Source: Candidatus Sumerlaeota bacterium | Lineage (GTDB): Bacteria > Sumerlaeota > Sumerlaeia > MWCT01 > JAUWMI01 | Length of the DNA stretch: 64,000 nt | NCBI GenBank assembly: GCA_030613245.1 | Contig: JAUWMI010000003.1 | Span: 1,062-65,061, forward strand | Reading direction: 5' to 3' | The notes under the pieces: model-generated | What the model saw: the letters and a program-made list of their open reading frames with translations, nothing else | Database searches by the model: none | What the model was told of the DNA's origin: nothing | Translations under genes and position numbers: made by a program | In this document: in pieces, positions 1-64,000 of the stretch | Layout of the letters: the number at the start of each line of letters is the position of its first letter | Position numbering within the stretch: the stretch's first letter is position 1

Positions 1-458
1 ACGACTGGGGAACGCAGACGCAGATGGTGATTTCCCCACCTCTTTGGCGCAAGATTTTCCGGCCGTGCTACGAAGCCTTGTTTGATCAGGTGCGGGCCAA
101 AGGGCGCCTGATCTTCTTTCATAGCGACGGCTACATCCTTGATATCATCGGCGATCTGATTGATCTCGGCGTGAATGCGCTGAATTGTCAGGTGGCGTGT
201 ATGGGAGTACGAATGCTGGGAGAACGGTTCAGAAGGAAGGTATGCTTCTGGGGTGAGCTGGATCGGCAGCAGCAGCTGCCGCGAGGTGATCCTGATGGGA
301 TCAGGGCAGCAATTCGCGAGTCGGTGGAGTGCTTCAGCGCGGCAGAGGGCGGTCACATTTTTCAGGCCGAAGTGAACGCTGACGTCCCTCTCGTAAATAT
401 CCAGACCATGCTAGAGGGATGGCAGGAAATGGCCGACGTGCATCAGCAAGCATCGTGA
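1..458 (+). CDS. Partial CDS with the N-terminus outside the window. It encodes a uroporphyrinogen decarboxylase (URO-D) family protein, HemE/MtaA-like, C-terminal part only.
   Basis: The ORF is open from the window edge, with frame-compatible codons from position 3. The C-terminal region 'IFFHSDGYILDIIGDLIDLGVNALNCQ' resembles the URO-D/MtaA barrel C-terminus. Confidence 0.45.
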   Translation, partial: DWGTQTQMVISPPLWRKIFRPCYEALFDQVRAKGRLIFFHSDGYILDIIGDLIDLGVNALNCQVACMGVRMLGERFRRKVCFWGELDRQQQLPRGDPDGIRAAIRESVECFSAAEGGHIFQAEVNADVPLVNIQTMLEGWQEMADVHQQAS

Positions 459-577
459 GGGAGAGATTCCTCGTTGAGTAGGGACGTTAAATTTAAGGCC
501 CTTACCAGTACAGGTGTGGCACAACCCGGTATTCTGGATCTACGAAGGGCAGTGGTATCCCGGGGCTATCGCGGATC

Positions 578-2494
578 ATGAATAGCAAAGAATCATTAAA
601 ATCGAGGCGAGGGCCGAGCAGATTGCGGGCGGGATGGCTGGCGATCATTGCGGATGCAATCGTATTTCTGGGCTATTTCGCGAGTCTGAGTTTGCTCATT
701 CTCAGCCCGGCGAGCGGCTCTCATGAGCGTGTGGTGATGGTTCACCTTGTCATGAACGCGTTGCTTTTGCTGGTAGGGGTGAGGGTGTTACGCGAGCGGG
801 GCGAGCAAAGGCGAGTGTGTGCAATTGATGTGCTGATGATTTTCTTTGTTCTTAGTGCGGCGTTGAATGTGGTGGTAGCCGAAGTGAAACACGTGGCTCT
901 GATGCGTCTTCCACTGTATGTGGATTACGCCATTGCATATTGGGTGGGCTCGGTTGTATTTTCCCGGCGGGCCGGCGCCTTCTATGCGTTGATAGTCGGG
1001 TATAGCCTGTTGATTGGTGTGGCGTTTATTGCGACCTCCGGATCTGGAGCAGTGCTGCCTGTCTCTTTGCATATGCTTGGAATAGTAGGTGCGTTTTCTC
1101 TTGCCGGATTTCTGCTTGCCATTTGTGTACGGCCCTCTGCTGCGTGGTCACGCCTGGTCACGTGGTTACTTCTTGCTGGAGTGATAGGAATCGGGCTGGT
1201 GGATTATGCCACGACGTCAGGAGGGGCCTGGCAACATGGGACACAATCAGCCCAGAAACAGGCGTATTATAGCAGCTCCGTGGCAAGGGACATGTTTCAT
1301 GCCTCGCCGATTCTCGGATATGGAATCGGCAATTTCGAGCTTGTTGGCCGACGTTACAGCCCAGTTCCGACCACAGGCGGATTACATTTACGCAATAGCC
1401 ATCTTCTGGAGCTCATTGAGATGGGGGTAGTGGGGCTCATTGTAAAGTGGCTGGTGGTGATTTCGCTGCTGGTCTGGGCGTATCTGCGGCGTGTTCCTCG
1501 CAAGTGGTGGGAAGATGCGGTGTATTACCGGCTATCGTTTAGTGTAATCTGTGTTATGCTGGTAGACGCGTTCTGGTTTCCCACGTTTGCGGATGGTGCT
1601 TGCGGACTGCTATTCTGGGGAGTTGCTGGGGTGTTGGTGGGGAAATGCCTCGGGTTAAGACGAATTACGCCATCGGACGAAACTGCTACATCTCGTCCAT
1701 CGGAGGAGGGAGACCACACTGTTCTGGCCCATGAGAGTACTGGTGAGGAGCGGGAGGTATCGAGCCTTGATCGAGAGATGTTCACTCGCAGTATGCTTCC
1801 GCGCTCTGGTAGACGGCCTGTGCGGCGTTTATCCAGCGTGCGCAAATGGGCGAATATTTGCTTACTGGTTTGCGTAGTGGTGGTTCTTAGCATTGTAGAA
1901 TCGCTACCGGTTGTTGCGAATCGGCTCGCCCGGCTGAACCGAGGCGAAGCATTATGGAGTGAGAATTACGGGAAGCGTCTCGCTTTGGCCGCTTATCTGA
2001 TGCCGTATGATCCGACTTATCAGATGAAACTGGCTATTCATTATCACGCACTGATTGAGCATACGGGCGAAGCCGCGGTCTACATGCCGTGGATTGCCCA
2101 TGCCTATGAGCGGGCTGCGGAGCTAAACCCGTATGAGGAGGAGCCCGCAGTGCAGCTCGCGCGGTTTTTCCATGTAGCAGGGGATTATCTTTCGACGATC
2201 CACAGTCTGGAGGGTAGCCTTGTGTACCTGCCAATGTCGCCAGAGCTGCATGCCTGGCTGATACGGGCCTACATTGAGGCGGGTCATTATGAGAGGGCGC
2301 TGGAAGGATTGCAGCAATTGAGTGTGTTAATGCCTGCTAATGCATCTGTTCATGCGAAAATGGAAGCGCTGTATGAGAACATCGGAGAGTACCGCGCAGC
2401 GCTACGGGAGGCGTACTATGTGATTCAGAAAAATCCAACTGCCGTTGAGATGTGGGATAAAGTCCGGTATCTCAAACTTCGGGTGGCGTATTGA
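578..2494 (+). CDS. Polytopic membrane protein of the O-antigen ligase/Wzy-like type, with a C-terminal TPR repeat domain.
   Basis: 638 aa. The N-terminal ~350 aa are highly hydrophobic with multiple predicted TM helices. The C-terminal ~200 aa have TPR-like helical repeats (AAYLMPYDPTYQMKLAIHYHAL...). O-antigen-ligase-plus-TPR fusions are a known architecture. Confidence 0.45.
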   Translation: MNSKESLKSRRGPSRLRAGWLAIIADAIVFLGYFASLSLLILSPASGSHERVVMVHLVMNALLLLVGVRVLRERGEQRRVCAIDVLMIFFVLSAALNVVVAEVKHVALMRLPLYVDYAIAYWVGSVVFSRRAGAFYALIVGYSLLIGVAFIATSGSGAVLPVSLHMLGIVGAFSLAGFLLAICVRPSAAWSRLVTWLLLAGVIGIGLVDYATTSGGAWQHGTQSAQKQAYYSSSVARDMFHASPILGYGIGNFELVGRRYSPVPTTGGLHLRNSHLLELIEMGVVGLIVKWLVVISLLVWAYLRRVPRKWWEDAVYYRLSFSVICVMLVDAFWFPTFADGACGLLFWGVAGVLVGKCLGLRRITPSDETATSRPSEEGDHTVLAHESTGEEREVSSLDREMFTRSMLPRSGRRPVRRLSSVRKWANICLLVCVVVVLSIVESLPVVANRLARLNRGEALWSENYGKRLALAAYLMPYDPTYQMKLAIHYHALIEHTGEAAVYMPWIAHAYERAAELNPYEEEPAVQLARFFHVAGDYLSTIHSLEGSLVYLPMSPELHAWLIRAYIEAGHYERALEGLQQLSVLMPANASVHAKMEALYENIGEYRAALREAYYVIQKNPTAVEMWDKVRYLKLRVAY

Positions 2495-2525
2495 GTTACT
2501 GTACGTTTTCCTCGAGTGCGTGGCC

Positions 2526-2747
2526 TCAAAGAACGGCTTCAACGCGTTCAACTTCTGGGACCGATTCCTTGAGTTTTCGTTCCACGCCCATGCGTAGGGT
2601 CATCTGAGCGCCCGGGCACCCAGCACAGGCGCCTTTCAGGCGCACATGCACGACCTTGTCTTCAATTTTCACCAACTCGATATCTCCCCCATCAGCCTGG
2701 AGTAAGGGCCGAATCTCCTCGATAGCCTGTCGAACTTTTTCTTCCAT
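2526..2747 (-). CDS. NifU-like Fe-S cluster assembly domain protein (Nfu-type).
   Basis: 73 aa with the GACAGCPG CxxC motif. The 'VVHVRLKGACAGCPGAQMTL' region is typical of the NifU C-terminal domain. Confidence 0.8.
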   Translation of the reverse strand: MEEKVRQAIEEIRPLLQADGGDIELVKIEDKVVHVRLKGACAGCPGAQMTLRMGVERKLKESVPEVERVEAVL

Positions 2748-3010
2748 TGGTTTGTCTCCCTTGATTTGATCCGAATGAGAGTTACATGAGGTATCCTTAC
2801 GCTACCGTTGACCGTGGGGTATGTGAGCTATTTCGCGTTCTGAAAGGCTTGGCATTTCGTTCTTTGCCGGTGTCGTGATGTTTGTTGCTTGTCAGTACAG
2901 CTTCTTGAGATAGAACCCCCATGCCTTCGCCGGAAAAATTTTTATTTTTCAAATTTCCCCACGGCACATTTTTCTATTTTCCAGGCGAAACCGGAAAAAA
3001 CAAGGGTTTT

Positions 3011-4111
3011 TTAACTGCCTCCGTCACTTTTTTTGGCTTTTACGATTTCCAATTTCAGCACTACCAGCCCTTTGTCCCAGTCTGCTACTAATATATAGGG
3101 AAGTTTGACGGCGATGCCGGTAGCATTTCCGGGGGTATCGTAATGAGCGAGCAGCGTCGGGGAGGTTGGGACTTCAATATCATAGAGATCAAGCCCTTCT
3201 TTGTCGCGTGTCATCAATAAGAGGTTTTGAAGCAGGTAGATGTCTTTGATTGAGCCGGAGTGTATGAGAATTTTCGCCACAGGTTTTGGATGAAGTGGAT
3301 CGCTAACCTCAATGATTATAATACCGCGGCGTCTGTTGCAAACAAAGGCAAGCGAGTTGCTGATCCTCACGGTATCACAAAAACCGCCGACAGAGAAAGA
3401 TTTCAGCAATTTGGGCTGAATCGGATCGGTTAGATCGAGGATTTTGAATGCATCGTCGTAGGAATCTGCCAGGTAGGCGTAGTGGCCTGAGATCTCGGCC
3501 ATTTTCGTGTAGTTGACGTCACTAAACCGCCCGATTTCCTGGAGCCGATTGCCCTTGACTTCCTTGATAACGGCTATGCCTTCTCCGCCGCAGCATGCGT
3601 AGATCAGATCGTCGTGCAGCACAAGTGAGGTTGTGATCCCGGGAACCTGAAGCGAGGCTGTTCGCCTGGGGTCAGCAGGCTTGCTGATATCAAAGAGCTG
3701 GACACCGTAGAAGCGGTCAGCAACATACAACCGATTTCCCTTTACCACGAGCGAGAGGGGATAGAGGCCAGTGGCCACATGGCGGAGGAGCTCAATCTGC
3801 TCAATATCGGAGATATCCAATACAGCCATGCCACCCATGTTCAGCGCCACGAAAGCGTGGTTGCCCTGAATGGCAATGTGGCGAGCCGTTCCTGGCAAAG
3901 GGAAGGTTGTAACATGAAGCAGCTGGTACTGGGGTTTGGGCTGTGACGTTGGATTTGTGTTGAGGTAAGGAAGCGACGTTGCATCAGGCCACGCTTCATG
4001 ACGGAGGCAGGCCCAGATTGTGAACAGGCCAACTGCCAACAAGGCTGGAGTAAGGCGCCTGTAGATTTTCTTAATGCTCTGAAGCAACATCTCGAAACAT
4101 ACTGTTAGCAT
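3011..4111 (-). CDS. Secreted LVIVD-repeat beta-propeller protein.
   Basis: 366 aa with an N-terminal hydrophobic signal/anchor. There are seven or more repeats of the form hydrophobic-YVAD/YLAD...G(L/I)x(V/I)(L/I)D(I/V)(S/T)(D/N)P (e.g. RLYVADRFYGVQLFDISKPADP, AYLADSYDDAFKILDLTDPIQP), which is the LVIVD repeat signature. Confidence 0.6.
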   Translation of the reverse strand: MLTVCFEMLLQSIKKIYRRLTPALLAVGLFTIWACLRHEAWPDATSLPYLNTNPTSQPKPQYQLLHVTTFPLPGTARHIAIQGNHAFVALNMGGMAVLDISDIEQIELLRHVATGLYPLSLVVKGNRLYVADRFYGVQLFDISKPADPRRTASLQVPGITTSLVLHDDLIYACCGGEGIAVIKEVKGNRLQEIGRFSDVNYTKMAEISGHYAYLADSYDDAFKILDLTDPIQPKLLKSFSVGGFCDTVRISNSLAFVCNRRRGIIIIEVSDPLHPKPVAKILIHSGSIKDIYLLQNLLLMTRDKEGLDLYDIEVPTSPTLLAHYDTPGNATGIAVKLPYILVADWDKGLVVLKLEIVKAKKSDGGS

Positions 4112-4218
4112 AGCTCTTAGGTATTGACAATATAAAATGAAGATATTAAGGAGAGTTTGCTTTTCGTACCTATGGGATTGAGCTTCATTATACTGGATTT
4201 TGCCTGTGAGGTGTACTT

Positions 4219-4680
4219 ATGGCTGCCAGACAAGGCCAACGGCGCGAGACTCACAAAGCTGTCATGTGGGGTCAGGTGATTCTGAGCTGGCTAATTCCCG
4301 GGAGTGGCTTTGTGCTGCGTAAGCACTATGCACGAGGAGTCGTTTTGTTTTTGCTGATAAATGTAACGTTTATGATCGGAGTGCTGCTGCATGGAGCGGT
4401 TGTGTGGCCGATCTGGAATCGGCACATCGAAGGCTTTAATATTGTGAATAACCTGACTTTCATAATTCAGCTTGGGAATGGGCTTTTAAGCTTGCTCAGC
4501 CTGGTGGGTCACTCGCTTGGGCCGAATGGAGTACTTACTGGCAAAGAGTGGCATGCGTATTTTGACTTGGCGTCTTTCTACTTGCTCGTATCTGGTGGCA
4601 TGAATTACTTTGTCGTTTGTCATTTTTGTGATCGGTTTTCCGGAAGGGCCAAAGACAAAAGTTCGGGCAAGTCCGCCTGA
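4219..4680 (+). CDS. Hypothetical integral membrane protein.
   Basis: 153 aa ORF with 3-4 hydrophobic helices and no recognisable family motif. Confidence 0.35.
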   Translation: MAARQGQRRETHKAVMWGQVILSWLIPGSGFVLRKHYARGVVLFLLINVTFMIGVLLHGAVVWPIWNRHIEGFNIVNNLTFIIQLGNGLLSLLSLVGHSLGPNGVLTGKEWHAYFDLASFYLLVSGGMNYFVVCHFCDRFSGRAKDKSSGKSA

Positions 4681-5071
4681 GGCGGACAGTTCCACACGGG
4701 GGTAGGAGATGTCGCTTGGTATAGTAAACATCCTGTCGTTATTATACTTATCTATGGTCGTGGCACTGGTTCTCAGTATCAGCGAGCACGAGGAGATACG
4801 GCCTATTTTACGGGCAACGTTGCGGCGCTGGGGGTTAGGGGTGGGACTACTGATTGGCTTTGGGATACTTGTTTATTTGCTGGGCAACTTGTAGAATGGT
4901 AGAATGGCAGAAAGGCGGGTCTCTGAGGGCGCCAATTGTGAAAAATTGTGAAGTAAGACCAAAAAATCTTCTTGACATCAAGGAGACACGAGGGTAAAAA
5001 TCGGTCATAAGAAAATTGGCATCGGTCAATGTAGTGAGGAAGTAAATTTTAAAGAGAAAGGAGGGATAAGT

Positions 5072-5743
5072 ATGAAAAAAATGAGAGGATTCACTCTCAT
5101 TGAGCTCCTCATCGTCGTGGCGATCATTGCGATTTTGGCAGCTATCGCAATACCGAACTTTCTGGATGCCCAGATTAGGTCAAAAGTATCGCGTGTCAAG
5201 ACAGATCAGCGCTCATTGGCAACAGGATTGGAAGCCTATTTCGTTGATTCTAACTCATATGTGGCCTATGCTGTGGGCGACCAGGGTGCAAATGGTTTTG
5301 CGATGCCCGCTCCAGGGGCTGGTAATGACCAAGTCGGGGCTACTTTGATTTATACCTTCCGGGTCCATACACCAGGAAATGAATATTTCCACACACTCAC
5401 CACCCCGATTGCGTACATGACCAGCTTTATTCGCGATCCTTTCGCGGATACGAAAATGTCTGGCTTTGGCTACTACTGCGATATCAGTGGTTGGATTATC
5501 ACTAGCTATGGTCCGGACACAGACGAAAACTGGGCTGCTTCGTCGGGTGCCAGTAAAGTGCCGGGTGACCTTCGGATGACAAATAACGAACCCGAGGTGG
5601 AGACCGTTTACACCAGCATGCATTCACAGCCAACATTGACGCTGCAGTGCCTGTTCAGTGCGCATGCGCCGGGAGAAGCCTTTACGTATGACCCAACCAA
5701 TGGAACTATTAGCCCGGGCGATGTTTATCGGGTGAAGCAGTAA
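5072..5743 (+). CDS. Prepilin-type N-terminal cleavage/methylation domain protein, a GspG/PulG-like type II secretion pseudopilin paralog.
   Basis: Canonical class-III signal 'MKKMRGFTLIELLIVVAIIAILAAIAIPNF' (G|FTLIE with Glu+5). The C-terminus has 'GPD...YDPTNGTISPGDV', shared with the three paralogs in this window. A strong RBS (GGAGGG) lies upstream. Confidence 0.85.
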   Translation: MKKMRGFTLIELLIVVAIIAILAAIAIPNFLDAQIRSKVSRVKTDQRSLATGLEAYFVDSNSYVAYAVGDQGANGFAMPAPGAGNDQVGATLIYTFRVHTPGNEYFHTLTTPIAYMTSFIRDPFADTKMSGFGYYCDISGWIITSYGPDTDENWAASSGASKVPGDLRMTNNEPEVETVYTSMHSQPTLTLQCLFSAHAPGEAFTYDPTNGTISPGDVYRVKQ

Positions 5744-5789
5744 GTGTAGCATCTGTTGGTGTTATAGACGGTTGATTGTATCTTCCAGG

Positions 5790-5823
5790 CAGACTGAGCT
5801 ACTCAGTCTGTCTGTTTTTTTTT
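5790..5823 (+). terminator. Rho-independent terminator downstream of the pseudopilin gene.
   Basis: Hairpin cagactgag-ctac-tcagtctg followed by an 11-nt T-run. Confidence 0.7.
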
Positions 5824-6067
5824 ATCTATTCCTACCTTGCACAAGTAGTTTACGCACCACATTGAACGTAGTCATCAAAACCTAGTTTAATCCGGTGTTG
5901 AAACGTTCTTTTCTCCAGCTGGTTTCAAGGCGGGATTATATGTGCTCTTAATTGGGAATTCGCAACATGGAAGATTGTTTATCCAGGGAATGAGGCCAAA
6001 AGGTATGCGTTGCATGGCTCTGGGGTGTTGCACATGGACGTGATGAAAAGCGAAGAGGCAAATGGGA

Positions 6068-6763
6068 TCAACCCTGCTTATTATACTCAGCCAGCACTTT
6101 CTTCAGATCGTTCCAGACGGTCTGGCGATTTGCGGGGTGGTAGAGGAGGCTGGCGGGATGATAGGTAGGAATCAGTGGAATATGGTGATACAAATAGCGA
6201 TTGCCCCTGAGTTTGGATATGGTAGCCGAGGTGCGCAGTAGTGTTTGGGCGGCATATCTCCCAAGGGTGCATATGACTCGCGGTTTAAGAATGTCGAGCT
6301 GTTGAACCAGGTAGTCTTCGCAGGCGGCAACTTCGTCGGCTTGCGGATCGCGATTATTCGGAGGACGACACTTTATGACGTTGCAGATGAAGACGTCGCG
6401 TCGGGTCAAGCCCATCTGCTCGATGAACTTAGTCAGAATATTGCCTGCGGCACCTACAAATGGCCGGCCTTGCAGGTCTTCGTTCTCGCCCGGAGCTTCT
6501 CCGACGAATACTACCCCGGCGTTGGGATTCCCTTCCCCAAAGACCACGTGGTTACGCGTTTTCGCCAGTCTGCACTTCACGCAGTGTTCGACCTTGGAGC
6601 GCAGCTGTTCAAGTCGTCTGCGTTTCGCTTCTGGAGATGGAGACTCAGAGACGCCAACAAAGTGCGACCCGGTGGCTTTCAGAAATGCAAGATAGTTTTT
6701 AAGGTCTCGAACGATTTTGCGGGGCGATGATGAGGATGAACTCTTCATGATGTTGCAGACCAT
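6068..6763 (-). CDS. Uracil-DNA glycosylase family 4 (phage SPO1 DNA polymerase-related type).
   Basis: Motifs 'GEGNPNAGVVFVGEAPGENED' and 'GRPFVGAAGNILTKF...VFICNVIKCRPPNNRDP' match the family-4 UDG signatures (GEAPG, xGxAG). Confidence 0.85.
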   Translation of the reverse strand: MVCNIMKSSSSSSPRKIVRDLKNYLAFLKATGSHFVGVSESPSPEAKRRRLEQLRSKVEHCVKCRLAKTRNHVVFGEGNPNAGVVFVGEAPGENEDLQGRPFVGAAGNILTKFIEQMGLTRRDVFICNVIKCRPPNNRDPQADEVAACEDYLVQQLDILKPRVICTLGRYAAQTLLRTSATISKLRGNRYLYHHIPLIPTYHPASLLYHPANRQTVWNDLKKVLAEYNKQG

Positions 6764-6808
6764 AGGAGCAGTTTGCAGTGTAATGCGACCATAGAGGAGG
6801 GGCAGGCA

Positions 6809-7909
6809 CTAAAATCCACCAATAATTCTGGAACGATCGTCACCTGCATATCCTCCGCCGACAATGCGTTTAAATGCTGGCACATCCTCGGCATTTATCA
6901 TTCCGGTTTCCAGGGTGATGAGCTTCTTGTTGTACAGATCGACTAATGATTGATCAAATGTTTGCATTCCCTCGCCGCGGTTTTTGATCACCTGCACCAT
7001 ATCGTCAACTCGATCTTCGCGCATGAGCTTTCGGACAATGTCGTTGACGATCATGATTTCTACGCAAGGAACCTGGCCTTGATTATCCGTGGCAGGGATA
7101 AGCCGCTGGGAGATTACGGCCTTCAGTGCGATGCCAAGGTCGGAGCGCAGGAGGTGCTGCTCGTCGGTGGGGAAGTAATTGATGATGCGGTTTACGGTCT
7201 GAACCGCGTTGATGGTGTGCAGAGTGCTAATGACGAGATGACCGGTCATGGCAGCGCGGATGGCGTTGGTAATAGTCTCGCGGTCGCGCATTTCGCCAAT
7301 GAGAATGACGTCCGGATCCTGGCGGAGTGTGTGGCGCAGGCTCTGCTCGAACGAGCGAGCATCTATGCCGATCTCTCGCTGCTCGATTAAGCTCATCTTG
7401 TCCTTGTGGAGAAATTCAATTGGGTCTTCGATGGTAATGATATGCTCTTTGCGGGTGGAGTTGATATAATCCACAATGGCAGCCATTGTGGTAGACTTGC
7501 CTGTGCCGGTCGGGCCGGTAATAAGGATCATGCCACGACGGTATTCTGATATTTTACTGAGAACTGGTGGGAGAGTGAGATCGTCAAAGCTCAAATGTTC
7601 GTACTGAAGACGTCGCAATGAAAGACTGAGCGTGCCTCGTTGATAGAAAGCGTTTGAGCGGAATCGGGTAGTGTTGTCAATGCTGAAAGCGAAGTCAACG
7701 GAGCCATCACGCTTGAGAAATTCCTGGAGCTTGTTCGGGACGATTTTTTCCACAATGGCGGCCACTTCTTCCTTGGTGAGAGGAGGATGCTTGATCGGCA
7801 CCAGCTCCCCGTTCACACGGTAGATCGGGACCGCACCGGTTTTGAGATGGATGTCAGATGCATTCATTGTCTCCATTTGTTTGAGCAGCTCGCTGAAATT
7901 AACGGCCAT
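6809..7909 (-). CDS. pilT: Type IV pilus retraction ATPase of the PilT/PilU family.
   Basis: 366 aa. Walker A 'GPTGTGKST', Asp-box and His-box context 'ILIGEMRDRETI', typical PilT length and layout. Confidence 0.85.
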   Translation of the reverse strand: MAVNFSELLKQMETMNASDIHLKTGAVPIYRVNGELVPIKHPPLTKEEVAAIVEKIVPNKLQEFLKRDGSVDFAFSIDNTTRFRSNAFYQRGTLSLSLRRLQYEHLSFDDLTLPPVLSKISEYRRGMILITGPTGTGKSTTMAAIVDYINSTRKEHIITIEDPIEFLHKDKMSLIEQREIGIDARSFEQSLRHTLRQDPDVILIGEMRDRETITNAIRAAMTGHLVISTLHTINAVQTVNRIINYFPTDEQHLLRSDLGIALKAVISQRLIPATDNQGQVPCVEIMIVNDIVRKLMREDRVDDMVQVIKNRGEGMQTFDQSLVDLYNKKLITLETGMINAEDVPAFKRIVGGGYAGDDRSRIIGGF

Positions 7910-7980
7910 AAATCATCACCTCTATTTCTGGAAGAAAATATTGTAAAATGCAATTTCTAATTTGCAATTTACAATTCAAC

Positions 7981-9255
7981 TCAGGATTTCCGTTTTTGCT
8001 TTTTCTTGGCCACGGGCTTTATTAGTAATGCTAGCTTATCCATGACGTGCGCGGCAACCTCTATTTTCGTCATGCGAGGAAGCGACTGGGTTGTGCCCTG
8101 TTTGTAAATAAGAGTTACTTTATTGAAATCGGACTGAAACCCCGAGTCTGACTGGCCTACGATGTTGGCGACGATCATATCAAAGCCTTTCGCGGCCAGT
8201 TTCTGTTTTGCCTGCCGCACGAGATCGCGAGTTTCTGCAGCGAAGCCGACGACAATCTGGTGTGGTGATTTCTTCTTGCAAACGGCGGCAGCGATATCGG
8301 GATTTGGGACAAGCACGGTGTGGAGGGAGGCGGAGGATTTTTTTCGTTTTTGCGGCTCCTGACTTGCCGGGCGGTAGTCTGAAACGGCTGCAGCAAGGAT
8401 GATGGCATCTGCTGTTTTGAGGCGTTTCATGACGGCCTGATGCATCTCGCGAGCAGTAATTACGCGGCGCACCATAATCCCTGGAGGATCGGGAAGGCTT
8501 GTGGGCCCTGAGATGAGGGTTACCTGGGCGCCACGGCGTGTCGCCTCCTCAGCGAGCGCATAGCCCATTTTGCCCGATGAAGGATTGGAAAGGTAGCGCA
8601 CGGGATCGAAGTATTCATGCGTTGGCCCTGCAGTGACAAGGATGCGATGTCCTGCCAGCGCAGTGCAGTGGCTGAAATATGAGGAAATGACTTCGAGAAT
8701 TCTTTCTGGCTCCTCCAGGCGGCCAATGCCTTTCTCTCCACTGGCCAGAAAGCCGGTTTGCGGTGGAATCTGGCGAATACCGCGCCCTGCCAGCTGGCGC
8801 AGGTTCTCCTGCACAATGGGATGTGTATACATGGTGCTGTTCATCGCGGGTGCAATGAAGGTGGGCCCTTGAAAGGAGAGGAACAGAGTAGATAAGGAGT
8901 CGTCGGCAATCCCCTGGGCGAATTTGCCAATAATATTGGCTGTGGCAGGGGCAACCAGGAGTAGGTCGCCCCACTCGCTGAGGGCGATGTGTTCCATCTC
9001 CCATCCATGTTCGCGGCTGAAGAGACCAGTATAGACCGGATGTCGGGACATGGCTTCAAATGTGATTGGTGCCACAAGTTTCGTGGCAGCATGAGTCATG
9101 ACGACCTTGACGTCTGCGCCTTGTTTGCGAAACAGGCTGCACAGGTCAAGGGCTTTGTAGATGGCAATGCTCCCCGAGACGCCGAGGATGATGTGTTTCT
9201 CTTTAAGCATCGGGAGTGTGGCTTTCGTGTTTTGTTTTCCATGCCTTGATTTCAT
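7981..9255 (-). CDS. coaBC: Bifunctional phosphopantothenoylcysteine decarboxylase / phosphopantothenate-cysteine ligase.
   Basis: 424 aa. N-terminal flavoprotein motif 'ILGVSGSIAIYKALDLCSLFRKQGADVKVVMT' and a C-terminal CoaB-like domain. It sits in the conserved neighbourhood with gmk and yicC. Confidence 0.9.
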   Translation of the reverse strand: MKSRHGKQNTKATLPMLKEKHIILGVSGSIAIYKALDLCSLFRKQGADVKVVMTHAATKLVAPITFEAMSRHPVYTGLFSREHGWEMEHIALSEWGDLLLVAPATANIIGKFAQGIADDSLSTLFLSFQGPTFIAPAMNSTMYTHPIVQENLRQLAGRGIRQIPPQTGFLASGEKGIGRLEEPERILEVISSYFSHCTALAGHRILVTAGPTHEYFDPVRYLSNPSSGKMGYALAEEATRRGAQVTLISGPTSLPDPPGIMVRRVITAREMHQAVMKRLKTADAIILAAAVSDYRPASQEPQKRKKSSASLHTVLVPNPDIAAAVCKKKSPHQIVVGFAAETRDLVRQAKQKLAAKGFDMIVANIVGQSDSGFQSDFNKVTLIYKQGTTQSLPRMTKIEVAAHVMDKLALLIKPVAKKKQKRKS

Positions 9256-9290
9256 TTGCCTTTTCCCCTAACCGACAAACCGACAAACTG

Positions 9291-9932
9291 TCATGAGACC
9301 TCATTTTCAGACGGCTTGATGATGCTGTTGCCAACGGCGACAGTGAGTCGCGAGGTGCGCGCTCGCTCGGCGCGAATGATGGCTTTCGCTGTCTCAATGG
9401 TCTCATCGAGAGCATCATTTACAATTACATAATCGTACTTGCCTGTATGTTCTATCTCTTTGCGACCATTGGACAGGCGTACCTGAATTATCTCTTCGCT
9501 ATCGAGTTTTCGTTCGCGTAGCCGCTTTTTCAGCTCCGCGAGGCTTGGGGGTAGTAAGAATATAATCACCGCATCGGGTGACAGGCGTTTCACGTTTAGG
9601 GCACCCTGAACATCCAGGTCCAGCAGGACATCTCTACCTTTACTGAGCTTTTCTGCAATGAGATCTTTCCGGGTGCCGTAAAGGTAATTGTGTACCCATG
9701 CCCATTCGTAGAATTGGTTTTCTTTGATCATCCGCTTGAATTCCTCTTCAGTGACGAACCAGTACGACTGGCCATGCACTTCCCCTGAGCGTGGTGGGCG
9801 GGTGGTGGCCGATACGGAGTAATCCAGCGTGTCGTCTGAAGAGAGCAGAGCGCGCAGTATGGTTGATTTCCCGCCACCAGAGGGGGCAGAGACAACAAAT
9901 AAAATACCATTTCGACTGAGGGTAATGGTCAT
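9291..9932 (-). CDS. gmk: Guanylate kinase.
   Basis: P-loop 'SAPSGGGKST' and the motif 'YSVSATTRPPRSGEVHGQSYWFV'. Confidence 0.9.
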   Translation of the reverse strand: MTITLSRNGILFVVSAPSGGGKSTILRALLSSDDTLDYSVSATTRPPRSGEVHGQSYWFVTEEEFKRMIKENQFYEWAWVHNYLYGTRKDLIAEKLSKGRDVLLDLDVQGALNVKRLSPDAVIIFLLPPSLAELKKRLRERKLDSEEIIQVRLSNGRKEIEHTGKYDYVIVNDALDETIETAKAIIRAERARTSRLTVAVGNSIIKPSENEVS

Positions 9933-10164
9933 GATGTCTGCGTTAGATTTTTCACGGATATTGTTATCAAGCCATAAGGGTGTTTTGTTTAAACACCGCC
10001 ACAGAGATCATCAGAGAATAATTCGTGCCATTCGTGTACTTGTAAAACGCAGTTAACACGAATGGGAACGAATGAAAACAAATTCCACGAATTAACTCCC
10101 TTTGCAGGGAAAACTGGATACTACTAAACGTATTCTGGACTGGGAAAATAGACTCGGCTTTTTC

Positions 10165-11055
10165 TCATTCCAGATTCTGTAATTGCTCGCGGATTTTCTC
10201 GATTTCGTTTTTCATGGTCAATACCAATGGCGCTACCGTCGTGTCGCGTGCTTTGGCCCCGATCGTGTTGGCCTCGCGTAGTAGCTCCTGGGAGAGGAAT
10301 TCGAGTCGCTTTCCTATGGGGTCGCGGCTTTTGGACTGCAGCAGCTTGCGCATCGCGTCGAGATGCGATTTGAGGCGGACCAACTCTTCTGTAATATCGG
10401 ATTTATCGGCATAGAGCAGGACTTCGGCCTCCAGGCGCTCAGACATGAGGGCTGCGCCTGAGGGTAGGATGATCTTTGCCAGGCGGTCGGTCAGATGCCG
10501 GCGGTATTTCTCGATGATTTCATTTTTTCGAGCCCAAAGGGTTTTTTGTGTCTGTTCCAACAGGCGTACCCTGTGGCTAATATCCCCGGCCAGTGCTTTG
10601 CCCTCGGCTTTACGCATGGCTTGTAGCTGACGCAGGGCTTTGCGGGTCGCGGTTTTAATGGCCGGCCAGAGGCGTTCCTTGTCAATGTGCTGTGTGGCGT
10701 GGGTGACGTTGCCGGGCAATTGCAGGAGTGATGCAAGCGGAATTTCCTGCCTGATTTTCAGTCGTTTCTTCAGGGCGGCGAGTTGACGGTAGAGTGACTG
10801 GATTGCATCGGCATTGATCTGGACTGAGGAGAGGGTTCTTGAGCGCTGCTCCCAGCCAATCCAGACGTCTACTTTACCTCGGCGAATCTCAGCCTTGAGA
10901 TGGTCACGCAGCCGGGGCTCGACAAAGCTGAGCACACCGGGGACGCGAAAGTTAAAGTCAAGGTAACGGCTATTATAGGTTTTAATTTCGACTGTTAGTT
11001 GGCCCAGCGGGTGTTTGAGAGTTGCCGAGCCAAAGCCTGTCATACTGCAGATCAC
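10165..11055 (-). CDS. yicC: YicC-family stress-induced protein.
   Basis: N-terminal 'MTGFGSATLK...TYNSRYLDFNFRVP' is the YicC N-domain signature. It lies upstream of gmk as in many bacteria. Confidence 0.85.
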   Translation of the reverse strand: MICSMTGFGSATLKHPLGQLTVEIKTYNSRYLDFNFRVPGVLSFVEPRLRDHLKAEIRRGKVDVWIGWEQRSRTLSSVQINADAIQSLYRQLAALKKRLKIRQEIPLASLLQLPGNVTHATQHIDKERLWPAIKTATRKALRQLQAMRKAEGKALAGDISHRVRLLEQTQKTLWARKNEIIEKYRRHLTDRLAKIILPSGAALMSERLEAEVLLYADKSDITEELVRLKSHLDAMRKLLQSKSRDPIGKRLEFLSQELLREANTIGAKARDTTVAPLVLTMKNEIEKIREQLQNLE

Positions 11056-11084
11056 TGTGAATCACCTCAGTGTAAGAATTGTTT

Positions 11085-11149
11085 TGTAGGGGCGTTTAAC
11101 TAAACGCCCATTGAGCTGTGTCTGGGGCGTTCAATAGAACGCCCCTACA
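11085..11149. repeat. REP-like element made of two hairpins in a GTAGGGGCG...CGCCCCTAC frame (BIME-like unit).
   Basis: tgtaGGGGCGTTTAacTAAACGCCC ... GGGGCGTTCaataGAACGCCCCtaca. Both arms are perfect or near-perfect 9-10 bp stems. Confidence 0.8.
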
Positions 11150-11172
11150 ATGCGTATCATGGCAAGATGAAT

Positions 11173-11682
11173 TTAACGCCTCTGCTGATAGATATCTTTC
11201 CAATATAGACCATGCTCAAGGTTAAAATTCTTTGATGATGGGTTTTCTCTATCCAGCTCCCAGTTTATGGGATTGTTCTGAATGTATTCCCTAATTCGGG
11301 ACAATTCCTTCTCGTTACGAATAATGTGTTCGTAATAATTACGCTGCAATTTGAAATTTGAAAAACCATTTTTTCTGCACCAATTTGTCAATGCTGTCTT
11401 ATACGTGCGGATTATTACAGACAAGGTGTTCTTCCTTGGGGATATTCTCACATGATGTGTAGGGGCGTTTAAATAAACGCCCCTCGAGCTGTGTGTTGGA
11501 TTACCAGCTGATCTATCAGGGGCGTTCAATAGAACGCCCCTACAATGTGCATCATTTTCAGTAATCATTATTATTCCATGTAGGTGGTTTGGCATGACTA
11601 TAAATTCATCCAATTGGGTATTACCATGGTGCGCTGATATCTCCTGCCAAAACTTGTCTGCTTTCTTTCCTATTGTAGACAA
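11173..11682 (-). CDS. IS200/IS605-like Y1 (HuH) transposase of the REP-associated tyrosine transposase (RAYT) type. Its reading frame runs through a REP pair.
   Basis: HuH motif 'MPNHLHGIIMI'. The C-terminal 'FKLQRNYYEHIIRNEKELSRIREYIQNNPINW' matches the RAYT tail (catalytic Tyr; YI..NP..W). Residues ~47-85 (CRGVLLNAPDRSAGNPTHSSRGVYLNAPTHHVRIS) are the translation of the REP element at 11458-11544. That stretch is therefore either an in-frame REP insertion or a recently inactivated gene. Confidence 0.6.
   Translation of the reverse strand: MSTIGKKADKFWQEISAHHGNTQLDEFIVMPNHLHGIIMITENDAHCRGVLLNAPDRSAGNPTHSSRGVYLNAPTHHVRISPRKNTLSVIIRTYKTALTNWCRKNGFSNFKLQRNYYEHIIRNEKELSRIREYIQNNPINWELDRENPSSKNFNLEHGLYWKDIYQQRR
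11458..11544. repeat. REP-like two-hairpin element lying inside the RAYT ORF.
   Basis: tgtaGGGGCGTTTAaaTAAACGCCCC ...35 nt... aGGGGCGTTCaataGAACGCCCCTaca. Confidence 0.8.
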
Positions 11683-12020
11683 GATAACGATACCTTCTTT
11701 TACATGGCCAAGACTGCAGAAGCTATTGTATGTACAAATTGTTACAAAATATGCACCTGCCTCGGAATAATCATACCCTTTCAGCCGAATAACCTTTCTA
11801 TTTTACATATCGCCTCAATAGCTGAAAGAGATCATTTTAGCCAGAGGGATTGCTTGCTAAGTCATTGGCATATTTTGACGAAACACGATACTTCAACTTC
11901 TATAAGTACCGACCCCTAGAATATGCGCTCTCGAATGCAATTCCTCCAGCATGGTGACGCATATCATAAACGATGTTCTTTTAAAAAGTAAAGGGGAATA
12001 TCTTGTTCCTATTTGCTTTT

Positions 12021-12107
12021 TGTAGGGGCGTTTTAATAAACGCCCGATGAATAGGTCCGTCTTGAATTAAGCAGGTGTGTCTGGGGCGTTCAGTAGAACG
12101 CCCCTAC
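12021..12107. repeat. REP-like two-hairpin element overlapping the 3' end of the AI-2E transporter ORF.
   Basis: tgtaGGGGCGTTTTAATAAACGCCC ... GGGGCGTTCagtaGAACGCCCCTAC. The last 13 aa of the transporter ORF (RRGVLLNAPDTPA) are the repeat's translation. Confidence 0.8.
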
Positions 12108-13266
12108 GTTTGGCTTCGCGGAGCTTGTCCCACCAAAATTCTTTGATCAGGATGCGCACGACGCAGGCCACCGGAATTGCTACGATCATCCCCCCCAGTC
12201 CGAAGTAAGCGCCAATCATCAAAGCGAGCAACACGGCCAGGGGATGGAGTTCGCTGTTCTTGCCCACAATGCGGGGCGTGAAAATCATACTGTCAATGGC
12301 CTGGATCAGGGCAAACAGGCCGATTACCTCTGCTGAACCTATCAGCTTATCCGAAAGACTGGGGAAACCGCTGGACGCGAGTACCCAGATGAGCGATGGA
12401 ACTGCCCCAAGCAGAGGTCCAAGGTAGGGAATGATGTTACCGATGCCAGCCACGACGCCAATAAGAATGGCATACTTCTTCAGGCCGATAAGCAGCAGGC
12501 CAATCGTGGTCAGCAGTCCTACAAGGCAGCAAATAGTCAACTGGCCCCGCAAAAACCCACCAACTGCCTCATCAATCCGGTTGAGAATGCTGAATACTCG
12601 TTCTTCGTGCTTCGTCGGGATAACTGTTGATACCAGACCCTTGATCTTATGGAAATCCAGCAGGAAGTAAAAATTGATTATGACCACAAGAATCACGAAT
12701 GAGGTCAACGAGAAAAATAATCCGAATCCGGCGGCCACTCTTTTGGCCACCGCACCTGCTACAGAGACTCCCTCTGCGGCTGCGCCGTGCAGTCCCGGAA
12801 GCATGGCGCCGAGAACGCTGCGAAGATCAGTTCCCAGGGATTCTAATGTGTCTGTGATCTTCTGCATTTGCGCTTCGTTCAGTGTGATATCGTATCTCTT
12901 CATGAGCGTGTTGAGCTGAGCCGGTATGACTTCGCTGAGGCGCTTAATGAGTTCGCTGATCTGATGGTAGAGATTGGGTAGTAAGAAGAGCATGAACGCG
13001 GCGATCAACAGCAGAATGATGACGTAGAATGTGACAAGACCCAGGATGCGCGAGAGTTTGAGCCGCTGCTGAACGAACGTCACAATGGGATTAAAAAGGT
13101 AGGCAATAATCAATGCGACGCAGAACGGTGCCAGGATGTTGGCAATTATGCGCAAAACAGGGCTGAGCTGCACCAGTGCATACACTGCAACGGCGATGAT
13201 AAGCATGTATCCGATCACGAGCAGCGTTTTCTTTAGCTTCGTATCAAGATCAGGTATGCTTCCCAT
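12067..13266 (-). CDS. AI-2E family transporter (UPF0118/PerM-like).
   Basis: 399 aa, ~8 TM segments. 'ILAPFCVALIIAYLFNPIV' and the overall topology are typical of AI-2E family permeases. The annotated C-terminus runs into the REP element, so the true stop may be functionally the same. Confidence 0.7.
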   Translation of the reverse strand: MGSIPDLDTKLKKTLLVIGYMLIIAVAVYALVQLSPVLRIIANILAPFCVALIIAYLFNPIVTFVQQRLKLSRILGLVTFYVIILLLIAAFMLFLLPNLYHQISELIKRLSEVIPAQLNTLMKRYDITLNEAQMQKITDTLESLGTDLRSVLGAMLPGLHGAAAEGVSVAGAVAKRVAAGFGLFFSLTSFVILVVIINFYFLLDFHKIKGLVSTVIPTKHEERVFSILNRIDEAVGGFLRGQLTICCLVGLLTTIGLLLIGLKKYAILIGVVAGIGNIIPYLGPLLGAVPSLIWVLASSGFPSLSDKLIGSAEVIGLFALIQAIDSMIFTPRIVGKNSELHPLAVLLALMIGAYFGLGGMIVAIPVACVVRILIKEFWWDKLREAKRRGVLLNAPDTPA

Positions 13267-13513
13267 GGGTTTGTCCTTCCATTATGAAGCGGACGAGCGA
13301 GTAGTCTATGGTGCGTCTCCTGACGCTTCTTCGCCATCAGCGTGAACAGACACAGTCTGGCAAAGCCTGCGGAAGAGCGCAATTCTTTTCTACACGGAGG
13401 GATGGCTGTAGAAGAAGGGGGTGAGGATTGGCGTCCATCAGGTTCGGCACTGCAAGGCGTCCCATGGCGGAGATGAAGGCGAAACGCCTTAACGACCGTT
13501 GCAGGGGGTTTGA

Positions 13514-14509
13514 CTAATCAAACCCCCTCTCATCTTCATCGGCTTCATCGAGGGAGGAGTAGATGCGTTCTTCTTCCTCCCAGACGCGCAGTTGTTCCCG
13601 GCGCTCGCGCTGTTTTCTAATGTAGGCGAGGATGAACAGAAGCGCGACGAGAAACCACAATACGGAGGTGCTGGTGAGCACGAGCAGCCAGTTCTTGAAT
13701 ATACTGCCGAGCGAGCGCTGCCACGCCGTTTCTAAGCCGTCGCGCATCATGGGATCCCAGAGACGCTCGATCAGGCGTGGGCCGAGTTTCGAGTCGGCCA
13801 GGTCGAGCAGGAAGCCATCGAGCCCCTTGTCGGCATAGGCGCGTTTGATCAGGAAGTTAATTATGGAATAGCTCTGTAGGTAGGCGAGGTGGAGTTGACG
13901 GCCGTCCTGAGGGAATGTGGCCACGAGCTGGCGAAATGGGATAAGCGTGCCGAAAATACGAGCCCAGGTGAGGGTAAGCGAACCGCCGAACGACCGTTGG
14001 CCGGCGAGATGCATGGCAAGGCCTTCGTCAGCCCAGCGCGGTAAACGTGCCGGAAGCTTGCGCCCGAGAAAGAGGTGTGCATATTCGTGGACGAGGGTCT
14101 TGCGGACTTGCGATGCAGGAAGTGAATGGATCTTTTCGGCATTCAGGTAGATTGTTAGGGTCTTAGATACAGCGGCGGCGACAATGCTTTCACTGGCGAA
14201 ATTGGTGCGCGATTGAAATTCCTTTTGCGTGCGGCAAATGACGAGCCGGGTTTGCTCCCGAAATGAAACAGCAGTGCGTTTGAAAATCCGAATGCGCGCT
14301 TGCTCTGCCATTTCAAGCATGCCACGAGCGAGCGGCTCGTTTGACTGCGGAAAGACGACGGTGAAGTTTTCCGATCTGAGCTCGCGTTGCTCTTGCGCGC
14401 CAAGGTCGCTGGTGCCCAGCATCCCGGCTGAGTGCAAAAGAGACAGAAGCCACAGGAATAACACTAGCCGAAGCAGCGGCGCATAATATGGTTTTCGGTT
14501 GATGAACAT
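13514..14509 (-). CDS. Putative secreted/membrane-tethered zinc metallopeptidase (peptidase_MA-like, HEXXH).
   Basis: N-terminal signal peptide, 'TLVHEYAHLFLG' HEXXH motif with a downstream 'ADEGLAMHL' (third ligand Glu), a C-terminal TM helix and an acidic tail. Confidence 0.5.
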   Translation of the reverse strand: MFINRKPYYAPLLRLVLFLWLLSLLHSAGMLGTSDLGAQEQRELRSENFTVVFPQSNEPLARGMLEMAEQARIRIFKRTAVSFREQTRLVICRTQKEFQSRTNFASESIVAAAVSKTLTIYLNAEKIHSLPASQVRKTLVHEYAHLFLGRKLPARLPRWADEGLAMHLAGQRSFGGSLTLTWARIFGTLIPFRQLVATFPQDGRQLHLAYLQSYSIINFLIKRAYADKGLDGFLLDLADSKLGPRLIERLWDPMMRDGLETAWQRSLGSIFKNWLLVLTSTSVLWFLVALLFILAYIRKQRERREQLRVWEEEERIYSSLDEADEDERGFD

Positions 14510-14621
14510 AAATAATCACGCTTGAGAAATTATTTGCAGGGCAAAAGCATTTGCCGCACTCTGCCGCTTATCATGCACACATACATGGGTTACCCTAACG
14601 AATGAGGGTAGAGATTGTAAA

Positions 14622-14894
14622 CAGGTTTTCGTCACGATGCGATCTGGAGGCGCTATCTTTATGCTCACACTGAACAAGGTATGTTGCACAGGCAAGGATG
14701 CCTGTGCCACCAATTACAATGGGCAATGCAAGAGGAAATACGTGAAAATGAAAAAATTAAAAATGGTAGAACAGGCTTCCAGCCTGTTATCAGGTTTTCG
14801 TCACGATGCGATCTGGAAGCGCTATTTTTATGCTCACACTGAACAAGGTATGCTGCACAGGCAAGGATGCCTGTGCCACCAATTACAATGGGCA
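14622..14894. repeat. Two ~105-bp direct repeats (14622-14726 and 14791-14894, ~95% identical). Each contains the perfect hairpin CACAGGCAaggaTGCCTGTG.
   Basis: Direct sequence comparison. The repeats lie in the intergenic region between the GT39-like gene (upstream on the minus strand) and the HEXXH peptidase gene start. Confidence 0.8.
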
Positions 14895-14903
14895 TGGTAG
14901 TAC

Positions 14904-16592
14904 TCATAGCTTATAGATTTTAATAATCGGGCCTGAGGAGCGAAATTTTTCAGGTGCGAATTGGCGCAACAGGGTGGTCTGGTCGTCGAGGCGCTGATAG
15001 AAGGCCTTGACGTTTTCAAATCCTGTGCCGCGGTACTCAAAGAATCGCTGATACATATAGCTACTGGTGATCACGTGGGTGATACCAGCGGCATGCAGAT
15101 CAGAGAGATGGGGGACGGTTTGCTCTGAAGTTTTGCCGTCAATGATCAGGGCGGGAAAGGCGATAAAGTGCGAAGTGTATTGCGGTGCACCTTCGTTGTA
15201 ACGAAGTGCTTTGGAGAAATAGAGGCCGCTTTCACCTGCTGCTTCCTGTTCCTGAGCGAGCTCCCTATATACCGCGTCGCTAAACCGAATAGCAGGGTAA
15301 TAATGGAAGTAAAATGGGCCATCTATGAGCAGCGTGGCTGTGGCAGGGATGTTTTGTTCGATCCATTTCCCGGCTTGCATTCTGGTGTCAGTGCCGAGGA
15401 GAGTGACGTCATAGGGAACAATTCGAGATAGCTGCCACACGACAATTGTAATGACCAGCAGAGTCCGAATCCGTGGTTTGAACCAGGGGAACGCGGTGAG
15501 TCCTCGTGCAGCAATCACAGAGCAGAGCGGCGTGACCATTGTAATGTACTGGTAGTCAAGGTGGTGCGAGAGCGCTAGCATGAGCAGATAGACGAATAGG
15601 AAGACGAAGATGAGCACGAAGGGCGGCTGGCGTTTTGCGAGCAGTGCGAAGGTGGCTACAACGATAAGGAGCAATAGTATCCAGCCGTATTCCTTCAACA
15701 TGGTCAGGGCCAGAAAGCCTATGCCCGATTGTTGCTCGTAGCCCAGAACGATCTTCTTCCCGGTAATCTGTTCCAGGATCATTGTGTGGCGGAGTTCGCG
15801 CAGGAAATCTAGCGGATGCAGAAGCGCGTAGGGTGTGCCGAGTAGGAATGCGAAAAGCACGGCGCCAATGGCGAGGAGGAGGCGAGCGTCCGCAGGCTGA
15901 AGAGCGAAGCTCGCATGCGCATGGTTTGATTGTTTTCGCACGAAGAAGTGTGCAACCAGAAGAAAGAGCAAAGCCGGAGCAGCGTTGTATTTCGTTGAAA
16001 CAGCAAAGCCAATGGCCAGGCCGCACCAGAGGTAGGCCCACGGTGTGGGTGTCTTGAGGATACGCAGCGCTCCGAGCAGTGCCAGGCTGACAAAGAGCGC
16101 GGCCAGAATGTCCGTCTTGGCGTAATGCGCGTATTGAATTGACAACACCGCAACTGCCATGAATGCGGCGGCAAGCAGACCAGTGCGTTGATCTGCCACG
16201 CGTTTGCCGATCCAATAGACCACGATGATTTGCAGCGTACCGGCAAGTGCGGACGTAAGACGTGCCAGCAGATAGAAAAGCGAGGGATTCACGAAAAAGA
16301 GGCGTTCAAATGCAGAAATAGTTAGAACAATCCCAAGGAGCTTGAGGAAGATAAACGCCGCTGTATATTCGACGAACAGGACGATATTGTATAGCGTCGG
16401 TTTGTTCAGGTGTCGGGGCTTGAGATCGCCGCTTGAAAATTTGAGCGCTTTCGAGACGTTATCAATTTCGTCGGACGCAAGGTAGCCGGGATTTGGGAGT
16501 CCGTATCCGATACCGACCACGCGAAGACCCAGACCGAGGATGATGATTCCCAGAAGAAGTACAAGTGTCTTATGCTGTGCAAGGCTCGCCAC
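14904..16592 (-). CDS. Polytopic membrane glycosyltransferase, GT39/ArnT/PMT-like (dolichyl-phosphate-mannose protein mannosyltransferase family).
   Basis: 562 aa with >10 TM helices. The first periplasmic loop carries the acidic 'ASDEIDNV' motif characteristic of GT-C family 39/83 enzymes. The C-terminal soluble domain is ~200 aa. Confidence 0.5.
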   Translation of the reverse strand: MASLAQHKTLVLLLGIIILGLGLRVVGIGYGLPNPGYLASDEIDNVSKALKFSSGDLKPRHLNKPTLYNIVLFVEYTAAFIFLKLLGIVLTISAFERLFFVNPSLFYLLARLTSALAGTLQIIVVYWIGKRVADQRTGLLAAAFMAVAVLSIQYAHYAKTDILAALFVSLALLGALRILKTPTPWAYLWCGLAIGFAVSTKYNAAPALLFLLVAHFFVRKQSNHAHASFALQPADARLLLAIGAVLFAFLLGTPYALLHPLDFLRELRHTMILEQITGKKIVLGYEQQSGIGFLALTMLKEYGWILLLLIVVATFALLAKRQPPFVLIFVFLFVYLLMLALSHHLDYQYITMVTPLCSVIAARGLTAFPWFKPRIRTLLVITIVVWQLSRIVPYDVTLLGTDTRMQAGKWIEQNIPATATLLIDGPFYFHYYPAIRFSDAVYRELAQEQEAAGESGLYFSKALRYNEGAPQYTSHFIAFPALIIDGKTSEQTVPHLSDLHAAGITHVITSSYMYQRFFEYRGTGFENVKAFYQRLDDQTTLLRQFAPEKFRSSGPIIKIYKL

Positions 16593-16803
16593 GAATTATG
16601 TACATTCCTGAATCAGTAGTGCGAGTTGCTCCTGCTTGGATAACGCGCCGGAGGCGCATAAACGCATACAATCCCGTTTATGCAAAGAAGCCGGAGGAAA
16701 GGCAAGGGGAAAAAATCAGATGGGTGTGGAGTGATTTATGCGCCTACGGCGCATTCACGTCGTGGCGTCGTGGTTTGATAGTTCTTTTTGTTAGGTGCTA
16801 TTA

Positions 16804-16990
16804 GTCTGTGTTAATCTGTGTTCATCTGTGGTTTCAATATATGTTAATATCGCAACCGCTGATACACGCAGATACACGCGGATTTTGTAGGGGCACGCCG
16901 CTGCGTGCCCCTACCTTATAAATCTCTGTGTCTCTGCGTCTCTGTGGCTGTTTTTTACCACGGAGCATGCGCAAGGCCGATGGAGCAACG
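16804..16990. repeat. Copy A of a ~190-bp composite repeat. It contains tctgtgtt(a/c)a iterons and an embedded GC-type REP hairpin (16886-16915).
   Basis: >90% identical to 17889-18085. The palindrome GTAGGGGCACGC-cgct-GCGTGCCCCTAC sits inside it. Confidence 0.85.
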
Positions 16991-17097
16991 TAATTGTTGC
17001 AAAATATAAGAATTCGTGTTGACTTTTTGGAAGGCATGATAATAGCATTAGGACGAAAAATTGGAAGATTAGAGACAGCAAGCTCATTTCTTAAATC

Positions 17098-17307
17098 ATG
17101 GGTAAGGTGTGGGAAGCTAAAGACATGATACAAAAAATTGTGACCAAACGTAGCTTGCGAGATTCTCGTTCCAAGAATCATGACCTGGCCTATTGGATGG
17201 GCAAGAGCCCCGAGGAACGAGTAGCCACTGTAGACTATTTGCGAAGGCAGTACTATGGAAGTTCAGCCAGACTTCAGAGATCTGCTCGGGTTGTTCAACG
17301 TACATAA
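17098..17307 (+). CDS. Small ORF overlapping the nucleotidyltransferase start. It is a possible cognate partner (antitoxin-like).
   Basis: 69 aa ORF that overlaps the downstream gene by 53 nt in another frame. It is basic, with 'KSPEERVATVDYLRRQYYG'. There is no strong family signature. Confidence 0.3.
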   Translation: MGKVWEAKDMIQKIVTKRSLRDSRSKNHDLAYWMGKSPEERVATVDYLRRQYYGSSARLQRSARVVQRT

Positions 17308-17701
17308 AGTTGAATATATGATTGTAGGGGCCTATGCGCTAGCCTTTCACGGGGTGCCGCGTTTTACTGGTGATCTTGACATTTTTATCAAACCCGATTC
17401 TGAAAACGCTCGGCGCATTTTGCAGGCGCTCGACGAATTTGGTTTTAAATCTGTTGGTCTGACCTTAGAGGATTTTCAGAGCACCGACAAGGTTGTCCAA
17501 CTCGGCGTTCCTCCGGTTCGTGTAGATATCATAACATCTCTGACTGGTGTCTCATGGGAAGAGGCGTTTTCAGGCAGAGCTGAAGGTAAATACGGAGATA
17601 CGCCAGTTTACTACATTGGGCGTGAACAGTTCATTGCGAACAAACGTGCCATGGGAAGAAAGAGAGATTTTGCTGACTTAGAAGCTCTTGGTGAAGAGTG
17701 A
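17255..17701 (+). CDS. Minimal nucleotidyltransferase (Pol-beta superfamily) domain protein, probably a toxin-antitoxin component.
   Basis: 'IVGAYALAFHGVPRFTGDLDIFIKPD' fits the G[SA]x9-13Dx[DE] NTase motif (GDLDIF). 148 aa, stand-alone, flanked by repeats. Confidence 0.6.
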   Translation: MEVQPDFRDLLGLFNVHKVEYMIVGAYALAFHGVPRFTGDLDIFIKPDSENARRILQALDEFGFKSVGLTLEDFQSTDKVVQLGVPPVRVDIITSLTGVSWEEAFSGRAEGKYGDTPVYYIGREQFIANKRAMGRKRDFADLEALGEE

Positions 17702-17888
17702 TGTCGCGAGTTCAGGGTTCGGTAAACAGAGCGCTCCAAAGCTTAAAGGCTCCCTTCTAAAGCGGCTACGAACTTCCCTACCTTCCTCCCAGCGGCTATA
17801 AATTCCAACCCCGCTGGTAGAATACATCCATCCATTTCAATTTCCTGCAATGTGTAATTACGCCACAGAGACACGGAGTGTGTGCATA

Positions 17889-18085
17889 AGTTTTAATCCG
17901 TGTTCATCTGTGTTCATCTGTGGTTTCAATATATGTTAATGTCGCAACCGCTGAAGCACGCAGATACACACGGATTTTGTAGGGGCACGCCGCTGCGTGC
18001 CCCTACCATATAAATCTCTGTGTCTCTGCGCCTCTGTGGCTGTTTTTCTTACATATCACCACGGAGTCACGGAGTAGGTACAAAA
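17889..18085. repeat. Copy B of the ~190-bp composite repeat, with an embedded GC-type REP hairpin (17978-18007).
   Basis: Near-identical to 16804-16990. A third, shorter copy at 18091-18215 lacks the ~90-bp REP-containing core. Confidence 0.85.
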
Positions 18086-18090
18086 GTTTT

Positions 18091-18215
18091 AATCCGTGTT
18101 CATCTGTGTTAATCTGTGGTTTCAATCTGATCTATTTGTGATTTATATCTCCGTGTCTCTGCGCCTCCGTGGCTGTTTTTTACCACGCAGCATGCGCAAG
18201 GCCGAAAGAGTAGGC
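18091..18215. repeat. Copy C of the composite repeat. The REP-containing core is absent.
   Basis: The 5' 34 nt and 3' ~70 nt align to copies A and B. The middle ~90 bp (including GTAGGGGCACGC...) is replaced by 26 bp. Confidence 0.8.
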
Positions 18216-18476
18216 CAATTGGTGAAAAATACGAGAGTCGAGCTTGACTTTTTGGGGGCTATAATAATAAGTTTATAATCGCATAATTGGTTGAATTACC
18301 GTGAATTGCTGCGCTTGGGTATGAAGAGTGGTTTTCCCTGAAGAAATCCCCATTGGTGCATATTGGTGATTTGAGTGAAATTAAGGATCACGCAGCTTCA
18401 GGCGTTCACCTGAGTTAGACAGCATAAAATGAATCGTTTGTAGAATCGTTTAGGCCGGATAATCAGAGGTAAGGTT

Positions 18477-18953
18477 TTGTGGAGAACATTCAGCAACATG
18501 AATGGCGGTGATGTCATGGTATTCAAAGCAAGAAGGTTGCGCCTTTTTGCGGTGGTTATGGCAATCTGTTGGATTGTTGGTGGGATTACTTATTTGTTTC
18601 GCGGCGATAACGGAGATTGTGTGTTATTCTTGAGGTATATATCTTCTTACACAATCTTGGGCGTCGCTTATAGCGCCATTATGATTATTGGAACTATTGG
18701 TGAGCATATCGTTCTGACGGCAGACGCAGTCCAGGGTGCAGAACACTCCTCTTTCTGGAAAGCGAGAAGAATCTCAGTATCATTAAACTCGATCGATTTG
18801 TCCAAAAGCGATAAAGGGTCGTTTTGGAGAAACGCTGTTATAGTGACATCTGATGGCCATAAGATAACCATAGCTTCTTATCTCGGCAGGAAGCAGGTGG
18901 ATAAGATATTTAAAGAACTGGAGCAAAGACTTGCCAGTAAATCTTCTGCCTGA
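18477..18953 (+). CDS. Hypothetical membrane-associated protein.
   Basis: 158 aa with two N-terminal hydrophobic helices followed by a soluble domain. No motif recognised. Confidence 0.35.
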   Translation: MWRTFSNMNGGDVMVFKARRLRLFAVVMAICWIVGGITYLFRGDNGDCVLFLRYISSYTILGVAYSAIMIIGTIGEHIVLTADAVQGAEHSSFWKARRISVSLNSIDLSKSDKGSFWRNAVIVTSDGHKITIASYLGRKQVDKIFKELEQRLASKSSA

Positions 18954-19037
18954 AAAGACGATCTTTGTGTAAAGAAAGCCACTGAGGCACGGAGGCTGTC
19001 TCTTAATAAATACTATTCGGCAAGGAGAGAGGATCAT

Positions 19038-19475
19038 ATGGCGGTGATGAAAAAGGTAACACCGGCGAAGATGTTTATGGGTAAGCTCACGTATGGTGCT
19101 GATTTGCTGGAGGAGCTCACTGAACTTTGCAGAAGGGAAAACATTCACCTCGGGCGTGTGGAGGCGCTGGGAGCGGTTTCGCGAGTGCGTCTTGCATTCT
19201 ACGATCAGCAGACGCGCGAGTACCAATTCTTTGAACTGGATCAGCCGCTGGAAATTACCAAGCTCGTTGGCAATGTTTCAATAAAGGATGGAAAACCCAT
19301 GGTGCATGCGCACGTCACCCTGGCGGACGAGGCTGGAAAAGCCTTTGGTGGGCATCTCGCACCGGGGACAATAGTTTTCGCTTGCGAATTCATCTTGCAA
19401 GCGTTTGAAGGGCCGGTGTTTGAAAGGGGATTTGACGAACAGACCGGCCTGCCTTTGTGGACAATGTCAGAGTGA
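19038..19475 (+). CDS. PPC (PCC/DUF296) domain protein.
   Basis: 'GKLTYGADLLEELTELCRRENIHLGRVEALGAVSRVRLAFYD...HAHVTLADEAGKAFGGHLAPGTIVFACEF' matches the DUF296/PPC fold pattern found in AT-hook PPC proteins. Confidence 0.6.
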   Translation: MAVMKKVTPAKMFMGKLTYGADLLEELTELCRRENIHLGRVEALGAVSRVRLAFYDQQTREYQFFELDQPLEITKLVGNVSIKDGKPMVHAHVTLADEAGKAFGGHLAPGTIVFACEFILQAFEGPVFERGFDEQTGLPLWTMSE

Positions 19476-19490
19476 AGGGGTATGAATAAT

Positions 19491-19554
19491 GGCGAACGGC
19501 AAGGTGCAGCTGCCTTGGTATTCCGCGTCGCTCCATACCAAGCAGCTGAGCTGC
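19491..19554. repeat. ~60-bp hairpin-forming repeat, copy 1 (the second copy is at 20851-20910).
   Basis: AGGTGCAGCTGcCTTGGTATtccgcgtcgctccATACCAAGCAGCTGAGCT. This is a long imperfect stem. An identical core occurs after the next gene. Confidence 0.8.
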
Positions 19555-19582
19555 TGATCGTTCGGCCTGAGGAGAGCAATAA

Positions 19583-20809
19583 ATGGTGAAACGCCTTTTG
19601 ATTAGCGTGTTTATGTTTACTCTCTGGCTCACGCTGTGCGCTTCAGTTCATGGTTACATTTCCAACCCATTCAATGCAAAGCGTCTCCTTGATTCGGCAG
19701 ATTTAGTCTGCCATGGAAAGGTTGTTTCAGTTACCGCGCATGAAGTCGAGAAGGACTCCCGATTCCATCCGCCTTTGGAAACTGAGGGAGGTATGGCGAG
19801 GATACGCATAATCAATATCATCAAGGGAAAGGTTCCTGGTGTTATTGACGTTGTATTCAGGAAGCCTGCTTCGACAGTGCTTTACACTCAACTGGCGCAA
19901 GACGAAGAGTGTATTCTTTTCTTAAGGTCAACAAAAGGATACTACCGGTTTGTTGACGACCACAACGGCAAACTCTCTATTCCGCCTCATAAGGCGATTC
20001 AGTACAAGTCCGAATCCCCTGAAGATCGAATGGTTGCGGAGCTGATATTTGGCACTGAGGCTGATTCGGGCCGTATCCGGCTCGTCTGTGCCGAACAGCT
20101 CGGAGACTTTGCGCATACTGAGGCGGTAGCTCGTCTGAAGGCTCTTAGCTTAGTCAACGGCATGGAGCTGCAAGGCGTCGCCTACGCAGCTTTGATTCGG
20201 CTGGACCACCCCCCGGAGGCCAAAGAGCTTGCCGGTTTCTTTGCACGGCAAGACAATACTGGGTCTTCCGAGCGATTCGGTACAACAAAATACAGCAATG
20301 GGCACCTAAAGGGAAAGATTCTCATCGAGCTTCACCAACGATTCAACGTGATATGCCGAGACTTTAATCTTCCTTACAGCAGTTCTAAGCATGTCGCCCG
20401 TAAGGAGGCCGCAAGAAAAGCGGCAGGGCAATGGAAAGACTTCGACCTCATCCACTTTCTTAACTCAGCGCCGTGGAAAGATTGCGATACCAGCTCTGTC
20501 ATCTACAACCGGGTCATAGCCGACATTGTGGGCGACCAAATTGATAGACAGGGGGCGCCCGCTGTTAGCAATAAGACATATCGCAAGGGAAGCAAGTCGA
20601 TCGTGTTGGGCCTGCTTGAAAGTGAAAATAGCGAGATTCGTTGCGCGGCAGCACGCGCTATAGACAGAATGATTGCCGAACCCCACAAGTTTCCCTATCC
20701 ACAATACAGAAACGGTGTTAGAAAAATAGAGGAGGTTGATGCGTACGTTAATGCCTGTCGCGAATGGATTGCTGCTCACAAAGAGTGGGTCAATGAAAAC
20801 GAGAAATAG
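19583..20809 (+). CDS. Secreted hypothetical protein with HEAT/PBS-lyase-like helical repeats.
   Basis: Signal peptide 'MVKRLLISVFMFTLWLTLCASVHG'. The middle region has helical repeats with 'RLVCAEQLGDFAHTEAVARLKAL' HEAT-like units. Confidence 0.4.
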   Translation: MVKRLLISVFMFTLWLTLCASVHGYISNPFNAKRLLDSADLVCHGKVVSVTAHEVEKDSRFHPPLETEGGMARIRIINIIKGKVPGVIDVVFRKPASTVLYTQLAQDEECILFLRSTKGYYRFVDDHNGKLSIPPHKAIQYKSESPEDRMVAELIFGTEADSGRIRLVCAEQLGDFAHTEAVARLKALSLVNGMELQGVAYAALIRLDHPPEAKELAGFFARQDNTGSSERFGTTKYSNGHLKGKILIELHQRFNVICRDFNLPYSSSKHVARKEAARKAAGQWKDFDLIHFLNSAPWKDCDTSSVIYNRVIADIVGDQIDRQGAPAVSNKTYRKGSKSIVLGLLESENSEIRCAAARAIDRMIAEPHKFPYPQYRNGVRKIEEVDAYVNACREWIAAHKEWVNENEK

Positions 20810-20850
20810 AGTTTCATGCCAGGTACTAGTCTTGCGTCATGAAGAGGCCG

Positions 20851-20910
20851 GAGCAGAGAAGGTGCAGCTGACTTGGTATTCCGCGTCGCTCCATACCAAG
20901 CAGCTGAGCT
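20851..20910. repeat. ~60-bp hairpin-forming repeat, copy 2.
   Basis: AGGTGCAGCTGaCTTGGTATTCCGCGTCGCTCCATACCAAGCAGCTGAGCT, the same core as 19491-19554. Confidence 0.8.
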
Positions 20911-20989
20911 AAACCGTTAGGCGGCCACACCTCAAGCCCACGAGTCAAGACTGCTGGTGGGTGTGTGATTCAACGATAATTGGGGGCAA

Positions 20990-21685
20990 TTGGGCAACAC
21001 GAAACTGGTCGAAAGGATGTTTGGAGCAAATATGAAGCAAGTAAAGATTTTTAGAGAGCTGTTTGACAAAAAGGCACTTAGAGTATTTTCTCGCCTCGAC
21101 AGCCCGATCAAGATTCAAGATTTCCTGGATGGACTCCCCTATAGCACGGAAGACACTTATCGTTGTCCTCGGAGTGTCTTGCGAGATCGTCAGGCGGACT
21201 GTTTTGACGGTGCCTTGTTTGCGGCGGCAGCGTTGCGGCACATTGGGCATCCCCCGTTGATTCTCAATATGCTGCCAAACAATCGCGATGATGATCATGT
21301 GGTGGCGCTGTACAAGCGTGCTGGATGCTGGGGTGCAGTGGGGAAGTCAAATTATTTCGGGCTGCGTTTTCGCGAGCCTATTTATCGCACCGTGCGCGAA
21401 CTGGTTATGTCGTACTTTGAGCTTTACTTCAACGTGAGGGGCGAAAAGACGCTGCGCAGCTACACGGGGCCTCTGAATTTGCAGAGCTTTGATAAGCTCA
21501 ACTGGATGGTGAGCGACGAACCCTTGGAGGCGATTGCGGATCGTTTAGACGAAATTCGAAGAGTCCCGCTCATCACGAGGCGTATGGCGGCTCGGCTTTC
21601 ACTTGCGGACAAGCGGTCTTACCAGGCGGGGATGCTCGGCGTGAATCTGGCAGGGGTTTTTAAGCCGCGGAGAAAAAGTACGTAA
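20990..21685 (+). CDS. Putative transglutaminase-like/papain-fold cysteine peptidase domain protein.
   Basis: Candidate catalytic Cys in 'RQADCFDGALFAAAALRHIG' and His in 'DDHVVALYKRAGCWGAVGKSNY'. The spacing resembles transglutaminase-like/BtrH-type cysteine peptidases. Weak call. Confidence 0.35.
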   Translation: MGNTKLVERMFGANMKQVKIFRELFDKKALRVFSRLDSPIKIQDFLDGLPYSTEDTYRCPRSVLRDRQADCFDGALFAAAALRHIGHPPLILNMLPNNRDDDHVVALYKRAGCWGAVGKSNYFGLRFREPIYRTVRELVMSYFELYFNVRGEKTLRSYTGPLNLQSFDKLNWMVSDEPLEAIADRLDEIRRVPLITRRMAARLSLADKRSYQAGMLGVNLAGVFKPRRKST

Positions 21686-22407
21686 GGAAGATTTGCAAAA
21701 AATGTAGACAGAAGGTGTTTTATTGACTCGTTTTGTACCAGAAAGTGCTAAGAATGCCGTATGTCCCCATTTTGTCTCCCCTTTTGTCCCAACGGATGAT
21801 TCTCAATGCAAATCCGCGCGTGTATCCGTGGTATTAATAGTAAGTCAATTTACTCAGATTAAACCGCAGATGAACACAGACAAACACAAAAATAATTCAT
21901 ATATTTAAACCGCAGATGAACGCAGATAAATACTTAAGAAAAGACAGATTAAGAATTTACAGGAATGTAAACGAATGTGATGTATTTATTCGTGTCTATT
22001 TGTGCCTATTTGTGTCCATTCGTGGTAAATTGTTTGTACATTTCTTTGTTATTTGAATTGTAACCGCAGATGAACGCAGATGGACACAGATAAATATTTA
22101 AGAAAAGACCGAACACGAATTTACACGAATAAATGCCTATTTTAAGCAAGAGTGCGTAGTGCTGCGCGTACTCAATACTGCAAAAATACACCAGGCACAG
22201 TGCAAAGCTGCGCTATTTTGCATTTCATGGAAAGATGGTGTTACAAAATGCGGACGCGCACTTCCATGTCAGGAAGCAGCGGAACTGGTGGGAGCGTGAC
22301 TTACCAGTAGTGCCACGCACATGAGGAGCGAAACAGCCGAAAAGAGGCGGCACCGAAGACGTAATCGTTGGAGGGGCGCCATGGGCACGTGGGAGTTGAA
22401 TCTCCTG

Positions 22408-23898
22408 CTAGGGTTCGTGATTTTCAAGCATTTTGCTATGAGCTTGAGCGATCAATTCTCGGACAGTCGCCTTCTTGGTAGTGCACTCAATGGTGGCGAT
22501 GTCAAGCCGGATACGCCGATCTGTCTTATCAATCGCGATGCTTCTTACGCGAATCTGTTCTTTCAGGCGGCCCGCCAGCGCCTGAGCTTGCTGGAGCGGA
22601 GTTTCAGGTAGAAGAATAACAAACGTGCTTTCTTCAAAGCGCGCCAGGAAGTCGGTGTCGCGAATTGCATCTTTGAGACACTGCGTGGCATTGCGGAGCA
22701 GCTTGGTGGCTTCGTTTGGCCCCTTGAGTTTCAGGTAACCGTCGAAATAGTGGATGCCAACCATCATCAGGGTCAACGGCCGGTCGTAGCGCTTATAGCG
22801 GTTCAGCTCTTCCTGGAATTTGCCATGGAAATATTTAAAATTGAGAATTTCTAGCCCGGTATCCAGAAAAGCCTGATCAAGGGTAGTTTCATAGAGATTG
22901 CCAGTGGCCGCAGCCATTTTCCCACGCGGCGTAATCTTGTAGCGGTAAACACTGCGCAAGATCGCCTCGGCGAGCTTGAATTGCTTTTGACAATTAAGGC
23001 AGAAGCAATTGATCCCGGGCTGGGGAAAGACTACTGCACAGACATTACAGACAAAACTCTCGCTCGGCTTCTCGTAGTCAACTCCGATGTGCCGAAGAAC
23101 CTCTTCGCATTTCGGGCAGACTAGCTCCATGCCGCGCTGGAACTCCTGCTTGGGCCCCACGTATGCGCACTTGAAATGATGGATCAACTCGGTCATGGTC
23201 ATGTCGGGATTCTTGCAGTCAGGGCAGACCTCCATGAAACTCAGATTATACACGTTGCAGAACGGACACAGGTGAATGTTCGTGTAAAAGTTCTTCTCCA
23301 GACAGCCTTTAAGGGAGAGATCAGCAAGATGTTGATCAGTTTCCGCTGCGCTAGCCTCAAGGATCTCCCGAGCTTCGGGATAGGAGTAGCCGAAGGAGGA
23401 GTGGATGTCAGGCAAGGGTAAGAGTTCCTTATCCGGCGTTTCTGAGAGGCGCTTAAGCAGTTCAATTTTTTTCAGGTCAATAGCGCTAATGGTTGGCAAT
23501 GCCGATTGCAGAATACGCGTGCGACTGATGATGGCTTTTACGCGAGTCAGAAAATCTTCAGGATCGTAGGGCTTCAGGATGTAATCGAATGCACCCACGT
23601 CAAAGTCTTTTTCCTTGTCAGCAATCTCACGCTTTTTGCCAGTGAGAAAGAGGTAGGGAATCAACGCTGTTTCTGGATCGCGCTTCAGGGTATGAGCCAC
23701 GGCAAGTCCGTCAATGTCAGGCATGCCGACGTCGAGTATGATTAGATGGGGCCGAAAGATTTTTGCTGCGTCCAGGGTATCAGCACCACGCTCAATTGAT
23801 TTCACCTCATAGTTTTCGCTGCGCAGATGCTCATGCAGGAGTGCTGCTTGATCGGGATCATTCTCAACAACGAGAATTTTCAACTTTGGCATTGGCAA
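22408..23898 (-). CDS. Response regulator with an N-terminal REC domain, a Cys-rich zinc-ribbon (TackOD1-like) middle domain and a degenerate, probably inactive, GGDEF-like C-terminal domain.
   Basis: REC: 'KILVVENDPDQ...HLIILDVGMPDIDGL...KPYD'. Middle: five CxxC pairs (CPFC, CPDC, CPKC, CNVC, CLNC). C-terminal: GGDEF-fold signatures ('RYDRPLTLMMVGIHYFD', 'DFLARFEESTFVILLPET') with GG[DE]EF replaced by EESTF. Confidence 0.65.
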   Translation of the reverse strand: MPMPKLKILVVENDPDQAALLHEHLRSENYEVKSIERGADTLDAAKIFRPHLIILDVGMPDIDGLAVAHTLKRDPETALIPYLFLTGKKREIADKEKDFDVGAFDYILKPYDPEDFLTRVKAIISRTRILQSALPTISAIDLKKIELLKRLSETPDKELLPLPDIHSSFGYSYPEAREILEASAAETDQHLADLSLKGCLEKNFYTNIHLCPFCNVYNLSFMEVCPDCKNPDMTMTELIHHFKCAYVGPKQEFQRGMELVCPKCEEVLRHIGVDYEKPSESFVCNVCAVVFPQPGINCFCLNCQKQFKLAEAILRSVYRYKITPRGKMAAATGNLYETTLDQAFLDTGLEILNFKYFHGKFQEELNRYKRYDRPLTLMMVGIHYFDGYLKLKGPNEATKLLRNATQCLKDAIRDTDFLARFEESTFVILLPETPLQQAQALAGRLKEQIRVRSIAIDKTDRRIRLDIATIECTTKKATVRELIAQAHSKMLENHEP

Positions 23899-24188
23899 GC
23901 CTCATTAATAAAAAATCATTTATGAAAATTAAACATAATAAGAATAAAAGCTGAGATAACTACTGTTTTCTTAGACCTATATATCCATCTTCTCAGGTGT
24001 CAAGGCTTTTTAGGGAGCACTTGCTCAAAAAATTGTTCTGGATATTAATACTTTGCAGATAATGCTGCAATTTGTTGCAGTCGGGATGGAAACGTAGTGG
24101 ACTGCTTGTGTTGAATAAAATTGGTGAGTGCGTGTAGTAGGGCCACCGAGACACGGAGGCACAGAGTAAATGGATAAGGCGGCAGGGT

Positions 24189-24839
24189 TCAAAATGCCGT
24201 TTTTTGAGAAAGAACGATGTCGCCTTCAGAGACTGTTCCGTTCGTTGGATCGTACGGCATATGGTTCGAGAAGACGGAATAGAGCTCATAAAGGTTCACA
24301 AGCCCGTCAGGGCCAACAGAGAGGAGTTTCCATTCGCCGTATTTGGCAATGCCAGCCAGGCATGCGTCCTCACTGACCGAGGGGCGCCATCCAATCCAAC
24401 TCGGGCCGAGGCCACCCCAATTCTCAAGGTTTGCCTCATAGTTGAGATAGCGATATTGGAAGAAATAGCGGAAGTAGGTAGTAACCTGGCGCTCGGAACG
24501 AAATGGGTCAAAGAAGAGTTCAGCCGAGACGTATGGCACAGGCGTGGTGAGCTGAATTGTGGGATACCATGGCCAGCCATCTTCGACGTCATTAGGGTAA
24601 TGAAGGTTGTCAATGCGATAGGATTCGAGCGCCATGGCCAGGGCGGTCATGTCGGTTTTGGCTGCGGCAATGCGATGGTTGACAAGGGCCTGGAAAAAGT
24701 TTGATGCGGTAGCTGCACCCAGTGTCGCTACCATCAGGCCGATGAGGCACCATTTGGCCATGGTTTCGATTTTCAGGATCATAATCCGCTGGAGAAATAC
24801 GCGGAAGCGCGCCCGCACAGTCTGAAGTTTTTGTGTCAT
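24189..24839 (-). CDS. GspG-like pseudopilin paralog with a non-canonical N-terminus (no G|FTLIE cleavage motif).
   Basis: Full-length homology to the 5072 and 50878 proteins ('ALESYRIDNLHYPNDVEDGWPWYPTIQLTTPVPYVS...GPD...YDPTNGTVSEGDIV'). The N-terminus is '...MAKWCLIGLMVATLGAATAS', so the TM helix is retained but the prepilin peptidase site and Glu+5 are not. Confidence 0.7.
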   Translation of the reverse strand: MTQKLQTVRARFRVFLQRIMILKIETMAKWCLIGLMVATLGAATASNFFQALVNHRIAAAKTDMTALAMALESYRIDNLHYPNDVEDGWPWYPTIQLTTPVPYVSAELFFDPFRSERQVTTYFRYFFQYRYLNYEANLENWGGLGPSWIGWRPSVSEDACLAGIAKYGEWKLLSVGPDGLVNLYELYSVFSNHMPYDPTNGTVSEGDIVLSQKTAF

Positions 24840-24927
24840 TTCTAGTCCTCCTGGAGTGGCCTAGGGTTTTTAGGTTTTTTCGCTCAGCCTTGTTGAAATT
24901 CGCAGAGGGCTATCTCTGCGCCTGCCT

Positions 24928-25521
24928 TTATTGTTTCTGATAACGAATGATATCGCCTTCAGAGTCAATTCCATTGGTTGGATCGTAAAGTAAATTGTTC
25001 GTGAAGAAGAAATACTGAATATTGTCATAGGATACATGCATATCAGGCCCAACAGAGAGCAGTTTCCATTTGCCGTATTTGGCCATGCCAGCCAGGCACT
25101 CCTCCTCACTGACCGCAGGGCGCCAATGAATCCACCCCGGGCCGACGCTCTTCCAACGCTCAAGGTTTGCCTCGTAGTTGATGTAGCGATGGAGGCGCCA
25201 GTAGCGGTGATAGGTAGGGGCTTGATATTCCGCACCACGAAAGGGATCGTGAAAGAGTTCGGGCGAGACGTAAGCGACCGGTGTGGTGAGTTGTACCGTG
25301 GGGAACCATGGCCAGCCATCTTCGACGTCGTTTGGGTATTTGAGATGGTCGAGGTGATACGCTTCCAGCGCCATGGCGAGCACAGACAGCTGGGTTTCGG
25401 TGGTGGCGATACGCTGACGTATGAGCGCGTCAAGGTAATTTATTTGTGTTGCGGCGCACAAGCTGACTGCCAGTACTGCACCGAGAAATAATTTTATGAA
25501 TAATCCATGTTTGCGTATCAT
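24928..25521 (-). CDS. GspG-like pseudopilin paralog with a degenerate prepilin signal (G-LFIKL, no Glu+5).
   Basis: 'MIRKHGLFIKLFLGAVLAVSLCAA...' aligns to 'KKGFTLIELLIVVAIIAILAA' of the canonical paralog. The C-terminus has 'SVGPDMHVSYDN...YDPTNGIDSEGDIIRYQKQ'. Confidence 0.7.
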   Translation of the reverse strand: MIRKHGLFIKLFLGAVLAVSLCAATQINYLDALIRQRIATTETQLSVLAMALEAYHLDHLKYPNDVEDGWPWFPTVQLTTPVAYVSPELFHDPFRGAEYQAPTYHRYWRLHRYINYEANLERWKSVGPGWIHWRPAVSEEECLAGMAKYGKWKLLSVGPDMHVSYDNIQYFFFTNNLLYDPTNGIDSEGDIIRYQKQ

Positions 25522-25562
25522 AGGAATTCTCTTCTAGTCAGTATTGCCTCGCACGCAGCTCA

Positions 25563-26753
25563 TCAGTAGTAGAGCTGCCAATTGGATGCATCGGTAGAAT
25601 AGAAAAGCACCATTCCCGATACGAAGCCACTCCCATCCGCATCGCCTTCATCTTCCTCATCATCGTAAATTCGCGTGTCAGCCCAGAAGTAGTTTGTCGT
25701 CCATGTATTGCCGTATGCAAAGATTTCGTTCGGGCTGTAATTTGCAAAATCATAGGGATTATTATTTTTGATGAGATTTCTTCCCAGGTCAGATGGAGTT
25801 CCGAAGTCGGGCAGGGCAGAGCGAAACGTGGTGACCCCGCCACAGCCGGGGCCGTTGTTTTCGATAGTATTGCTGCGGCAGAGCGGGTTCGCATCATCGG
25901 TGATCGCTATGCCGGCGTTGGTATTGTTCTGGATGGTATTATAGTAAAGTCCCGGGGCAGCACTTCGCCGGATGATTACGCCGTGGTCGTTTGCCGACAT
26001 GGTGTTTGCGTTTATGGTGGAGTGCGTGTTACCCGTGCAATAGAGGCCGGCCCAGGCGTTGCCGGTCAAAGAGGTTTCAGAGAGCGTGAGAGTTGAAGGC
26101 GCGTCGAGCAACATGAGGCCGGTGCCGTTGTTGGTTAAGGTATTATCGCTGAGATCCGAGATGTCAGGATCGGAAAGGAAGAGGCCAATGGCTTCAGAAT
26201 TGTTGGTGATTGTATTGTATTGCAGAAAGGGCCGGGCTTGCCCATACGCGTATATGGCCCCGTATTGACAGTGGGAGATGGTGGAGTTGGTAATCGTAGG
26301 GTCGCAGCCATAGCATGAAATGCCAATGGTGGCGTATTTCACCTCACAGTAATCTATCAGCGAGGACGTGCTGGTTGGCGAGAATACCAGCCCATGCCAG
26401 GTGCCCGGCGTCTCGGGATTGGCGGTAAAGATTACCGGACCTTGCGCTGTGTCCTGCGCCTGTAGCTGGCCGGCAATTTTAACGTAGTAGCCCGGCAGTG
26501 TTGGCTCCGAAGGGGCCAGCGCAACTAGCGTCTCGTTGGAGATTATTTCAAGCGCATCTCCTGAGGCAATCGTGAGATTTCCCTCCAGATAAAAGGTTGG
26601 CGAACTGCCGGTCACCGTTGGGCTGGAGATACTCACCAGGTCGGTCAGGGTGTACGTTTGTCCGGTTCCCGGGGTCTCAAAGTCTGCGCCACTCGCAAAG
26701 CGAGCAGCAAGCAGGATGACAGAGAATAAACCAACTCCCAGTAGTCTTCTCAT
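25563..26753 (-). CDS. Secreted right-handed parallel beta-helix repeat protein (NosD/pectin-lyase-fold-like) with a conserved acidic C-terminal tail.
   Basis: Signal peptide, then repeated 'N(T/S)I(T/S)xNxxxGI' beta-helix rungs (TITNSTISHCQYGAIYAYG, NTITNNSEAIGLFLSD, NTLTNNGTGLMLLD...). The C-terminus is '...YDDEEDEGDADGSGFVSG...NWQLYY'. Confidence 0.7.
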   Translation of the reverse strand: MRRLLGVGLFSVILLAARFASGADFETPGTGQTYTLTDLVSISSPTVTGSSPTFYLEGNLTIASGDALEIISNETLVALAPSEPTLPGYYVKIAGQLQAQDTAQGPVIFTANPETPGTWHGLVFSPTSTSSLIDYCEVKYATIGISCYGCDPTITNSTISHCQYGAIYAYGQARPFLQYNTITNNSEAIGLFLSDPDISDLSDNTLTNNGTGLMLLDAPSTLTLSETSLTGNAWAGLYCTGNTHSTINANTMSANDHGVIIRRSAAPGLYYNTIQNNTNAGIAITDDANPLCRSNTIENNGPGCGGVTTFRSALPDFGTPSDLGRNLIKNNNPYDFANYSPNEIFAYGNTWTTNYFWADTRIYDDEEDEGDADGSGFVSGMVLFYSTDASNWQLYY

Positions 26754-26773
26754 TTTTCCCCTCGCCTATTATC

Positions 26774-28000
26774 TTAATAGTAAAGCTGCCAACACGACTC
26801 TGCAGCTGTGGCTTCGTAGTGGACAATACCGGAGATAAAACCACTCCCATCCGCATCGCCAATGTCTTCTTCATCGTCGTAAATTACTGAGTCAATGTTC
26901 TGGGGAATGGTCCAGGAATTCCCGAAGGCCAGCAGATTATTCGTTGTAAAATTGACAAAATCGTATTCCAGATTGTCGCGGAAGGTATTCCCGCCAGGAG
27001 ATTCCACGAAACCAAGGTCCGGACGAGAGTCGTCAAACGCCACGAAGCCTCCAATGGCTGTGCTATTATTGGCAATTATGTTCTTGCGCACAACAGGGGA
27101 AGCATTCGCCGCCGTGGCGATGCCGAGCAGGGTATTGGACGACACCGTATTGCCGTCGAGCGTGGCGGTGGAATGGCTGGCAATCACGATGCCGGCATTG
27201 TTCCATTCAATCTGGTTGTTGCGAATAGAAGATGTGTCGTATCCAGCCGCATAGAGGCCGATCTCGGTATTGTAAGCTATTCGATTGTGTGCGACACTGG
27301 TGGCAGCTGCTGGGTCTGCGAGCACTACGCCGGCCTGGTTATCAGTGATGGTATTATTGGAGAGGGTTGCTCTGGAGAATCGGCTGAGCACGATGCCGGC
27401 GCCAGAATGGATAGCGAGAATCCTGGTGTCTGAAATGAAGGGCTCTGCAGCGCCATAGCAGTAAATCCCAGCATACTTGCACTGCGAGATAACACAGTGA
27501 TCAATTATGGGGCTTGCACCATAGCAAGTAATGCCAGCCACGGCATTCGAAAGTGCACAGTAGATCATCTCGCTTCCGGTTGATGTAGGGAGTATTTGAA
27601 TTCCGTACCACATGCCAGCGCGATCCGTGAGGGACGTCAGCATGCAGTAGGCATGCGGGTAGCCATAAGCCAGTAGGCGTCCGGCAATCTTGATGGCATA
27701 GCCAATGCTGGTGGGATCATCTGCGACGAAAAGTAGCTGGCCTCCAGCAAAATACAGCGTATCGCCGGGAGAGATTGTTAGGTTTCCGTTTAACTGAAAA
27801 TAGGCGCCATAGTATTGCACCGTACCTCCGGATAGAGCTGCAAGGGCATAGAGGTCGAATATTTCTCCTCGCCCCGGGGTTACGTAGTCTCTGGCACTAG
27901 CAGTGGCTGCGCAGATAGTTAGGATGAGAAAGAGTGTTGCACCATAAAAGAATCTCTTGCCCCGTATAAGAGGAGAATTTGACACCTGCTCAAGCTCCAT
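26774..28000 (-). CDS. Secreted right-handed parallel beta-helix repeat protein, paralog of 25563-26753.
   Basis: Same repeat type (HCVISQCKYAGIYCYGA, NNTITDNQAGVVLAD, NNQIEWNNAGIVIAS...). The C-terminus '...YDDEEDIGDADGSGFISGIVHY...CWQLYY' is nearly identical to the paralog's tail. Confidence 0.7.
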   Translation of the reverse strand: MELEQVSNSPLIRGKRFFYGATLFLILTICAATASARDYVTPGRGEIFDLYALAALSGGTVQYYGAYFQLNGNLTISPGDTLYFAGGQLLFVADDPTSIGYAIKIAGRLLAYGYPHAYCMLTSLTDRAGMWYGIQILPTSTGSEMIYCALSNAVAGITCYGASPIIDHCVISQCKYAGIYCYGAAEPFISDTRILAIHSGAGIVLSRFSRATLSNNTITDNQAGVVLADPAAATSVAHNRIAYNTEIGLYAAGYDTSSIRNNQIEWNNAGIVIASHSTATLDGNTVSSNTLLGIATAANASPVVRKNIIANNSTAIGGFVAFDDSRPDLGFVESPGGNTFRDNLEYDFVNFTTNNLLAFGNSWTIPQNIDSVIYDDEEDIGDADGSGFISGIVHYEATAAESCWQLYY

Positions 28001-28432
28001 AGAGGTCTAGAACCTGACTATTTGATAATGCAAAAAGCTTGCCAATAGCAAGGGAAAAAACAGGCAGAATCTTAAGTCCAGTAAAAACAATATCCCGGAG
28101 CATATTTTTGTGGGGTGCGTTATCTGAAGATCATGTCGGGCGGATCAAGAATGAAGAATATTCTTCAATTTTGTAGAATGGATTGTAGATAATTCTGCAG
28201 TGAGATTAAGGAATCAATGATGAATGTGCCTCTAATGGGCGGGGAGAAAGGAAAACTGTTGATAGGATCCAAGCTGAATGCTTGCCTGCTGCTGCTGGCT
28301 ATTATTGGCTGCTATTTCTTTTCAAACATTTTGTCTACAGATTGTTTGCTTATCTTTCTTTCAGTTGATCGGGTGTAGCGCGTCCGCTGTAACGAGATGT
28401 TAGACGACCAGGCCATTGATGTGGCTTGGCTA

Positions 28433-28951
28433 TCAAGTTTCTTTGCGCAGCCGAATAACTACAGACCTGGCAATGAAGTCGTGTATTGCCCGTCGCTTCT
28501 TATTTGTAAGCATGGTTACCAGTTCGGCAAGAAACCATATGGACAATGTGTAGCTAAGAATCCAGCTCCACAAACTTAGCTCTCGAACCTCATATGGATT
28601 TACTCCTTTGAGAATGGTCGGCAGGTAAAACGCTGTTTGAATTGCCACAAATGCAATGGCCACGCTGTCCCTGAGTAACGCCTGGAACATGGATAGTTTC
28701 GACTCCGATAAATCAAGGACTTTGACTCGTGTTACCATCTTGCCAAGCGTTTGCCCGAAATTCCCATGCATCAACACGCTATAGGCTAGGTATGAGAATG
28801 ATGAGATGATGAACCAAATGGCCAATACACCTTTTGCCGTAATACTGGCAAAGACCCACGAGTGTAAAAAGGAGAGCGGAAGAAACACAAATCCGTCGAT
28901 TACGCCAGCCCAGAATCTACGCCAGAAGGTTTTATACTTGAGTTCGATCAT
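28433..28951 (-). CDS. RDD family membrane protein.
   Basis: 'KTFWRRFWAGVIDGFVFLPL' N-terminal RDD-type motif, three TM helices, conserved Arg/Asp positions. Confidence 0.55.
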   Translation of the reverse strand: MIELKYKTFWRRFWAGVIDGFVFLPLSFLHSWVFASITAKGVLAIWFIISSFSYLAYSVLMHGNFGQTLGKMVTRVKVLDLSESKLSMFQALLRDSVAIAFVAIQTAFYLPTILKGVNPYEVRELSLWSWILSYTLSIWFLAELVTMLTNKKRRAIHDFIARSVVIRLRKET

Positions 28952-29062
28952 TTCGCCGCCTTATATAGCCGCTTCATTTAGTTATTGGGTTTGGGTTCCA
29001 GCGATCTGCAACAGCTGCGGTGCGGGTTGACAAGTAGGCTGCGTTTCATGGTCAGGTGGTCT

Positions 29063-30043
29063 TTATTCCAATGTGTTTGGAGTAATCTCGATTTCGACGA
29101 CGTTGGAAGGGATTCTCATGTCTGTCATAGTGACTTTTCCATGGTGCCCAGCGTCGCCGTGTTCTTCTATCCTTTCAAATATTTGAATGCCCTTCCCGCT
29201 GAACTGCACTTTGTACTTGCCTGGGGTTGTGAAAGCGTACTGACTGCTAATATCGAAGTTGTCGAAAAGAACATCACGCTCACCGGGCTTTATTGCATGG
29301 GAGGCGCCGAATATCTGAAATTCGTCTGCAGTACAGGGGATACGATCTCCGTGCTCGTCGGTTATGGTCATTGAGTTGTTCACATTGATATACCCTAACT
29401 CCAACTCTCCATCATTGATGAGCTCGAGGCGGAACAGCAAGGGCTGGCCGAGAATAAACGTATCGCTCACCGGACTCAAACGAATTTCGACGTCTTTCAA
29501 TTTTTGCTCCAGGGCCTTCCGTTGCCCCGCATATTCTTCGGATTGGCGCTTTTTCCGAAGTGTTTCCTGTTCAATCCATAGTTCAAGAGGTATTGGCTCA
29601 AAGTCAATAAGCCATCCTGCCTCGGTTTTGTTGACGGTCCATTTCCAGCTGATTGTTGGTTTAATACCTGGCTCTCGGAATCGCATAGAGCACCCGAAAC
29701 TGGTCTGTTCTTTTTCGCGCAGCCCTTGCCATCGCGATACGGGGAAGCTCTTCATCTGAACAAGTTGTTTAACGGGCACCACGTCGCGAAAGAAGGCTTC
29801 TGTTGACTCATATTTTTTAGCTTTTGTAATGACGCTTTCTGAACAACACGATAGAGCCTTCTCCCATTCACATTCTTTAAGGTCCTGCTGAAATCGATGC
29901 ATCACGCTTAAAGCTTCCTCAGATAGTGTGAGTATCCTGACGGGTTTTCCGAGGCGGCTCTCCTCCTGCGCCGAAACTTGATAAGCGTATAGCGCCACAA
30001 GAGCAATGAGAACAATTGCAACTGTTATGAACCGGGTTTTCAT
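29063..30043 (-). CDS. Hypothetical secreted protein.
   Basis: 326 aa. N-terminal signal/anchor 'MKTRFITVAIVLIALVALYAYQVSAQ'. No recognisable catalytic motif. Confidence 0.4.
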   Translation of the reverse strand: MKTRFITVAIVLIALVALYAYQVSAQEESRLGKPVRILTLSEEALSVMHRFQQDLKECEWEKALSCCSESVITKAKKYESTEAFFRDVVPVKQLVQMKSFPVSRWQGLREKEQTSFGCSMRFREPGIKPTISWKWTVNKTEAGWLIDFEPIPLELWIEQETLRKKRQSEEYAGQRKALEQKLKDVEIRLSPVSDTFILGQPLLFRLELINDGELELGYINVNNSMTITDEHGDRIPCTADEFQIFGASHAIKPGERDVLFDNFDISSQYAFTTPGKYKVQFSGKGIQIFERIEEHGDAGHHGKVTMTDMRIPSNVVEIEITPNTLE

Positions 30044-30113
30044 GGTCTTCCTCCTAAGCGGGAGTTTATGGGGTTTCGTAGTCTGTCCCCTTGAGCACTT
30101 TGTTATGCACTCT

Positions 30114-30647
30114 CTACTTCACTTTCTTCTTCGGGTAAGATATGCCGAGGTCTTTCGCTATCTGCTCAAATCCGCGTTCGTCCTTGTACTGTTCGATATC
30201 TAGGCCGCGCGTTTGGACTTTCTGCCAAGACGAGCGTGCGTCGTGATGCCTTCGGATGAACGATGCTGGAAACGTGTAGAACTCTGGAGCGCTGGCACCG
30301 TCACGCACGGGGTGCCGCTTTCTCATTTGAAGGAAGTAGCCAACGTTCATGAAGACAACTATAAGGTAATCGAAGGCATCGAGTGTCTTCTCTTTCACAG
30401 GGAATCCACGGTCGCAGTCTGTGGCGAGGCGGCTCTTAACTTGGACGCGGATTTGCCTTCCGCTCCGCCGGGGGTTTGGATGAATGCAGATCAGGTCGTA
30501 ACCCTCGTTTTGAGGAGGCGCCTTGTATGTGAGGATATCCCTCCGCATCAAGTTCCCCATGACAAGATACTCGGCGCCATATGATATTACAGGATACCTG
30601 GTGAACACCGATTTACCCTTTTTCATCGTATTCCTCTTGAGTGGCAA
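30114..30647 (-). CDS. Hypothetical protein with a possible PD-(D/E)xK nuclease-like core.
   Basis: 'EGYDLICIHPN...RQIRVQVKSR' gives a D...(Q/E)VK arrangement reminiscent of Hjc/NucS-type 'iEVKs' motifs. Weak call. Confidence 0.3.
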   Translation of the reverse strand: MPLKRNTMKKGKSVFTRYPVISYGAEYLVMGNLMRRDILTYKAPPQNEGYDLICIHPNPRRSGRQIRVQVKSRLATDCDRGFPVKEKTLDAFDYLIVVFMNVGYFLQMRKRHPVRDGASAPEFYTFPASFIRRHHDARSSWQKVQTRGLDIEQYKDERGFEQIAKDLGISYPKKKVK

Positions 30648-30745
30648 AACTGTGCCAAATGAACTTCAAAATGGGGAGCGACGGTATTTCTGACTTCCCT
30701 TGAAGCACCATTCAAAATGCCATCTGTCGCTATTTTACCCATAGG

Positions 30746-31705
30746 TTAGGCCTTCCTGGTAACTGAAATCGCTTCTTCTACCGCTAACCTGGCTAGGAGT
30801 TTTACCACACACACGTCTGCCGCGAGCTCGAAGTAGGAACTATCAAAGTTGACAGGTACGATGTGATGCCCATGAGCCAGTCCGCAACGGTTGGTATTAT
30901 AAAGGTATTTTGCTACGCCAGCCGGGTCCCGCCACTTGATCAGGAGTTCGTCAATACGCTCTTGAGCTCGAAACATGTAGAACGCGATTGCGTCAACGGG
31001 ATCGGCGCCGGGATATTCGCTGTGATGAACGAAGATGCGGTCTTCTGTGAGGGACTTAAGGTCCCGGAGGCTTTCACCAATCCATCTTTTGCCGTTGTTC
31101 CCCGTATGGCTTTCTATGGCTCGATAGTAGCACAGATATTCCGAGGAGTGATCCATCTGCCTGAGGCCAACGGCGTAAAGGTGAATGCTGCGGGCGGCCA
31201 CGGAGTAGAGATCGCGAAGAGGGAGTTGATCTCCGTGCCTTTGATTAAAGTCGACAAATGTCAACGGACCGTGCCGAGATTCTCGGGCCATTTCCAGACA
31301 ATGCAAGTAGTCGCGGATGAAAAAAGTTTGCTCGAGAGTACCTGGCTGAAACGGCTTAATGGGCCGGTAGCTAACAGAGTCGCGAGCCTCATCTACAAGG
31401 GTCAAAACAGCCCCCTGCTGGGTGCCACCGTTCACGTAGCGATATTTATAGCGTTCGAATTCCTCAAAAGCGGGCCGCACAAATGCTGGAGAATCGTGGA
31501 GATACGCCAGGCAATCCGCCCAGAATAAAGCATCTTCCAGTGTGACTTGTGGCGACTTGACCAGTGGCAGCGTCCAAAGTATCCCTGACGGATGATCATT
31601 ATGTAGAACCACGCGATCGTCGATCACTAGGCCATCCGCTTGCTCGGCGTTCAGGCCGCACACTACAATCGGAAACACATCCTTACGTTCTTCGTCTACC
31701 TTCAC
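30746..31705 (-). CDS. Hypothetical protein with a HEPN-like R-x4-HG motif.
   Basis: 319 aa. Near the C-terminus 'YNTNRCGLAHGHH' matches the HEPN/Abi Rx4HG signature (RNxxAHG-like). No other family signature. Confidence 0.35.
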   Translation of the reverse strand: MKVDEERKDVFPIVVCGLNAEQADGLVIDDRVVLHNDHPSGILWTLPLVKSPQVTLEDALFWADCLAYLHDSPAFVRPAFEEFERYKYRYVNGGTQQGAVLTLVDEARDSVSYRPIKPFQPGTLEQTFFIRDYLHCLEMARESRHGPLTFVDFNQRHGDQLPLRDLYSVAARSIHLYAVGLRQMDHSSEYLCYYRAIESHTGNNGKRWIGESLRDLKSLTEDRIFVHHSEYPGADPVDAIAFYMFRAQERIDELLIKWRDPAGVAKYLYNTNRCGLAHGHHIVPVNFDSSYFELAADVCVVKLLARLAVEEAISVTRKA

Positions 31706-31759
31706 TGTTAAGAGACCTCAGGAGAGCTAACGGATCAGCTTGATTGCACAGTTAGATGG

Positions 31760-32440
31760 TTATTCAGAATCTTGATCTTCACCCCAAAGAAACTTCACTC
31801 CTGTGAAGCGGACCAACGTATTTTTCTTGAGCCAATTAGGAGGTTTAATTCCACCTTGATCATGAAAATGAAGCAACATTTGTTGCGCAATATTACAGTA
31901 TTTATCCGTTGGCGTTTTGTAACCTATGCGCTTTAAATTTTTATTAAAAAGCTGATCCTCTGGATATGGGTGAACTATAAAATGCCGTGAATCCTCATTG
32001 AGTTCTTTAAAATCCTGCCATAGTATAGGATTTACTTCATGTGGTTTTTTATAATTTAATAAATCGCATAATGTTTTTATTCTTTCTGATAATTCCCGCG
32101 CTTTTTTATGCCTGGCTAATTTTCTAAAATCATCGACTTCTCCAAATAACTCGCGAAAACGCTTTGACCTTTGGCAAGTATCGTCTCTCTTTTCCCATAT
32201 TCTGTAAAGTTGATAGTTAACAAAAGATTCAATAGCTAAGTAGCTATAGATTATTGTTACAGAAACAACACTAATTGTAGCATTTATGATTGGATTACAG
32301 CCATGTTTTTCAATAAGTCGATCTACATTTGGGTGATCCAGCTTGAGAGAAACGATCGATGATCTTGCAATCTCAAGATAACAATGTGTTAGATTTAGAG
32401 TGAATCTAGGATTACCGCTTGTCATTTTCATATCTTCCAA
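31760..32440 (-). CDS. Hypothetical protein, AT-rich, with an R-x4-H motif.
   Basis: 226 aa. Markedly AT-rich coding sequence. 'EDSRHFIVHPYP' contains Rx4H. Lys-rich. Confidence 0.3.
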   Translation of the reverse strand: MEDMKMTSGNPRFTLNLTHCYLEIARSSIVSLKLDHPNVDRLIEKHGCNPIINATISVVSVTIIYSYLAIESFVNYQLYRIWEKRDDTCQRSKRFRELFGEVDDFRKLARHKKARELSERIKTLCDLLNYKKPHEVNPILWQDFKELNEDSRHFIVHPYPEDQLFNKNLKRIGYKTPTDKYCNIAQQMLLHFHDQGGIKPPNWLKKNTLVRFTGVKFLWGEDQDSE

Positions 32441-32474
32441 TTAACCCGTCTAACGTTTGGCTCAGCGGCGGGCG

Positions 32475-33611
32475 CTATTCCTTGTCGGCTGGATCTGTTT
32501 GTTGGGATCGTTTTTTTCTCTTTTCATAGGATTTCGCCAAAGCGGCTGCCTTCAAGTATACACGCTGCTGCAACTCTTGATCGCTTATGTCGCCGCGCAA
32601 GAATGCTTCCGTATCTGGTGTTGTGGCCTGCAACACGGCCACCTCGAAATCCATTTCCTCGTCCTCGCACAATCCTGGCGGCTTGGGGATATTAAGGGAC
32701 CATCCGACCTCTCGGGTTGGGCCGCCCCGAACGAAAAATGGCTCGCGGCCCCCCTGCGTGAGCGTATTACCTTCTGCCTTCTTCTCTTTGTAGTAACACT
32801 CTAGGTGGGGAGGTAGTTCCCACTTCTTGGTCGACAGGGAGTAGTGGGCACCCAGAATCTTCAGGACACTCTTTGACTTCTCGATTGAGCAATTGAGGCG
32901 CTCAGCAAGCTCACGCGAACTGACGGATGTATTTTCGCCAAGATATCGCGCTGCCTTGAAGAGAATTCCATCCGGTGCCGAAAGGGCCTTAAGCCCAGCC
33001 AGTCTTCGATTAAGGTAGATGAACGCACTCTCGAAAACGCGTTCAAAATCGTCACCCATCTGGACGGGAGCTCCCTGCACAAGGGGTTCTACTTTCTTTA
33101 TGTGTGCCTTGGGCAGACGCTCCCACATTCTGCGACCTTGCTTTTTTAGAAGGTCGTAGGAGATTCCGCCGAGGATGCCTGATGCCACGAAGGAGGCGAT
33201 GAGGAGAACCGCATCGACAATGAAGCCCATCCGGTAGTGTGTTTCGGGAACCGACACTTCATACAGGGCCGGAATGTCGTCAGGTTTGCATACCTGTTTG
33301 AAACCGTTCCATGCGTCAGGAAAGAACGTCTCGTAAGTCTCTGCTGTGACGTAGAAATGGATGCTGTACGCAGTTAGCGCAAACGGGCCGCAAAGCTCAT
33401 CGCCGTGTGTGCTTAGGTAGTGGCATTGATAGCGGGGTATTCTGGCCACTCGGAGAAAACGGGCATCCTTGTCACGGCAGTCTTCACATTGCCCCAAGCT
33501 CGATGTTAGGAACTCCGGATCGCTGCCAAGCAATTCGAGAAACTGCCCGCGGAGGGCTTTGCCACAGCCGAGACAGTAGCCCAGGTTCAGCGTTTCCGAT
33601 GTCCTCTTCAT
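32475..33611 (-). CDS. Hypothetical protein with an N-terminal zinc ribbon, a single TM helix and a C-terminal winged-helix-like region.
   Basis: 'CLGCGKAL...CEDCRDKD' is a four-Cys ribbon. The TM helix is 'FIVDAVLLIASFVASGILGGI'. The C-terminal region 'ENTSVSSRELAERLNCSIEKSKSVLKIL' looks like a wHTH. Confidence 0.35.
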   Translation of the reverse strand: MKRTSETLNLGYCLGCGKALRGQFLELLGSDPEFLTSSLGQCEDCRDKDARFLRVARIPRYQCHYLSTHGDELCGPFALTAYSIHFYVTAETYETFFPDAWNGFKQVCKPDDIPALYEVSVPETHYRMGFIVDAVLLIASFVASGILGGISYDLLKKQGRRMWERLPKAHIKKVEPLVQGAPVQMGDDFERVFESAFIYLNRRLAGLKALSAPDGILFKAARYLGENTSVSSRELAERLNCSIEKSKSVLKILGAHYSLSTKKWELPPHLECYYKEKKAEGNTLTQGGREPFFVRGGPTREVGWSLNIPKPPGLCEDEEMDFEVAVLQATTPDTEAFLRGDISDQELQQRVYLKAAALAKSYEKRKKRSQQTDPADKE

Positions 33612-34029
33612 TCGTCGATCCCAACTATTGTTTATATGGTTTCCGTATAAGAAGCTTTAACCGGCTATTGCGCCAGATAACTTCTCTCTTAGCGATGTAA
33701 CACATTTGCGCTTACCTGGCTCAAAGAGCGTCTGGCGGGCTTCGTACCCCTTTGCCTCGTCGATTGAGAACATGGGTATAGATCATCGCCTTTTTCACAT
33801 CTCTAGCCTAACTAACAAACAAGAATATCCCAGCCTCTAATATAATTGCAAGTTTTTTCTGTTATGCCAATCCAGGTGCGAGCATAATATAGCCCAAATT
33901 TTGCAGTTGAGTTTAATGAAAGTGACAAGATCATTATGCAAAATACAGAAAAAGCTTTGATTAGTATTTTACCACGAAGGCACTAAGGCACGAAGGCCAC
34001 GAAGATTTCTTGACAAAAAAATGACAGAA

Positions 34030-34567
34030 ACTATTAGACAGGATGAAAAAACGTAAAGAATCTTGTAAATCTTGTAAATCATGTCCAAAAAAAAGTAAAA
34101 AGAAGGACAGAAATTATCAGACAGGATTGACAAGATTAACAGGATTTAAAGACGTAAAGAATCTTGTAAATCATGTAGATCTTGTCCAAAAGAATTTAAA
34201 AAGAAGCACAAACATTATTAGACAGAATTAACAAGATTAACAGGATTTAAAAACATAAAGAATCTTGTAAATCATGTAAATCTTGTCCAAAAAATTAAAA
34301 CGAAGCACAAAAACTATCAGACAGGATTGACAAGATTAACAGGATGAAAAACGCAAAGAATCTTGTAAGTCATGTAAATCGTGTCCAAAAGAAATGACAA
34401 GAATTATTAGACAGGATTAACAAGATTAACAGGATTTAAAGACGTAAAGAATCTTGTAAATCTTGTAAATCATGTCCCAAAAGAAATGACAAAAATTATT
34501 AGACCGGATTAACAAGATTAACAGGATTTAAAAACGTAAAGAATCTTGTAAATCGTGTCCAAAAAGC
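34030..34567. repeat. Minisatellite of ~5.5 tandem copies of a 95-100-bp unit. It is not a CRISPR array.
   Basis: The unit is approximately agacaggattaacaagattaacaggatttaaagacgtaaagaatcttgtaaatcatgtaaatcttgtccaaaagaaatgacaagaattatt. Both the 'repeat' and 'spacer' parts are conserved between units. Each unit has the internal inverted repeat acaagatt/aatcttgt. Confidence 0.85.
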
Positions 34568-34712
34568 ATTCCCCGATCTTCAGAGCCGCCAGGGAAAATT
34601 GCTTTTGACATTAGGGGGTCGTTATGAGAAGGATATTTTTACATCCTGCCAGGAAGGTAGGGCGTGAATATGGCGTATTTAAAACGGGTGAATTTGTAGA
34701 GCGGTTGGTGAT

Positions 34713-34970
34713 ATGGCGAAAAAGTCTGAAGAGCTTGTAAAGTTTGAAGAGGCCTTAAAGCGGCTGGAAAAGATTGTTGAAAAGCTGGAAGGAGGCGAGA
34801 CCTCACTGGAGGAATCGCTTAAGCTCTTTGAAGAAGGCAAACGTCTGAGCACCAATTGTCTGAAGCAGCTTACCGAGATTGAAAAGAAGGTGCAGAAGAT
34901 CGTTGAGAAAGATGAAGGCAAGGTGAAGCTGGAGGATTTTGCGCCTGAGACAGAGAGCGAGAAGAACTGA
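34713..34970 (+). CDS. xseB: Exodeoxyribonuclease VII small subunit.
   Basis: 85 aa. 'FEEALKRLEKIVEKLEGGETSLEESLKLFEEGKRL' is the XseB signature. It lies upstream of dxs, as in the common xseB-(ispA)-dxs arrangement. Confidence 0.9.
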   Translation: MAKKSEELVKFEEALKRLEKIVEKLEGGETSLEESLKLFEEGKRLSTNCLKQLTEIEKKVQKIVEKDEGKVKLEDFAPETESEKN

Positions 34971-35443
34971 TCACCAGGAAGATCATTATATCTGGCTCTT
35001 TTTCAAATGAGTCAGCAGTTTGCTCAAGAAATTATCCCCCTCACCTCAATCCTCTCCCACAAGGGGAGAGGAGGCAAGGTTAATGACTGAAGATGGCGAT
35101 CCACAAGGGGATGAGGAAGTAAGGTTGGGCAATGACTGAAGGTTCCGAATAGCAAAGAGCACCCTGTCAATTCACGCCATCTTCTTGAAGGAACCTTCAA
35201 GCACTAAAAGCAAAATGCAGTTGGGGAAGAAGTCGTATTATTGATCTTCGTATAAATAAAGAAACAGCCAAAGCCGCTGAAGGCCTTATTTTTGTGCGAA
35301 CGCTTGGCCTTCGACTGTGCCATTCAACGTGGCACGTGCATCACGCCCCAGGCGCATTTTCCAATTGCGCGTGTAGATTCATCCGTCTAGGCGAATGCCA
35401 CGCATAGACCAAAAGAGGTTCTTGGGATTCTATAGTTGGTAGT

Positions 35444-35474
35444 TGTAGGGGCGTTTAATTAAACGCCCCCTACA
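35444..35474. repeat. Single REP-like palindrome.
   Basis: tgtaGGGGCGTTTaattAAACGCCCCctaca, a 14-bp near-perfect palindrome. Confidence 0.8.
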
Positions 35475-35578
35475 TGCTGACCTATCTGACAAAGGGCCTT
35501 ATACCTTATATCAATGTTGGAAAGACATAATACAGCCCACGGGTTATTCGGGATTAAGAGCGAGGTTAGATTAGCACG

Positions 35579-37501
35579 GTGAAGGACGAAAATCTGTTAC
35601 AGTTGATTCAGACACCACGGGATATCAGGCAGTTGACGTTGGAGCAGCTCGTGCAACTGGCCGAGGAGTTGCGTGAGGAAATCATTCAGGTGGTGTCGAA
35701 AGTCGGGGGTCATCTGGCATCGTCACTAGGAACAGTGGAGCTGGCCCTGGCGCTCCATTACGTGTTTGACACGCCGGTGGACAAGATTATCTGGGACGTG
35801 GGGCACCAGGCGTATGCGCATAAGCTATTGACCGGGCGCGGTGATGCGTTTCAAACGCTGCGTCAGTACGGTGGCATCAGCGGGTTCTGCAAGCCAGAGG
35901 AGAGCGAGTACGATGCGTTTGGGGTCGGCCATGCCAGCACATCAATTGCGGCGGCACTTGGGATGGCGTGTGCGCGGGATTTGCAGAATGAGCAATACAA
36001 GATCGTGGCCGTGATCGGCGATGGGGCGATGACTGGTGGGCTTGCCTACGAGGCGCTCAACAATATAGGGCATTTGAACAAGGACGTTCTGGTTGTGCTG
36101 AATGATAATGAGATGAGCATTTCTTCCAATGTTGGGGCGATAGCGCGCATTTTGAACCGGCTTATTACGGGGAATTTCTATAATATTGCGAAAGAAGATC
36201 TGGAGAAGTTTTTGCGCCGCTTCTCGCGTCTGGGCAAACGGATGCTTCGCTTCACACACAGGGTGGAGGAAAGCATCAAGGGATTAATTGTGCCGGGCAT
36301 CTTCTTTGAAGAGATGGGCTTGCGCTATATTGGACCAATAGACGGGCATAATCTTGAGAGTCTAATCGAGACATTCAAGAAAGTGAAGGAACTGGGGGGC
36401 CCGATGCTCGTGCATACACTGACCCAAAAGGGGAAAGGCTACTCGTTTGCCGAGAAGGACCCTGAGCGGTTCCACAGTGCGGCGAAATTCGATATTGCCA
36501 CGGGGAAGACATCTTCCGATGGTGTCACCTATACGCAGGTATTTGGCGACACGATGTGTGAGCTGGCAGAGCGAAATGAGCGGATCGTAGCAATCACGGC
36601 AGCCATGCCATTGGGCACAGGGCTAAGTATGTTTGCCCAGCGCTATCCAGAGCGCTTTTTTGATGTAGGAATTGCAGAGGGGTGCGGGGTGACCATGGCA
36701 GCAGGGATGGCCCGGCGGGGATTGCGGCCGGTGGTTGCTATCTATTCAACTTTCCTGCAGCGCGCTTTTGATCATATGGTTCATGACGTCGCATTGCAGA
36801 AGCTCCCTGTGGTATTTGCCCTCGACCGCGGCGGCGTGGTTGGCAGAGACGGGCCGACACACCACGGCGCCTTTGATCTCTCTTACATGCGGCTGATCCC
36901 AAACATGGTGGTGATGGCGCCGAAGGACGAGGCGGAATTGCGTGACATGCTGCTGACGGCTATTGAGTATGACGAGGGACCCGTTGCCATTCGTTATCCT
37001 CGTGCCGCAGGGGTTGGCAGAGACATTTCGCATCCGCCCAGGCAGATTCCAATTGGCAGGGCCGAGCTTCTTAAGGAAGGCGAGCAGGCAATGATTCTTG
37101 CGCTCGGGCATCCGGTGCAGGCGGCTCTTGAAGCGGCGCGGCTCGTCGAAGGCGAGGGAATCCATATCGGCGTGGCGAATATGCGGTTTGCCAAGCCGCT
37201 GGACACGGAATTCTTGCGGTATGCAGTTAGGAAGTATCAGGTGCTTTTCTCATTAGAAGATAATGTGATCAGTGGTGGATTCGGCTCAGGAATCAACGAG
37301 ATGCTCGTGCAGATGGGTATAACAGATCGCTTTTGTATTCCCATTGCCTTGCCTGACAAATTCATTGAACATGGTACGCAGAAGCAGCTCTATGCAAAAT
37401 ACGGACTCGCCTCAGGCGAGATTGCCCGGCGGGTGCGGATAAGTTTGGGACTTCCTTCGAAGTCTGAGGCGCGAGCCAAGGCCTCGAAGCTTGCTCAGTG
37501 A
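35579..37501 (+). CDS. dxs: 1-deoxy-D-xylulose-5-phosphate synthase.
   Basis: 640 aa. 'GGHLASSLGTVELALALHYVFDTPVDKIIWDVGHQAYAHKLLTGR', the TPP-binding 'GDGAMTGG' and a transketolase-like C-terminal domain. Confidence 0.92.
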   Translation: MKDENLLQLIQTPRDIRQLTLEQLVQLAEELREEIIQVVSKVGGHLASSLGTVELALALHYVFDTPVDKIIWDVGHQAYAHKLLTGRGDAFQTLRQYGGISGFCKPEESEYDAFGVGHASTSIAAALGMACARDLQNEQYKIVAVIGDGAMTGGLAYEALNNIGHLNKDVLVVLNDNEMSISSNVGAIARILNRLITGNFYNIAKEDLEKFLRRFSRLGKRMLRFTHRVEESIKGLIVPGIFFEEMGLRYIGPIDGHNLESLIETFKKVKELGGPMLVHTLTQKGKGYSFAEKDPERFHSAAKFDIATGKTSSDGVTYTQVFGDTMCELAERNERIVAITAAMPLGTGLSMFAQRYPERFFDVGIAEGCGVTMAAGMARRGLRPVVAIYSTFLQRAFDHMVHDVALQKLPVVFALDRGGVVGRDGPTHHGAFDLSYMRLIPNMVVMAPKDEAELRDMLLTAIEYDEGPVAIRYPRAAGVGRDISHPPRQIPIGRAELLKEGEQAMILALGHPVQAALEAARLVEGEGIHIGVANMRFAKPLDTEFLRYAVRKYQVLFSLEDNVISGGFGSGINEMLVQMGITDRFCIPIALPDKFIEHGTQKQLYAKYGLASGEIARRVRISLGLPSKSEARAKASKLAQ

Positions 37502-39438
37502 TGCAAACAGATCTTACCGAACCGACGCCTTCTCCATTGTCCTCCCCATGTCGCGTTTCTTCGTTTTTCCATCCTCAGATTGCGGTAATTTTGCTCCTTG
37601 CTAATTTTCTCCTGCACGGCTGGGTGCTGACAGGATATTTCCAGACGGACGATTGGTATAATATTGAGCCGCGCAGTGGGGCACAGGTATTGCAGACGTT
37701 TGTGGGCGACTGGCATGTGGGACAGCAGGGAGTCGGTGGATTTTACCGTCCGCTGGTGCGGGTGAGTTTTTCGGTGGATACCTTACTCTACGGTACGTGG
37801 GCGGCGGGCTACCATCTCACGAATTTTCTTTTTCACTTCCTGACGGTCTACCTGTTCTTTCTTCTTTGTAATACGCTGCTACGAAATCGTTGGGGAGCGG
37901 CGCTGGGCAGCGCGCTGCTCTTTAGCGCGTTTCCGACGCACCCGGAGGCGGTGTTCTGGTTGAGTGGACGTACGGATCTGATGGCAGCTGGCTTTCTGAT
38001 GCTCTGCGTGTGGAGTTACGCCAGGTATCGGCTGGAGCAGCGGCGTGGAGCGTATTGGGTGGCGTTGGTAGCATTTGTGGGTGCCTTGATGTCGAAGGAG
38101 ACAGGCCTGGCAGGCATCCTTTTGCTGGGAGTTCTTGAGTTGCTGTACAATAGTGGGAAGGACTTGGGATCCCGCGTGCTGTCGCGGGTTCGCCCGCTTC
38201 TCCCATTTCTTTTTATTGTGATCTGCTATATGTTCCTGCGCTTTCTTTTCCTGGGAGGGATTGGAGGATACGCGATTCGTCCCGGTGAACAGGCAGTTGG
38301 TTTTTCAACGCTCGCGCAGACTTACGATGCGTTTGCCAACGCGCTGGCTGCACCGTTTCGCTGGTGTCTACCAATATTGAGCAAGAGCGGATTGCTCGGC
38401 TTGCTGATGCTCGGCTTTATTCTGATGTGGGCGGTGCGCTTCGACCGGGTGGCGGTGTTCGGGTTTGCATGGGTTCTCATTAGTATCCTTCCCATGCTGA
38501 AGCTGCTTCCCTCGGTGAATGAAGGAGGACGACTTGTCTATCTGCCTGCTGCAGGGTATTGCCTGTTGCTCGGTTTTGCGTTCTGGCGTGGGGTGCGGGC
38601 GCAGGGGGTATGGCTACCGGGCAGGATTCTCCTCGGCGCTATTTTTATTATTGCAGTGCTGGGAAGTTTTACAATGCAAACCCTTCAGCGAAACCTTGAG
38701 TGGAAGCAAGCGTCGAGCGTTGCGCGCATGATTGCTACTCAGGGAACAGAGCTGATTCGTGAAAGCGGAGAGGACAAACGATTTGCCCTGATCGGAGCAC
38801 CGGACGATTATCAGGGATGCTTTGTGTTTCGCGGAGACAGTCCGATCCAGGCGTTTCGCGTGCTCCTGAGAAATCCAGCTCTTAAGTTACACGTCGGTTT
38901 TGATCCTTCTGATGATTCACAGACCGTGGTCTTGCGTGTTGACCACACGTATTACGTGCATCGAGAGGCGATTCAGGAGGTTGAGCGACTCCACTGGAGC
39001 GGTGAAGAGCTACTGGCCTGGAACACAGGTGAAGGGCTTACACCGCTGGAGCTAGAGGAAGGAATTGCCGAGACAAACATTATCAGTCAGCCATTCTCCG
39101 GACTTCAGAGTCCACCCCTCCATATGGAGGCAGTGTGGGTATTGGTCGTGCTGCGGCAAAAGGTCACGGGCGGGCAGTACGGAAAGATTTACTGGCGAGG
39201 TCCGCTGGAGCCCTATTCTGAAGAGCGCTCTACGTTGATCTATAATAATCGTCGCCGCGTGTTCCAGGATCATCATCGGAACCTGGGGTATGTGGCGCAG
39301 TTGGAGCAGCTGTTGATTCAGCCAACAGACAGTTACAGCCGTGTGGCAATAGCGGAAATTGACGTTGTGGGCTATCGGCTTACCAGTATGCCAGACGGGG
39401 ACTCGCTCGTCCGGGTCCAGGAAATGGCCGGGGAATAG
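37498..39438 (+). CDS. Large polytopic membrane protein, probably a GT-C-type glycosyltransferase (GT39/TMTC/DUF2723-like).
   Basis: 646 aa with ~11 TM helices at the N-terminus ('GGFYRPLVRVSFSVD' loop motif) and a ~250-aa soluble C-terminal domain. A 4-bp ATGA overlap with dxs suggests co-transcription. Confidence 0.4.
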   Translation: MMQTDLTEPTPSPLSSPCRVSSFFHPQIAVILLLANFLLHGWVLTGYFQTDDWYNIEPRSGAQVLQTFVGDWHVGQQGVGGFYRPLVRVSFSVDTLLYGTWAAGYHLTNFLFHFLTVYLFFLLCNTLLRNRWGAALGSALLFSAFPTHPEAVFWLSGRTDLMAAGFLMLCVWSYARYRLEQRRGAYWVALVAFVGALMSKETGLAGILLLGVLELLYNSGKDLGSRVLSRVRPLLPFLFIVICYMFLRFLFLGGIGGYAIRPGEQAVGFSTLAQTYDAFANALAAPFRWCLPILSKSGLLGLLMLGFILMWAVRFDRVAVFGFAWVLISILPMLKLLPSVNEGGRLVYLPAAGYCLLLGFAFWRGVRAQGVWLPGRILLGAIFIIAVLGSFTMQTLQRNLEWKQASSVARMIATQGTELIRESGEDKRFALIGAPDDYQGCFVFRGDSPIQAFRVLLRNPALKLHVGFDPSDDSQTVVLRVDHTYYVHREAIQEVERLHWSGEELLAWNTGEGLTPLELEEGIAETNIISQPFSGLQSPPLHMEAVWVLVVLRQKVTGGQYGKIYWRGPLEPYSEERSTLIYNNRRRVFQDHHRNLGYVAQLEQLLIQPTDSYSRVAIAEIDVVGYRLTSMPDGDSLVRVQEMAGE

Positions 39439-39442
39439 TTAC

Positions 39443-40249
39443 ATGGTCGAGAAAGTCCGAGTTGATCAGCTGCTCGTTGAGCGAGATCTGGTGGAGAGCC
39501 AAGAGCAGGCGCAGCGGCTGATCATGGCAGGAGCAGTGGAGGTTGAGGGAAAGCGCATTGAGAAACCGGGAGTGCGGATTCTGTCCACAGCACAGGTCAG
39601 AGTAAGTGCGCGGGGGCAAAAGTATGTGAGTCGCGGAGGACTGAAGCTGGAAGCAGTGGTTGAACATTTCGGCGCAGAGGTGACTGGTAAGGTGGTGGCG
39701 GACATTGGGGCGTCAACCGGCGGATTCACGGATTGTCTGCTGCAGCGCGGTGCTGCGCGGGTGTATGCGATTGACGTGGGCTATGGTCAGCTACACTGGC
39801 GTCTGCGGTGCGATTCGCGAGTGATTTGTATGGAGCGCTGCAATGCGCGGTATCTGAGTTCCGATTCGCTCCCAGAGCAGGTAGATTTCGTGACGATTGA
39901 CGTTTCCTTCATTTCATTGGCAAAGATATTGCCAGCGGTATGGCGGATTTGTCGCAACGATGCGATGGCAATTTGCCTGGTTAAGCCGCAATTTGAGGCA
40001 GGCAGACGCGACGTGCCGAAAGGCGGGGTAGTGAAGAATCCAGACATACATCGGGCAGTGCTGAAGCGAGTTGTGGCTGCTGCGCGGGATAGCGGTTTCT
40101 TGGTGACGGGCGCCATGGCGAGCCCTATTCGAGGGGCTGAAGGAAATCGCGAGTACTTCCTTGCATTGCAACGCAGCTCTGTCCGGCACGAGCAAGGGGA
40201 AGAAAACATAAATCTTGACGAAATCGTGAGAAATGCCTTTAAGATGTAA
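39443..40249 (+). CDS. tlyA: TlyA-family rRNA (cytidine-2'-O)-methyltransferase (hemolysin A-like).
   Basis: S4 RNA-binding N-terminus 'RVDQLLVERDLVESQEQAQRLIMAGAV' and the FtsJ-like MTase motif 'VVADIGASTGGFTDCLLQRGAARVYAIDVGYGQL'. The start was trimmed to the ATG at 39443 after the upstream gene's stop at 39438. Confidence 0.85.
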   Translation: MVEKVRVDQLLVERDLVESQEQAQRLIMAGAVEVEGKRIEKPGVRILSTAQVRVSARGQKYVSRGGLKLEAVVEHFGAEVTGKVVADIGASTGGFTDCLLQRGAARVYAIDVGYGQLHWRLRCDSRVICMERCNARYLSSDSLPEQVDFVTIDVSFISLAKILPAVWRICRNDAMAICLVKPQFEAGRRDVPKGGVVKNPDIHRAVLKRVVAAARDSGFLVTGAMASPIRGAEGNREYFLALQRSSVRHEQGEENINLDEIVRNAFKM

Positions 40250-40366
40250 GATCACAAGGTCAGATGGATATAGCGTGGAACGGCCTTTTTTCTTCTTAAT
40301 TCGTCCTGGATGGGAGGCGTATGCCTCGGTACGGTAGCGTGAAGGAAAGGAGCTAGAGAGGGGCCA

Positions 40367-41263
40367 GTGAAAAGAACGCGAACTGCGATTCGGGTTATTG
40401 GGGTGATGGGGAACGTCAGGAAGCGTGATGTTCTGGGCGTGTGCCGTAAGATACTTGCGTGGTGCAAGCGCAGGAGCATTCGGGCAATTGTTGAGAAGGA
40501 TTTACTTGAGCGGCTGCGGCTTTCGGACAAGGAGGCGCGGGCCTATAGAGGCAATGTCAAGCAGGCGGATTTAATTCTGACGCTTGGAGGCGACGGATTT
40601 CTCTTTTCAGCGGCGCGGCATTTATATCCGTGTTCGGTTCCTCTCCTGCATGTTAATCTTGGAAGCCTGGGTTACAATGCACAGGCGACAGCGGATGAGA
40701 TGTTTCACATGCTTGACGAGATGCGCCAGCACCCCCTGGAATGTCAGGAGCGCCTGATTCTGCAAGGGGAGCTGTGGCGTGGGCGCAAGCGTCTGCAAAG
40801 GTTTTATGCGCTGAATGACATCGTGGTCCAGAAGTCTACAGAGTCACGAATCATCCATCTGGCATTGAGCATAGACGGGCAGCTTGTGAATGAGTACCGA
40901 GCCGACGGGTTGATCGTGTCAACGCCAACCGGGTCAACGGCATACAACCTTGCAGCAGGCGGGCCAGTGTTACATCCTGGAGTCGAAGCGATTGTGATAG
41001 CAGCGCTATGTCCGCACAGCATTTCAAATCGAGCTGTAGTGGTGCCACCAACGTCTCTCCTGGAGATTCAGTTTCGCAAGCATAAGGATCGGGAAGACGC
41101 GGTAGTGTCGGTTGATTGCCAGGAGTGGCATACGTTGGAGCCGGACGACCGGGTACGAATTTGTCGGGCGCCGAAGAAGATGCGCCTTGTGGTAAATCCT
41201 AATTTGAGCTATTTCCGAGTGCTTCACGAAAAACTCGGCTGGGGAGAATCTATTGATGTGTAG
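40367..41263 (+). CDS. nadK: NAD(+) kinase.
   Basis: 'GGDGFLFSAARHL', 'NDIVVQKS' and 'DGLIVSTPTGSTAYNLAAGGPVLHP' are the NadK signatures. Confidence 0.9.
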   Translation: MKRTRTAIRVIGVMGNVRKRDVLGVCRKILAWCKRRSIRAIVEKDLLERLRLSDKEARAYRGNVKQADLILTLGGDGFLFSAARHLYPCSVPLLHVNLGSLGYNAQATADEMFHMLDEMRQHPLECQERLILQGELWRGRKRLQRFYALNDIVVQKSTESRIIHLALSIDGQLVNEYRADGLIVSTPTGSTAYNLAAGGPVLHPGVEAIVIAALCPHSISNRAVVVPPTSLLEIQFRKHKDREDAVVSVDCQEWHTLEPDDRVRICRAPKKMRLVVNPNLSYFRVLHEKLGWGESIDV

Positions 41264-43883
41264 CGTTGTATTTATGCGAAAGAGTATATTCTTCGGGATT
41301 CTGATGAGTGGCATGGCGTTAGTATACGGCTGTGGGTGCGTGACAGCATCGGGGCCTGAAGGAGAGAGCCATGTCCTTTTGGTTGAGATTCAGAATGTTG
41401 AACCACCCCACAACCGACTAACCGGCCAACCGACTAACCGACTGGTCGCTGTTGAGGGAAAGCCGCTATTCAGTGATGAAGTGCGGGAATTATTTGTAGA
41501 GTTTGGTATAAACCAGGGGTGCAATGTGATGCCTGCCGAGCCGGAAAAGGAAGACAAGGCCGGGCAGGCCAAGACGCACGCGTATCAGCAGTATCTGCGC
41601 GGTGCATGGCTTTTTGAAAACCGCCGCTATAAGGAGGCGCTTGAGTATTTTGAGCAGGCGAGTAGCGAAGACCCTGGATCGTTGCACATCCGCTATTCTA
41701 TCGCGACCTGTTACTTGCGTCTGGGGAAGCTTGAGAAAGTGCTGGAAGTGTGCGAAGCCGTTCTCAAAAAAAACCCAGGGGCCGCAGATGCCTTAATTCT
41801 TAAGGCCGAGACGTTCGCGGCCATGGATAACTATCGAAAGGCCCAGGAGCTCTACGAACAGGTGCTCGAAACCGAACCGAAGAATGTTCGAGCACTGGAG
41901 GCCCTGGGCAAGATTTATTTCAAGATTCAGGGCAATCTCGACAAGACGATTTCTGTGTATGAAAAAATCCTCTCGGTGAATCCGAAGGATCTCTATGCTC
42001 TGGTTATACTCGGCTCTGTATATGCTCTCAAGAACGATGTGGATAAGAGTCTGGCCTATTACGACCGAGTTCTGCAGCATCAGCCAGGCCTATTGAATAA
42101 GTTTATTCAGATGGGCACATTGCTGGAAGAGCATAAGCAATATGAAGGGGCGCTAAAGGTATATCGGCGGGCTGTCGTTTACGATTCAAAAAATCCGCTT
42201 GCACTGCAGAATTTTGAGCGTCTGGTGCTAAAGTTGCAAGGACGCGATGGGCTGCTTGCAGCATATCAGGCGCTGGCTGAGGAGTATCCGGTTGTCATTG
42301 AGCTTCAAGAATTGTATGCCAACCAACTCATGGAGATGGGGCGTTATGAAGAGGCGAGTAAGCAATTTGGCGTGGTGCAGGTGTTGAGTCCGGAGAATGT
42401 GCATGTGCAAGTTGCGCTGGCAAAGATTGCGCTGGCAGAGGGTAAGGAGAAAGAGGCTGGGGCTGCGTTGCGTAAGGCGCTTGAGCTGAGCTTGAATAAA
42501 GCGGATGTTTATACGCAGCTGGGGCTCTTTTGCCAGCAGCGGAAGGCCTACGCGCAAGCAGCCTCGTATTTTGAGCAGGCGAGGGAGCTGGCGCCGAAAA
42601 ATGCTGTTGTGATAATGCACTTGCTCCGCACGTATTATCGGCTGCAAGCGTATGACAAGATGGAAGCGCTGATCAAACAGAGCATTGCGGAGAATGAAAA
42701 ATCAGATCATCTGCATGCCCTCCTGGGAGGGTTCTATAGGGATCAGAAAAGGACGCAAGACGCCATTGAGTTATACCAGAAAGCAATAGCGCTGAAGCCA
42801 GCGGAGCTGTCCTACGTTGCGGCGCTAGGAGAGTTGTATTTGCAAACAGACCAGCTCGAGGAATTTCAGACGTTCGTTCAGGCGCAAGAGCAGCATTTTG
42901 AGAAGAATGCAAAAAGGTTCGACATGCTCATTGCCTCTTTTTACAATGACTACGGGAAGTTTTCCAAGGCCTTACCGTATTTACAGAAGGCTCTGGCTAT
43001 TGACCCAGCCGATCTTAGTCTGTATGGCTATTTAAGCTGGACGTATAATCGGCTGTATCAGTATGACCAGGCGATAGAGATTCTGGAAAAGGCCAAGGCG
43101 GAGCTTGGCGAGAAGGCCGAGTCTGTCGAGTACGACATGCTGCTTGCCACGGCGTATACAGACCAGAAGAAGTACGAACAAGCTGTGGCGCTCTACGAGA
43201 AGGTGCTTGAGCGTTCTCCAACCAATATTGAGGCGTACCGCTCGATCACGTTTTGTCTTAATAAGCAAGGCAAGCATAAGAAGGCCATTGACTATGTGGA
43301 GAAGGCGGAGAAGGCGATTGGCAAAGAGAAACCAGAGGTGGCGGATCTTCGGGCGCAGGCTCTTCTGGATCAGAAGCAGTATGACGAGGCAGCGGCGATT
43401 TACCAGCGGCTGATTGACCAGGATAAAACGAATGACCGCTACTATTTTCTGCTCGGTCAGGTCTACTATGACGCGAAGCGATTTACGGAAGCAGAAGTAG
43501 CGTTTCGCAAGGCCATTGAGTTGAATAAGAATAACGTGGATGCTTATAATAATCTCGGCTACATGTTTGCCGAGAACAAAATGCATCTCGACGAAGCCCA
43601 GAAGTTAATTGAGAAGGCGCTCGAGTTGCATCCGAATGCGGGCTACATTATTGATAGCCTCGGATGGGTCTATTTTCAAAAAGGAGACGTAGAAAAGGCC
43701 CTGGAGCTGCTCGAGAAGGCAATGTCGCTCTCCGCGGATGACCCTGTCATGTTTGATCATCTGGGCGACGCCTATCGGGCGAAAGGTGAGATAGACAAAG
43801 CACTGGAGTACTGGGAACGGGCTATCGAGATTGATCCGTCAATGCCAGATGTGAAAAGGAAAATTGACGAGCTGAAGAAATAA
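41253..43883 (+). CDS. Large TPR-repeat lipoprotein-like protein.
   Basis: 876 aa. N-terminal signal with 'LVYGCGC'. The rest is almost entirely 34-aa TPR units (W/LG/Y/A/F/A/P pattern). Confidence 0.6.
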   Translation: MMCSVVFMRKSIFFGILMSGMALVYGCGCVTASGPEGESHVLLVEIQNVEPPHNRLTGQPTNRLVAVEGKPLFSDEVRELFVEFGINQGCNVMPAEPEKEDKAGQAKTHAYQQYLRGAWLFENRRYKEALEYFEQASSEDPGSLHIRYSIATCYLRLGKLEKVLEVCEAVLKKNPGAADALILKAETFAAMDNYRKAQELYEQVLETEPKNVRALEALGKIYFKIQGNLDKTISVYEKILSVNPKDLYALVILGSVYALKNDVDKSLAYYDRVLQHQPGLLNKFIQMGTLLEEHKQYEGALKVYRRAVVYDSKNPLALQNFERLVLKLQGRDGLLAAYQALAEEYPVVIELQELYANQLMEMGRYEEASKQFGVVQVLSPENVHVQVALAKIALAEGKEKEAGAALRKALELSLNKADVYTQLGLFCQQRKAYAQAASYFEQARELAPKNAVVIMHLLRTYYRLQAYDKMEALIKQSIAENEKSDHLHALLGGFYRDQKRTQDAIELYQKAIALKPAELSYVAALGELYLQTDQLEEFQTFVQAQEQHFEKNAKRFDMLIASFYNDYGKFSKALPYLQKALAIDPADLSLYGYLSWTYNRLYQYDQAIEILEKAKAELGEKAESVEYDMLLATAYTDQKKYEQAVALYEKVLERSPTNIEAYRSITFCLNKQGKHKKAIDYVEKAEKAIGKEKPEVADLRAQALLDQKQYDEAAAIYQRLIDQDKTNDRYYFLLGQVYYDAKRFTEAEVAFRKAIELNKNNVDAYNNLGYMFAENKMHLDEAQKLIEKALELHPNAGYIIDSLGWVYFQKGDVEKALELLEKAMSLSADDPVMFDHLGDAYRAKGEIDKALEYWERAIEIDPSMPDVKRKIDELKK

Positions 43884-44068
43884 ATTCTTCTGCCAGTTTA
43901 TTGTATTCTCTTGAGTTAGATTTTCTTAGTGCTAACACACCCACATTGCTTTTCCTTATTCCTCTATCCTTTCCATTAACCGACAAACGGGCAAACGGAT
44001 TTTGGATGAAACGTCCCTTGATAACCGCGAGGAGCACGTAGAGTCTCGTACCCGCGCCACTTTTTCTC

Positions 44069-46054
44069 TTGCACGCAAGCCGCCATTTTGATTATCTAAT
44101 AATGAACCGTAGGAGTAAGAATATGAGGCTTTTTCTTTACAGTAATGAGGGGAAACCGCAGAAGGAATTTGATCTGGGAATAGGAGAACACGTGCTCGGA
44201 ATCTCCAGCGGGCATGAATTTGTAGAGTTAACGTCACAAGAAGAAGGCAAACGTCTTTTTCAGGTAGAAGTGACGGAAGACGATTCCGCAGTTATTTTGG
44301 ACTGCGGATGTGAAAATGGTTTATTCCTCAACGAGAAGAAGGTGAGCAAGGCGCATTTGAAAGCCGGCGATGAAATCGTTGCCGAAGATCATTTGCTCGT
44401 CTGCGAACAAAAGAAGGTGGTTCGCAATTATATATTTGTTTCGGAAGAGAGCAAAGACCCAGTGGAGCTTACTGACGATGCTGGCAATGTGACCATCGCC
44501 TGGATGCTATCCAGCTCAGAGGTGCTGGATCCTTCAGCACTGCTTGAGTCTGGTAGCGCTTATAGTCTGGAGAAGAGCCACAAGCAGTTGTTTTCGCTGC
44601 TCGAGATCAGCCAGGAGGTGAATTCGACATTTAATCTGTCGCACCTACTCGAGAAGATTGTTGACTACCTATTCCAGGTGATGCTGATTGAACATGCCAT
44701 TATCATGCTCACCCAGGGGCCCGGACAACCGCTGCCAATAAAGGTTGCAGTGCGGCGGGGCGTACGCAGCGATACGATTCCAGTGAGTCGAACGATTGTG
44801 AATACTGTTTTGCACGATGGGATCTCGGTGGCAACGGCAAATGCTCTGGAGGATCCACGGTTTCGCACCAAGGATAGTGTTGTGGAACAGCAGATTCGCT
44901 CGGCCATGTGTGTACCGCTGCTGCGCGCGGGCAAGGTGGTTGGAGTGATCTACGTTGACTCTCGGAATCCGGCAGTGACTTTTGAGCAGGAAGATTTGCG
45001 GTTTCTTGCGATTCTGGCGAACCTCACGTCCATTGCGATTGAGAATGCCACTCGCGTCAACAGGCTGGAATTAGAAATCAGCGGCTGGCGCGAGGAGTGT
45101 AAGCCGGACGAATACATCATTGGCAAATCGCCCAAGAGCATTCAGCTGTACGAGCTCATTAGGCGGGTAGCTGGAAGCAGTGTGACGGTGCTGCTGATGG
45201 GGGAAAGTGGGACGGGGAAAGAGATGGTAGCCCGCGCCGTCCATCAGTTAGGTCCGCGGCATGAGAGTCCCTTTGTAACCATCAACTGTGCGATTCTTTC
45301 AGAGAATCTGTTGGAGAGCGAGTTATTCGGCTATGAGAAGGGTGCGTTCACGGGGGCTGTGAACTCAAAGCCGGGGCGGTTTGAAATTGCGAGCGACGGA
45401 ACGGTCTTTCTCGACGAGATTGGCGAGATCAGCCCGGCGTTTCAGTCCAAATTGCTGCGGGTACTGGAGGGTGCCGGATTTGAGCGCGTGGGCGGCATTA
45501 GAACCATTACGTCCAGCGCTCGTGTCATTGCAGCTACGAATAAAGATCTGGAGGCCGAGGTCGCAAAAGGCAAGTTTCGAAGTGACCTGTTTTTCCGCCT
45601 GAATGTTTTCCCAATTTATCTCCCACCGCTATGTGAGCGGAAAGAGGACATCCTGATCCTGGCCGACTATTTCCTCAACAAATTCGCCACAGAGGATGTT
45701 AAGCATATTCAGGGTTTCACGGCAGATGCCAAGGCCTGGTTTTTGGAATATCACTGGCCGGGCAATGTGCGCGAGCTCAAAAACGTCATCGAACGGGCCG
45801 TACTCCTCTGTGATGAACAGCTCATCACCAAAGCAATGCTTCTCCATCCGTGTGGCGAGGGAGAGATATCCGGGCTGGACGTGCGTACCAGCAAATCCCT
45901 TTGGAAACGAGAAGAGGAGGCGATCGTTAATGCCCTGCGAGAGGCGGGGTGGAATAAAACCAAAGCCGCAAAAATCCTTGGTATTGCACGTCATCAGCTC
46001 ATTTATCGCATGAGCAAGTACCATATAGAAGAAGTTGATCTGGGAAAACCATAA
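44069..46054 (+). CDS. Sigma-54-dependent transcriptional activator with FHA and GAF sensor domains.
   Basis: N-terminal FHA-like ('[15 protein letters not shown]...GLFLNEKKV'), then GAF ('[16 protein letters not shown]'), then AAA+ with 'GESGTGKE' and the sigma-54 contact motif 'GAFTGA', and a C-terminal Fis-type HTH '[16 protein letters not shown]'. The true start may be the internal ATG (MRLFLYS, ~44123). Confidence 0.85.
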
Positions 46055-46219
46055 CCAGATCAGCGCGGCGGTGCGGCCAGCTGCTTGCAATAGGTGCCTG
46101 ATCGGACGCAGTGAGTAGAACACAGGCTTTTTAACATCTCCAGTACATCTTGCTCTATGTTCAAGATCCTGAAGTGGTACTGCTGGCGCAACAATTCAAT
46201 CTGCTTATAGAGGTGAGCA

Positions 46220-46876
46220 ATGACTGTGTATCAGATGATCAGTTTGGCCGGTATGGCCTCCTCGGCTACTAACAACGGTGCCAGGCCCGAGTTTGTCACC
46301 GTTCCTTACGAGAAGTTCTTTTCTCTGCTTCTGGTCATCAGCATCTTCATTCTTGTTGTAGGGGTTGTGTTGCTGATTGTGCGGTATTTTCTAGGGTTTT
46401 TAGAGCAGCAGAGAGAAGAGGCAGCCTCCGCCGCCAGATTCGAAGGACAGGTGTTGCGGGAATTTGGCGGGGCGAGCGGGCCAAAGGCTGAGCCATCATT
46501 GCATATGGCTCCTGCCGCTGCTGCACAACAGGTACCAGCCGATGAACACAGCCCGCCAGTGCCCCAAGCGCCGTCGGGCTCTAAAAAGGCGGACATGGAC
46601 CGTGCCACGGCAGAGCTGATAAAGAAGTTGCAAGCAGGAGGGCTTTACACGGGGACGGAGGGCACGATTTCGATGGAACAAGGTGGTGCTCAGGCGCAGA
46701 TTATTCGTTTGCAGGACAACAAGATCGCCCTGATCGTACCCTCCTACCAGTCAGAGCAATCCCTCGCGCAGTATGCGAAGCGCTTCGACTTTCTCTTTGT
46801 TATGTTAAGCGGGGACCAGGTGCTCGTGATACAGAGGTATCAGGATTTCGTCGCGGACAGGATGTCATTAGATTAG
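46220..46876 (+). CDS. Hypothetical single-pass membrane protein.
   Basis: 218 aa. TM helix 'LLVISIFILVVGVVLLIV', a Pro/Ala-rich linker and a C-terminal globular region. Confidence 0.35.
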   Translation: MTVYQMISLAGMASSATNNGARPEFVTVPYEKFFSLLLVISIFILVVGVVLLIVRYFLGFLEQQREEAASAARFEGQVLREFGGASGPKAEPSLHMAPAAAAQQVPADEHSPPVPQAPSGSKKADMDRATAELIKKLQAGGLYTGTEGTISMEQGGAQAQIIRLQDNKIALIVPSYQSEQSLAQYAKRFDFLFVMLSGDQVLVIQRYQDFVADRMSLD

Positions 46877-47148
46877 TTACTCAAAGTGCCCGAAAATATG
46901 GCGGGCATTTCGTGCATTTATCCGCCTCTGGTGGATAGCCTGGCTGTGGCGCCCCAGCTATAATACCTCAGCAAGCACAGATTCCTGAGCGAGACGTAAT
47001 GATGGCGCTCCGAGACGAATAACAACCGATCTCTAAAGCATTGGTTGTACAGGAGTTGAAAAATTAATAGCCGCTTTTAATAACATAATTGTTCAGAACT
47101 GACCGGGTGCAATTGGGTTGACGCTGTCCATGTATAGGCTATACTTTA

Positions 47149-49134
47149 TTGAAGCACTGTAAGCGTCTCGGTGTCACAATATTCTGTTGGGTGCATTTGA
47201 TTTATTCCCTGAGGATCATTGTATTGACAAGGCATACACGACCAAACCTTGGCATCACACTGACCCTGCTGCTCGGTCTGGCATGGGTGTTCGGGTATGT
47301 ATTTGTTCATGCAGCGGATGAAATCCACCTTAATGACGGCCGAATTGTAGTTGGTTCTATCATTGAAACAACAGATTCCTACGTTCTGGTCCGAACGACC
47401 CAGAGCGAGTTTCGCATTGATAAGTCTCGGATTGTGAAGATTATACAGCAGCGTGACACGAGCAAAGAAGAGATCGAGGGGGATATGGCTTTGGAGGCGG
47501 GCCAGCTGGAGAAAGCATTGAATTTCTATCGTGCAGCACTGGCTCTGAAACAAAACGAAGAGGAGCTGGACCGTAAGATTCGGAACGTGCAGAAGCTCAT
47601 AAAGGACCGCGAAGAGCAGTATTTCGGCGAGTCGCTCAAGCAGATTGACGAGCTGATCCAAGAGGGGAGCTTGGACGCAGCAGAAGCAATGTTGCTCGAG
47701 ATTCTCAAGCCGGTGCCAGAAGGCCCGACCCGCGAGCGTCTTGAGGTCAGGCGTGCCAATATTCATTACCAAAAAGCCTTGGATTATCTCAATCGAGTGG
47801 ACTATCTGAAGGCGGAAGATGAACTTCGGCGCTCCATCGCGGTTCAGGAAGAATTTTATCCTGCTCACCTAAAGCTGGCCGAGCTCTTTTCCAAGCTTGC
47901 GCCCACTAAGCGCGTTGCCATCCAGGAATATCTGAAAGGCATGAAATATGGGGCAGACTCACTCTCCGAGGAAGAAATGTGCGAGTACAACTTTTCCGTG
48001 GCGTCGTTGTATTACGAACTCGCGGATTACCTTCCCGCGATCAAGCACTTTCGGATTGTGGCTGACATGGGGATTATGAAAACCTTGCAATGCAAGATGC
48101 GCATAGCCGAGGGGTACTATAGGCTGGCTGATGCTGCTGAGCAAAATGGTAATGTGTCACAGGCCGTAGCATATCTTCACCAGGCTGTCGAGGTGCTGCC
48201 AAGTTTCAAAGAGAGCTGGTTTAAGTTGGGCTATCTCTATCTTAAGCAGAACAAGTGCAAGGAAGCCATTGATTATCTTGAGGAGGCCTTACGCATTGAC
48301 AATTGGATTCCCGATGCGCACTATTACCTGGCCATGTGTTATCATGAGCAGAAGAACCAAGAGCGGGCGCTACGCGAGCTGGATAATGAGGTTCTCTACA
48401 ATCCAGCTAATTATAATGCGCTGTGTATGAGAGGGGAGATTTATTTTGCTGGTGGGAAATATGAAGAGGCGACCGAGGATTTTAAAAAGGCACGCGATAT
48501 CAATGATCAGAAGTTTCGAGCCTACTTTGGCCTGGGCAAGGCGTATCTGAGGCTCAAGGACCTGGCGAGGGCTGAGGAAAATTTGAGACGGGTGCTGGAC
48601 ATCGAACCCAGGCATCCCGAAGCGATTCTGCTGATGGGAACGATTTATCGAGAATGGAAGCGCTATGAAGAGGCGCGGGAGCTGTTTGAGAAGGTTATCG
48701 AAACCCTGAAGCGCTACGAGTTATCGCTATCTGAAGAAAATAAGGCTATACTTACTACAGCGCTGAACGAACGTGGGGGCATTGAGTTGATCATGGAACG
48801 CCCACGCACGGCAATTGACGACTTTGAAGAGGCGCTCAACTATAATCCTCGCCGTGCGGAGACCTATTCTAACCTGGGCCAAGCCTACAGACAGCTTGGC
48901 AGGATTCCGCAGGCGGAGAGTCACTATATTCGCGCGATTGAGCTAGACCCTAAGAATCCTGACTATTATCTTGGGCTTGGGATTATCTATCATAATTACC
49001 TGAAGAGATTAGACAAAGCCGTTGAGTATTACACCAAGTACATCTTATTTAACGGGCCAGACGCGCTCACGGTCAACAAGTGGATCGAAGAGTGCGGAGG
49101 GAAACCGGTCGATCTCACAACAGTAAAACAGTGA
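47149..49134 (+). CDS. TPR-repeat protein with an N-terminal signal/anchor.
   Basis: 661 aa. Hydrophobic 'ITLTLLLGLAWVFGYVFVHAA', then multiple TPR units ('AIDYLEEALRIDNWIPDAHYYLAMCY', 'YFGLGKAYLRLKD...'). The true start may be downstream of 47149. Confidence 0.55.
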   Translation: MKHCKRLGVTIFCWVHLIYSLRIIVLTRHTRPNLGITLTLLLGLAWVFGYVFVHAADEIHLNDGRIVVGSIIETTDSYVLVRTTQSEFRIDKSRIVKIIQQRDTSKEEIEGDMALEAGQLEKALNFYRAALALKQNEEELDRKIRNVQKLIKDREEQYFGESLKQIDELIQEGSLDAAEAMLLEILKPVPEGPTRERLEVRRANIHYQKALDYLNRVDYLKAEDELRRSIAVQEEFYPAHLKLAELFSKLAPTKRVAIQEYLKGMKYGADSLSEEEMCEYNFSVASLYYELADYLPAIKHFRIVADMGIMKTLQCKMRIAEGYYRLADAAEQNGNVSQAVAYLHQAVEVLPSFKESWFKLGYLYLKQNKCKEAIDYLEEALRIDNWIPDAHYYLAMCYHEQKNQERALRELDNEVLYNPANYNALCMRGEIYFAGGKYEEATEDFKKARDINDQKFRAYFGLGKAYLRLKDLARAEENLRRVLDIEPRHPEAILLMGTIYREWKRYEEARELFEKVIETLKRYELSLSEENKAILTTALNERGGIELIMERPRTAIDDFEEALNYNPRRAETYSNLGQAYRQLGRIPQAESHYIRAIELDPKNPDYYLGLGIIYHNYLKRLDKAVEYYTKYILFNGPDALTVNKWIEECGGKPVDLTTVKQ

Positions 49135-49244
49135 GCGGTCTACTTGGCGCGAAACGTCGCCCTCGCCTAGGCGAGTGCAAAACGCTTCGGGGCGTCTCGC
49201 CCAGCCACTTTGATGCGACAGCTAACACTTCACTTTTCAGCCCA

Positions 49245-50165
49245 ATGATCTGCTTGACGAGGCCCTTGGCAATTCTGATACTCCTTGCGCTTCTCGCCCT
49301 CTCGAGCGCAAGTCTCCGATGTGCCGCCCACCGGCGGGAACTTCCCGTGTATCCTTATGAAAATCTCTTGAGCATTCTGGCAGATTTTCAGTGGCATCTT
49401 GAGGACGACATCTACCGCTTTCCATATCCTCGGGATGCGGCTGGCAACAATATCTTCAAGATTACCATTGTCCGGCTGGCGAACTACCAGGAGCTTTATC
49501 CCGGCAGATTTTACGATATCGTGGCATTTGCCCGTGCCCAGGCCTATGAACGCCTGGGGGATTATCAACAGGCGATTGCTAATTACCAGCAGGTGCTGGG
49601 CAGTAACACAGAATTGAAACCATTGGCGCAAGAGAAGATGGCTATAGCCGAGGAATTTAATGAGACTATCAACCAGCCGCTGGAGCAGAGGACATTGCAG
49701 GGGTATATGGATGCCCTCAAGGATAAGATTGCACAGTTGGATCAGCTCATTACGCTCTACGAGGAAACACCGTATGAGGCGCTGGCAGAGGTGGAGAAAG
49801 AAAACGCTGAGGTTGAATATGCTGTTTTGCTGATAGAGAATCGCATGGTAATAAGAGATGGGGTTGAAAAGGCCGTCATCCAAATCCAGAAGCTGATCCA
49901 GGACAACGGCGAGAGCAAGAGAATTTATGCACATCGCGTACTGCTGGCGGATTTCTATTTTGCCCTGGCAAAGGAGTATGTTCTGCTGAACGATCCGGAA
50001 CAGGCTGCTTTCAAAATAAAGGAGTTCGAGGCTCTTGTGTCGGCCGCGCGAGCTCAGTACTACCAAGTTGAGCAGGCCGATGGGTACGAAGAGAAGCTTG
50101 AGGCCAGGGCCAAGTTGGAGGCGCTCAGGGAGTTTGCAAACACGATTGCCGCGCGGGCCAGGTAA
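49245..50165 (+). CDS. Hypothetical secreted alpha-helical protein.
   Basis: Start trimmed to the ATG at 49245 (signal peptide 'MICLTRPLAILILLALLALSSASL'). The rest is helical and TPR-like. The longer ORF from 49080 overlaps the upstream gene. Confidence 0.4.
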   Translation: MICLTRPLAILILLALLALSSASLRCAAHRRELPVYPYENLLSILADFQWHLEDDIYRFPYPRDAAGNNIFKITIVRLANYQELYPGRFYDIVAFARAQAYERLGDYQQAIANYQQVLGSNTELKPLAQEKMAIAEEFNETINQPLEQRTLQGYMDALKDKIAQLDQLITLYEETPYEALAEVEKENAEVEYAVLLIENRMVIRDGVEKAVIQIQKLIQDNGESKRIYAHRVLLADFYFALAKEYVLLNDPEQAAFKIKEFEALVSAARAQYYQVEQADGYEEKLEARAKLEALREFANTIAARAR

Positions 50166-50877
50166 TTGACGATCAGGCTCACCAGTAGCGCCTGAGGATG
50201 AGCGTCCTTTGGCAAGCTGATGGATTGCCTCGTCTGCTCGGCAGAGCCCCGGCATTCCTGCTTAGATTGGTCGGTGGAGGGCACCTAGAAAGCCCGGTAT
50301 TTGAGTCGCGTGGCACTTGCAAAAGTCAGAACATAATTGTGCTCCTCTCAGTGCCTGTAGCTGGAATCTGGCTTCATAGTCCAGACGAGAAATGTGGTCC
50401 GGGATTAGAAAAGATAGTTATTGGTTATTGTGTTCAACAATGCCCTGCGCAGTCATGACCATTTGCAGGTACGCTATGCCGAGGCTTTGCGCGTCATTTG
50501 CTCCCATGTGGCTATTAGTCTTTGGATGGTACAATGATTGGCGCTGAAAGTGCTATATATTTGAAAACATTGAAAATAGAGCTGATTCTTCACCACTCTG
50601 AAAGGTGCATAAACACTGTTGAGCATAGGCATATTCCGGATAGGCCGCTGGTTAGAATATTTCGTGTGGTGAGACGATTTTTCTTGATTTTCCTGACTCA
50701 AAGGGCTAATCGATATAACTTGTTCTGTAGAAGTGGTGATAGGATTTAGGGCAGGCTAGCTGGCAGGGCGGAATAAATCGCGAAAGGAATGAATTTTTAT
50801 ATTGACACGGGGAGAAATATGTTTTTAGAATATGCCAATATCAAGTGAGGAAATTTAAAAAAGGGAGGTGACATTTA

Positions 50878-51498
50878 ATGAGGCCTAAAAAAGGGTTTAC
50901 TTTGATCGAATTGTTGATCGTTGTAGCTATTATTGCCATTTTGGCCGCCATTGCTATTCCGAATTTTCTCGAGGCGCAGATTCGGTCAAAGGTCTCAAAA
51001 GCAAAGGCTGATATGAGAACGGCCACCACTGGGCTGGAGTCTTATTTTGTTGATCACAATAAATACCCTAACGATGTGGAAGCTGGGTGGCCCTGGTATT
51101 TTACCGTGCAATTAACGACCCCGATCTCATATCTGACCAGCACTAATCTACTCGATCCATTTCGGGACACTCATGTTCGAACCGGCCATGTGTACTGGAG
51201 ACGCTACCGTTACATTAACTACCCGGCGAATCTGGACAATTGGGGCGGTCTCGGGCCGAGTTGGATTGGATGGAGGCCGTCGGTTACTGAGTCGGAGTGC
51301 CTGGCGGGCATGCGCAAATACGGCATGTGGAAATTGTCGTCTGCGGGACCGGATCGGTTCATTAGCTACGACTCGGAGCATGGCTTCTTCACCAACGAAA
51401 TGGTCTACGATCCGACCAATGGAACGGTTTCAGTTGGAGACATTATCAGGTCGCAAAAGGATCCGGATGTCAGGAGCCAAGAGTATATTGATCCGTAG
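50878..51498 (+). CDS. Prepilin-type N-terminal cleavage/methylation domain protein, GspG-like pseudopilin paralog.
   Basis: 'MRPKKGFTLIELLIVVAIIAILAAIAIPNF' canonical class-III signal with a strong RBS (AAGGGAGGTG). The C-terminus has 'AGPDRFISYD...YDPTNGTVSVGDIIRSQKD'. Confidence 0.85.
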   Translation: MRPKKGFTLIELLIVVAIIAILAAIAIPNFLEAQIRSKVSKAKADMRTATTGLESYFVDHNKYPNDVEAGWPWYFTVQLTTPISYLTSTNLLDPFRDTHVRTGHVYWRRYRYINYPANLDNWGGLGPSWIGWRPSVTESECLAGMRKYGMWKLSSAGPDRFISYDSEHGFFTNEMVYDPTNGTVSVGDIIRSQKDPDVRSQEYIDP

Positions 51499-51559
51499 TG
51501 CATGACGGGCCGAATTGGTCACCGTTCACATAGTCGGCTGACGAGATTTCAAAGTTTAA

Positions 51560-51596
51560 TTAGCGTTGGGATTTCATCCCAACGCTAATTTTTTTT
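51560..51596 (+). terminator. Rho-independent terminator.
   Basis: TTAGCGTTGGGA-tttc-ATCCCAACGCTAA followed by T8. Confidence 0.75.
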
Positions 51597-51867
51597 GTCA
51601 CTATGGGGCGCGTCTTGGTAAGCACGAGAAGGACGTTGAATCTGCTTTTCGATATGGGCTGCTTGCTTACAGCGGGAGACAGCCCAGGATTTGTGTGACA
51701 ACGATAGGGAAGGGCGGACGCCAGCTGGGGGAATTGGAGTTGATCGGTTTAAAAATACGTTTTCTGATGTTACACAATAAGATCGCGCGGAGCAAGGACG
51801 TCACGGCGTGCTGCAGCGAAATGCACGAAAAGGTGCCGCGCGCACCACACCTGGCGAGCCGAAGGGA

Positions 51868-52176
51868 TCACACAGGTAGCTTTGCTTTGTTCTGAGGCAG
51901 CATCATCAAGTCCACGTTACGATCCGCACGAAGCCCCGATTGTCTGCCTCCGCCCACTGGCAATAAGATCTTTATTCGGGCATCTTCATGCAAAATTGTG
52001 TCTGGCGTTGCAGATGCCTCATTCACGAAGATGCTTAGGTGGCGTTGCTCGGACGCTGAGAAAGCAAGACGGTCAAGTACATCTCTCACCGTGCATCCCT
52101 GCGGCACGTCCAGTGATTGGGACGGTGTGTGATGGGCACGGCGTAAAGCGCCAAACAGTTCAACTCTTACCTGCAT
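51868..52176 (-). CDS. MoaD/ThiS-family sulfur-carrier-like protein with a 25-aa extension after the Gly-Gly.
   Basis: Residues 1-77 fit the MoaD beta-grasp pattern and end in '...ILLPVGGG'. The ORF then continues with 'RQSGLRADRNVDLMMLPQNKAKLPV' before the stop. It lies immediately downstream of the molybdo-oxidoreductase operon. Confidence 0.55.
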   Translation of the reverse strand: MQVRVELFGALRRAHHTPSQSLDVPQGCTVRDVLDRLAFSASEQRHLSIFVNEASATPDTILHEDARIKILLPVGGGRQSGLRADRNVDLMMLPQNKAKLPV

Positions 52177-52266
52177 GTGTTCTTTCTTCCTTCATTTGAC
52201 TAATGGCCGCGCGTTTCCTCTGTATCTGGTCTGCGCTGTGATAGTGGGGTAGAGAGTTTTGAATCC

Positions 52267-54609
52267 CTAAAGTTTCTTCTGGCGCCCTTGGTTGCGCAGC
52301 GCGTCCAGGACGTGCTGAGGAGTAAATGGAGCGTGACGGAGCCGAATGCCCACCGCGTGGTAGACCGCATTAGAGATTGCAGGAAGCGGGCCGTTTATTG
52401 AGATCTCGGCAATGCTTTTTGCGCCAAAGGGGCCTGTTGGCTCGTGTGTCGGCACGAGTATGGCCTTTATGGGCGGTACGTCGCGTGCTGAGAAGATGCT
52501 GTAGTAGTTGAAATTGGGATTCAGCATGCGTCCCCGGGCGTCAAAGTGGAACTCCTCGATCAGGGCGAAGCTGATGCCATTGACAATAGCACCCTCGGTC
52601 TGGCCTTCAGCCAGTGCGGGATTGATGGCGGTTCCACAGTCGACTGCTGCGACGTACTCGAGCACACGGATTTCTCCTGTTTCAGTATCAACTTCGACTT
52701 CAGCGAAATGAGCGGCGAAGGGTGGCGGAGAGATATGGGTATGCTGCGAGGCAGTTGCACTGATGTGGAATTGGTTTTTCTGATACAGCGAATAATGGGC
52801 AACGTCCGCGAGCGAGACCCTGCGTGTGGTAGTCTTCTGGTGCATAACTGTGCCTTTGCGGAGCATCAGCATAGATGGCTCGGTGTTGAGCATTTCAGAG
52901 GCGACCCGAAGGATTTGTTGGCGGACCTGTTCAGCGGCGTGTTTCACTGCGTTTCCTGAGAGGTAGGTGGTGCTGGACGCATAGGCGCCGACATCGAACG
53001 GCGTGAAGTCGGTGTCCGAGGAATGCACGACGATCTGATCGGTTGTGACGCTGAGGATTTCAGCAGCGATTTGCGCCAACACCGTGTCGCTGCCTGTGCC
53101 CAGGTCCGTAGCGCCGGCGAGTAGAATGAAGGAGCCGTCGTCGTTCATGGTGATTGTTGCGGCGGCCATGTCAATCTCCGGAATTGCAGAGCCTTGCATA
53201 AGGCAGACCATGCCGACGCCGCGCCTGCGCACGCCTTTGTCGCGGCGGCGCCGCTTTGTATGCCAGGAAATAGCACGCGCACCCTGATCAATGCACGCAT
53301 CAAGGCCGCACGTGTTGAGTTTCATCTCAACGCCCTTTTTCCCTTCACCCAGAGCCTGGAACACTGGAGATCCCTCGCCTGCACGAATGTGGTTTCGTTT
53401 ATGAAACGTCGGGGGATCCATGCCAATGGCATGAGCCATTTCATCCATCTGTACACCCATGGCAAAGAAGGCCTGGGTGGCGCCATAGCCGCGGTAGGCG
53501 CCGCCGATGGGTAGGTTTGTGTATGCGGTATTGCCTTCAAAGCGTACGTTCGGGCAGCGATAGAGCGGCAGGGTTTTGCTGCCCGAGTTGCAGACAACCG
53601 TGAGTGCATGCGGTCCGTACGCACCGGCGTTCATGAGAATACTGAGATCAAGTGCGGTGAGCGAGCCGTCCTTTTTTACACCTGACTTCAGGCGAATATG
53701 CTGGGGATGACGGGTGCGTGTACACATAAATTCTTCTTCGCGCGTGAGTTGCAGTTTCACGGGTCGCCGGGTGAGCAGTGTCAGGGCTCCGCTAATTGCC
53801 TCAAGTATTATTTCCTGCTTGCCACCAAACGCACCACCAATGCGGGGTTTCACTACGCGGATGCGGCTGACTGGTTGCTGAAGCACACGCGCAACAATGC
53901 GCCGGACGTGAAACGGCACCTGCGTGCTGGTGCGAATGACCAGCCGGTTCTGTTCGTCCAAATAGGTGATAACAATGTGTGTTTCGAGTGCCGCATGGGC
54001 GCCATAGTGGGTGCTGTACTGATTGTCAAGCAGGACATCTGCTTGGTGAAAACCGGCTTCGACGTCGCCAATTTCCATATCAACGTGCGCAGCAAGATTG
54101 CGCTGCGGCTCGTAGATGACAGGTAGGGGAGCATACGCATCCGGCTCGTCATGAATAATCGGTGCATCTTTCTGAAGCGCCTGGTGTGGGTCGAACACCG
54201 GGTCGAGTATCTCGTAATCAACCTGAATAAGCTGGAGTGCCTGGTTTGCGATTTGCAGCGTGTCAGCTGCCACGGCAGCCACTGCATCGCCAACATAGCG
54301 AACTTTTCGGTCGAACAGAAAAGTATCGTAGGGCGACGGCTCTGGATGTCCCTGCCCCGCAGTGGTATGAGCTACACGGGGCACATTTTTGTAGGTTAAA
54401 ATTCCATGTACACCCGGCAAGCGCGCGGCCTCAGACGTATCAATCTTGCGAATCCGGGCATGGGCATGAGGACTGCGGAGCATCCTGGCATGGAGCATGC
54501 TGCGCAGCTCAAAGTCGTCAGTGAATTGTGCGCTGCCAGTAGCCAGACTCACGCCATCTACTTTCGGGACGCTTATGCCGACAATGTTGAATGTGCGTTT
54601 CTGTGGCAT
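52267..54609 (-). CDS. Xanthine dehydrogenase/aldehyde oxidoreductase family molybdopterin-binding large subunit (CoxL/XdhA-like).
   Basis: 780 aa. 'IGGAFGGKQE' Mo-cofactor domain signature and the a/b-hammerhead N-terminus 'VPKVDGVSLATGSAQFTDD'. Confidence 0.85.
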   Translation of the reverse strand: MPQKRTFNIVGISVPKVDGVSLATGSAQFTDDFELRSMLHARMLRSPHAHARIRKIDTSEAARLPGVHGILTYKNVPRVAHTTAGQGHPEPSPYDTFLFDRKVRYVGDAVAAVAADTLQIANQALQLIQVDYEILDPVFDPHQALQKDAPIIHDEPDAYAPLPVIYEPQRNLAAHVDMEIGDVEAGFHQADVLLDNQYSTHYGAHAALETHIVITYLDEQNRLVIRTSTQVPFHVRRIVARVLQQPVSRIRVVKPRIGGAFGGKQEIILEAISGALTLLTRRPVKLQLTREEEFMCTRTRHPQHIRLKSGVKKDGSLTALDLSILMNAGAYGPHALTVVCNSGSKTLPLYRCPNVRFEGNTAYTNLPIGGAYRGYGATQAFFAMGVQMDEMAHAIGMDPPTFHKRNHIRAGEGSPVFQALGEGKKGVEMKLNTCGLDACIDQGARAISWHTKRRRRDKGVRRRGVGMVCLMQGSAIPEIDMAAATITMNDDGSFILLAGATDLGTGSDTVLAQIAAEILSVTTDQIVVHSSDTDFTPFDVGAYASSTTYLSGNAVKHAAEQVRQQILRVASEMLNTEPSMLMLRKGTVMHQKTTTRRVSLADVAHYSLYQKNQFHISATASQHTHISPPPFAAHFAEVEVDTETGEIRVLEYVAAVDCGTAINPALAEGQTEGAIVNGISFALIEEFHFDARGRMLNPNFNYYSIFSARDVPPIKAILVPTHEPTGPFGAKSIAEISINGPLPAISNAVYHAVGIRLRHAPFTPQHVLDALRNQGRQKKL

Positions 54610-54614
54610 GAAAT

Positions 54615-55076
54615 CTATCTCTTTAAGATCCTGCTGGCAGCCAAAACTGCCTGCACTTGCTTAACGTAGCCTGTGCAACGGCACAGATTTCCATCAAGGG
54701 CCTCGCGGACTTGTGCTTCGCTTGGATGAGGAATTTCGTCAAGCAAGGCTTTTGCCGACAGCATGGCGCCAGGCGTGCAGTATCCGCACTGAATAGCGCC
54801 AGCGTCAACGAAGGTACGCTGCAGGGGATGGGGCGCGTCGGGCGTGCCAAGGCCTTCAATGGTTGTTATCTGCTGGCCGGCGGCTCGTACGGCCAGAATC
54901 AGGCAGGAATTAACTGCCTTCCCGTTGAGCAGAATCACGCATGCCCCGCACGTGCCTTTGCGGCACCCTTCCTTCACGCCCTTATATCCTTCGCGGCGCA
55001 GAACGTCCAGGAGCACGTCATTTGGCTCGACACTAAGCACCTTTTTCTGGCCATTAATGGCTGTTGTGATTTTCAC
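54615..55076 (-). CDS. (2Fe-2S)-binding small subunit of the molybdo-oxidoreductase (CoxS-like).
   Basis: 'CRKGTCGACVILLNG' plant-type ferredoxin Cys cluster plus a second 'CGYCTPGAML...CRCTGY' cluster. The start is assigned to the GTG at 55076, which forms a GTGA overlap with the upstream gene's stop. The longer ATG-started ORF overlaps that gene by 97 nt. Confidence 0.8.
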   Translation of the reverse strand: MKITTAINGQKKVLSVEPNDVLLDVLRREGYKGVKEGCRKGTCGACVILLNGKAVNSCLILAVRAAGQQITTIEGLGTPDAPHPLQRTFVDAGAIQCGYCTPGAMLSAKALLDEIPHPSEAQVREALDGNLCRCTGYVKQVQAVLAASRILKR

Positions 55077-56014
55077 GCGGTGCCTCCTGATGATTTTCTC
55101 TTGCGAGATGCGGTCGGACGTCTCTTTCTCCCCCCGGAAACCGCCTGGGTCTGGGCGGCACGTGCCCATGCCTCCTGGATGGCCCGTTTTACCAGTACGC
55201 CAGCAACTTCTTTTCTGTACTCTGGATCAGCTCGCATATCCGCTACGGGTTTAACGATCTGTGCAGTCATGCTTTTCGCCTGTTCGAGGAGGCTCGGAGT
55301 AAGCGGCGCATTTTCGAGCAAATCTTCTACTTTTCGGAGACGAAACGGCAGGGCCGTAGCCGCGCCGATAACCAGGCGGACGTTGTGACACGCTCTGCCC
55401 CGGCGCTCGAGTACACAGGCCACGTTCAGCATGGCATAGCCCGTGTGTGTGCGTGCAAACTTGATAAACGCGCCTCCGCAGGAAGAGGAAGTTTTTGGCA
55501 CAACAACCTCGGTCACGAGCTCATGAAAGGCCAGATGCCTTTTTGGATGAGAACGGAAAAACGCTGCGGCACTGATGCTCCGACGACCGCTTTTTCCCTG
55601 AATCCGGATTGTCGCATCAAGGGCGAGGAGAGCGACTGGCAAACTGGACCAGAAGAAGAGCTGCACAATGTTGCCACCGACGGTGACAAGGTTACGGGTC
55701 GGAGTAGCTCCCACTGCATGGGCCGCCTGCTGGAGCACACCGCCAGCAACACGATCAACCGCGGCGTGCTTGCACAAATCTTTCATTACGGCTGTAGCGC
55801 CAATTCTTATTGACCGTTGGCTCTCCTTTATATACCTAAGCTTCAGGTCAGAAAGGTCGAGCAGGCCCGTGATCTTTCGACTGGTAGAGAGCGCGAGGCT
55901 TGTGCCACCGGCAAGAGGAACGCGGCGACCTTTACCTTTGGAGAGAAGAGTGATCGCCGTAGCCACTGACCTTGGCCTGAAGTATTCGGTGAGTTTTGGA
56001 AGTATCTGTTGCAT
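55073..56014 (-). CDS. FAD-binding subunit of the molybdo-oxidoreductase (CoxM-like).
   Basis: FAD-binding motif 'AITLLSKGKGRRVPLAGGTSLAL'. The start was trimmed to the ATG at 56014 (MQQILPKL), giving ~314 aa, which is typical for this subunit. The upstream 100 codons of the long ORF are Arg/Pro-rich low-complexity. Confidence 0.7.
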   Translation of the reverse strand: MQQILPKLTEYFRPRSVATAITLLSKGKGRRVPLAGGTSLALSTSRKITGLLDLSDLKLRYIKESQRSIRIGATAVMKDLCKHAAVDRVAGGVLQQAAHAVGATPTRNLVTVGGNIVQLFFWSSLPVALLALDATIRIQGKSGRRSISAAAFFRSHPKRHLAFHELVTEVVVPKTSSSCGGAFIKFARTHTGYAMLNVACVLERRGRACHNVRLVIGAATALPFRLRKVEDLLENAPLTPSLLEQAKSMTAQIVKPVADMRADPEYRKEVAGVLVKRAIQEAWARAAQTQAVSGGRKRRPTASRKRKSSGGTA

Positions 56015-56209
56015 TCTGTTCTTTGGCGGAATTCGTGTTAACTCAGTATACAAGGCAGAACAAAGGACGCGATGCTGCGCTCCGGCACTGCGTAGCATGC
56101 ATCTCTTGTAACGAGTTGAAATAATAGGGGAAGGGGTTTGGCGTAGTAAAGGATTTCTTTTTATTTTGAGAGGCAGGCGGATTGTTATTGAGCAAGGAGG
56201 AAGCAAGGT

Positions 56210-57883
56210 ATGCGAGGCAAAAGAAAGGGCGTTGTCATCGGCGTGGACGTTGGTACTGCGAGCGTGCGTGCAGGGATTTTTGATCTGCGCGGGAAGATGC
56301 TTGCCAGTGCCACGCATCCGATTGCCGTATTCCGACCAGAAGAGGATTTCGTAGAACAGTCATCGCGGAACATCTGGGCCGGTGTGGGGAAGACAGTGAA
56401 GAAGGCAATGCATGACGCTCAGGTGAGCAGAGATCAGGTGGCAGGGATCGGATTTGACGCTACATGCTCGCTGGTGGTGCTCGATGCAAAGGATCAGCCG
56501 GTTACGATTTCGAAATCTCGCGATCCGGAGCGCAACGTCATAGTCTGGATGGATCATCGCGCAAAGGAGCAGGCCGTGCGAATTAACGCAACAGGGCATT
56601 GCGTACTGAAGTACGTTGGCGGTCAGCTTTCGCCGGAACAGGAGCCGCCGAAACTTCTCTGGATCAAGGAGAATCTTCCCAAAACCTGGGCAAAGGCGGC
56701 AAAATTCATGGATCTGGCCGACTTTCTGACGTACCAGGCGACCAAGAACGATGTGCGCAGCATGTGCACGACGGTATGCAAATGGACGTACCTGAGACAC
56801 GAAGGGCCAAGCGGGAGCTGGGATATGAGTTTTTTCCAGGCTGTGAATCTGGCTGATCTGTTCGAGGGAGATCGGGCAGGCAAGATAGTCAGTCCGCTGG
56901 GTAAACGGGCAGGCGATCTGGCGCCGGATGCAGCCAAAGACCTGGGACTGCGGCCAGGTATCCCGGTGGCTGTGGGTATCATTGATGCGCATGCGGGCGG
57001 GATCGGCGTGCTGGGTATGTCGAAGAAAGGTACGGAAGCGGCTGTGACGCCAGAGGAGCTGGAACAGCGCGTTGCATTGATTGGAGGGACATCGTCGTGT
57101 CATATGGCGGTGTCGCGCAAGCCGAATTTCATCCCCGGCATCTGGGGGCCATACTTCAGTGCGATGGTGCCTGGCCTGTGGCTTACGGAAGGTGGGCAGA
57201 GCGCCACAGGAGCATTGATTGATCATCTGATTGATGGTCACAGTGCCGGTACAGTGCTCCAAAAACGTGCTGTACGCGAGAAGCGGACGGTGTACGAGCT
57301 TCTGAACAACACAGTGAGACGACTTGCCAGGGGTCTTACGTTTCCTGCTCAGCTCACCGGTGAGCTGCACGTGCTCCCGTATTTTCACGGCAATCGGTCG
57401 CCGCGTGCCAATCCGCATCTGAAGGGCATGGTGAGCGGGCTTACTCTGGATAATTCACCTGAGGCGCTGGCGCGAATCTACTATGCAGGTGTCCAGGCTG
57501 TGGCATACGGAACGCGGCATATTATCGAAGAGATGAATAAGGGAGGATATCGCATCAGCCAGATTTACGCATGCGGTGGAGGGACGAAAAATCCACTCTG
57601 GCTGCAGGAGCATGCGGATATTACAGGGTGCGAGATTCTGCTGCCGCACGAGTCCGAGGCGGTACTGCTCGGGTCGGCGATACTCTGCGCTGTGGCGGCA
57701 GGGTGCTTTGAGTCGGTGCTTCACGGCATGCACGCGATGAGCCGCTGCGGCAAAACGATCGCGCCAAATCCGAAAACCCGCACATACCACGATGCAAAGT
57801 ACAATATTTTTCATCGTATGTATGATCACCAGATGGAATACAAGGAGCTCATGAAACCCGGGCAGAAAGCTGGAAATACGTAG
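56210..57883 (+). CDS. FGGY-family carbohydrate (pentulose) kinase, ribulokinase-like.
   Basis: 'VVIGVDVGTASVRAGIFD' N-terminal actin-fold motif and the second FGGY domain 'ACGGGTKNPLWLQEHADITG'. 557 aa. Confidence 0.8.
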   Translation: MRGKRKGVVIGVDVGTASVRAGIFDLRGKMLASATHPIAVFRPEEDFVEQSSRNIWAGVGKTVKKAMHDAQVSRDQVAGIGFDATCSLVVLDAKDQPVTISKSRDPERNVIVWMDHRAKEQAVRINATGHCVLKYVGGQLSPEQEPPKLLWIKENLPKTWAKAAKFMDLADFLTYQATKNDVRSMCTTVCKWTYLRHEGPSGSWDMSFFQAVNLADLFEGDRAGKIVSPLGKRAGDLAPDAAKDLGLRPGIPVAVGIIDAHAGGIGVLGMSKKGTEAAVTPEELEQRVALIGGTSSCHMAVSRKPNFIPGIWGPYFSAMVPGLWLTEGGQSATGALIDHLIDGHSAGTVLQKRAVREKRTVYELLNNTVRRLARGLTFPAQLTGELHVLPYFHGNRSPRANPHLKGMVSGLTLDNSPEALARIYYAGVQAVAYGTRHIIEEMNKGGYRISQIYACGGGTKNPLWLQEHADITGCEILLPHESEAVLLGSAILCAVAAGCFESVLHGMHAMSRCGKTIAPNPKTRTYHDAKYNIFHRMYDHQMEYKELMKPGQKAGNT

Positions 57884-58115
57884 AAAAGCCCGACGCCTTG
57901 GCTTCTTCTATTCGGGAATTGTTAATAATGTAGCGTCTGCCTCAGGCAGGCTATTGGGGAAACTCGAAAAACCAATGCAGAATTCCGTTTCCGCTTGACC
58001 GGATTCCGCATTTGAGAGATTCTTCGGACGATCACACGGCCTCAAGGTGTGAGAAAGAAACCATATAAACCATAGTTATATTGATGTAAGTTCATATCGA
58101 GAGAAAGGAGGGAGT

Positions 58116-59648
58116 ATGGCAATGAAAAAAGAAAAAAATGAAAGAAAAAAAAGGAGACTTACTACAGCTTTTGGAATCCCTGTTGCTGACGACCAGAACA
58201 GTCAAACCGCTGGTCCACGGGGTCCTGTACTAATGCAGGACGTTCACTTGCTGGAGAAGTTAACCCACTTCGACCGTGAGCGCATTCCTGAACGAGTGGT
58301 GCATGCAAAAGGAGCGGGAGCGTACGGCTATTTTGAGGTTACTGCCGATGTGACCAGGTACACCAAAACCAAGTTTCTTTCCGAAGTAGGCAAGCGCACC
58401 GAAGTGTTCTTACGATTTTCCACGGTTGGCGGTGAGCGGGGTTCTGCTGATGCTGCACGAGATCCACGCGGCTTTGCAATCAAATTCTACACGGAAGAAG
58501 GCAATTATGACCTGGCAGGGAACAACACGCCGGTATTCTTTATCCGCGACCCCCTTAAGTTTCCCGACTTTATTCACACTCAGAAGCGGAATCCTGCGAC
58601 CAATCTGCCTGATCCGGATATGTTTTGGGACTTTCTGTCCCTGACACCCGAATCCATTCATCAAGTCACAATCCTTTTCTCCGACAGGGGAACACCAGCT
58701 ACCTTTCGGCACATGAACGGCTACAGTAGCCACACCTTCAAGTGGTACAATGACACGGGCAAGTACTTCTGGGTACAGTACCATTTCAAGACGGATCAGG
58801 GTATCAAGAACCTGACCCGAGAGGAATCGAGGCGTCTTTGCGGCGAAGATCCGGATCACGCCACTCGTGACCTGTATAAGGCCATCGAGCAGGGCGACTA
58901 TCCTTCCTGGACTCTTGAGATGCAGATTCTGACACCAGAGAAGGCCAAGGATTTCCCTTGGGATATCCTTGACATCACCAAAGTCTGGCCACATGGAGAG
59001 GTCCCGCCTATTAAAGTTGGAAAGCTGGTTCTGAACCGGAACCCGGTCAACTATTTTGCAGAAGTGGAACAGGCGGCTTTCTGCCCGGGAAACGTGGTTC
59101 CCGGCATCGCCATCTCACCGGACAAGATGTTGCAAGCGAGGGTTTTTTCTTACCACGATACGCACATTCACCGACTGGGACCCAACTATCATCTGATTCC
59201 AGTTAACGCGCCCAAACACGCTCCTGAAAACAGTTACCAGCGTGACGGGCTCATGCGCGTTGACGCCAACGCGGGTGGCGGACCCAACTACTGGCCGAAT
59301 AGCTTTGGCGGATTTGGGCCGGACCCGACGGCAGGCGAGCCTCCTTTTGAGCTTTCCGGCCAGGCCGGTCGTCACCCCTTCACACATCCAAATGACGACT
59401 TTGTGCAGGCGGGTACCCTCTACCGCAAAGTCATGTCAGACAAGGATCGAGATCACCTCATCGGCAACATTGTGGATCACCTGGGCAAGGCACAGAAACG
59501 CATCCAATTGCGCCAAACCGCCTTGTTCTACAAGGCAGACAAGGAGTACGGCCGCCGCGTAGCAGAAGGAATAGGCCTCGATGTGAATGAAGTCAAGCGA
59601 TTGGCGGATATGTCTCAAGAGGAACGGGCAAAGGCTACCGAGAAGTGA
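58116..59648 (+). CDS. katA: Monofunctional heme catalase.
   Basis: '[25 protein letters not shown]' (distal His region) and '[17 protein letters not shown]' (proximal Tyr region). Confidence 0.92.
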
Positions 59649-59880
59649 ATCTCGTCTTATCTGTGGAGAGTGATTGTCAGATCTGTTTTTTCAGACAAAT
59701 CGTTACAGATTAGCGCATGAATATTGTCAAATAGCAACCGGCTGCACCAGACCCGCCGCGGCGGGCGGGTCGTCCCTACATTCTGAATTCTTAATGCTAC
59801 TAAGGCGCGTGCGCGTCGTGCCGTCGTGGTTTAATAGTTTTTTTGTCAGGTGCTCTTATTATAATATGGAGGAGGTCAAT

Positions 59881-60618
59881 ATGAAGACCATAACTTTATT
59901 TATGTTTTTCCCGATCATGATGTTCGCATCTTTTTCAGCCGCGCAAAATCAATTTGAGTCTGATACAATCAGCACTTCATCAGGGGATTTGAAAATCACC
60001 TTTGTCGGCCATGGGACTTTGTTATTTCATTTTAATGAAAAGGTAATCCATGTTGATCCAGTCAGTGGATATGCAGACTATTCAAAATTGCCCAAGGCCG
60101 ATATTATTCTTGTCACTCATCATCATGGTGATCACTTTGACAAAAAAGCATTAGAACAGATCAAGACACCGAACACGGATTTGATATTGACAGAAACGTG
60201 CGCTGAACAAATCCAAAACGGTATTGTAATGAAAAATGGTGATGTGAAGACAATTAAAGGAATAAAAGTGAAAGCCGTTCCAGCGTATAACATTGTTCAC
60301 AAAAGAGCGAATGGTGAGCCTTTTCACCCAAAAGGTATTGGTAACGGCTATGTGATAACATTTGGGGATAAGAAAGTATATATCGCTGGAGATACAGAGA
60401 ATGTTCCAGAAATGAAGGAGTTATCTGGAATAGATTGCGCCTTTTTACCGATGAACTTACCTTATACCATGACACCCGAAATGGTTGCTGAGGCAGTCAA
60501 GATGTTTAATCCTAAAATCCTTTATCCATATCATTTCGGAAATACGAACGTAAATGAGCTGGTTGAACTATTAAAAGATAAAAAAGACTGCGAAGTACGC
60601 ATCAGGAAAATGCAGTAG
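59881..60618 (+). CDS. Secreted MBL-fold metallo-hydrolase.
   Basis: Start trimmed to the ATG at 59881 with an RBS (GGAGGAGG). Signal peptide 'MKTITLFMFFPIMMFASFSAAQ'. 'ILVTHHHGDHFD' is the HxHxDH zinc motif. The coding sequence is AT-rich. Confidence 0.75.
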   Translation: MKTITLFMFFPIMMFASFSAAQNQFESDTISTSSGDLKITFVGHGTLLFHFNEKVIHVDPVSGYADYSKLPKADIILVTHHHGDHFDKKALEQIKTPNTDLILTETCAEQIQNGIVMKNGDVKTIKGIKVKAVPAYNIVHKRANGEPFHPKGIGNGYVITFGDKKVYIAGDTENVPEMKELSGIDCAFLPMNLPYTMTPEMVAEAVKMFNPKILYPYHFGNTNVNELVELLKDKKDCEVRIRKMQ

Positions 60619-60737
60619 CTAAATATTAAGGAGGGATTCGGGGACAGGCGACTATTTTTCCCTATCGCTTTTTGAGAATTAGCTTTTGAATATCGTAAAT
60701 AAAAAAGTAGCCTGTCCTTTTTCCAAAAAGTAATTGA

Positions 60738-60765
60738 GTAGGGACAGATTATAATCTGTCCCTAC
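60738..60765. repeat. REP-like palindrome of the GTAGGG...CCCTAC type.
   Basis: GTAGGGACAGAT-tataa-TCTGTCCCTAC, a perfect 12-bp stem. Confidence 0.8.
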
Positions 60766-60786
60766 AATATAGGCCACAGACCACGC

Positions 60787-60910
60787 ATCATGAGTAGTCA
60801 GCTCTTTCTGGCTAGCGTAAGCTCGTGGTGATAATCTTGGAGGGTTTTCAGGGTAGGTTTGGTAGATCGGAGGGCTTTAATGCCCTCAACAGCGGCCTTG
60901 GCGGCGGCTG
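60787..60910 (-). pseudogene. Relic fragment encoding a CarB C-terminus (~40 aa), a divergent duplicate of the carB 3' end.
   Basis: The minus-strand translation '...ISAAAKAAVEGIKALRSTKPTLKLTLQDYHHELTLARKS*' matches the carB C-terminus '...IAAARAAVEGIESLRTTKPTLKALQDYHHELDIARKKCVK*' at 61674-61800. DNA identity is about 75%. Confidence 0.7.
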
Positions 60911-61007
60911 AGATTGGTCGTTAGTCTTCGCATATATCAAAAAAACGGTTGACTCCCGGTTCTGTTATACGTATACTATACGTGTAATAAATAAAGGAGA
61001 ACTGGCG

Positions 61008-61238
61008 ATGCAGAAAAAATTAACCATCACTATTGATGAGGAAGTTTATTTTGGACTGCACAATGTCATAGGTCCAAGAAAAATTAGCAAATTTGTTGAA
61101 AACTTGGTTCGTCCACACGTCGTCAAACATGAGCTCGAATCGGCGTATGCTGAAATGGCGAAAGATAAACATCGGGAAAAGGAAGCTCTGGAATGGGCTG
61201 AGGCCACCTTCGGAGACAGCGCTCATGAAAAGAGGTGA
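61008..61238 (+). CDS. MazE/PemI-like antitoxin.
   Basis: 76 aa ORF immediately upstream of, and overlapping, the MazF/PemK-family toxin gene. The N-terminal '[15 protein letters not shown]' fits a swapped-hairpin/RHH antitoxin. Confidence 0.65.
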
Positions 61239-61548
61239 AGTGTGGTGGGTAAATTTTGGCCGTTCCATTGGTGGAGAGATTCGCAAGAAACGCCCTGCAG
61301 TAATAGTTAGCAATGATGCCTCCAATAAGTTCCTGAATAGAGTTCAGGTTGTTCCGCTTACCGGTAAAATTGACCGCCTCTATCCCAGTGAAACATATGT
61401 ACTTGTTAATCGTAAACAAAGCAAAGCCATGGCTGATCAATTAGCAACAGTAAGCAAATTACGCCTGTTCAATAAAATTGGCTTTCTTTCGACAGACGAC
61501 ATGCAAAAGGTTGGAGAGGCGCTGAAGATTCAACTTGATCTTAAATAG
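61225..61548 (+). CDS. MazF/PemK-family endoribonuclease toxin.
   Basis: '[46 protein letters not shown]' is the PemK/MazF signature. The start is trimmed to the ATG at 61225, which overlaps the antitoxin stop by 14 nt. Confidence 0.85.
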
Positions 61549-61596
61549 AAGCCTAACCAGCGGCTCACGAATTTTTCTGAATTTTTCAAATCCCGT

Positions 61597-61655
61597 TGTA
61601 GGGGCAGGCCTTGTGCCTGCCCTATTATTTTGGGCACGCCGCGGCGTGCCCCTAC
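61597..61655. repeat. Pair of GC-type REP-like hairpins.
   Basis: tGTAGGGGCAGGCcttgtGCCTGCCCtat ... GGGCACGCcgcgGCGTGCCCCTAC. These lie between the mazF stop and the carB stop. Confidence 0.75.
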
Positions 61656-61673
61656 GATTTCATGTTATGTCCT

Positions 61674-64000
61674 TCATTTCACACATTTCTTTCTGGCGAT
61701 GTCCAGCTCGTGGTGGTAATCCTGCAGGGCTTTCAGCGTGGGTTTGGTAGTTCGGAGCGATTCGATACCCTCAACAGCGGCGCGTGCTGCGGCAATAGTG
61801 GTGAGCAGCGTAATGTTGCGGGCAATGGCGTTGCTGCGAATCGCCTTCTGGTCGGCTTTTGAGTCTTTGTCAAGCGGTGTGTTGATGACCATTTGAATCT
61901 CGTTATTGATCATTAAGTCAACGACGTTTGGGCGCCCCTCAGCGATCTTATAGACTATCTGGGTCTGGATGCCGTGGGATTGCAGGAACTCGAGTGTGCC
62001 ACGTGTGGCGTAGAGCCGGAAGCCAAGGGCGTGGAGGCGTTTAGCAATCGGCAGGAAGCGCGGCTTATCCTGGTCGTGGAGGCTGATGAAAATTCCGCCC
62101 TCGAGCGGTAGTGCGGAGTTCGCTGCACTTTGTGATTTGGCAAAAGCTAATCCATAATTCGGGTCTATGCCCATAACTTCGCCTGTTGAACGCATTTCGG
62201 GGCCAAGGATGATATCACATCCTGGAAATTTGGCGAAGGGGAGGACTGCTTCCTTAACTGTGTAGAAGGGGATGCGTGGTTCTTCGGTGAAGCCAAGCTC
62301 CTCAAGCGTTTTTCCTACCATAATGCGGGCTGCCAACCGGGCAATAGGAATACCAATTGATTTGCTCACGTAGGGCACAGTGCGGCTCGCGCGTGGATTG
62401 ACCTCCAGCACGTAGACCTTACCATCCTTCACCGCGTATTGAATATTCATCAGGCCGCGCACGTTTAAACCGCGTCCAAGTGCCTCGGTATACTGACGAA
62501 TGGTCTGGAGGATCTCGGGCGACAGGGAGCGCGGCGGAATCACGCACGCGCTATCGCCCGAGTGAATTCCCGCCTGCTCGATGTGTTCCATAATTGCGCA
62601 GATCACCACGCGATTTCCGTCTGCCAGGGCGTCAACATCCATCTCGATTGCTTCGTCGAGAAATTTGTCAATCAGAATGGGATGCTCTGGCGATACTTCT
62701 CCCGCCTCTTTCATAAATACGCGCAGCTGCGCATCGTCATAAACAATCTCCATGGCGCGTCCACCGAGCACGTAGGATGGACGAACCATCAGGGGGTAGC
62801 CGATTGAATGTGCAATTCCCTCGATCTCTTCGTAGGTATACCCAGCACTATTGGGTGCCTGGGGAATGCCGAGCTGGGCAAGCAACGCTCCGAAGCGTTT
62901 GCGATCTTCCGCGAGGTCAATACTTTCGGGTGAAGTGCCCAGGATGTTCACGCCTGCAGCCTCCAGGAACTTTGCCAGATTCAGCGGTGTCTGACCGCCG
63001 AATTGGACAATCACGCCGAATGGCTGCTCGTTCTCGATGATGTGGAGTACGTCCTCTGTGGTCAGGGGCTCGAAGTAGAGCTTGTCGGCGGTGTCGTAGT
63101 CGGTGCTTACGGTTTCAGGATTGCTGTTTATCATTATGGTTTCATAGCCATCTTTCTTAAGAGCGATCACTGCCTGGACGCAGCAGTAGTCAAACTCAAT
63201 GCCCTGGCCGATGCGATTTGGCCCTCCGCCAAGAATGATGATCTTTTTTTTGTCAGAGGGATGCGATTCGTTGGTCTGGTCATAGGCCGAGTAGAAGTAG
63301 GGCGTCTGGGCCAGGAATTCACCTGCGCAGGTGTCAACGGCTTTGAAGACCGGTCGAATGCCCAGATGCTTGCGGAGGCGGCACACCTGCGCTTCGGTCG
63401 TGTGCGTGAGGTGGGCAATTTGGCGGTCGGAGAACCCGTTCTGTTTGGCTTTGCGGAGCAGCTTCGCACAGAATTCGCGCTCCTCCTGCTCGCCGGGCTG
63501 AGGAGCAGCGGACTCTGGTTGGTCTAGTTTGTCAAGACATCCGACCAGGAACGATGAAGTCTTCACCTGGTTTTCGACCTCAATTATTTCACGGATGTTC
63601 TCGATAAACCAGGGATCGATGCCGGTGAGGTTTGCTATTTCGTCAATGGAGAGCCCTTCGTAGAGGGCGTACTTGACGTAAAAGATGCGTTCGGGATGGG
63701 GAGTATTCAGGCGACGAATGAGTCGTTCGCGATTGAACTTGTCCTTCCCGTCGGCACCCAGGCCATAGCGGCCAATTTCAAGGGAGCGGAGGCCTTTTTG
63801 CAAGGCTTCCTTGAACGTGCGGCCAATGCTCATAGTTTCGCCGACGGATTTCATCTGCGTGCCAAGGGTAGGATCTGAGCCCGGGAATTTCTCGAATGTA
63901 AATCGCGGTATTTTCACCACACAGTAGTCAATAGTCGGCTCGAAGCATGCTGGCGTCTTTTTTGTGATATCGTTCGGCAGCTCATCGAGGCGATAGCCGA
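61674..64000 (-). CDS. carB: Carbamoyl-phosphate synthase large subunit, partial (N-terminal ~300 aa lie beyond the window edge).
   Basis: Strong matches throughout ('KIPRFTFEKFPGSDPTLGTQMKSVGE', second ATP-grasp domain, MGS-like C-terminus). The ORF continues upstream of the first Met through to position 64000 without a stop ('GYRLDELPNDITKKTPACFEPTIDYCV' matches the CarB oligomerisation domain). Confidence 0.95.
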   Translation of the reverse strand, partial: GYRLDELPNDITKKTPACFEPTIDYCVVKIPRFTFEKFPGSDPTLGTQMKSVGETMSIGRTFKEALQKGLRSLEIGRYGLGADGKDKFNRERLIRRLNTPHPERIFYVKYALYEGLSIDEIANLTGIDPWFIENIREIIEVENQVKTSSFLVGCLDKLDQPESAAPQPGEQEEREFCAKLLRKAKQNGFSDRQIAHLTHTTEAQVCRLRKHLGIRPVFKAVDTCAGEFLAQTPYFYSAYDQTNESHPSDKKKIIILGGGPNRIGQGIEFDYCCVQAVIALKKDGYETIMINSNPETVSTDYDTADKLYFEPLTTEDVLHIIENEQPFGVIVQFGGQTPLNLAKFLEAAGVNILGTSPESIDLAEDRKRFGALLAQLGIPQAPNSAGYTYEEIEGIAHSIGYPLMVRPSYVLGGRAMEIVYDDAQLRVFMKEAGEVSPEHPILIDKFLDEAIEMDVDALADGNRVVICAIMEHIEQAGIHSGDSACVIPPRSLSPEILQTIRQYTEALGRGLNVRGLMNIQYAVKDGKVYVLEVNPRASRTVPYVSKSIGIPIARLAARIMVGKTLEELGFTEEPRIPFYTVKEAVLPFAKFPGCDIILGPEMRSTGEVMGIDPNYGLAFAKSQSAANSALPLEGGIFISLHDQDKPRFLPIAKRLHALGFRLYATRGTLEFLQSHGIQTQIVYKIAEGRPNVVDLMINNEIQMVINTPLDKDSKADQKAIRSNAIARNITLLTTIAAARAAVEGIESLRTTKPTLKALQDYHHELDIARKKCVK

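Follow-up and report, generated by a model that had tools for sequence, protein, structure and literature searches.

The window, a 64,000-nt stretch of a contig from a Candidatus Sumerlaeota bacterium, contains an islet of six consecutive minus-strand open reading frames, designated here p1 to p6 (Table 1), flanked by the housekeeping genes xseB, dxs, tlyA-like, nadK, a PilT-like ATPase gene and YicC. All six ORFs were listed in a previous annotation made from the letters alone (the sequence-only reading) and are present in the sequence; the same gene calls occur on a 7.8-kb contig of identical sequence that comes from a different sample. The minisatellite that had been placed upstream of the islet, at 34030-34567, is also real. 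The database gene calls start at 30626 for p3 (170 aa) and at 32425 for p5 (221 aa), the true start of p5 being likely the ATG at 32425 or 32431.

Table 1. Genes and sequence features of the islet, in window coordinates
Feature	Position	Strand	Description
p1	28433..28951	-	RDD-family membrane protein; Pfam PF06271, 1e-22
p2	29063..30043	-	hydrophobic N-terminal segment, signal-peptide-like; no family match
p3	30114..30647	-	PD-(D/E)xK-like E26...D51...Q69-x-K71; no Pfam entry; solo gene
p4	30746..31705	-	N-terminal alpha/beta domain and C-terminal MauJ-family helical domain; putative HEPN-like RNase
attC remnant ATCTAAC-N19-GTTAGCT	31725..31757	-	inverse core and hybrid core, 33-nt
p5	31760..32440	-	AT-rich, all-alpha, absent from Pfam; putative HEPN-like RNase, stranded integron-type cassette
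Cassette 5' core GTTAGAC	32448..32454	-	G|TTRRRY type, upstream of p5
p6	32475..33611	-	near-orphan; CxxC...CxxC zinc ribbon, one TM helix and wHTH-like segment
Minisatellite	34033-34558		5.4 copies of ~101 nt, ~28-35% GC

The p1 product is of an ordinary RDD type, and profile searches with p2 returned no family. The N-terminal segment of p2 was recognized by eye from the translation alone, and the protein is likely exported. Neither gene showed a tie to p3-p6 or to defence, and both are probably bystanders. The domain sketch proposed previously for p6 (a Cys4 ribbon, a TM helix and a wHTH-like tail) was upheld: the hydrophobic helix spans residues ~129-154 and the HTH-like stretch residues ~225-262. 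The family consensus of p6 produced sub-threshold matches to HTH_11 (2e-4), HTH_24 (1.6e-3), MarR and a C4 zinc finger, and the family, which is limited to 7 clusters among 1.84 billion representatives, conserves all four Cys as well as S140, S144, G145, G148 and D153 of the TM helix. In all three contexts of the p6 family seen (3/3), defence-type genes come next; homologs of p6 precede GGACT plus ApeA-HEPN or a type I HsdR. Within its lineage, p6 is the conserved gene of the locus, with variable cargo downstream, and its product may have a regulatory role.

The D...QVK arrangement reported for p3 is present as D51 and Q69-V-K71, and it is conserved in the family alignment along with the upstream E26, located in the predicted first helix. 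The family comprises 2,214 homologs, 56-78% identical over many phyla, and the 80 genome loci recovered, again from many phyla, show 55-75% identity. DNA similarity between p3 and its relatives covers the ORF only; synonymous sites are saturated, and conservation of the protein is very high. Such conservation is unusual for a defence nuclease and lies far above that of the usual restriction enzymes. Mrr is the commonest annotated nearest neighbour (5/80 loci), followed by BrxE (3) and LmuA (3, weak hits), with single model matches to BrxL, BrxA, BrxH, LmuB, DrmD and ZacA; PIN, PemK and ParE are also found next to p3 homologs, and some homologs lie amid plain housekeeping genes. The Glu, D51 and Q69-x-K71 residues have the order and spacing of those in D...QxK-type nucleases such as Mrr/PDDEXK_5, from which p3 differs in having no profile match: PDDEXK_5 was hit by 1 of 26 family members (E = 0.11), and hhalign revealed no link to the neighbouring Mrr proteins. 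By its residue pattern, p3, a solo gene whose product is under strong constraint, would have an E...D...QxK core of restriction-endonuclease type and is a putative DNase.

The NRCGLAHG string noted in p4 occupies residues 272-279 and is the invariant motif of its family. Of the 25 homologs, 23 were aligned, at 28-37% identity to p4 of the window; none of them departs from R273 or H278, and the pattern R273-C-G-x-A-H278-G279 is kept. The residue following the Arg is an invariant Cys, compared with the usual N, D or H. Other conserved positions are D29, Y62, D64, C65, H70 and D71 in the N-terminal alpha/beta domain and E189, R195 and E198 in the C-terminal helical domain. The latter domain (residues 175-309) matches Pfam PF17419 MauJ at 34.9 bits, above the gathering cut-off of 28; all 23 aligned relatives match this model too. 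The MauJ family was named after a methylamine-utilisation gene cluster; however, no such cluster surrounds any p4 homolog examined, no paper discussing the family was found in the searchable literature, and the name is uninformative on mechanism. In the AF2 model of p4 (pLDDT 85.5), the motif ends the penultimate predicted helix and runs into a loop, and the conserved acidic residues E189 and E198 lie upstream in a helix. Relatives of p4 adjoin TIR plus integrase plus terminase genes, AIPR plus PIN, SRA-HNH, or HigB/HicB/YoeB plus the DUF4145 and pEK499_p136 HEPN families, and some are located amid plain housekeeping genes.

The corresponding string in p5, SRHFIVHP, is found at residues 151-158 and represents the near-invariant motif of a family of 38 homologs. 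Across 31 aligned sequences, H157 never varies, R152 and H153 being retained in at least 90%; the conserved residues form two groups, E71/S72/N75 and R152-H153-x3-H157, the acidic E71 being located in an upstream helix. In the AF2 model (pLDDT 84), the motif closes helix 138-156 and precedes a loop. A Foldseek search against PDB yielded a noisy list in which the highest TM scores belonged to HepT toxins (7bxo, 7ae6, 6m6u and 8yuf); TM on target was 0.35-0.55 and the E-values were 2-6, and the matches are therefore not significant. Relatives of p5 adjoin BrnT/BrnA, PemK, YafQ/RelB and, in one case, an MNT-like gene.

The AT-richness claimed for p5 relative to its neighbours was borne out (GC 0.344, GC3 0.269, others 0.51-0.66), and its sharp edges coincide with the ends of the ORF. 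The composition shift proposed for the whole island, however, holds for p5 alone, the sole compositional outlier of the islet: the fall of GC3 to 0.27 is confined to the p5 unit, whereas p3, p4 and p6 (GC3 0.56-0.64) resemble the rest of the window.

In two other genomes, homologs of p5 have the classic form of integron cassettes. One of them (L011) lies between GTTAGAC and an attC of 86 nt starting with GTCTAAC, and the next cassette has matching GTTGGGC and GCCCAAC; in the other (L015), the boundaries are G|TTAGGC and a 131-nt attC starting with GCCTAAC, and the array has at least 5 further attC sites. A p3 homolog (L056) likewise takes the form of a cassette, and its array has 13 or more attC sites. 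Each of these p5 and p3 homologs is a lone ORF between a G|TTRRRY site and an attC whose first bases are the complementary RYYYAAC. The 11-mer GTTAGACGGGT upstream of p5 is common to the window and the L011 homolog, and their similarity ends exactly there; it extends from GTTAGACGGGT to TCTAAC and then stops. Window p5 retains both core sites, the remnant of attC lying directly after the stop codon. In contrast to the complete cassettes, this remnant has no fold (-1.7 kcal/mol as DNA, z = -0.22) and keeps only the core sites, no attC hairpin, attC site or array was found in the window, and neither a scan of ten ORFs nor a single tblastn probe detected an integrase. Judged by its sequence, p5 in the window appears as a stray or decayed cassette and not an integron. 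Carriage of defence genes by integron cassettes is known (bioRxiv 10.1101/2024.07.02.601719; PMC12614218), and a HEPN family from integron cassettes has been listed (PMC3710099).

One Rx4H by itself is within chance expectation, the pattern occurring in 32 of the 59 window ORFs of at least 150 aa (Rx4HG in 4). What gives the motifs of p4 and p5 meaning is their complete or near-complete conservation within the respective families. In HEPN proteins, Rx4-6H is located at the end of a helix, before the loop to the next helix (PMC3710099), and the predicted structures put the motifs of p4 and p5 at exactly this place. Searches for known families, which included every family member and the family consensus sequences of p3, p4 and p5, detected no established HEPN or PD-(D/E)xK profile in Pfam, NCBIfam, PADLOC or PHROGs and no significant HEPN or nuclease hit among PDB sequence profiles. 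For the p4 and p5 models, Foldseek against PDB and BFVD gave no match with E <0.06, and hhalign showed no links between p4 and p5, p4 and pEK499_p136, or p5 and DUF4145. Neither p4 nor p5 turned up in the plasmid and viral-contig collections, and p3 is almost missing both there and in the phage collection. In our view, the most likely identity of p4 and p5 is that of stand-alone RNases of HEPN type that need no metal.

The sequence-only reading combined p6, p5, p4 and p3, perhaps with p2 and p1, into one uncharacterised multi-gene defence system, in which a sensor (membrane or HTH) would work together with a nuclease and a pair of HEPN effectors. The genes are indeed co-directional, with short gaps of 34-119 nt, and the defence-type genes directly downstream of the p6 homologs agree with this proposal, but the related loci do not. 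In those that were readable (~8 distinct for p4, 25 for p5 and 80 for p3), the p3, p4 and p5 families never co-occurred: of the three families, p4 loci hold p4 homologs only and p5 loci p5 homologs only, and joint travel of p4 and p5, which had been raised as a question, was not seen. The homologs are scattered with no common neighbour, and none recurs beside p3 or p5. The module reading is weakened because co-occurrence is lacking. It is also contradicted by the insertion of p5 as a compositionally foreign single gene with cassette boundaries, by the cargo 3' of p6, wholly different between relatives, and by PADLOC, which recovered no defence system in the islet; we consider it very improbable. 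Unrecovered HEPN and nuclease folds and scattered homologs had been named in advance as evidence against it, and this is largely what was found. The idea of a defence-island context survives in part, since relatives of p3, p4, p5 and p6 often lie beside toxin-antitoxin or defence genes, although the flanks here are housekeeping.

The same neighbourhoods could mean that these are selfish genes of toxin-antitoxin or addiction type and not phage defence, with p5 and/or p4 as HEPN toxins that stabilise the locus or cassette array and are kept in check by the product of an adjacent gene or by additional domains of their own. Relatives do occur within type II TA gene clusters and in integron arrays, a frequent setting for TA cassettes, and the gene after one p5 homolog encodes an MNT-like nucleotidyltransferase, the classic partner of HEPN toxins. 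However, no small antitoxin-like or MNT gene lies beside p4 or p5 in the window or recurs beside their homologs, and p6 encodes a 378-aa membrane protein with other neighbours elsewhere, which leaves this explanation unlikely. It is rather doubtful, too, that the genes are accessory, possibly metabolic or structural, with no conflict function, the conserved Arg/His not serving RNA cleavage and p3 being a conserved enzyme or DNA-binding protein. This would fit the lack of profile or fold support for the HEPN and nuclease folds, the occurrence of some homologs amid housekeeping genes, the unusually strong purifying selection on p3 and the host-like composition of p3, p4 and p6; it is opposed by the exact HEPN signature in a HEPN-typical structural place in two unrelated families, and by the rarity of these families, which are patchy across phyla, cassette-borne and often adjoin TA/defence genes.

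To the remaining interpretation, a small variable islet amid housekeeping genes and not a co-evolved system, we give about an even chance. The islet would consist of p6, a gene restricted to the lineage and encoding a membrane-anchored Zn-ribbon/wHTH protein, and, after it, of p3, p4 and p5, three units of one gene each that are unrelated to one another and were acquired separately; p5, probably the most recent, would have arrived as an integron-type cassette, its core sites being kept and its attC decayed. In p4, the N-terminal domain would hold the catalytic helical domain off until a signal is sensed, a switch resembling that of single-protein abortive-infection RNases such as ApeA, in which a single HEPN protein cleaves tRNA anticodon loops upon ligand binding in a separate pocket (bioRxiv 10.64898/2026.01.26.701840). 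Like ApeA, p4 combines a conserved, non-catalytic N-terminal domain with a C-terminal helical domain containing an invariant Rx4H and is encoded by itself, in neighbourhoods that vary and are rich in defence genes; a true ApeA gene (ApeA_NTD1 and HEPN_Apea) follows the p6 homolog in a relative. Unlike ApeA, p4 matches neither ApeA_NTD1 nor HEPN_Apea by sequence or by profile, its helical domain is Pfam MauJ, its N-terminal domain is unrelated and a Cys follows the Arg. The p5 protein, putatively a compact, all-helical, stand-alone HEPN-type RNase, shares with the HepT toxins of type VII HepT/MntA systems, its best-superposing PDB chains, the all-alpha structure with Rx4H at a helix end and, for one homolog, the MNT-like neighbour; it differs in being ~90 residues longer, in having no sequence similarity to them and in the absence of an MNT partner in the window. 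On motif conservation and predicted structure, two genes of the islet, p4 and p5, thus look like putative RNA-cutting enzymes that may be triggered by infection or stress.

The six co-directional minus-strand open reading frames (ORFs) of the islet, p1 to p6, with p6 at the upstream end, are all present exactly where the sequence-only reading had placed them when it proposed a possible uncharacterised defence module with HEPN-like motifs; the peptides that it quoted are found in the sequence, and the same gene calls were obtained on an identical 7.8-kb contig from a different sequencing run. The flanks consist of housekeeping genes, with xseB and dxs upstream and beta-helix proteins downstream, and genes for a PilT-like ATPase, YicC, a TlyA-like methyltransferase and NAD kinase lie farther away. 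No tRNA or Rfam matches were detected in the window or the islet, and a promoter/terminator scan gave no excess over the shuffled expectation. In PADLOC-DB 2.0, none of the six proteins had a component match with E < 0.7. Searches of Pfam, NCBIfam, PADLOC and PHROGs with the six proteins, all members of the p3, p4 and p5 alignments and the consensuses yielded only RDD for p1 (PF06271, 81.3 bits against a cut-off of 24.1), MauJ for p4 and sub-threshold helix-turn-helix (HTH) matches for p6. Nothing connects p1 or p2 to the other islet genes.

Open reading frames of the islet, in window coordinates
Gene	Position	Strand	Remark
p1	28433-28951	minus	RDD-family membrane protein
p2	29063-30043	minus	nothing links it to the rest of the islet
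p3	30114-30647	minus	
p4	30746-31705	minus	
p5	31760-32440	minus	
p6	32475-33611	minus	

A lone Rx4H motif is uninformative here, because one occurs in 32 of the 59 window ORFs of at least 150 aa. The shift in base composition is confined to p5 (GC 0.344, GC3 0.269, against a GC3 of 0.51-0.66 in every other measured gene), and the edges of the GC drop coincide with the start and end of the p5 ORF. On the plus strand, a 221-aa ORF lies antisense within p4 (30863-31528), and a similar antisense ORF stands opposite p3 homologs at 14 loci; in all likelihood both are shadow ORFs within GC-rich coding sequence and not genes.

The AT-rich gene p5 was aligned together with its flanks in the window and at two loci from other genomes, L011 and L015. 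The similarity among the three begins at GTTAGAC, with GTTAGACGGGT identical between the window and L011, and stops at (A/G)TCTAAC right after the stop codon, boundaries that, judged by their sequence, correspond to the G|TTRRRY and RYYYAAC core sites of integron cassettes. The paired sites are GTTAGAC and ATCTAAC in the window (6/7 complementary), GTTAGAC and GTCTAAC in L011 (7/7) and GTTAGGC and GCCTAAC in L015 (7/7), the next cassette in L011 pairs GTTGGGC with GCCCAAC, and upstream and downstream sites co-vary among the loci. The p5 homolog in L015 has a 131-nt attC at its 3' end (z = -2.2), with at least five further textbook attC sites among toxin-antitoxin (TA) genes, and the attC in L011 is 86 nt long and includes an extrahelical base (z = -1.9). 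The window retains only a 33-nt remnant, ATCTAAC-N19-GTTAGCT, that does not fold (z = -0.22). On neither strand of the 64-kb window did a strict scan detect an attC site, and no integrase was found among the ten mid-size window ORFs scanned or by a tblastn probe. The most economical explanation is that p5 was a cassette and became stranded between p6 and p4, which would account for an AT-rich footprint the size of one ORF. Integron cassettes are known carriers of defence and TA genes (10.1101/2024.07.02.601719; PMC12614218), and an integron-cassette HEPN family has already been listed (PMC3710099).

Several features of the cassette-bearing loci and of the window may be recorded beside this. 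The L015 array (7051-15469 of the locus, on a 4.58-Mb metagenome-assembled chromosome, ERZ25072999) is a sedentary integron array in which at least six attC sites lie, one of them at 9968-10029 (GCCCAAC...GTTGGGC, 62 nt); besides the p5 homolog, the C-terminus of which is apparently frameshifted, its cargo comprises BrnT/BrnA, a second BrnT with an HTH antitoxin, DUF4279 and DUF2442. Immediately upstream of the GTTAGAC in front of the L011 p5 homolog are four copies of (A/G)GATTCCC, spaced by ~21-27 nt (7880-7975); these copies are similar to the direct repeats of attI, no integrase gene is adjacent, and panB is located upstream. At loci L122 (2579-3740) and L123, the p5 homolog is followed by a gene for a 182-aa protein with the motif R-D-N-V-A-H, itself preceded by GTTAGAC, and the two genes are separated only by GTCTAAT-CATA-GTTAGAC; from its motif and borders, the second gene looks like another HEPN-like cassette in tandem. 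In the window, attC-like sites after p4 and after p1 were rejected, as neither folds. The site near p1, GTCTAACATCTCGTT at 28399-28405 (minus strand), 28 nt past the stop codon, is very similar in sequence to the start of the L011 attC, GTCTAACATCTGCGTT; the 72 nt that follow have no fold (z = 0.11), and the likeness may be fortuitous or point to a strongly decayed attC.

The p5 family, with 38 homologs, has no Pfam domain. In an alignment of 31 sequences, H157 is invariant, at least 90% have R152, H153, F154 and P158, and conservation extends to an upstream block, I-E-S-F-x-N-Y. The AlphaFold2 (AF2) model (pLDDT 84) is all-helical; its R-H-x3-H motif terminates helix 138-156 and is followed by a loop and helix 162-175, and E71 is located in helix 49-83. 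Foldseek against the PDB returned no significant match for p5, and within the noise of that search the best TM-scores by far belonged to the HepT HEPN toxins 7bxo, 7ae6, 6m6u and 8yuf (target TM 0.35-0.55). Sequence-profile searches of the PDB gave nothing relevant, hhalign comparisons of p5 with DUF4145 and with an adjacent Rx4H protein were both non-significant, and the family is absent from the plasmid and viral-contig collections.

The neighbouring protein p4 matches Pfam PF17419 'MauJ' over residues 175-309 (34.9 bits against a gathering cut-off of 28), as do all 23 aligned relatives (best 9e-18), in a family that is rare (25 proteins in 5.8 billion). The invariant residues of this 23-sequence alignment include R273-C-G-x-A-H278-G279, E189, Y193, Y194, R195 and E198, and the N-terminal half has a conserved patch of its own, Y62-x-D64-C65-x-A67-Y68-x-H70-D71. 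The AF2 model (pLDDT 85.5, pTM 0.84) combines an alpha/beta N-terminal domain (residues 1-160) with a helical C-terminal domain, where the Rx4H motif ends helix 261-278 and enters the loop preceding the final helix, 289-318, and E189 and E198 are placed in helix 186-201. Neither the profile libraries nor PDB sequence profiles, in which nothing relevant was returned, nor Foldseek gave a HEPN profile or a significant fold match for p4. The hhalign comparison with the HEPN family pEK499_p136 was non-significant and is a lead only (RCGIAHG opposite RNALGHG, E = 0.49). The p4 family is absent from the plasmid and viral-contig collections, and a search for literature on MauJ or PF17419 found nothing usable. 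Within the N-terminal domain, residues 29-73 hold the near-invariant D29, Y62, D64, C65, A67, Y68, H70, D71 and P73 ('YADCxAYxHD'); for this patch, which has no family match, a role as ligand pocket or as second active site is conceivable.

[quoted passage not shown] In the predicted structure, the Rx4H of p4 takes the position of this active site. The residue after the conserved Arg is H153 in p5 (at least 90%), in agreement with the polar-residue criterion, and in p4 it is the invariant C274, not N, D or H. Going by the alignments and the secondary structure of the AF2 models, both proteins have an Rx4-6H motif conserved in their family, placed where a helix gives way to a loop, and an all-alpha core with a conserved acidic residue in an earlier helix. 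No established HEPN family, significant profile or fold match was found for either, nor did hhalign detect a relation between the two, and their putative catalytic identity is deduced from conserved residues and predicted topology.

The unexpected member of the islet is p3, with 2,214 homologs that share 55-75% identity at 80 genome loci and 56-78% over the full protein set; no Pfam, NCBIfam, PADLOC or PHROGs model covers the family. Its phyla include Planctomycetota, Verrucomicrobiota, Nitrospirota, Cyanobacteriota, Acidobacteriota, Myxococcota, Chloroflexota, Ignavibacteria, Bacteroidota and Pseudomonadota. In 26 aligned sequences drawn from many phyla, D51, Q69, V70, K71, S72, R73, D77 and D79 are invariant and at least 90% have E26, giving a conserved E...D...(D/E/Q)xK in PD-(D/E)xK order; we take the E...D...QxK order to be that of Mrr-type PD-(D/E)xK cores. 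Profile support for a nuclease was limited to one of the 26 members matching PDDEXK_5 at E = 0.11, with no other Pfam match, and both hhalign against neighbouring Mrr proteins and the PDB profile search were negative. DNA similarity between loci (~66-72%) is confined to the ORF, so p3 was ruled out as a mobile element with conserved ends, and this pattern indicates an old, strongly constrained protein sequence and not a recently spread element. The family is absent from the phage collection, with two distant plasmid matches and two viral contigs. At one Blastocatellia locus (L056), the homolog lies between two nearly identical attC sites (z = -2.8 and -6.1) of an array of at least 13. This array (453-12136 of the locus, from the metagenome-assembled genome contig CAVSDJ010000007.1) contains at least 13 very similar attC sites of ~90-105 nt, 0.3-3.3 kb apart, and the p3 homolog is the cassette at 6001-6495.

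The protein p6 is a near-orphan, with 7 clusters among 1.84 billion representatives and no relatives in the metagenome scan. Its four Cys, transmembrane segment and HTH-like segment are conserved in the family, and the family consensus has sub-threshold matches to HTH_11, HTH_24, MarR and a C4 zinc finger, which together uphold the earlier sketch of a Cys4 ribbon, a transmembrane helix and a winged HTH. Downstream of a 59% homolog come a GGACT gene and a true ApeA (ApeA_NTD1 + HEPN_Apea), with xseA nearby; a 31% homolog has transposase fragments before it and a type I HsdR after it. Since differing conflict-type genes follow the homologs, p6 would seem to be the gene resident at the locus, and the cargo behind it interchangeable. 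The minisatellite described upstream of the islet is real (34033-34558, 5.4 copies of ~101 nt each, roughly 28-35% GC). It occupies part of the 1.1-kb divergent gap between p6 and xseB, and each AT-rich unit carries the doubled 9-mers GATTAACA(A/G)GATTAACAGGAT and TCTTGTAAATC(A/T)TGTAAATC. No Rfam match, other window copy or exact viral-contig match was found, and the p6 homolog at locus L126 has no such minisatellite beside it. Upstream of the closest homolog, the contig breaks off after 192 nt, and a repeat could be present at that point too. The repeat may be a binding-site array, possibly for the winged HTH of p6.

The defence-module reading is not supported by these comparisons, as the component families neither co-occur nor keep their neighbourhood. 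Tblastn of the six proteins against all fetched loci of p4 and p5 homologs recovered the query family only (no p3, p5 or p6 homologs at p4 loci; no p3, p4 or p6 homologs at p5 loci), and ORF clustering found no recurrent neighbour around the 80 p3 loci or the 25 p5 loci; each family is therefore a solo gene. The co-directional order in the window and the defence-type genes after p6 in all three contexts would speak for an integrated defence module, an explanation that we regard as very improbable. The recurring feature is the type of neighbourhood and not specific neighbours. Relatives of p4 adjoin a TIR protein, an integrase and a terminase; AIPR, a transposase and PIN; or SRA-HNH. In Thiovibrio, the p4 relative lies between HigB/HicB and YoeB modules, with DUF4145-like and pEK499_p136 HEPN genes directly after it. 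Relatives of p5 are found among BrnT/BrnA, PemK, YafQ/RelB, DUF5343 with DUF4145, and an MNT-like gene. Around p3, the nearest neighbours (141 ORFs) include Mrr (five), BrxE (three), single matches to BrxL, BrxA, BrxH, LmuB, DrmD and ZacA, three weak LmuA matches, PIN, PemK, ParE, integrases and many ordinary enzymes; the gene rides integron cassettes and adjoins Mrr, BREX, Lamassu and Zorya genes. Two of the p4 loci have further structure: in Thiovibrio frasassiensis (JAPHEH010000001.1, L007, 8001-10749), three tandem HEPN-type genes, for the MauJ-like p4 homolog, a 318-aa DUF4145-like protein and the pEK499_p136 HEPN protein, stand between HigB/HTH/HicB and Phd/YoeB and resemble the p5-p4 pair of the window, and on a 1.2-Mb contig (JGI 3300062134, L002, 1-12111) the p4 homolog is inside an integrase-bounded element with a VapE-like primase, a large terminase and TIR_2, an arrangement suggestive of a phage satellite or of an island carrying defence genes.

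The TA genes and integron arrays around the relatives would suit p4 and p5 as addiction or TA-type toxins; an adjacent small antitoxin or MNT gene was found neither in the window nor recurrently beside homologs (a single MNT-like neighbour, at locus L016), and we consider such a function distinctly unlikely. That the islet genes have no conflict role whatever would agree with the negative profile and fold searches and with those homologs that lie among housekeeping genes, less well with the conflict-type genes around the relatives, and is in our estimate unlikely. The reading that we prefer, and for which we judge the chances even, is that p4 and p5 are stand-alone HEPN-type RNases, inactive until triggered, and that p3 is an independent nuclease-like protein, a proposal built on conserved residues, structural models and analogy. 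In ApeA, ligand binding at a pocket distant from the active site leads to cleavage of tRNA anticodon loops; on this proposed model, the p4 RNase would be kept inactive through its conserved N-terminal domain until a trigger arrives. The p5 RNase would likewise be held inactive beforehand, and p3 would act independently. A bolder extension, which we find doubtful, is that the p3 family represents a new single-gene defence or addiction nuclease, that the MauJ domain and the p5 family are two unrecognised branches of HEPN RNases, and that p6-type proteins mark or regulate a defence hot-spot, the last suggested because defence-type genes follow in all three contexts. Were p3 such a nuclease, its extreme conservation would be due to a universal cellular target.

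Tentatively, the islet comprises uncharacterised families of known kinds, namely HEPN-like solo effectors, a nuclease-like solo gene and integron cassettes. No major open question is changed by this, and the practical value lies in correcting the 'defence module' reading and in naming testable single genes. The most useful results concern p5 and its cassette origin, the HEPN-like signature that the Pfam MauJ domain carries, and the p3 family, which is large and unannotated and, being very conserved and outside the four profile libraries searched, would be a cheap candidate for defence or toxicity screens. For p5, the analysis offers a concrete picture of gene movement, in which integron cassettes can become stranded at ordinary chromosomal sites. 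If p4 and p5 are active RNases, two families would be added to the HEPN set of infection-triggered RNA cutters, and the Pfam name MauJ would need re-reading, one family being at present mislabelled as a methylamine-utilisation protein.

Follow-up and report, generated by a model that had tools for sequence, protein, structure and literature searches.

In the 64,000-nt stretch of Sumerlaeota DNA analyzed here (hereafter, the window), a mazEF toxin-antitoxin cassette lies between two copies of the 3' end of carB, the gene for the carbamoyl-phosphate synthase large subunit. The copy beyond the cassette is a relic, the displaced native end of carB, and comparison of alleles indicates that the working end of the gene is an imported copy, the relic being native-like. 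On balance, we favor insertion into the carB 3' end by host recombination, followed by further recombination within the repeats. The features of the locus are as follows.

59881-60618, plus strand: gene for an MBL-fold hydrolase (Pfam Lactamase_B_3)
60642-60717, unstranded: long imperfect MITE-like hairpin with arms GGACAGGCGAC... and ...GTAGCCTGTCC (inverted repeat I7)
60738-60765, unstranded: perfect 28-nt REP-like palindrome GTAGGGACAGATTATAATCTGTCCCTAC, 3' of the relic stop
60798-60908, minus strand: repeat copy B, displaced carB 3' end of 36 codons plus stop (detected as a repeat and by tblastn)
60909-60926, plus strand: relic-cassette junction segment TGAGATTGGTCGTTAGTC, similar to the right half (L', 6 nt, GTTRRRY) of the attC-like site of contig L164
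60949-60987, plus strand: promoter-like site, TTGACT-17 nt-TATACT, with two copies of TATACGTRTA (from sequence)
61008-61238, plus strand: mazE-like antitoxin gene, 76 aa (weak full-length match to NF050104)
61225-61548, plus strand: mazF, PemK/MazF-type endoribonuclease toxin, 107 aa (PF02452, NCBIfam MazF)
61550-61569, plus strand: AGCCTAACCAGCGGCTCAC, directly 3' of the mazF stop, similar to an attC left half (RYYYAAC, 5 nt, L box)
61598-61655, unstranded: compound REP-like element, two hairpins bracketed by GTAGGGGCA...TGCCCCTAC (fold z = -4.1)
61674-64000, minus strand: 3' part of carB (Pfam CPSase_L_D1/D2/D3 and MGS)
61688-61793, minus strand: repeat copy A, the working last ~36 codons of carB (direct repeat D1)

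The repeat pair and the mazEF module

The carB stop codon is at 61674-61676 on the minus strand, and the other end of the gene lies beyond the end of the window. A tblastn search of the 61.7 kb downstream with the CarB tail produced a single match, at 60908-60804 (35 aa, 80% identity, E = 7e-16), and no further copy of the carB end elsewhere in the window. At the DNA level, this match is a 106-nt direct repeat (60803-60908 and 61688-61793; 78% identity; spacing of 885 nt; blastn E = 2e-20). Read in the carB frame, the relic (60801-60908) yields AAAKAAVEGIKALRSTKPTLKTLQDYHHELTLARKS, followed by a stop at 60798-60800. Because there is an in-frame stop just upstream, the relic is not a gene; it is non-coding and decaying slowly. 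The preliminary description had reported this second CarB C-terminus downstream of carB, and the similarity proved to be real and far above chance. Its placement on the minus strand and its terminal stop stand, with the end at 60798 instead of 60787, the identity of the copies at 78% instead of about 75%, and one slip in the peptide ('KLTLQ' -> 'KTLQ').

Profile searches bore out mazF, which had been noticed together with a mazE gene and the REP hairpins on the 3' side of carB. MazF covers the full PF02452 profile (E = 8e-26, 90.8 bits, cut-off 23.1), matches NCBIfam MazF (E = 2e-9), and has thousands of homologs of about 107 aa. The mazE-like ORF lies immediately upstream, overlaps mazF by 14 nt, and has a sole family match, a weak one to NF050104 MazE (E = 7e-5; 23 bits, below the cut-off of 65), with no match in Pfam; an ORF of 76 or 83 aa is present upstream of mazF in every homologous locus fetched. 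Family membership predicts that MazF is an mRNA endoribonuclease checked by a labile MazE. The TATACGTRTA pair in the promoter-like site is probably a MazE or MazEF operator; the site as a whole is 98-99% identical among three lineages, and homology with distant mazEF loci extends leftward as far as this site. Among viral contigs and plasmids, nothing related to the module was found.

Conservation of the locus in related lineages

Four related metagenomic lineages were compared, namely, that of the window (W), L162/L163, L181/L188, and L187, the relatives being MAG scaffolds or short metagenomic contigs, with a gap of 100 Ns at 9066-9165 in L162. The cassette is common to all five relatives, and the relic is present in all but L163, which ends before it. 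Because the relic recurs in these independent assemblies, it is not an assembly artifact. The junction, GGCGGCGGC joined to TGAG(A/C)TTGGTCGTTAG(A/T)C, is the same in W, L162, L181, L187, and L188, which points to a single insertion event; the sharing of relic, junction, and cassette by the four lineages implies that this insertion is old, predating the split of at least these four. The carB genes of the window and L162 (1099 aa in the latter) are 94% identical in DNA, the protein tail ...DIARKKCVK before the stop is lineage-specific, and the gene content downstream of carB differs between these two genomes. In L162, the end of the MTTB gene is repeated perfectly over 55 nt; this repeat abuts the scaffold gap and was discarded as an assembly artifact. 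The same cassette, 93.6% identical, occurs in a different context in L164, and more distant copies are in unrelated contexts.

The preliminary description had pointed to relatives as a source of the empty site, but none was found: the closest relatives all carry the relic, and neither an empty carB site nor a circular form was seen among the assembled relatives. A second intact carB was likewise absent from them. More distant carB loci (n = 160, from species-representative genomes and JGI metagenome contigs, where the best matches in a search with the CarB C-terminus were Sumerlaeota-like at 63-67% identity) had neither the relic nor a cassette signal, which is uninformative on the empty site and gives no sign of a general carB-targeting process. 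When proteins were searched with the CarB C-terminus, only partial, distant ones were recovered, and the 94%-identical L162 gene was missed.

The intergenic hairpins are REP/BIME-like, that is, short, GTAG-headed palindromes in many copies. Eight GTAGGGRCA heads, against 0.45 expected, form four palindromic sites in the window, those at 60738-60765 and 61598-61655 among them, and more GTAGGGGCG hairpins are located at 11080-12119 and 35439-35485; no RAYT (Y1 transposase) was detected among the window ORFs scanned. The compound element at 61598-61655 adjoins the cassette also in L162, L164, L181, and L187; its first hairpin also resembles a mazF terminator. Beyond the relic, the palindrome starting at 60738 and the AT-rich MBL gene (GC 0.378, against 0.504 for the window) were both confirmed. 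The palindrome is identical in L162, L181, and L188, and Logan contig L081 breaks within it. The MITE-like hairpin separates the relic region from the MBL gene, and related GGGGACAGC elements occur in L162 and L187. The MBL gene is an acquired neighbor outside the mazEF module; its homologs (81-82%) were tried as a route to the empty site and turned out to be in unrelated contexts. No tRNA genes or Rfam families were identified at the locus or nearby.

Divergence of the repeats and the cassette

The segments of the locus differ sharply in their divergence between the window and L162. In the backbone, dS is 0.23 for carB, 0.20 for catalase, and 0.27 for the MBL gene; in the cassette, it is about 10-fold lower (0.044 for mazE and 0.014 for mazF; Fisher p = 5e-6), and in the repeat part of carB, about 3-fold higher (0.72; p = 2e-5). 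There are 21 mismatches in 61698-61797 and 2 in the 117 nt upstream (61800-61917), and the divergent tract of the functional end starts at 61797, the 5' edge of the repeat; the match of tract borders to repeat edges comes from one or two comparisons. The functional end of the window differs from every other allele at 19-26 of 105 nt, mostly in third positions (3/2/14 by codon position against the functional end of L162; the functional and relic copies of L162 differ at 1/0/9, p<0.001). This divergence, together with the start of the tract at the repeat edge, suggests that the working end came from a more distant functional carB.

Thus, when the two copies are set against related carB genes, it is the relic that resembles the end proper to the lineage, and the functional end is the outlier. 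The preliminary description was right in calling the relic a displaced fragment, but the epithet 'divergent' misleads, since it fits the functional end instead. The architecture it proposed, an intact hybrid gene followed by the cassette and then by the displaced, native-like fragment, is supported by the divergence tract and the relic alleles. Within the window, copies A and B differ with dS of 0.74 and dN/dS of 0.23. A very distant donor, considered on this window-only divergence, was rejected, given that the relatives show the window functional end to be the outlier; the alleles of the relatives place the ancestral repeat copies only a few percent apart.

Fifteen site pairs within 105 nt of the repeat fail the four-gamete test, and the L187 relic carries functional-copy states. 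As far as can be read from the alleles, the repeats (~105-125 nt) kept recombining after insertion, the alleles being mosaic and passing between the functional and relic positions; the same comparisons indicate that a more distant carB was the source of the end that replaced the earlier working one in the window and that the cassette was exchanged recently between lineages. Strain-chimeric assembly could contribute to the mosaic pattern.

Origin of the insertion and comparison with known systems

In the scenario of host recombination that we favor, the layout suggests that a module of ~0.8-1.0 kb recombined into the carB 3' end via its own carB homology. The donor module would have consisted of the last ~36 carB codons with the stop, REP hairpins, mazF, mazE with its promoter, and a short attC-like stub. 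Host recombination, without a dedicated integrase, would have been the agent, acting either by Campbell-type single crossover of a circle or by homology-facilitated illegitimate recombination of a linear fragment, with the GC-rich Ala codons GCCGCCGCC as the point of attachment for the far end of the module. Only 2-5 nt of microhomology can be recognized at the junction when it is judged against the L164 cassette copy, which comes from another context. The carB gene would have stayed intact because the incoming DNA supplied the gene end, and with MazF held by labile MazE, loss of the module via the flanking repeats would be counter-selected, so that the small insert persists.

Homology-facilitated illegitimate recombination was reportedly described by de Vries and Wackernagel in 2002 and by Prudhomme et al. 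in 2002 for natural transformation in Acinetobacter and S. pneumoniae. The carB locus resembles it in the one-sided homologous anchor (here carB) that needs no dedicated recombinase, and in the foreign tail joined at short GC-rich microhomology near hairpin-forming DNA. However, the process is known from laboratory crosses, whereas at carB it is deduced only from the scar, and the later exchange of the cassette and repeat alleles is outside its classical description. The term itself appears in PMC6382021.

Tentatively, the module might even be a minimal integrase-free mobile element, a toxin-antitoxin pair with the ~110-nt 3' end of an essential gene as its homology arm. Such a unit would be excised as a circle by recombination between the carB-end repeats, pass between related lineages, and re-insert by host RecA-type single crossover, taking a new arm from the last host in each cycle, with MazEF penalizing loss.

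The preliminary description interpreted the duplication as the footprint of an integrating element, and in this vein, an element with an attP mimicking the carB 3' end could have integrated via an integrase. Most of the element would then have been lost, with int deleted and the addictive mazEF alone surviving, or a remnant would have been mobilized in trans. The layout is identical to icd-e14-icdC (PMC13626634), where e14 and phage 21 insert at the 3' end of E. coli icd, producing the order icd, prophage, icdC pseudogene. Both loci share a targeted housekeeping gene 3' end, with the gene intact and its end substituted, a displaced C-terminal fragment beyond the insert, synonymous differences clustered in the replaced segment (PMC13626634; Hill et al. 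1989 therein), and chimeric alleles from recombination between the copies; at carB, too, direct repeats of the gene end flank the insert. Furthermore, the imported functional end begins at the repeat edge, the cassette is younger than the backbone, and toxin-antitoxin modules are, as is well established, the expected survivors of element decay. Several observations nevertheless make an integrase-driven insertion unlikely. The scan of 46 window ORFs (about 100 aa or longer, in 64 kb of genome) detected no recombinase or transposase family, and there is none between the repeats; the Pfam-annotated genes of L162 include no evident integrase either. An integrase encoded elsewhere might still act in trans. 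The two repeats lack an identical core: the longest identical run is 14 nt long in the window and lies elsewhere in L162, where it reaches 25 nt, and no block is invariant across the seven repeat alleles. With a core fixed at the 5' side, functional ends should be as similar as the cassette (dS of 0.72 against 0.01-0.04 observed), and with one fixed at the 3' side, as similar as carB (0.72 against 0.23); the carB-like arm does not evolve in step with the cassette, a pattern that a fixed crossover point would not give. In addition, the reduced form is already present in all four lineages.

The differences from established gene-end insertions are in line with this. The e14 prophage spans 15 kb, encodes an integrase and an excisionase of its own, and has a defined att core, whereas the carB insert is ~0.8 kb in size and carries mazEF only, with no integrase found, no conserved core, and a homology arm that does not co-evolve with the cargo. 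Islands such as GIsul2 in guaA, SGI1 in trmE, and the dusA islands (PMC9376610, PMC8409611, PMC4482086) are similar to the carB locus in that they insert at a gene end, the island restores the reading frame, and direct repeats flank it, but their hallmarks are a cognate tyrosine integrase and att repeats that are short and identical, neither of which was found at carB.

A static scar, that is, one ancient insertion by any mechanism, inherited vertically with an immobile module, appears quite unlikely. Here, the discordant divergence would come from allelic homologous recombination between strains and gene conversion between the copies. The common junction, the mosaic repeat alleles, and the failure to find an empty site all agree with such a history, as do the relic-specific changes after the W/L162 split, which look neutral (5 non-synonymous and 3 synonymous, by hand parsimony on the alleles). 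It is harder to reconcile with tract borders at ~60927, ~61680, and 61797 that coincide with repeat or cassette edges, with the relic being 83-88% identical next to a cassette that is 98-100% identical in all three pairwise comparisons, and with the presence of the cassette elsewhere (L164).

It is highly improbable that mazEF is an integron-type cassette moved by IntI, with the carB end (GCT|GTTGAGG) as a secondary site. Upstream of the cassette, L164 contains a 61-nt attC-like site with canonical motifs and spacings (GCCTAAC, 5 nt, 8-nt L box, center, 7-nt L box, 6 nt, GTTGGAC), and in the window, stubs resembling a right half and a left half precede the promoter and follow mazF, respectively; the latter, AGCCTAACCAGCGGCTCAC, occurs once in the window and is conserved in L162, L164, L181, and L187, its attC resemblance being judged by motif and spacing only. 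The 106-nt duplication, however, is not a product of IntI recombination, the GTT is 15 nt away from the relic boundary, and the L164 site folds no more stably than shuffled sequences (z = -0.56). A crude finder detected no complete attC-like site at the window locus, in L162, or in distant mazEF loci, and neither intI (among the window ORFs scanned) nor an attI platform or a co-oriented cassette array was found here, the neighbors being carB and the MBL gene. The finder returned a single, unrelated candidate in the window, at 33806-33912. As in chromosomal type II mazEF/pemIK systems, the PemK-fold toxin gene of the window follows a small overlapping antitoxin gene, and the module, which is compact and carries a promoter of its own containing a repeated palindrome, is found dispersed among unrelated contexts; it differs from type II mazEF, including integron toxin-antitoxin cassettes, in the weak MazE match and in that there is no integron platform at the locus.

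Finally, tandem duplication of the carB end, with neutral decay of one copy and independent insertion of mazEF between the two, is barely credible: direct repeats around one- or two-gene modules are common in the genome, but the differences between the copies are mostly synonymous in both L162 and the window, the outlier is the functional copy rather than the relic, and more steps are needed than for a single-crossover insertion.

Gene-end duplications are usually taken as integrase footprints. Here, such a duplication surrounds a 0.8-kb toxin-antitoxin pair with no recombinase detected, a fixed crossover site does not account for the divergence pattern, and the locus illustrates that the relic can be the native copy and the working gene end, the foreign one. 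Mobility through host recombination, if true, would caution against annotating every gene-end relic as an att site, and recombination on a borrowed arm would provide a very cheap means of spread and upkeep for selfish toxin-antitoxin genes within a clade.

Layout of the carB-mazEF locus and its occurrence in relatives

The mazE and mazF genes, together with their promoter and hairpins (the cassette), lie between two copies of the carB 3' end, the working end and a displaced relic.

Features of the carB-mazEF locus (window coordinates, in the direction of carB)
61674-61676, minus strand: carB stop codon
61598-61655: compound REP-like element, downstream of the carB stop
61550-61569: motif AGCCTAACCAGCGGCTCAC
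61225-61548, plus strand: mazF, convergent with carB
61008-61238, plus strand: mazE, convergent with carB
60949-60977: promoter-like site with two TATACGTRTA copies
60909-60926: junction segment, 18 nt
60908-60801, minus strand: relic, 36 in-frame codons of the CarB C-terminus, then a stop at 60798-60800
60738-60765: perfect palindrome, 28 nt
60642-60717: long hairpin
59881-60618: MBL-fold hydrolase gene, low GC

The preliminary description placed a CarB C-terminal relic beyond mazEF, and this was borne out, with slight corrections to its coordinates and peptide. The repeat copies (60803-60908 and 61688-61793) are 78% identical, and a search of the 61.7 kb that follow carB with the carB end as query recovered the relic (tblastn E=7e-16, blastn E=2e-20), which is the sole additional carB-end copy within the window.

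No close relative was found among species-representative genomes and JGI contigs, where the best CarB C-terminus matches were 63-67% identical and Sumerlaeota-like, and none of these 160 carB loci contained a relic. The informative contigs were reached via MazF homologs. L162, an NCBI MAG scaffold with catalase, MBL and carB genes 92-94% identical to those of the window, has the order catalase, AlkP, YibE_F, MBL, MTTB, relic, mazE, mazF, carB, carA; L163 encodes mazE, mazF and carB and stops short of the relic; L181 and L188 share the order hairpin, palindrome, relic, mazEF, REPs; and L187 contains the relic and mazEF, with different DNA directly after the relic stop. Because the junction GGCGGCGGC|TGAG(A/C)TTGGTCGTTAG(A/T)C is common to all contigs that reach the relic (all but L163), the insertion was a single event, older than the split of the four lineages (window, L162/L163, L181/L188 and L187). 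No empty site, that is, a carB end lacking cassette and relic, was detected among the relatives' contigs examined. The same cassette, 93.6% identical, occurs in contig L164, matching window positions 60900-61632, with unrelated flanking DNA on both sides; mazEF homologs at 86-87% identity reside in unrelated contexts, with a common stretch extending only from promoter to stop and no flanking repeats.

In L187, some 260 nt ahead of the relic, a GGGGACAGC MITE-like element interrupts a truncated ORF (1-345) that by eye resembles the N-terminus of an IS5-family transposase. In L162, the end of the MTTB gene is duplicated perfectly over 55 nt (8790-8844 and 9011-9065); the duplicate adjoins a run of 100 N (9066-9165) and is most likely a scaffolding artifact rather than a second gene-end relic.

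Divergence of the carB ends and the cassette

Comparison of seven alleles of the 105-nt repeat showed that the working end in the window is separated from each of the other six by 19-26 nt, and those six are 3-17 nt apart. Between the window and L162, 61800-61917 holds 2 mismatches and 61698-61797 holds 21, so that the divergent tract starts at the repeat edge. Third codon positions account for 14 of the 19 repeat differences (p=0.0009; the codon-position tests are based on 10-21 changes), which implies that the working end derives from a more distant, itself functional carB. The stretch separating the carB stop from the REP in L162 and L163 has lost about 230 nt in the window (61674-61690 compared with L162 10464-10620), and this deletion joins ...ARK to KCVK*, yielding a new CarB tail, KKCVK*; the sequence fused in the window is present as non-coding DNA in L181. 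By hand parsimony, the relic-specific changes since the split from L162 comprise 5 non-synonymous and 3 synonymous ones, as expected under decay. The architecture initially proposed, namely, an intact hybrid gene followed by the cassette and the displaced fragment, is correct, with a native-like relic and an imported working carB end in the window.

Between the window and L162, synonymous divergence is discordant along the locus.

Synonymous divergence (dS), window versus L162
carB upstream of the repeat: 0.23
catalase: 0.20
MBL: 0.27
mazE: 0.044
mazF: 0.014
repeat part of carB: 0.72

The difference from the carB backbone is significant for both the cassette (Fisher p = 5e-6) and the repeat (2e-5). 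Three pairwise comparisons gave 83-88% identity for the relic and 98-99.7% for the adjoining promoter and mazF; furthermore, 15 site pairs inside the 105-nt repeat fail the four-gamete test, and the L187 relic carries states elsewhere typical of functional copies. Together, these observations indicate that the cassette was recently shared between lineages and, in the case of the four-gamete failures and the L187 states, that repeat alleles were reshuffled, also between functional and relic positions. The relatives are all metagenomic contigs, L162 includes a scaffold gap, and strain-chimeric assembly could account for part of this mosaic pattern.

Gene flux and other repeats in the window

Downstream of carB lies a spot of gene flux (57950-60640 versus L162 951-9420). 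Between its catalase and MBL genes, L162 encodes alkaline phosphatase and YibE_F, and its MBL gene is followed by MTTB, whereas the window lacks all three; synteny is lost upstream of catalase; the low-GC MBL gene is located elsewhere in more distant relatives; and MITE-like repeats occur at the breakpoints. A 54-nt repeat, 81% identical (16735-16788 and 59791-59844), precedes both the MBL gene and the region of a second two-gene module.

This module (16801-18269), encoding a 69-aa ORF (17098-17307) and a weak AbiEii-like nucleotidyltransferase (17255-17701), is enclosed in long direct repeats (16801-16955 and 17893-18047, 155 nt, 94%; 16919-17044 and 18144-18269, 126 nt, 79%), each holding a GTAGGGGCACGCCGCTGCGTGCCCCTAC palindrome and a promoter-like TTGACT...ATAAT, and has the same module-inside-a-duplication layout as the carB locus. 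A 52-nt direct repeat with a hairpin, 98% identical (19501-19552 and 20859-20910), surrounds a single gene (19583-20809, 408 aa) for which a family search gave no match. The window also contains an intergenic tandem array of approximately 6-10 AT-rich units of ~92-101 nt (GATTAACAGGATTTAAAGACGTAAAGAATCTTGTAAATC...) upstream of dxs (34033-34575); another REP-like family, BIME-like, with several copies in both orientations (11080-12119 and 35439-35485; TGTAGGGGCGTTTAA.TAAACGCCCC and GGGGCGTTCAATAGAACGCCCCTAC); a 110-nt tandem repeat (14616-14725 and 14785-14894, 95%) preceding a membrane glycosyltransferase-like gene; a group of paralogous genes in tandem at 24201-25416; and NosD-like beta-helix paralogs at 25.6-28.0 kb.

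Mechanism of insertion

At the carB locus, insertion of the mazEF module produced a genuine and old duplication of the gene end, with the same layout as icd-e14-icdC. However, the integrase mechanism suggested in the preliminary description is not supported. Elements of that type have a recombinase, a core, and an arm that co-evolves with the cargo. Here, no recombinase was found inside the insert or among the 46 window ORFs scanned (those above ~100 aa in the 64-kb window), no identical or conserved core is common to the carB-end repeats, and the gene-end arm has not evolved in step with the cargo (dS 0.72 versus 0.014-0.044). Were the core fixed at the 5' edge, the functional ends should be as alike as the cassette; were it fixed at the 3' edge, they should be as alike as carB. 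Neither is seen. An integrase since lost or acting in trans is unlikely. A purely static scar combined with ordinary allelic recombination accounts for much of the pattern but leaves the tract borders at the repeat and cassette edges unexplained, and we consider it rather improbable.

Half-site-like stubs in the window, and a 61-nt site in L164 (300-360) directly upstream of the mazE promoter, hint that the cassette may have come from an integron; the L164 site shows the motifs and spacings canonical for attC (GCCTAAC, 5 nt, GCTCCAGC, center, GCTGAGC, 6 nt, GTTGGAC). A crude attC finder run on 11 loci and the window gave this site as the sole mazEF-associated match, the one other candidate in the window (33806-33912) being unrelated; the fold energy of the L164 site is no better than that of shuffled sequences. 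This origin is very improbable: it leaves the duplication unexplained, and tests for a complete attC, intI and a cassette array all failed at the window locus. Local duplication followed by decay can be practically dismissed, since both the synonymous bias and the position of the functional copy, not the relic, as the outlier speak against it.

Host homologous recombination, with crossovers at any point in the repeat, fits all the observations. The founding event could have been Campbell insertion of a circle bearing a carB arm or, alternatively, homology-facilitated illegitimate recombination with a linear fragment from a relative already possessing carB-REP-mazFE. The junction sits in GC-rich Ala codons beside hairpin-forming DNA, and its microhomology to the L164 attC-like site, 2-5 nt only, fits an illegitimate joint but is weak evidence for one.

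A bolder reading, less likely than not, is that the locus represents an integrase-free toxin-antitoxin module moving on a borrowed gene-end arm. Judging by family membership, MazF would cleave mRNA and MazE would neutralize MazF, so that pop-out between the repeats would be penalized. The longest identical stretch between the repeats is 25 nt in L162 and 14 nt in the window, where the module is therefore probably locked in.
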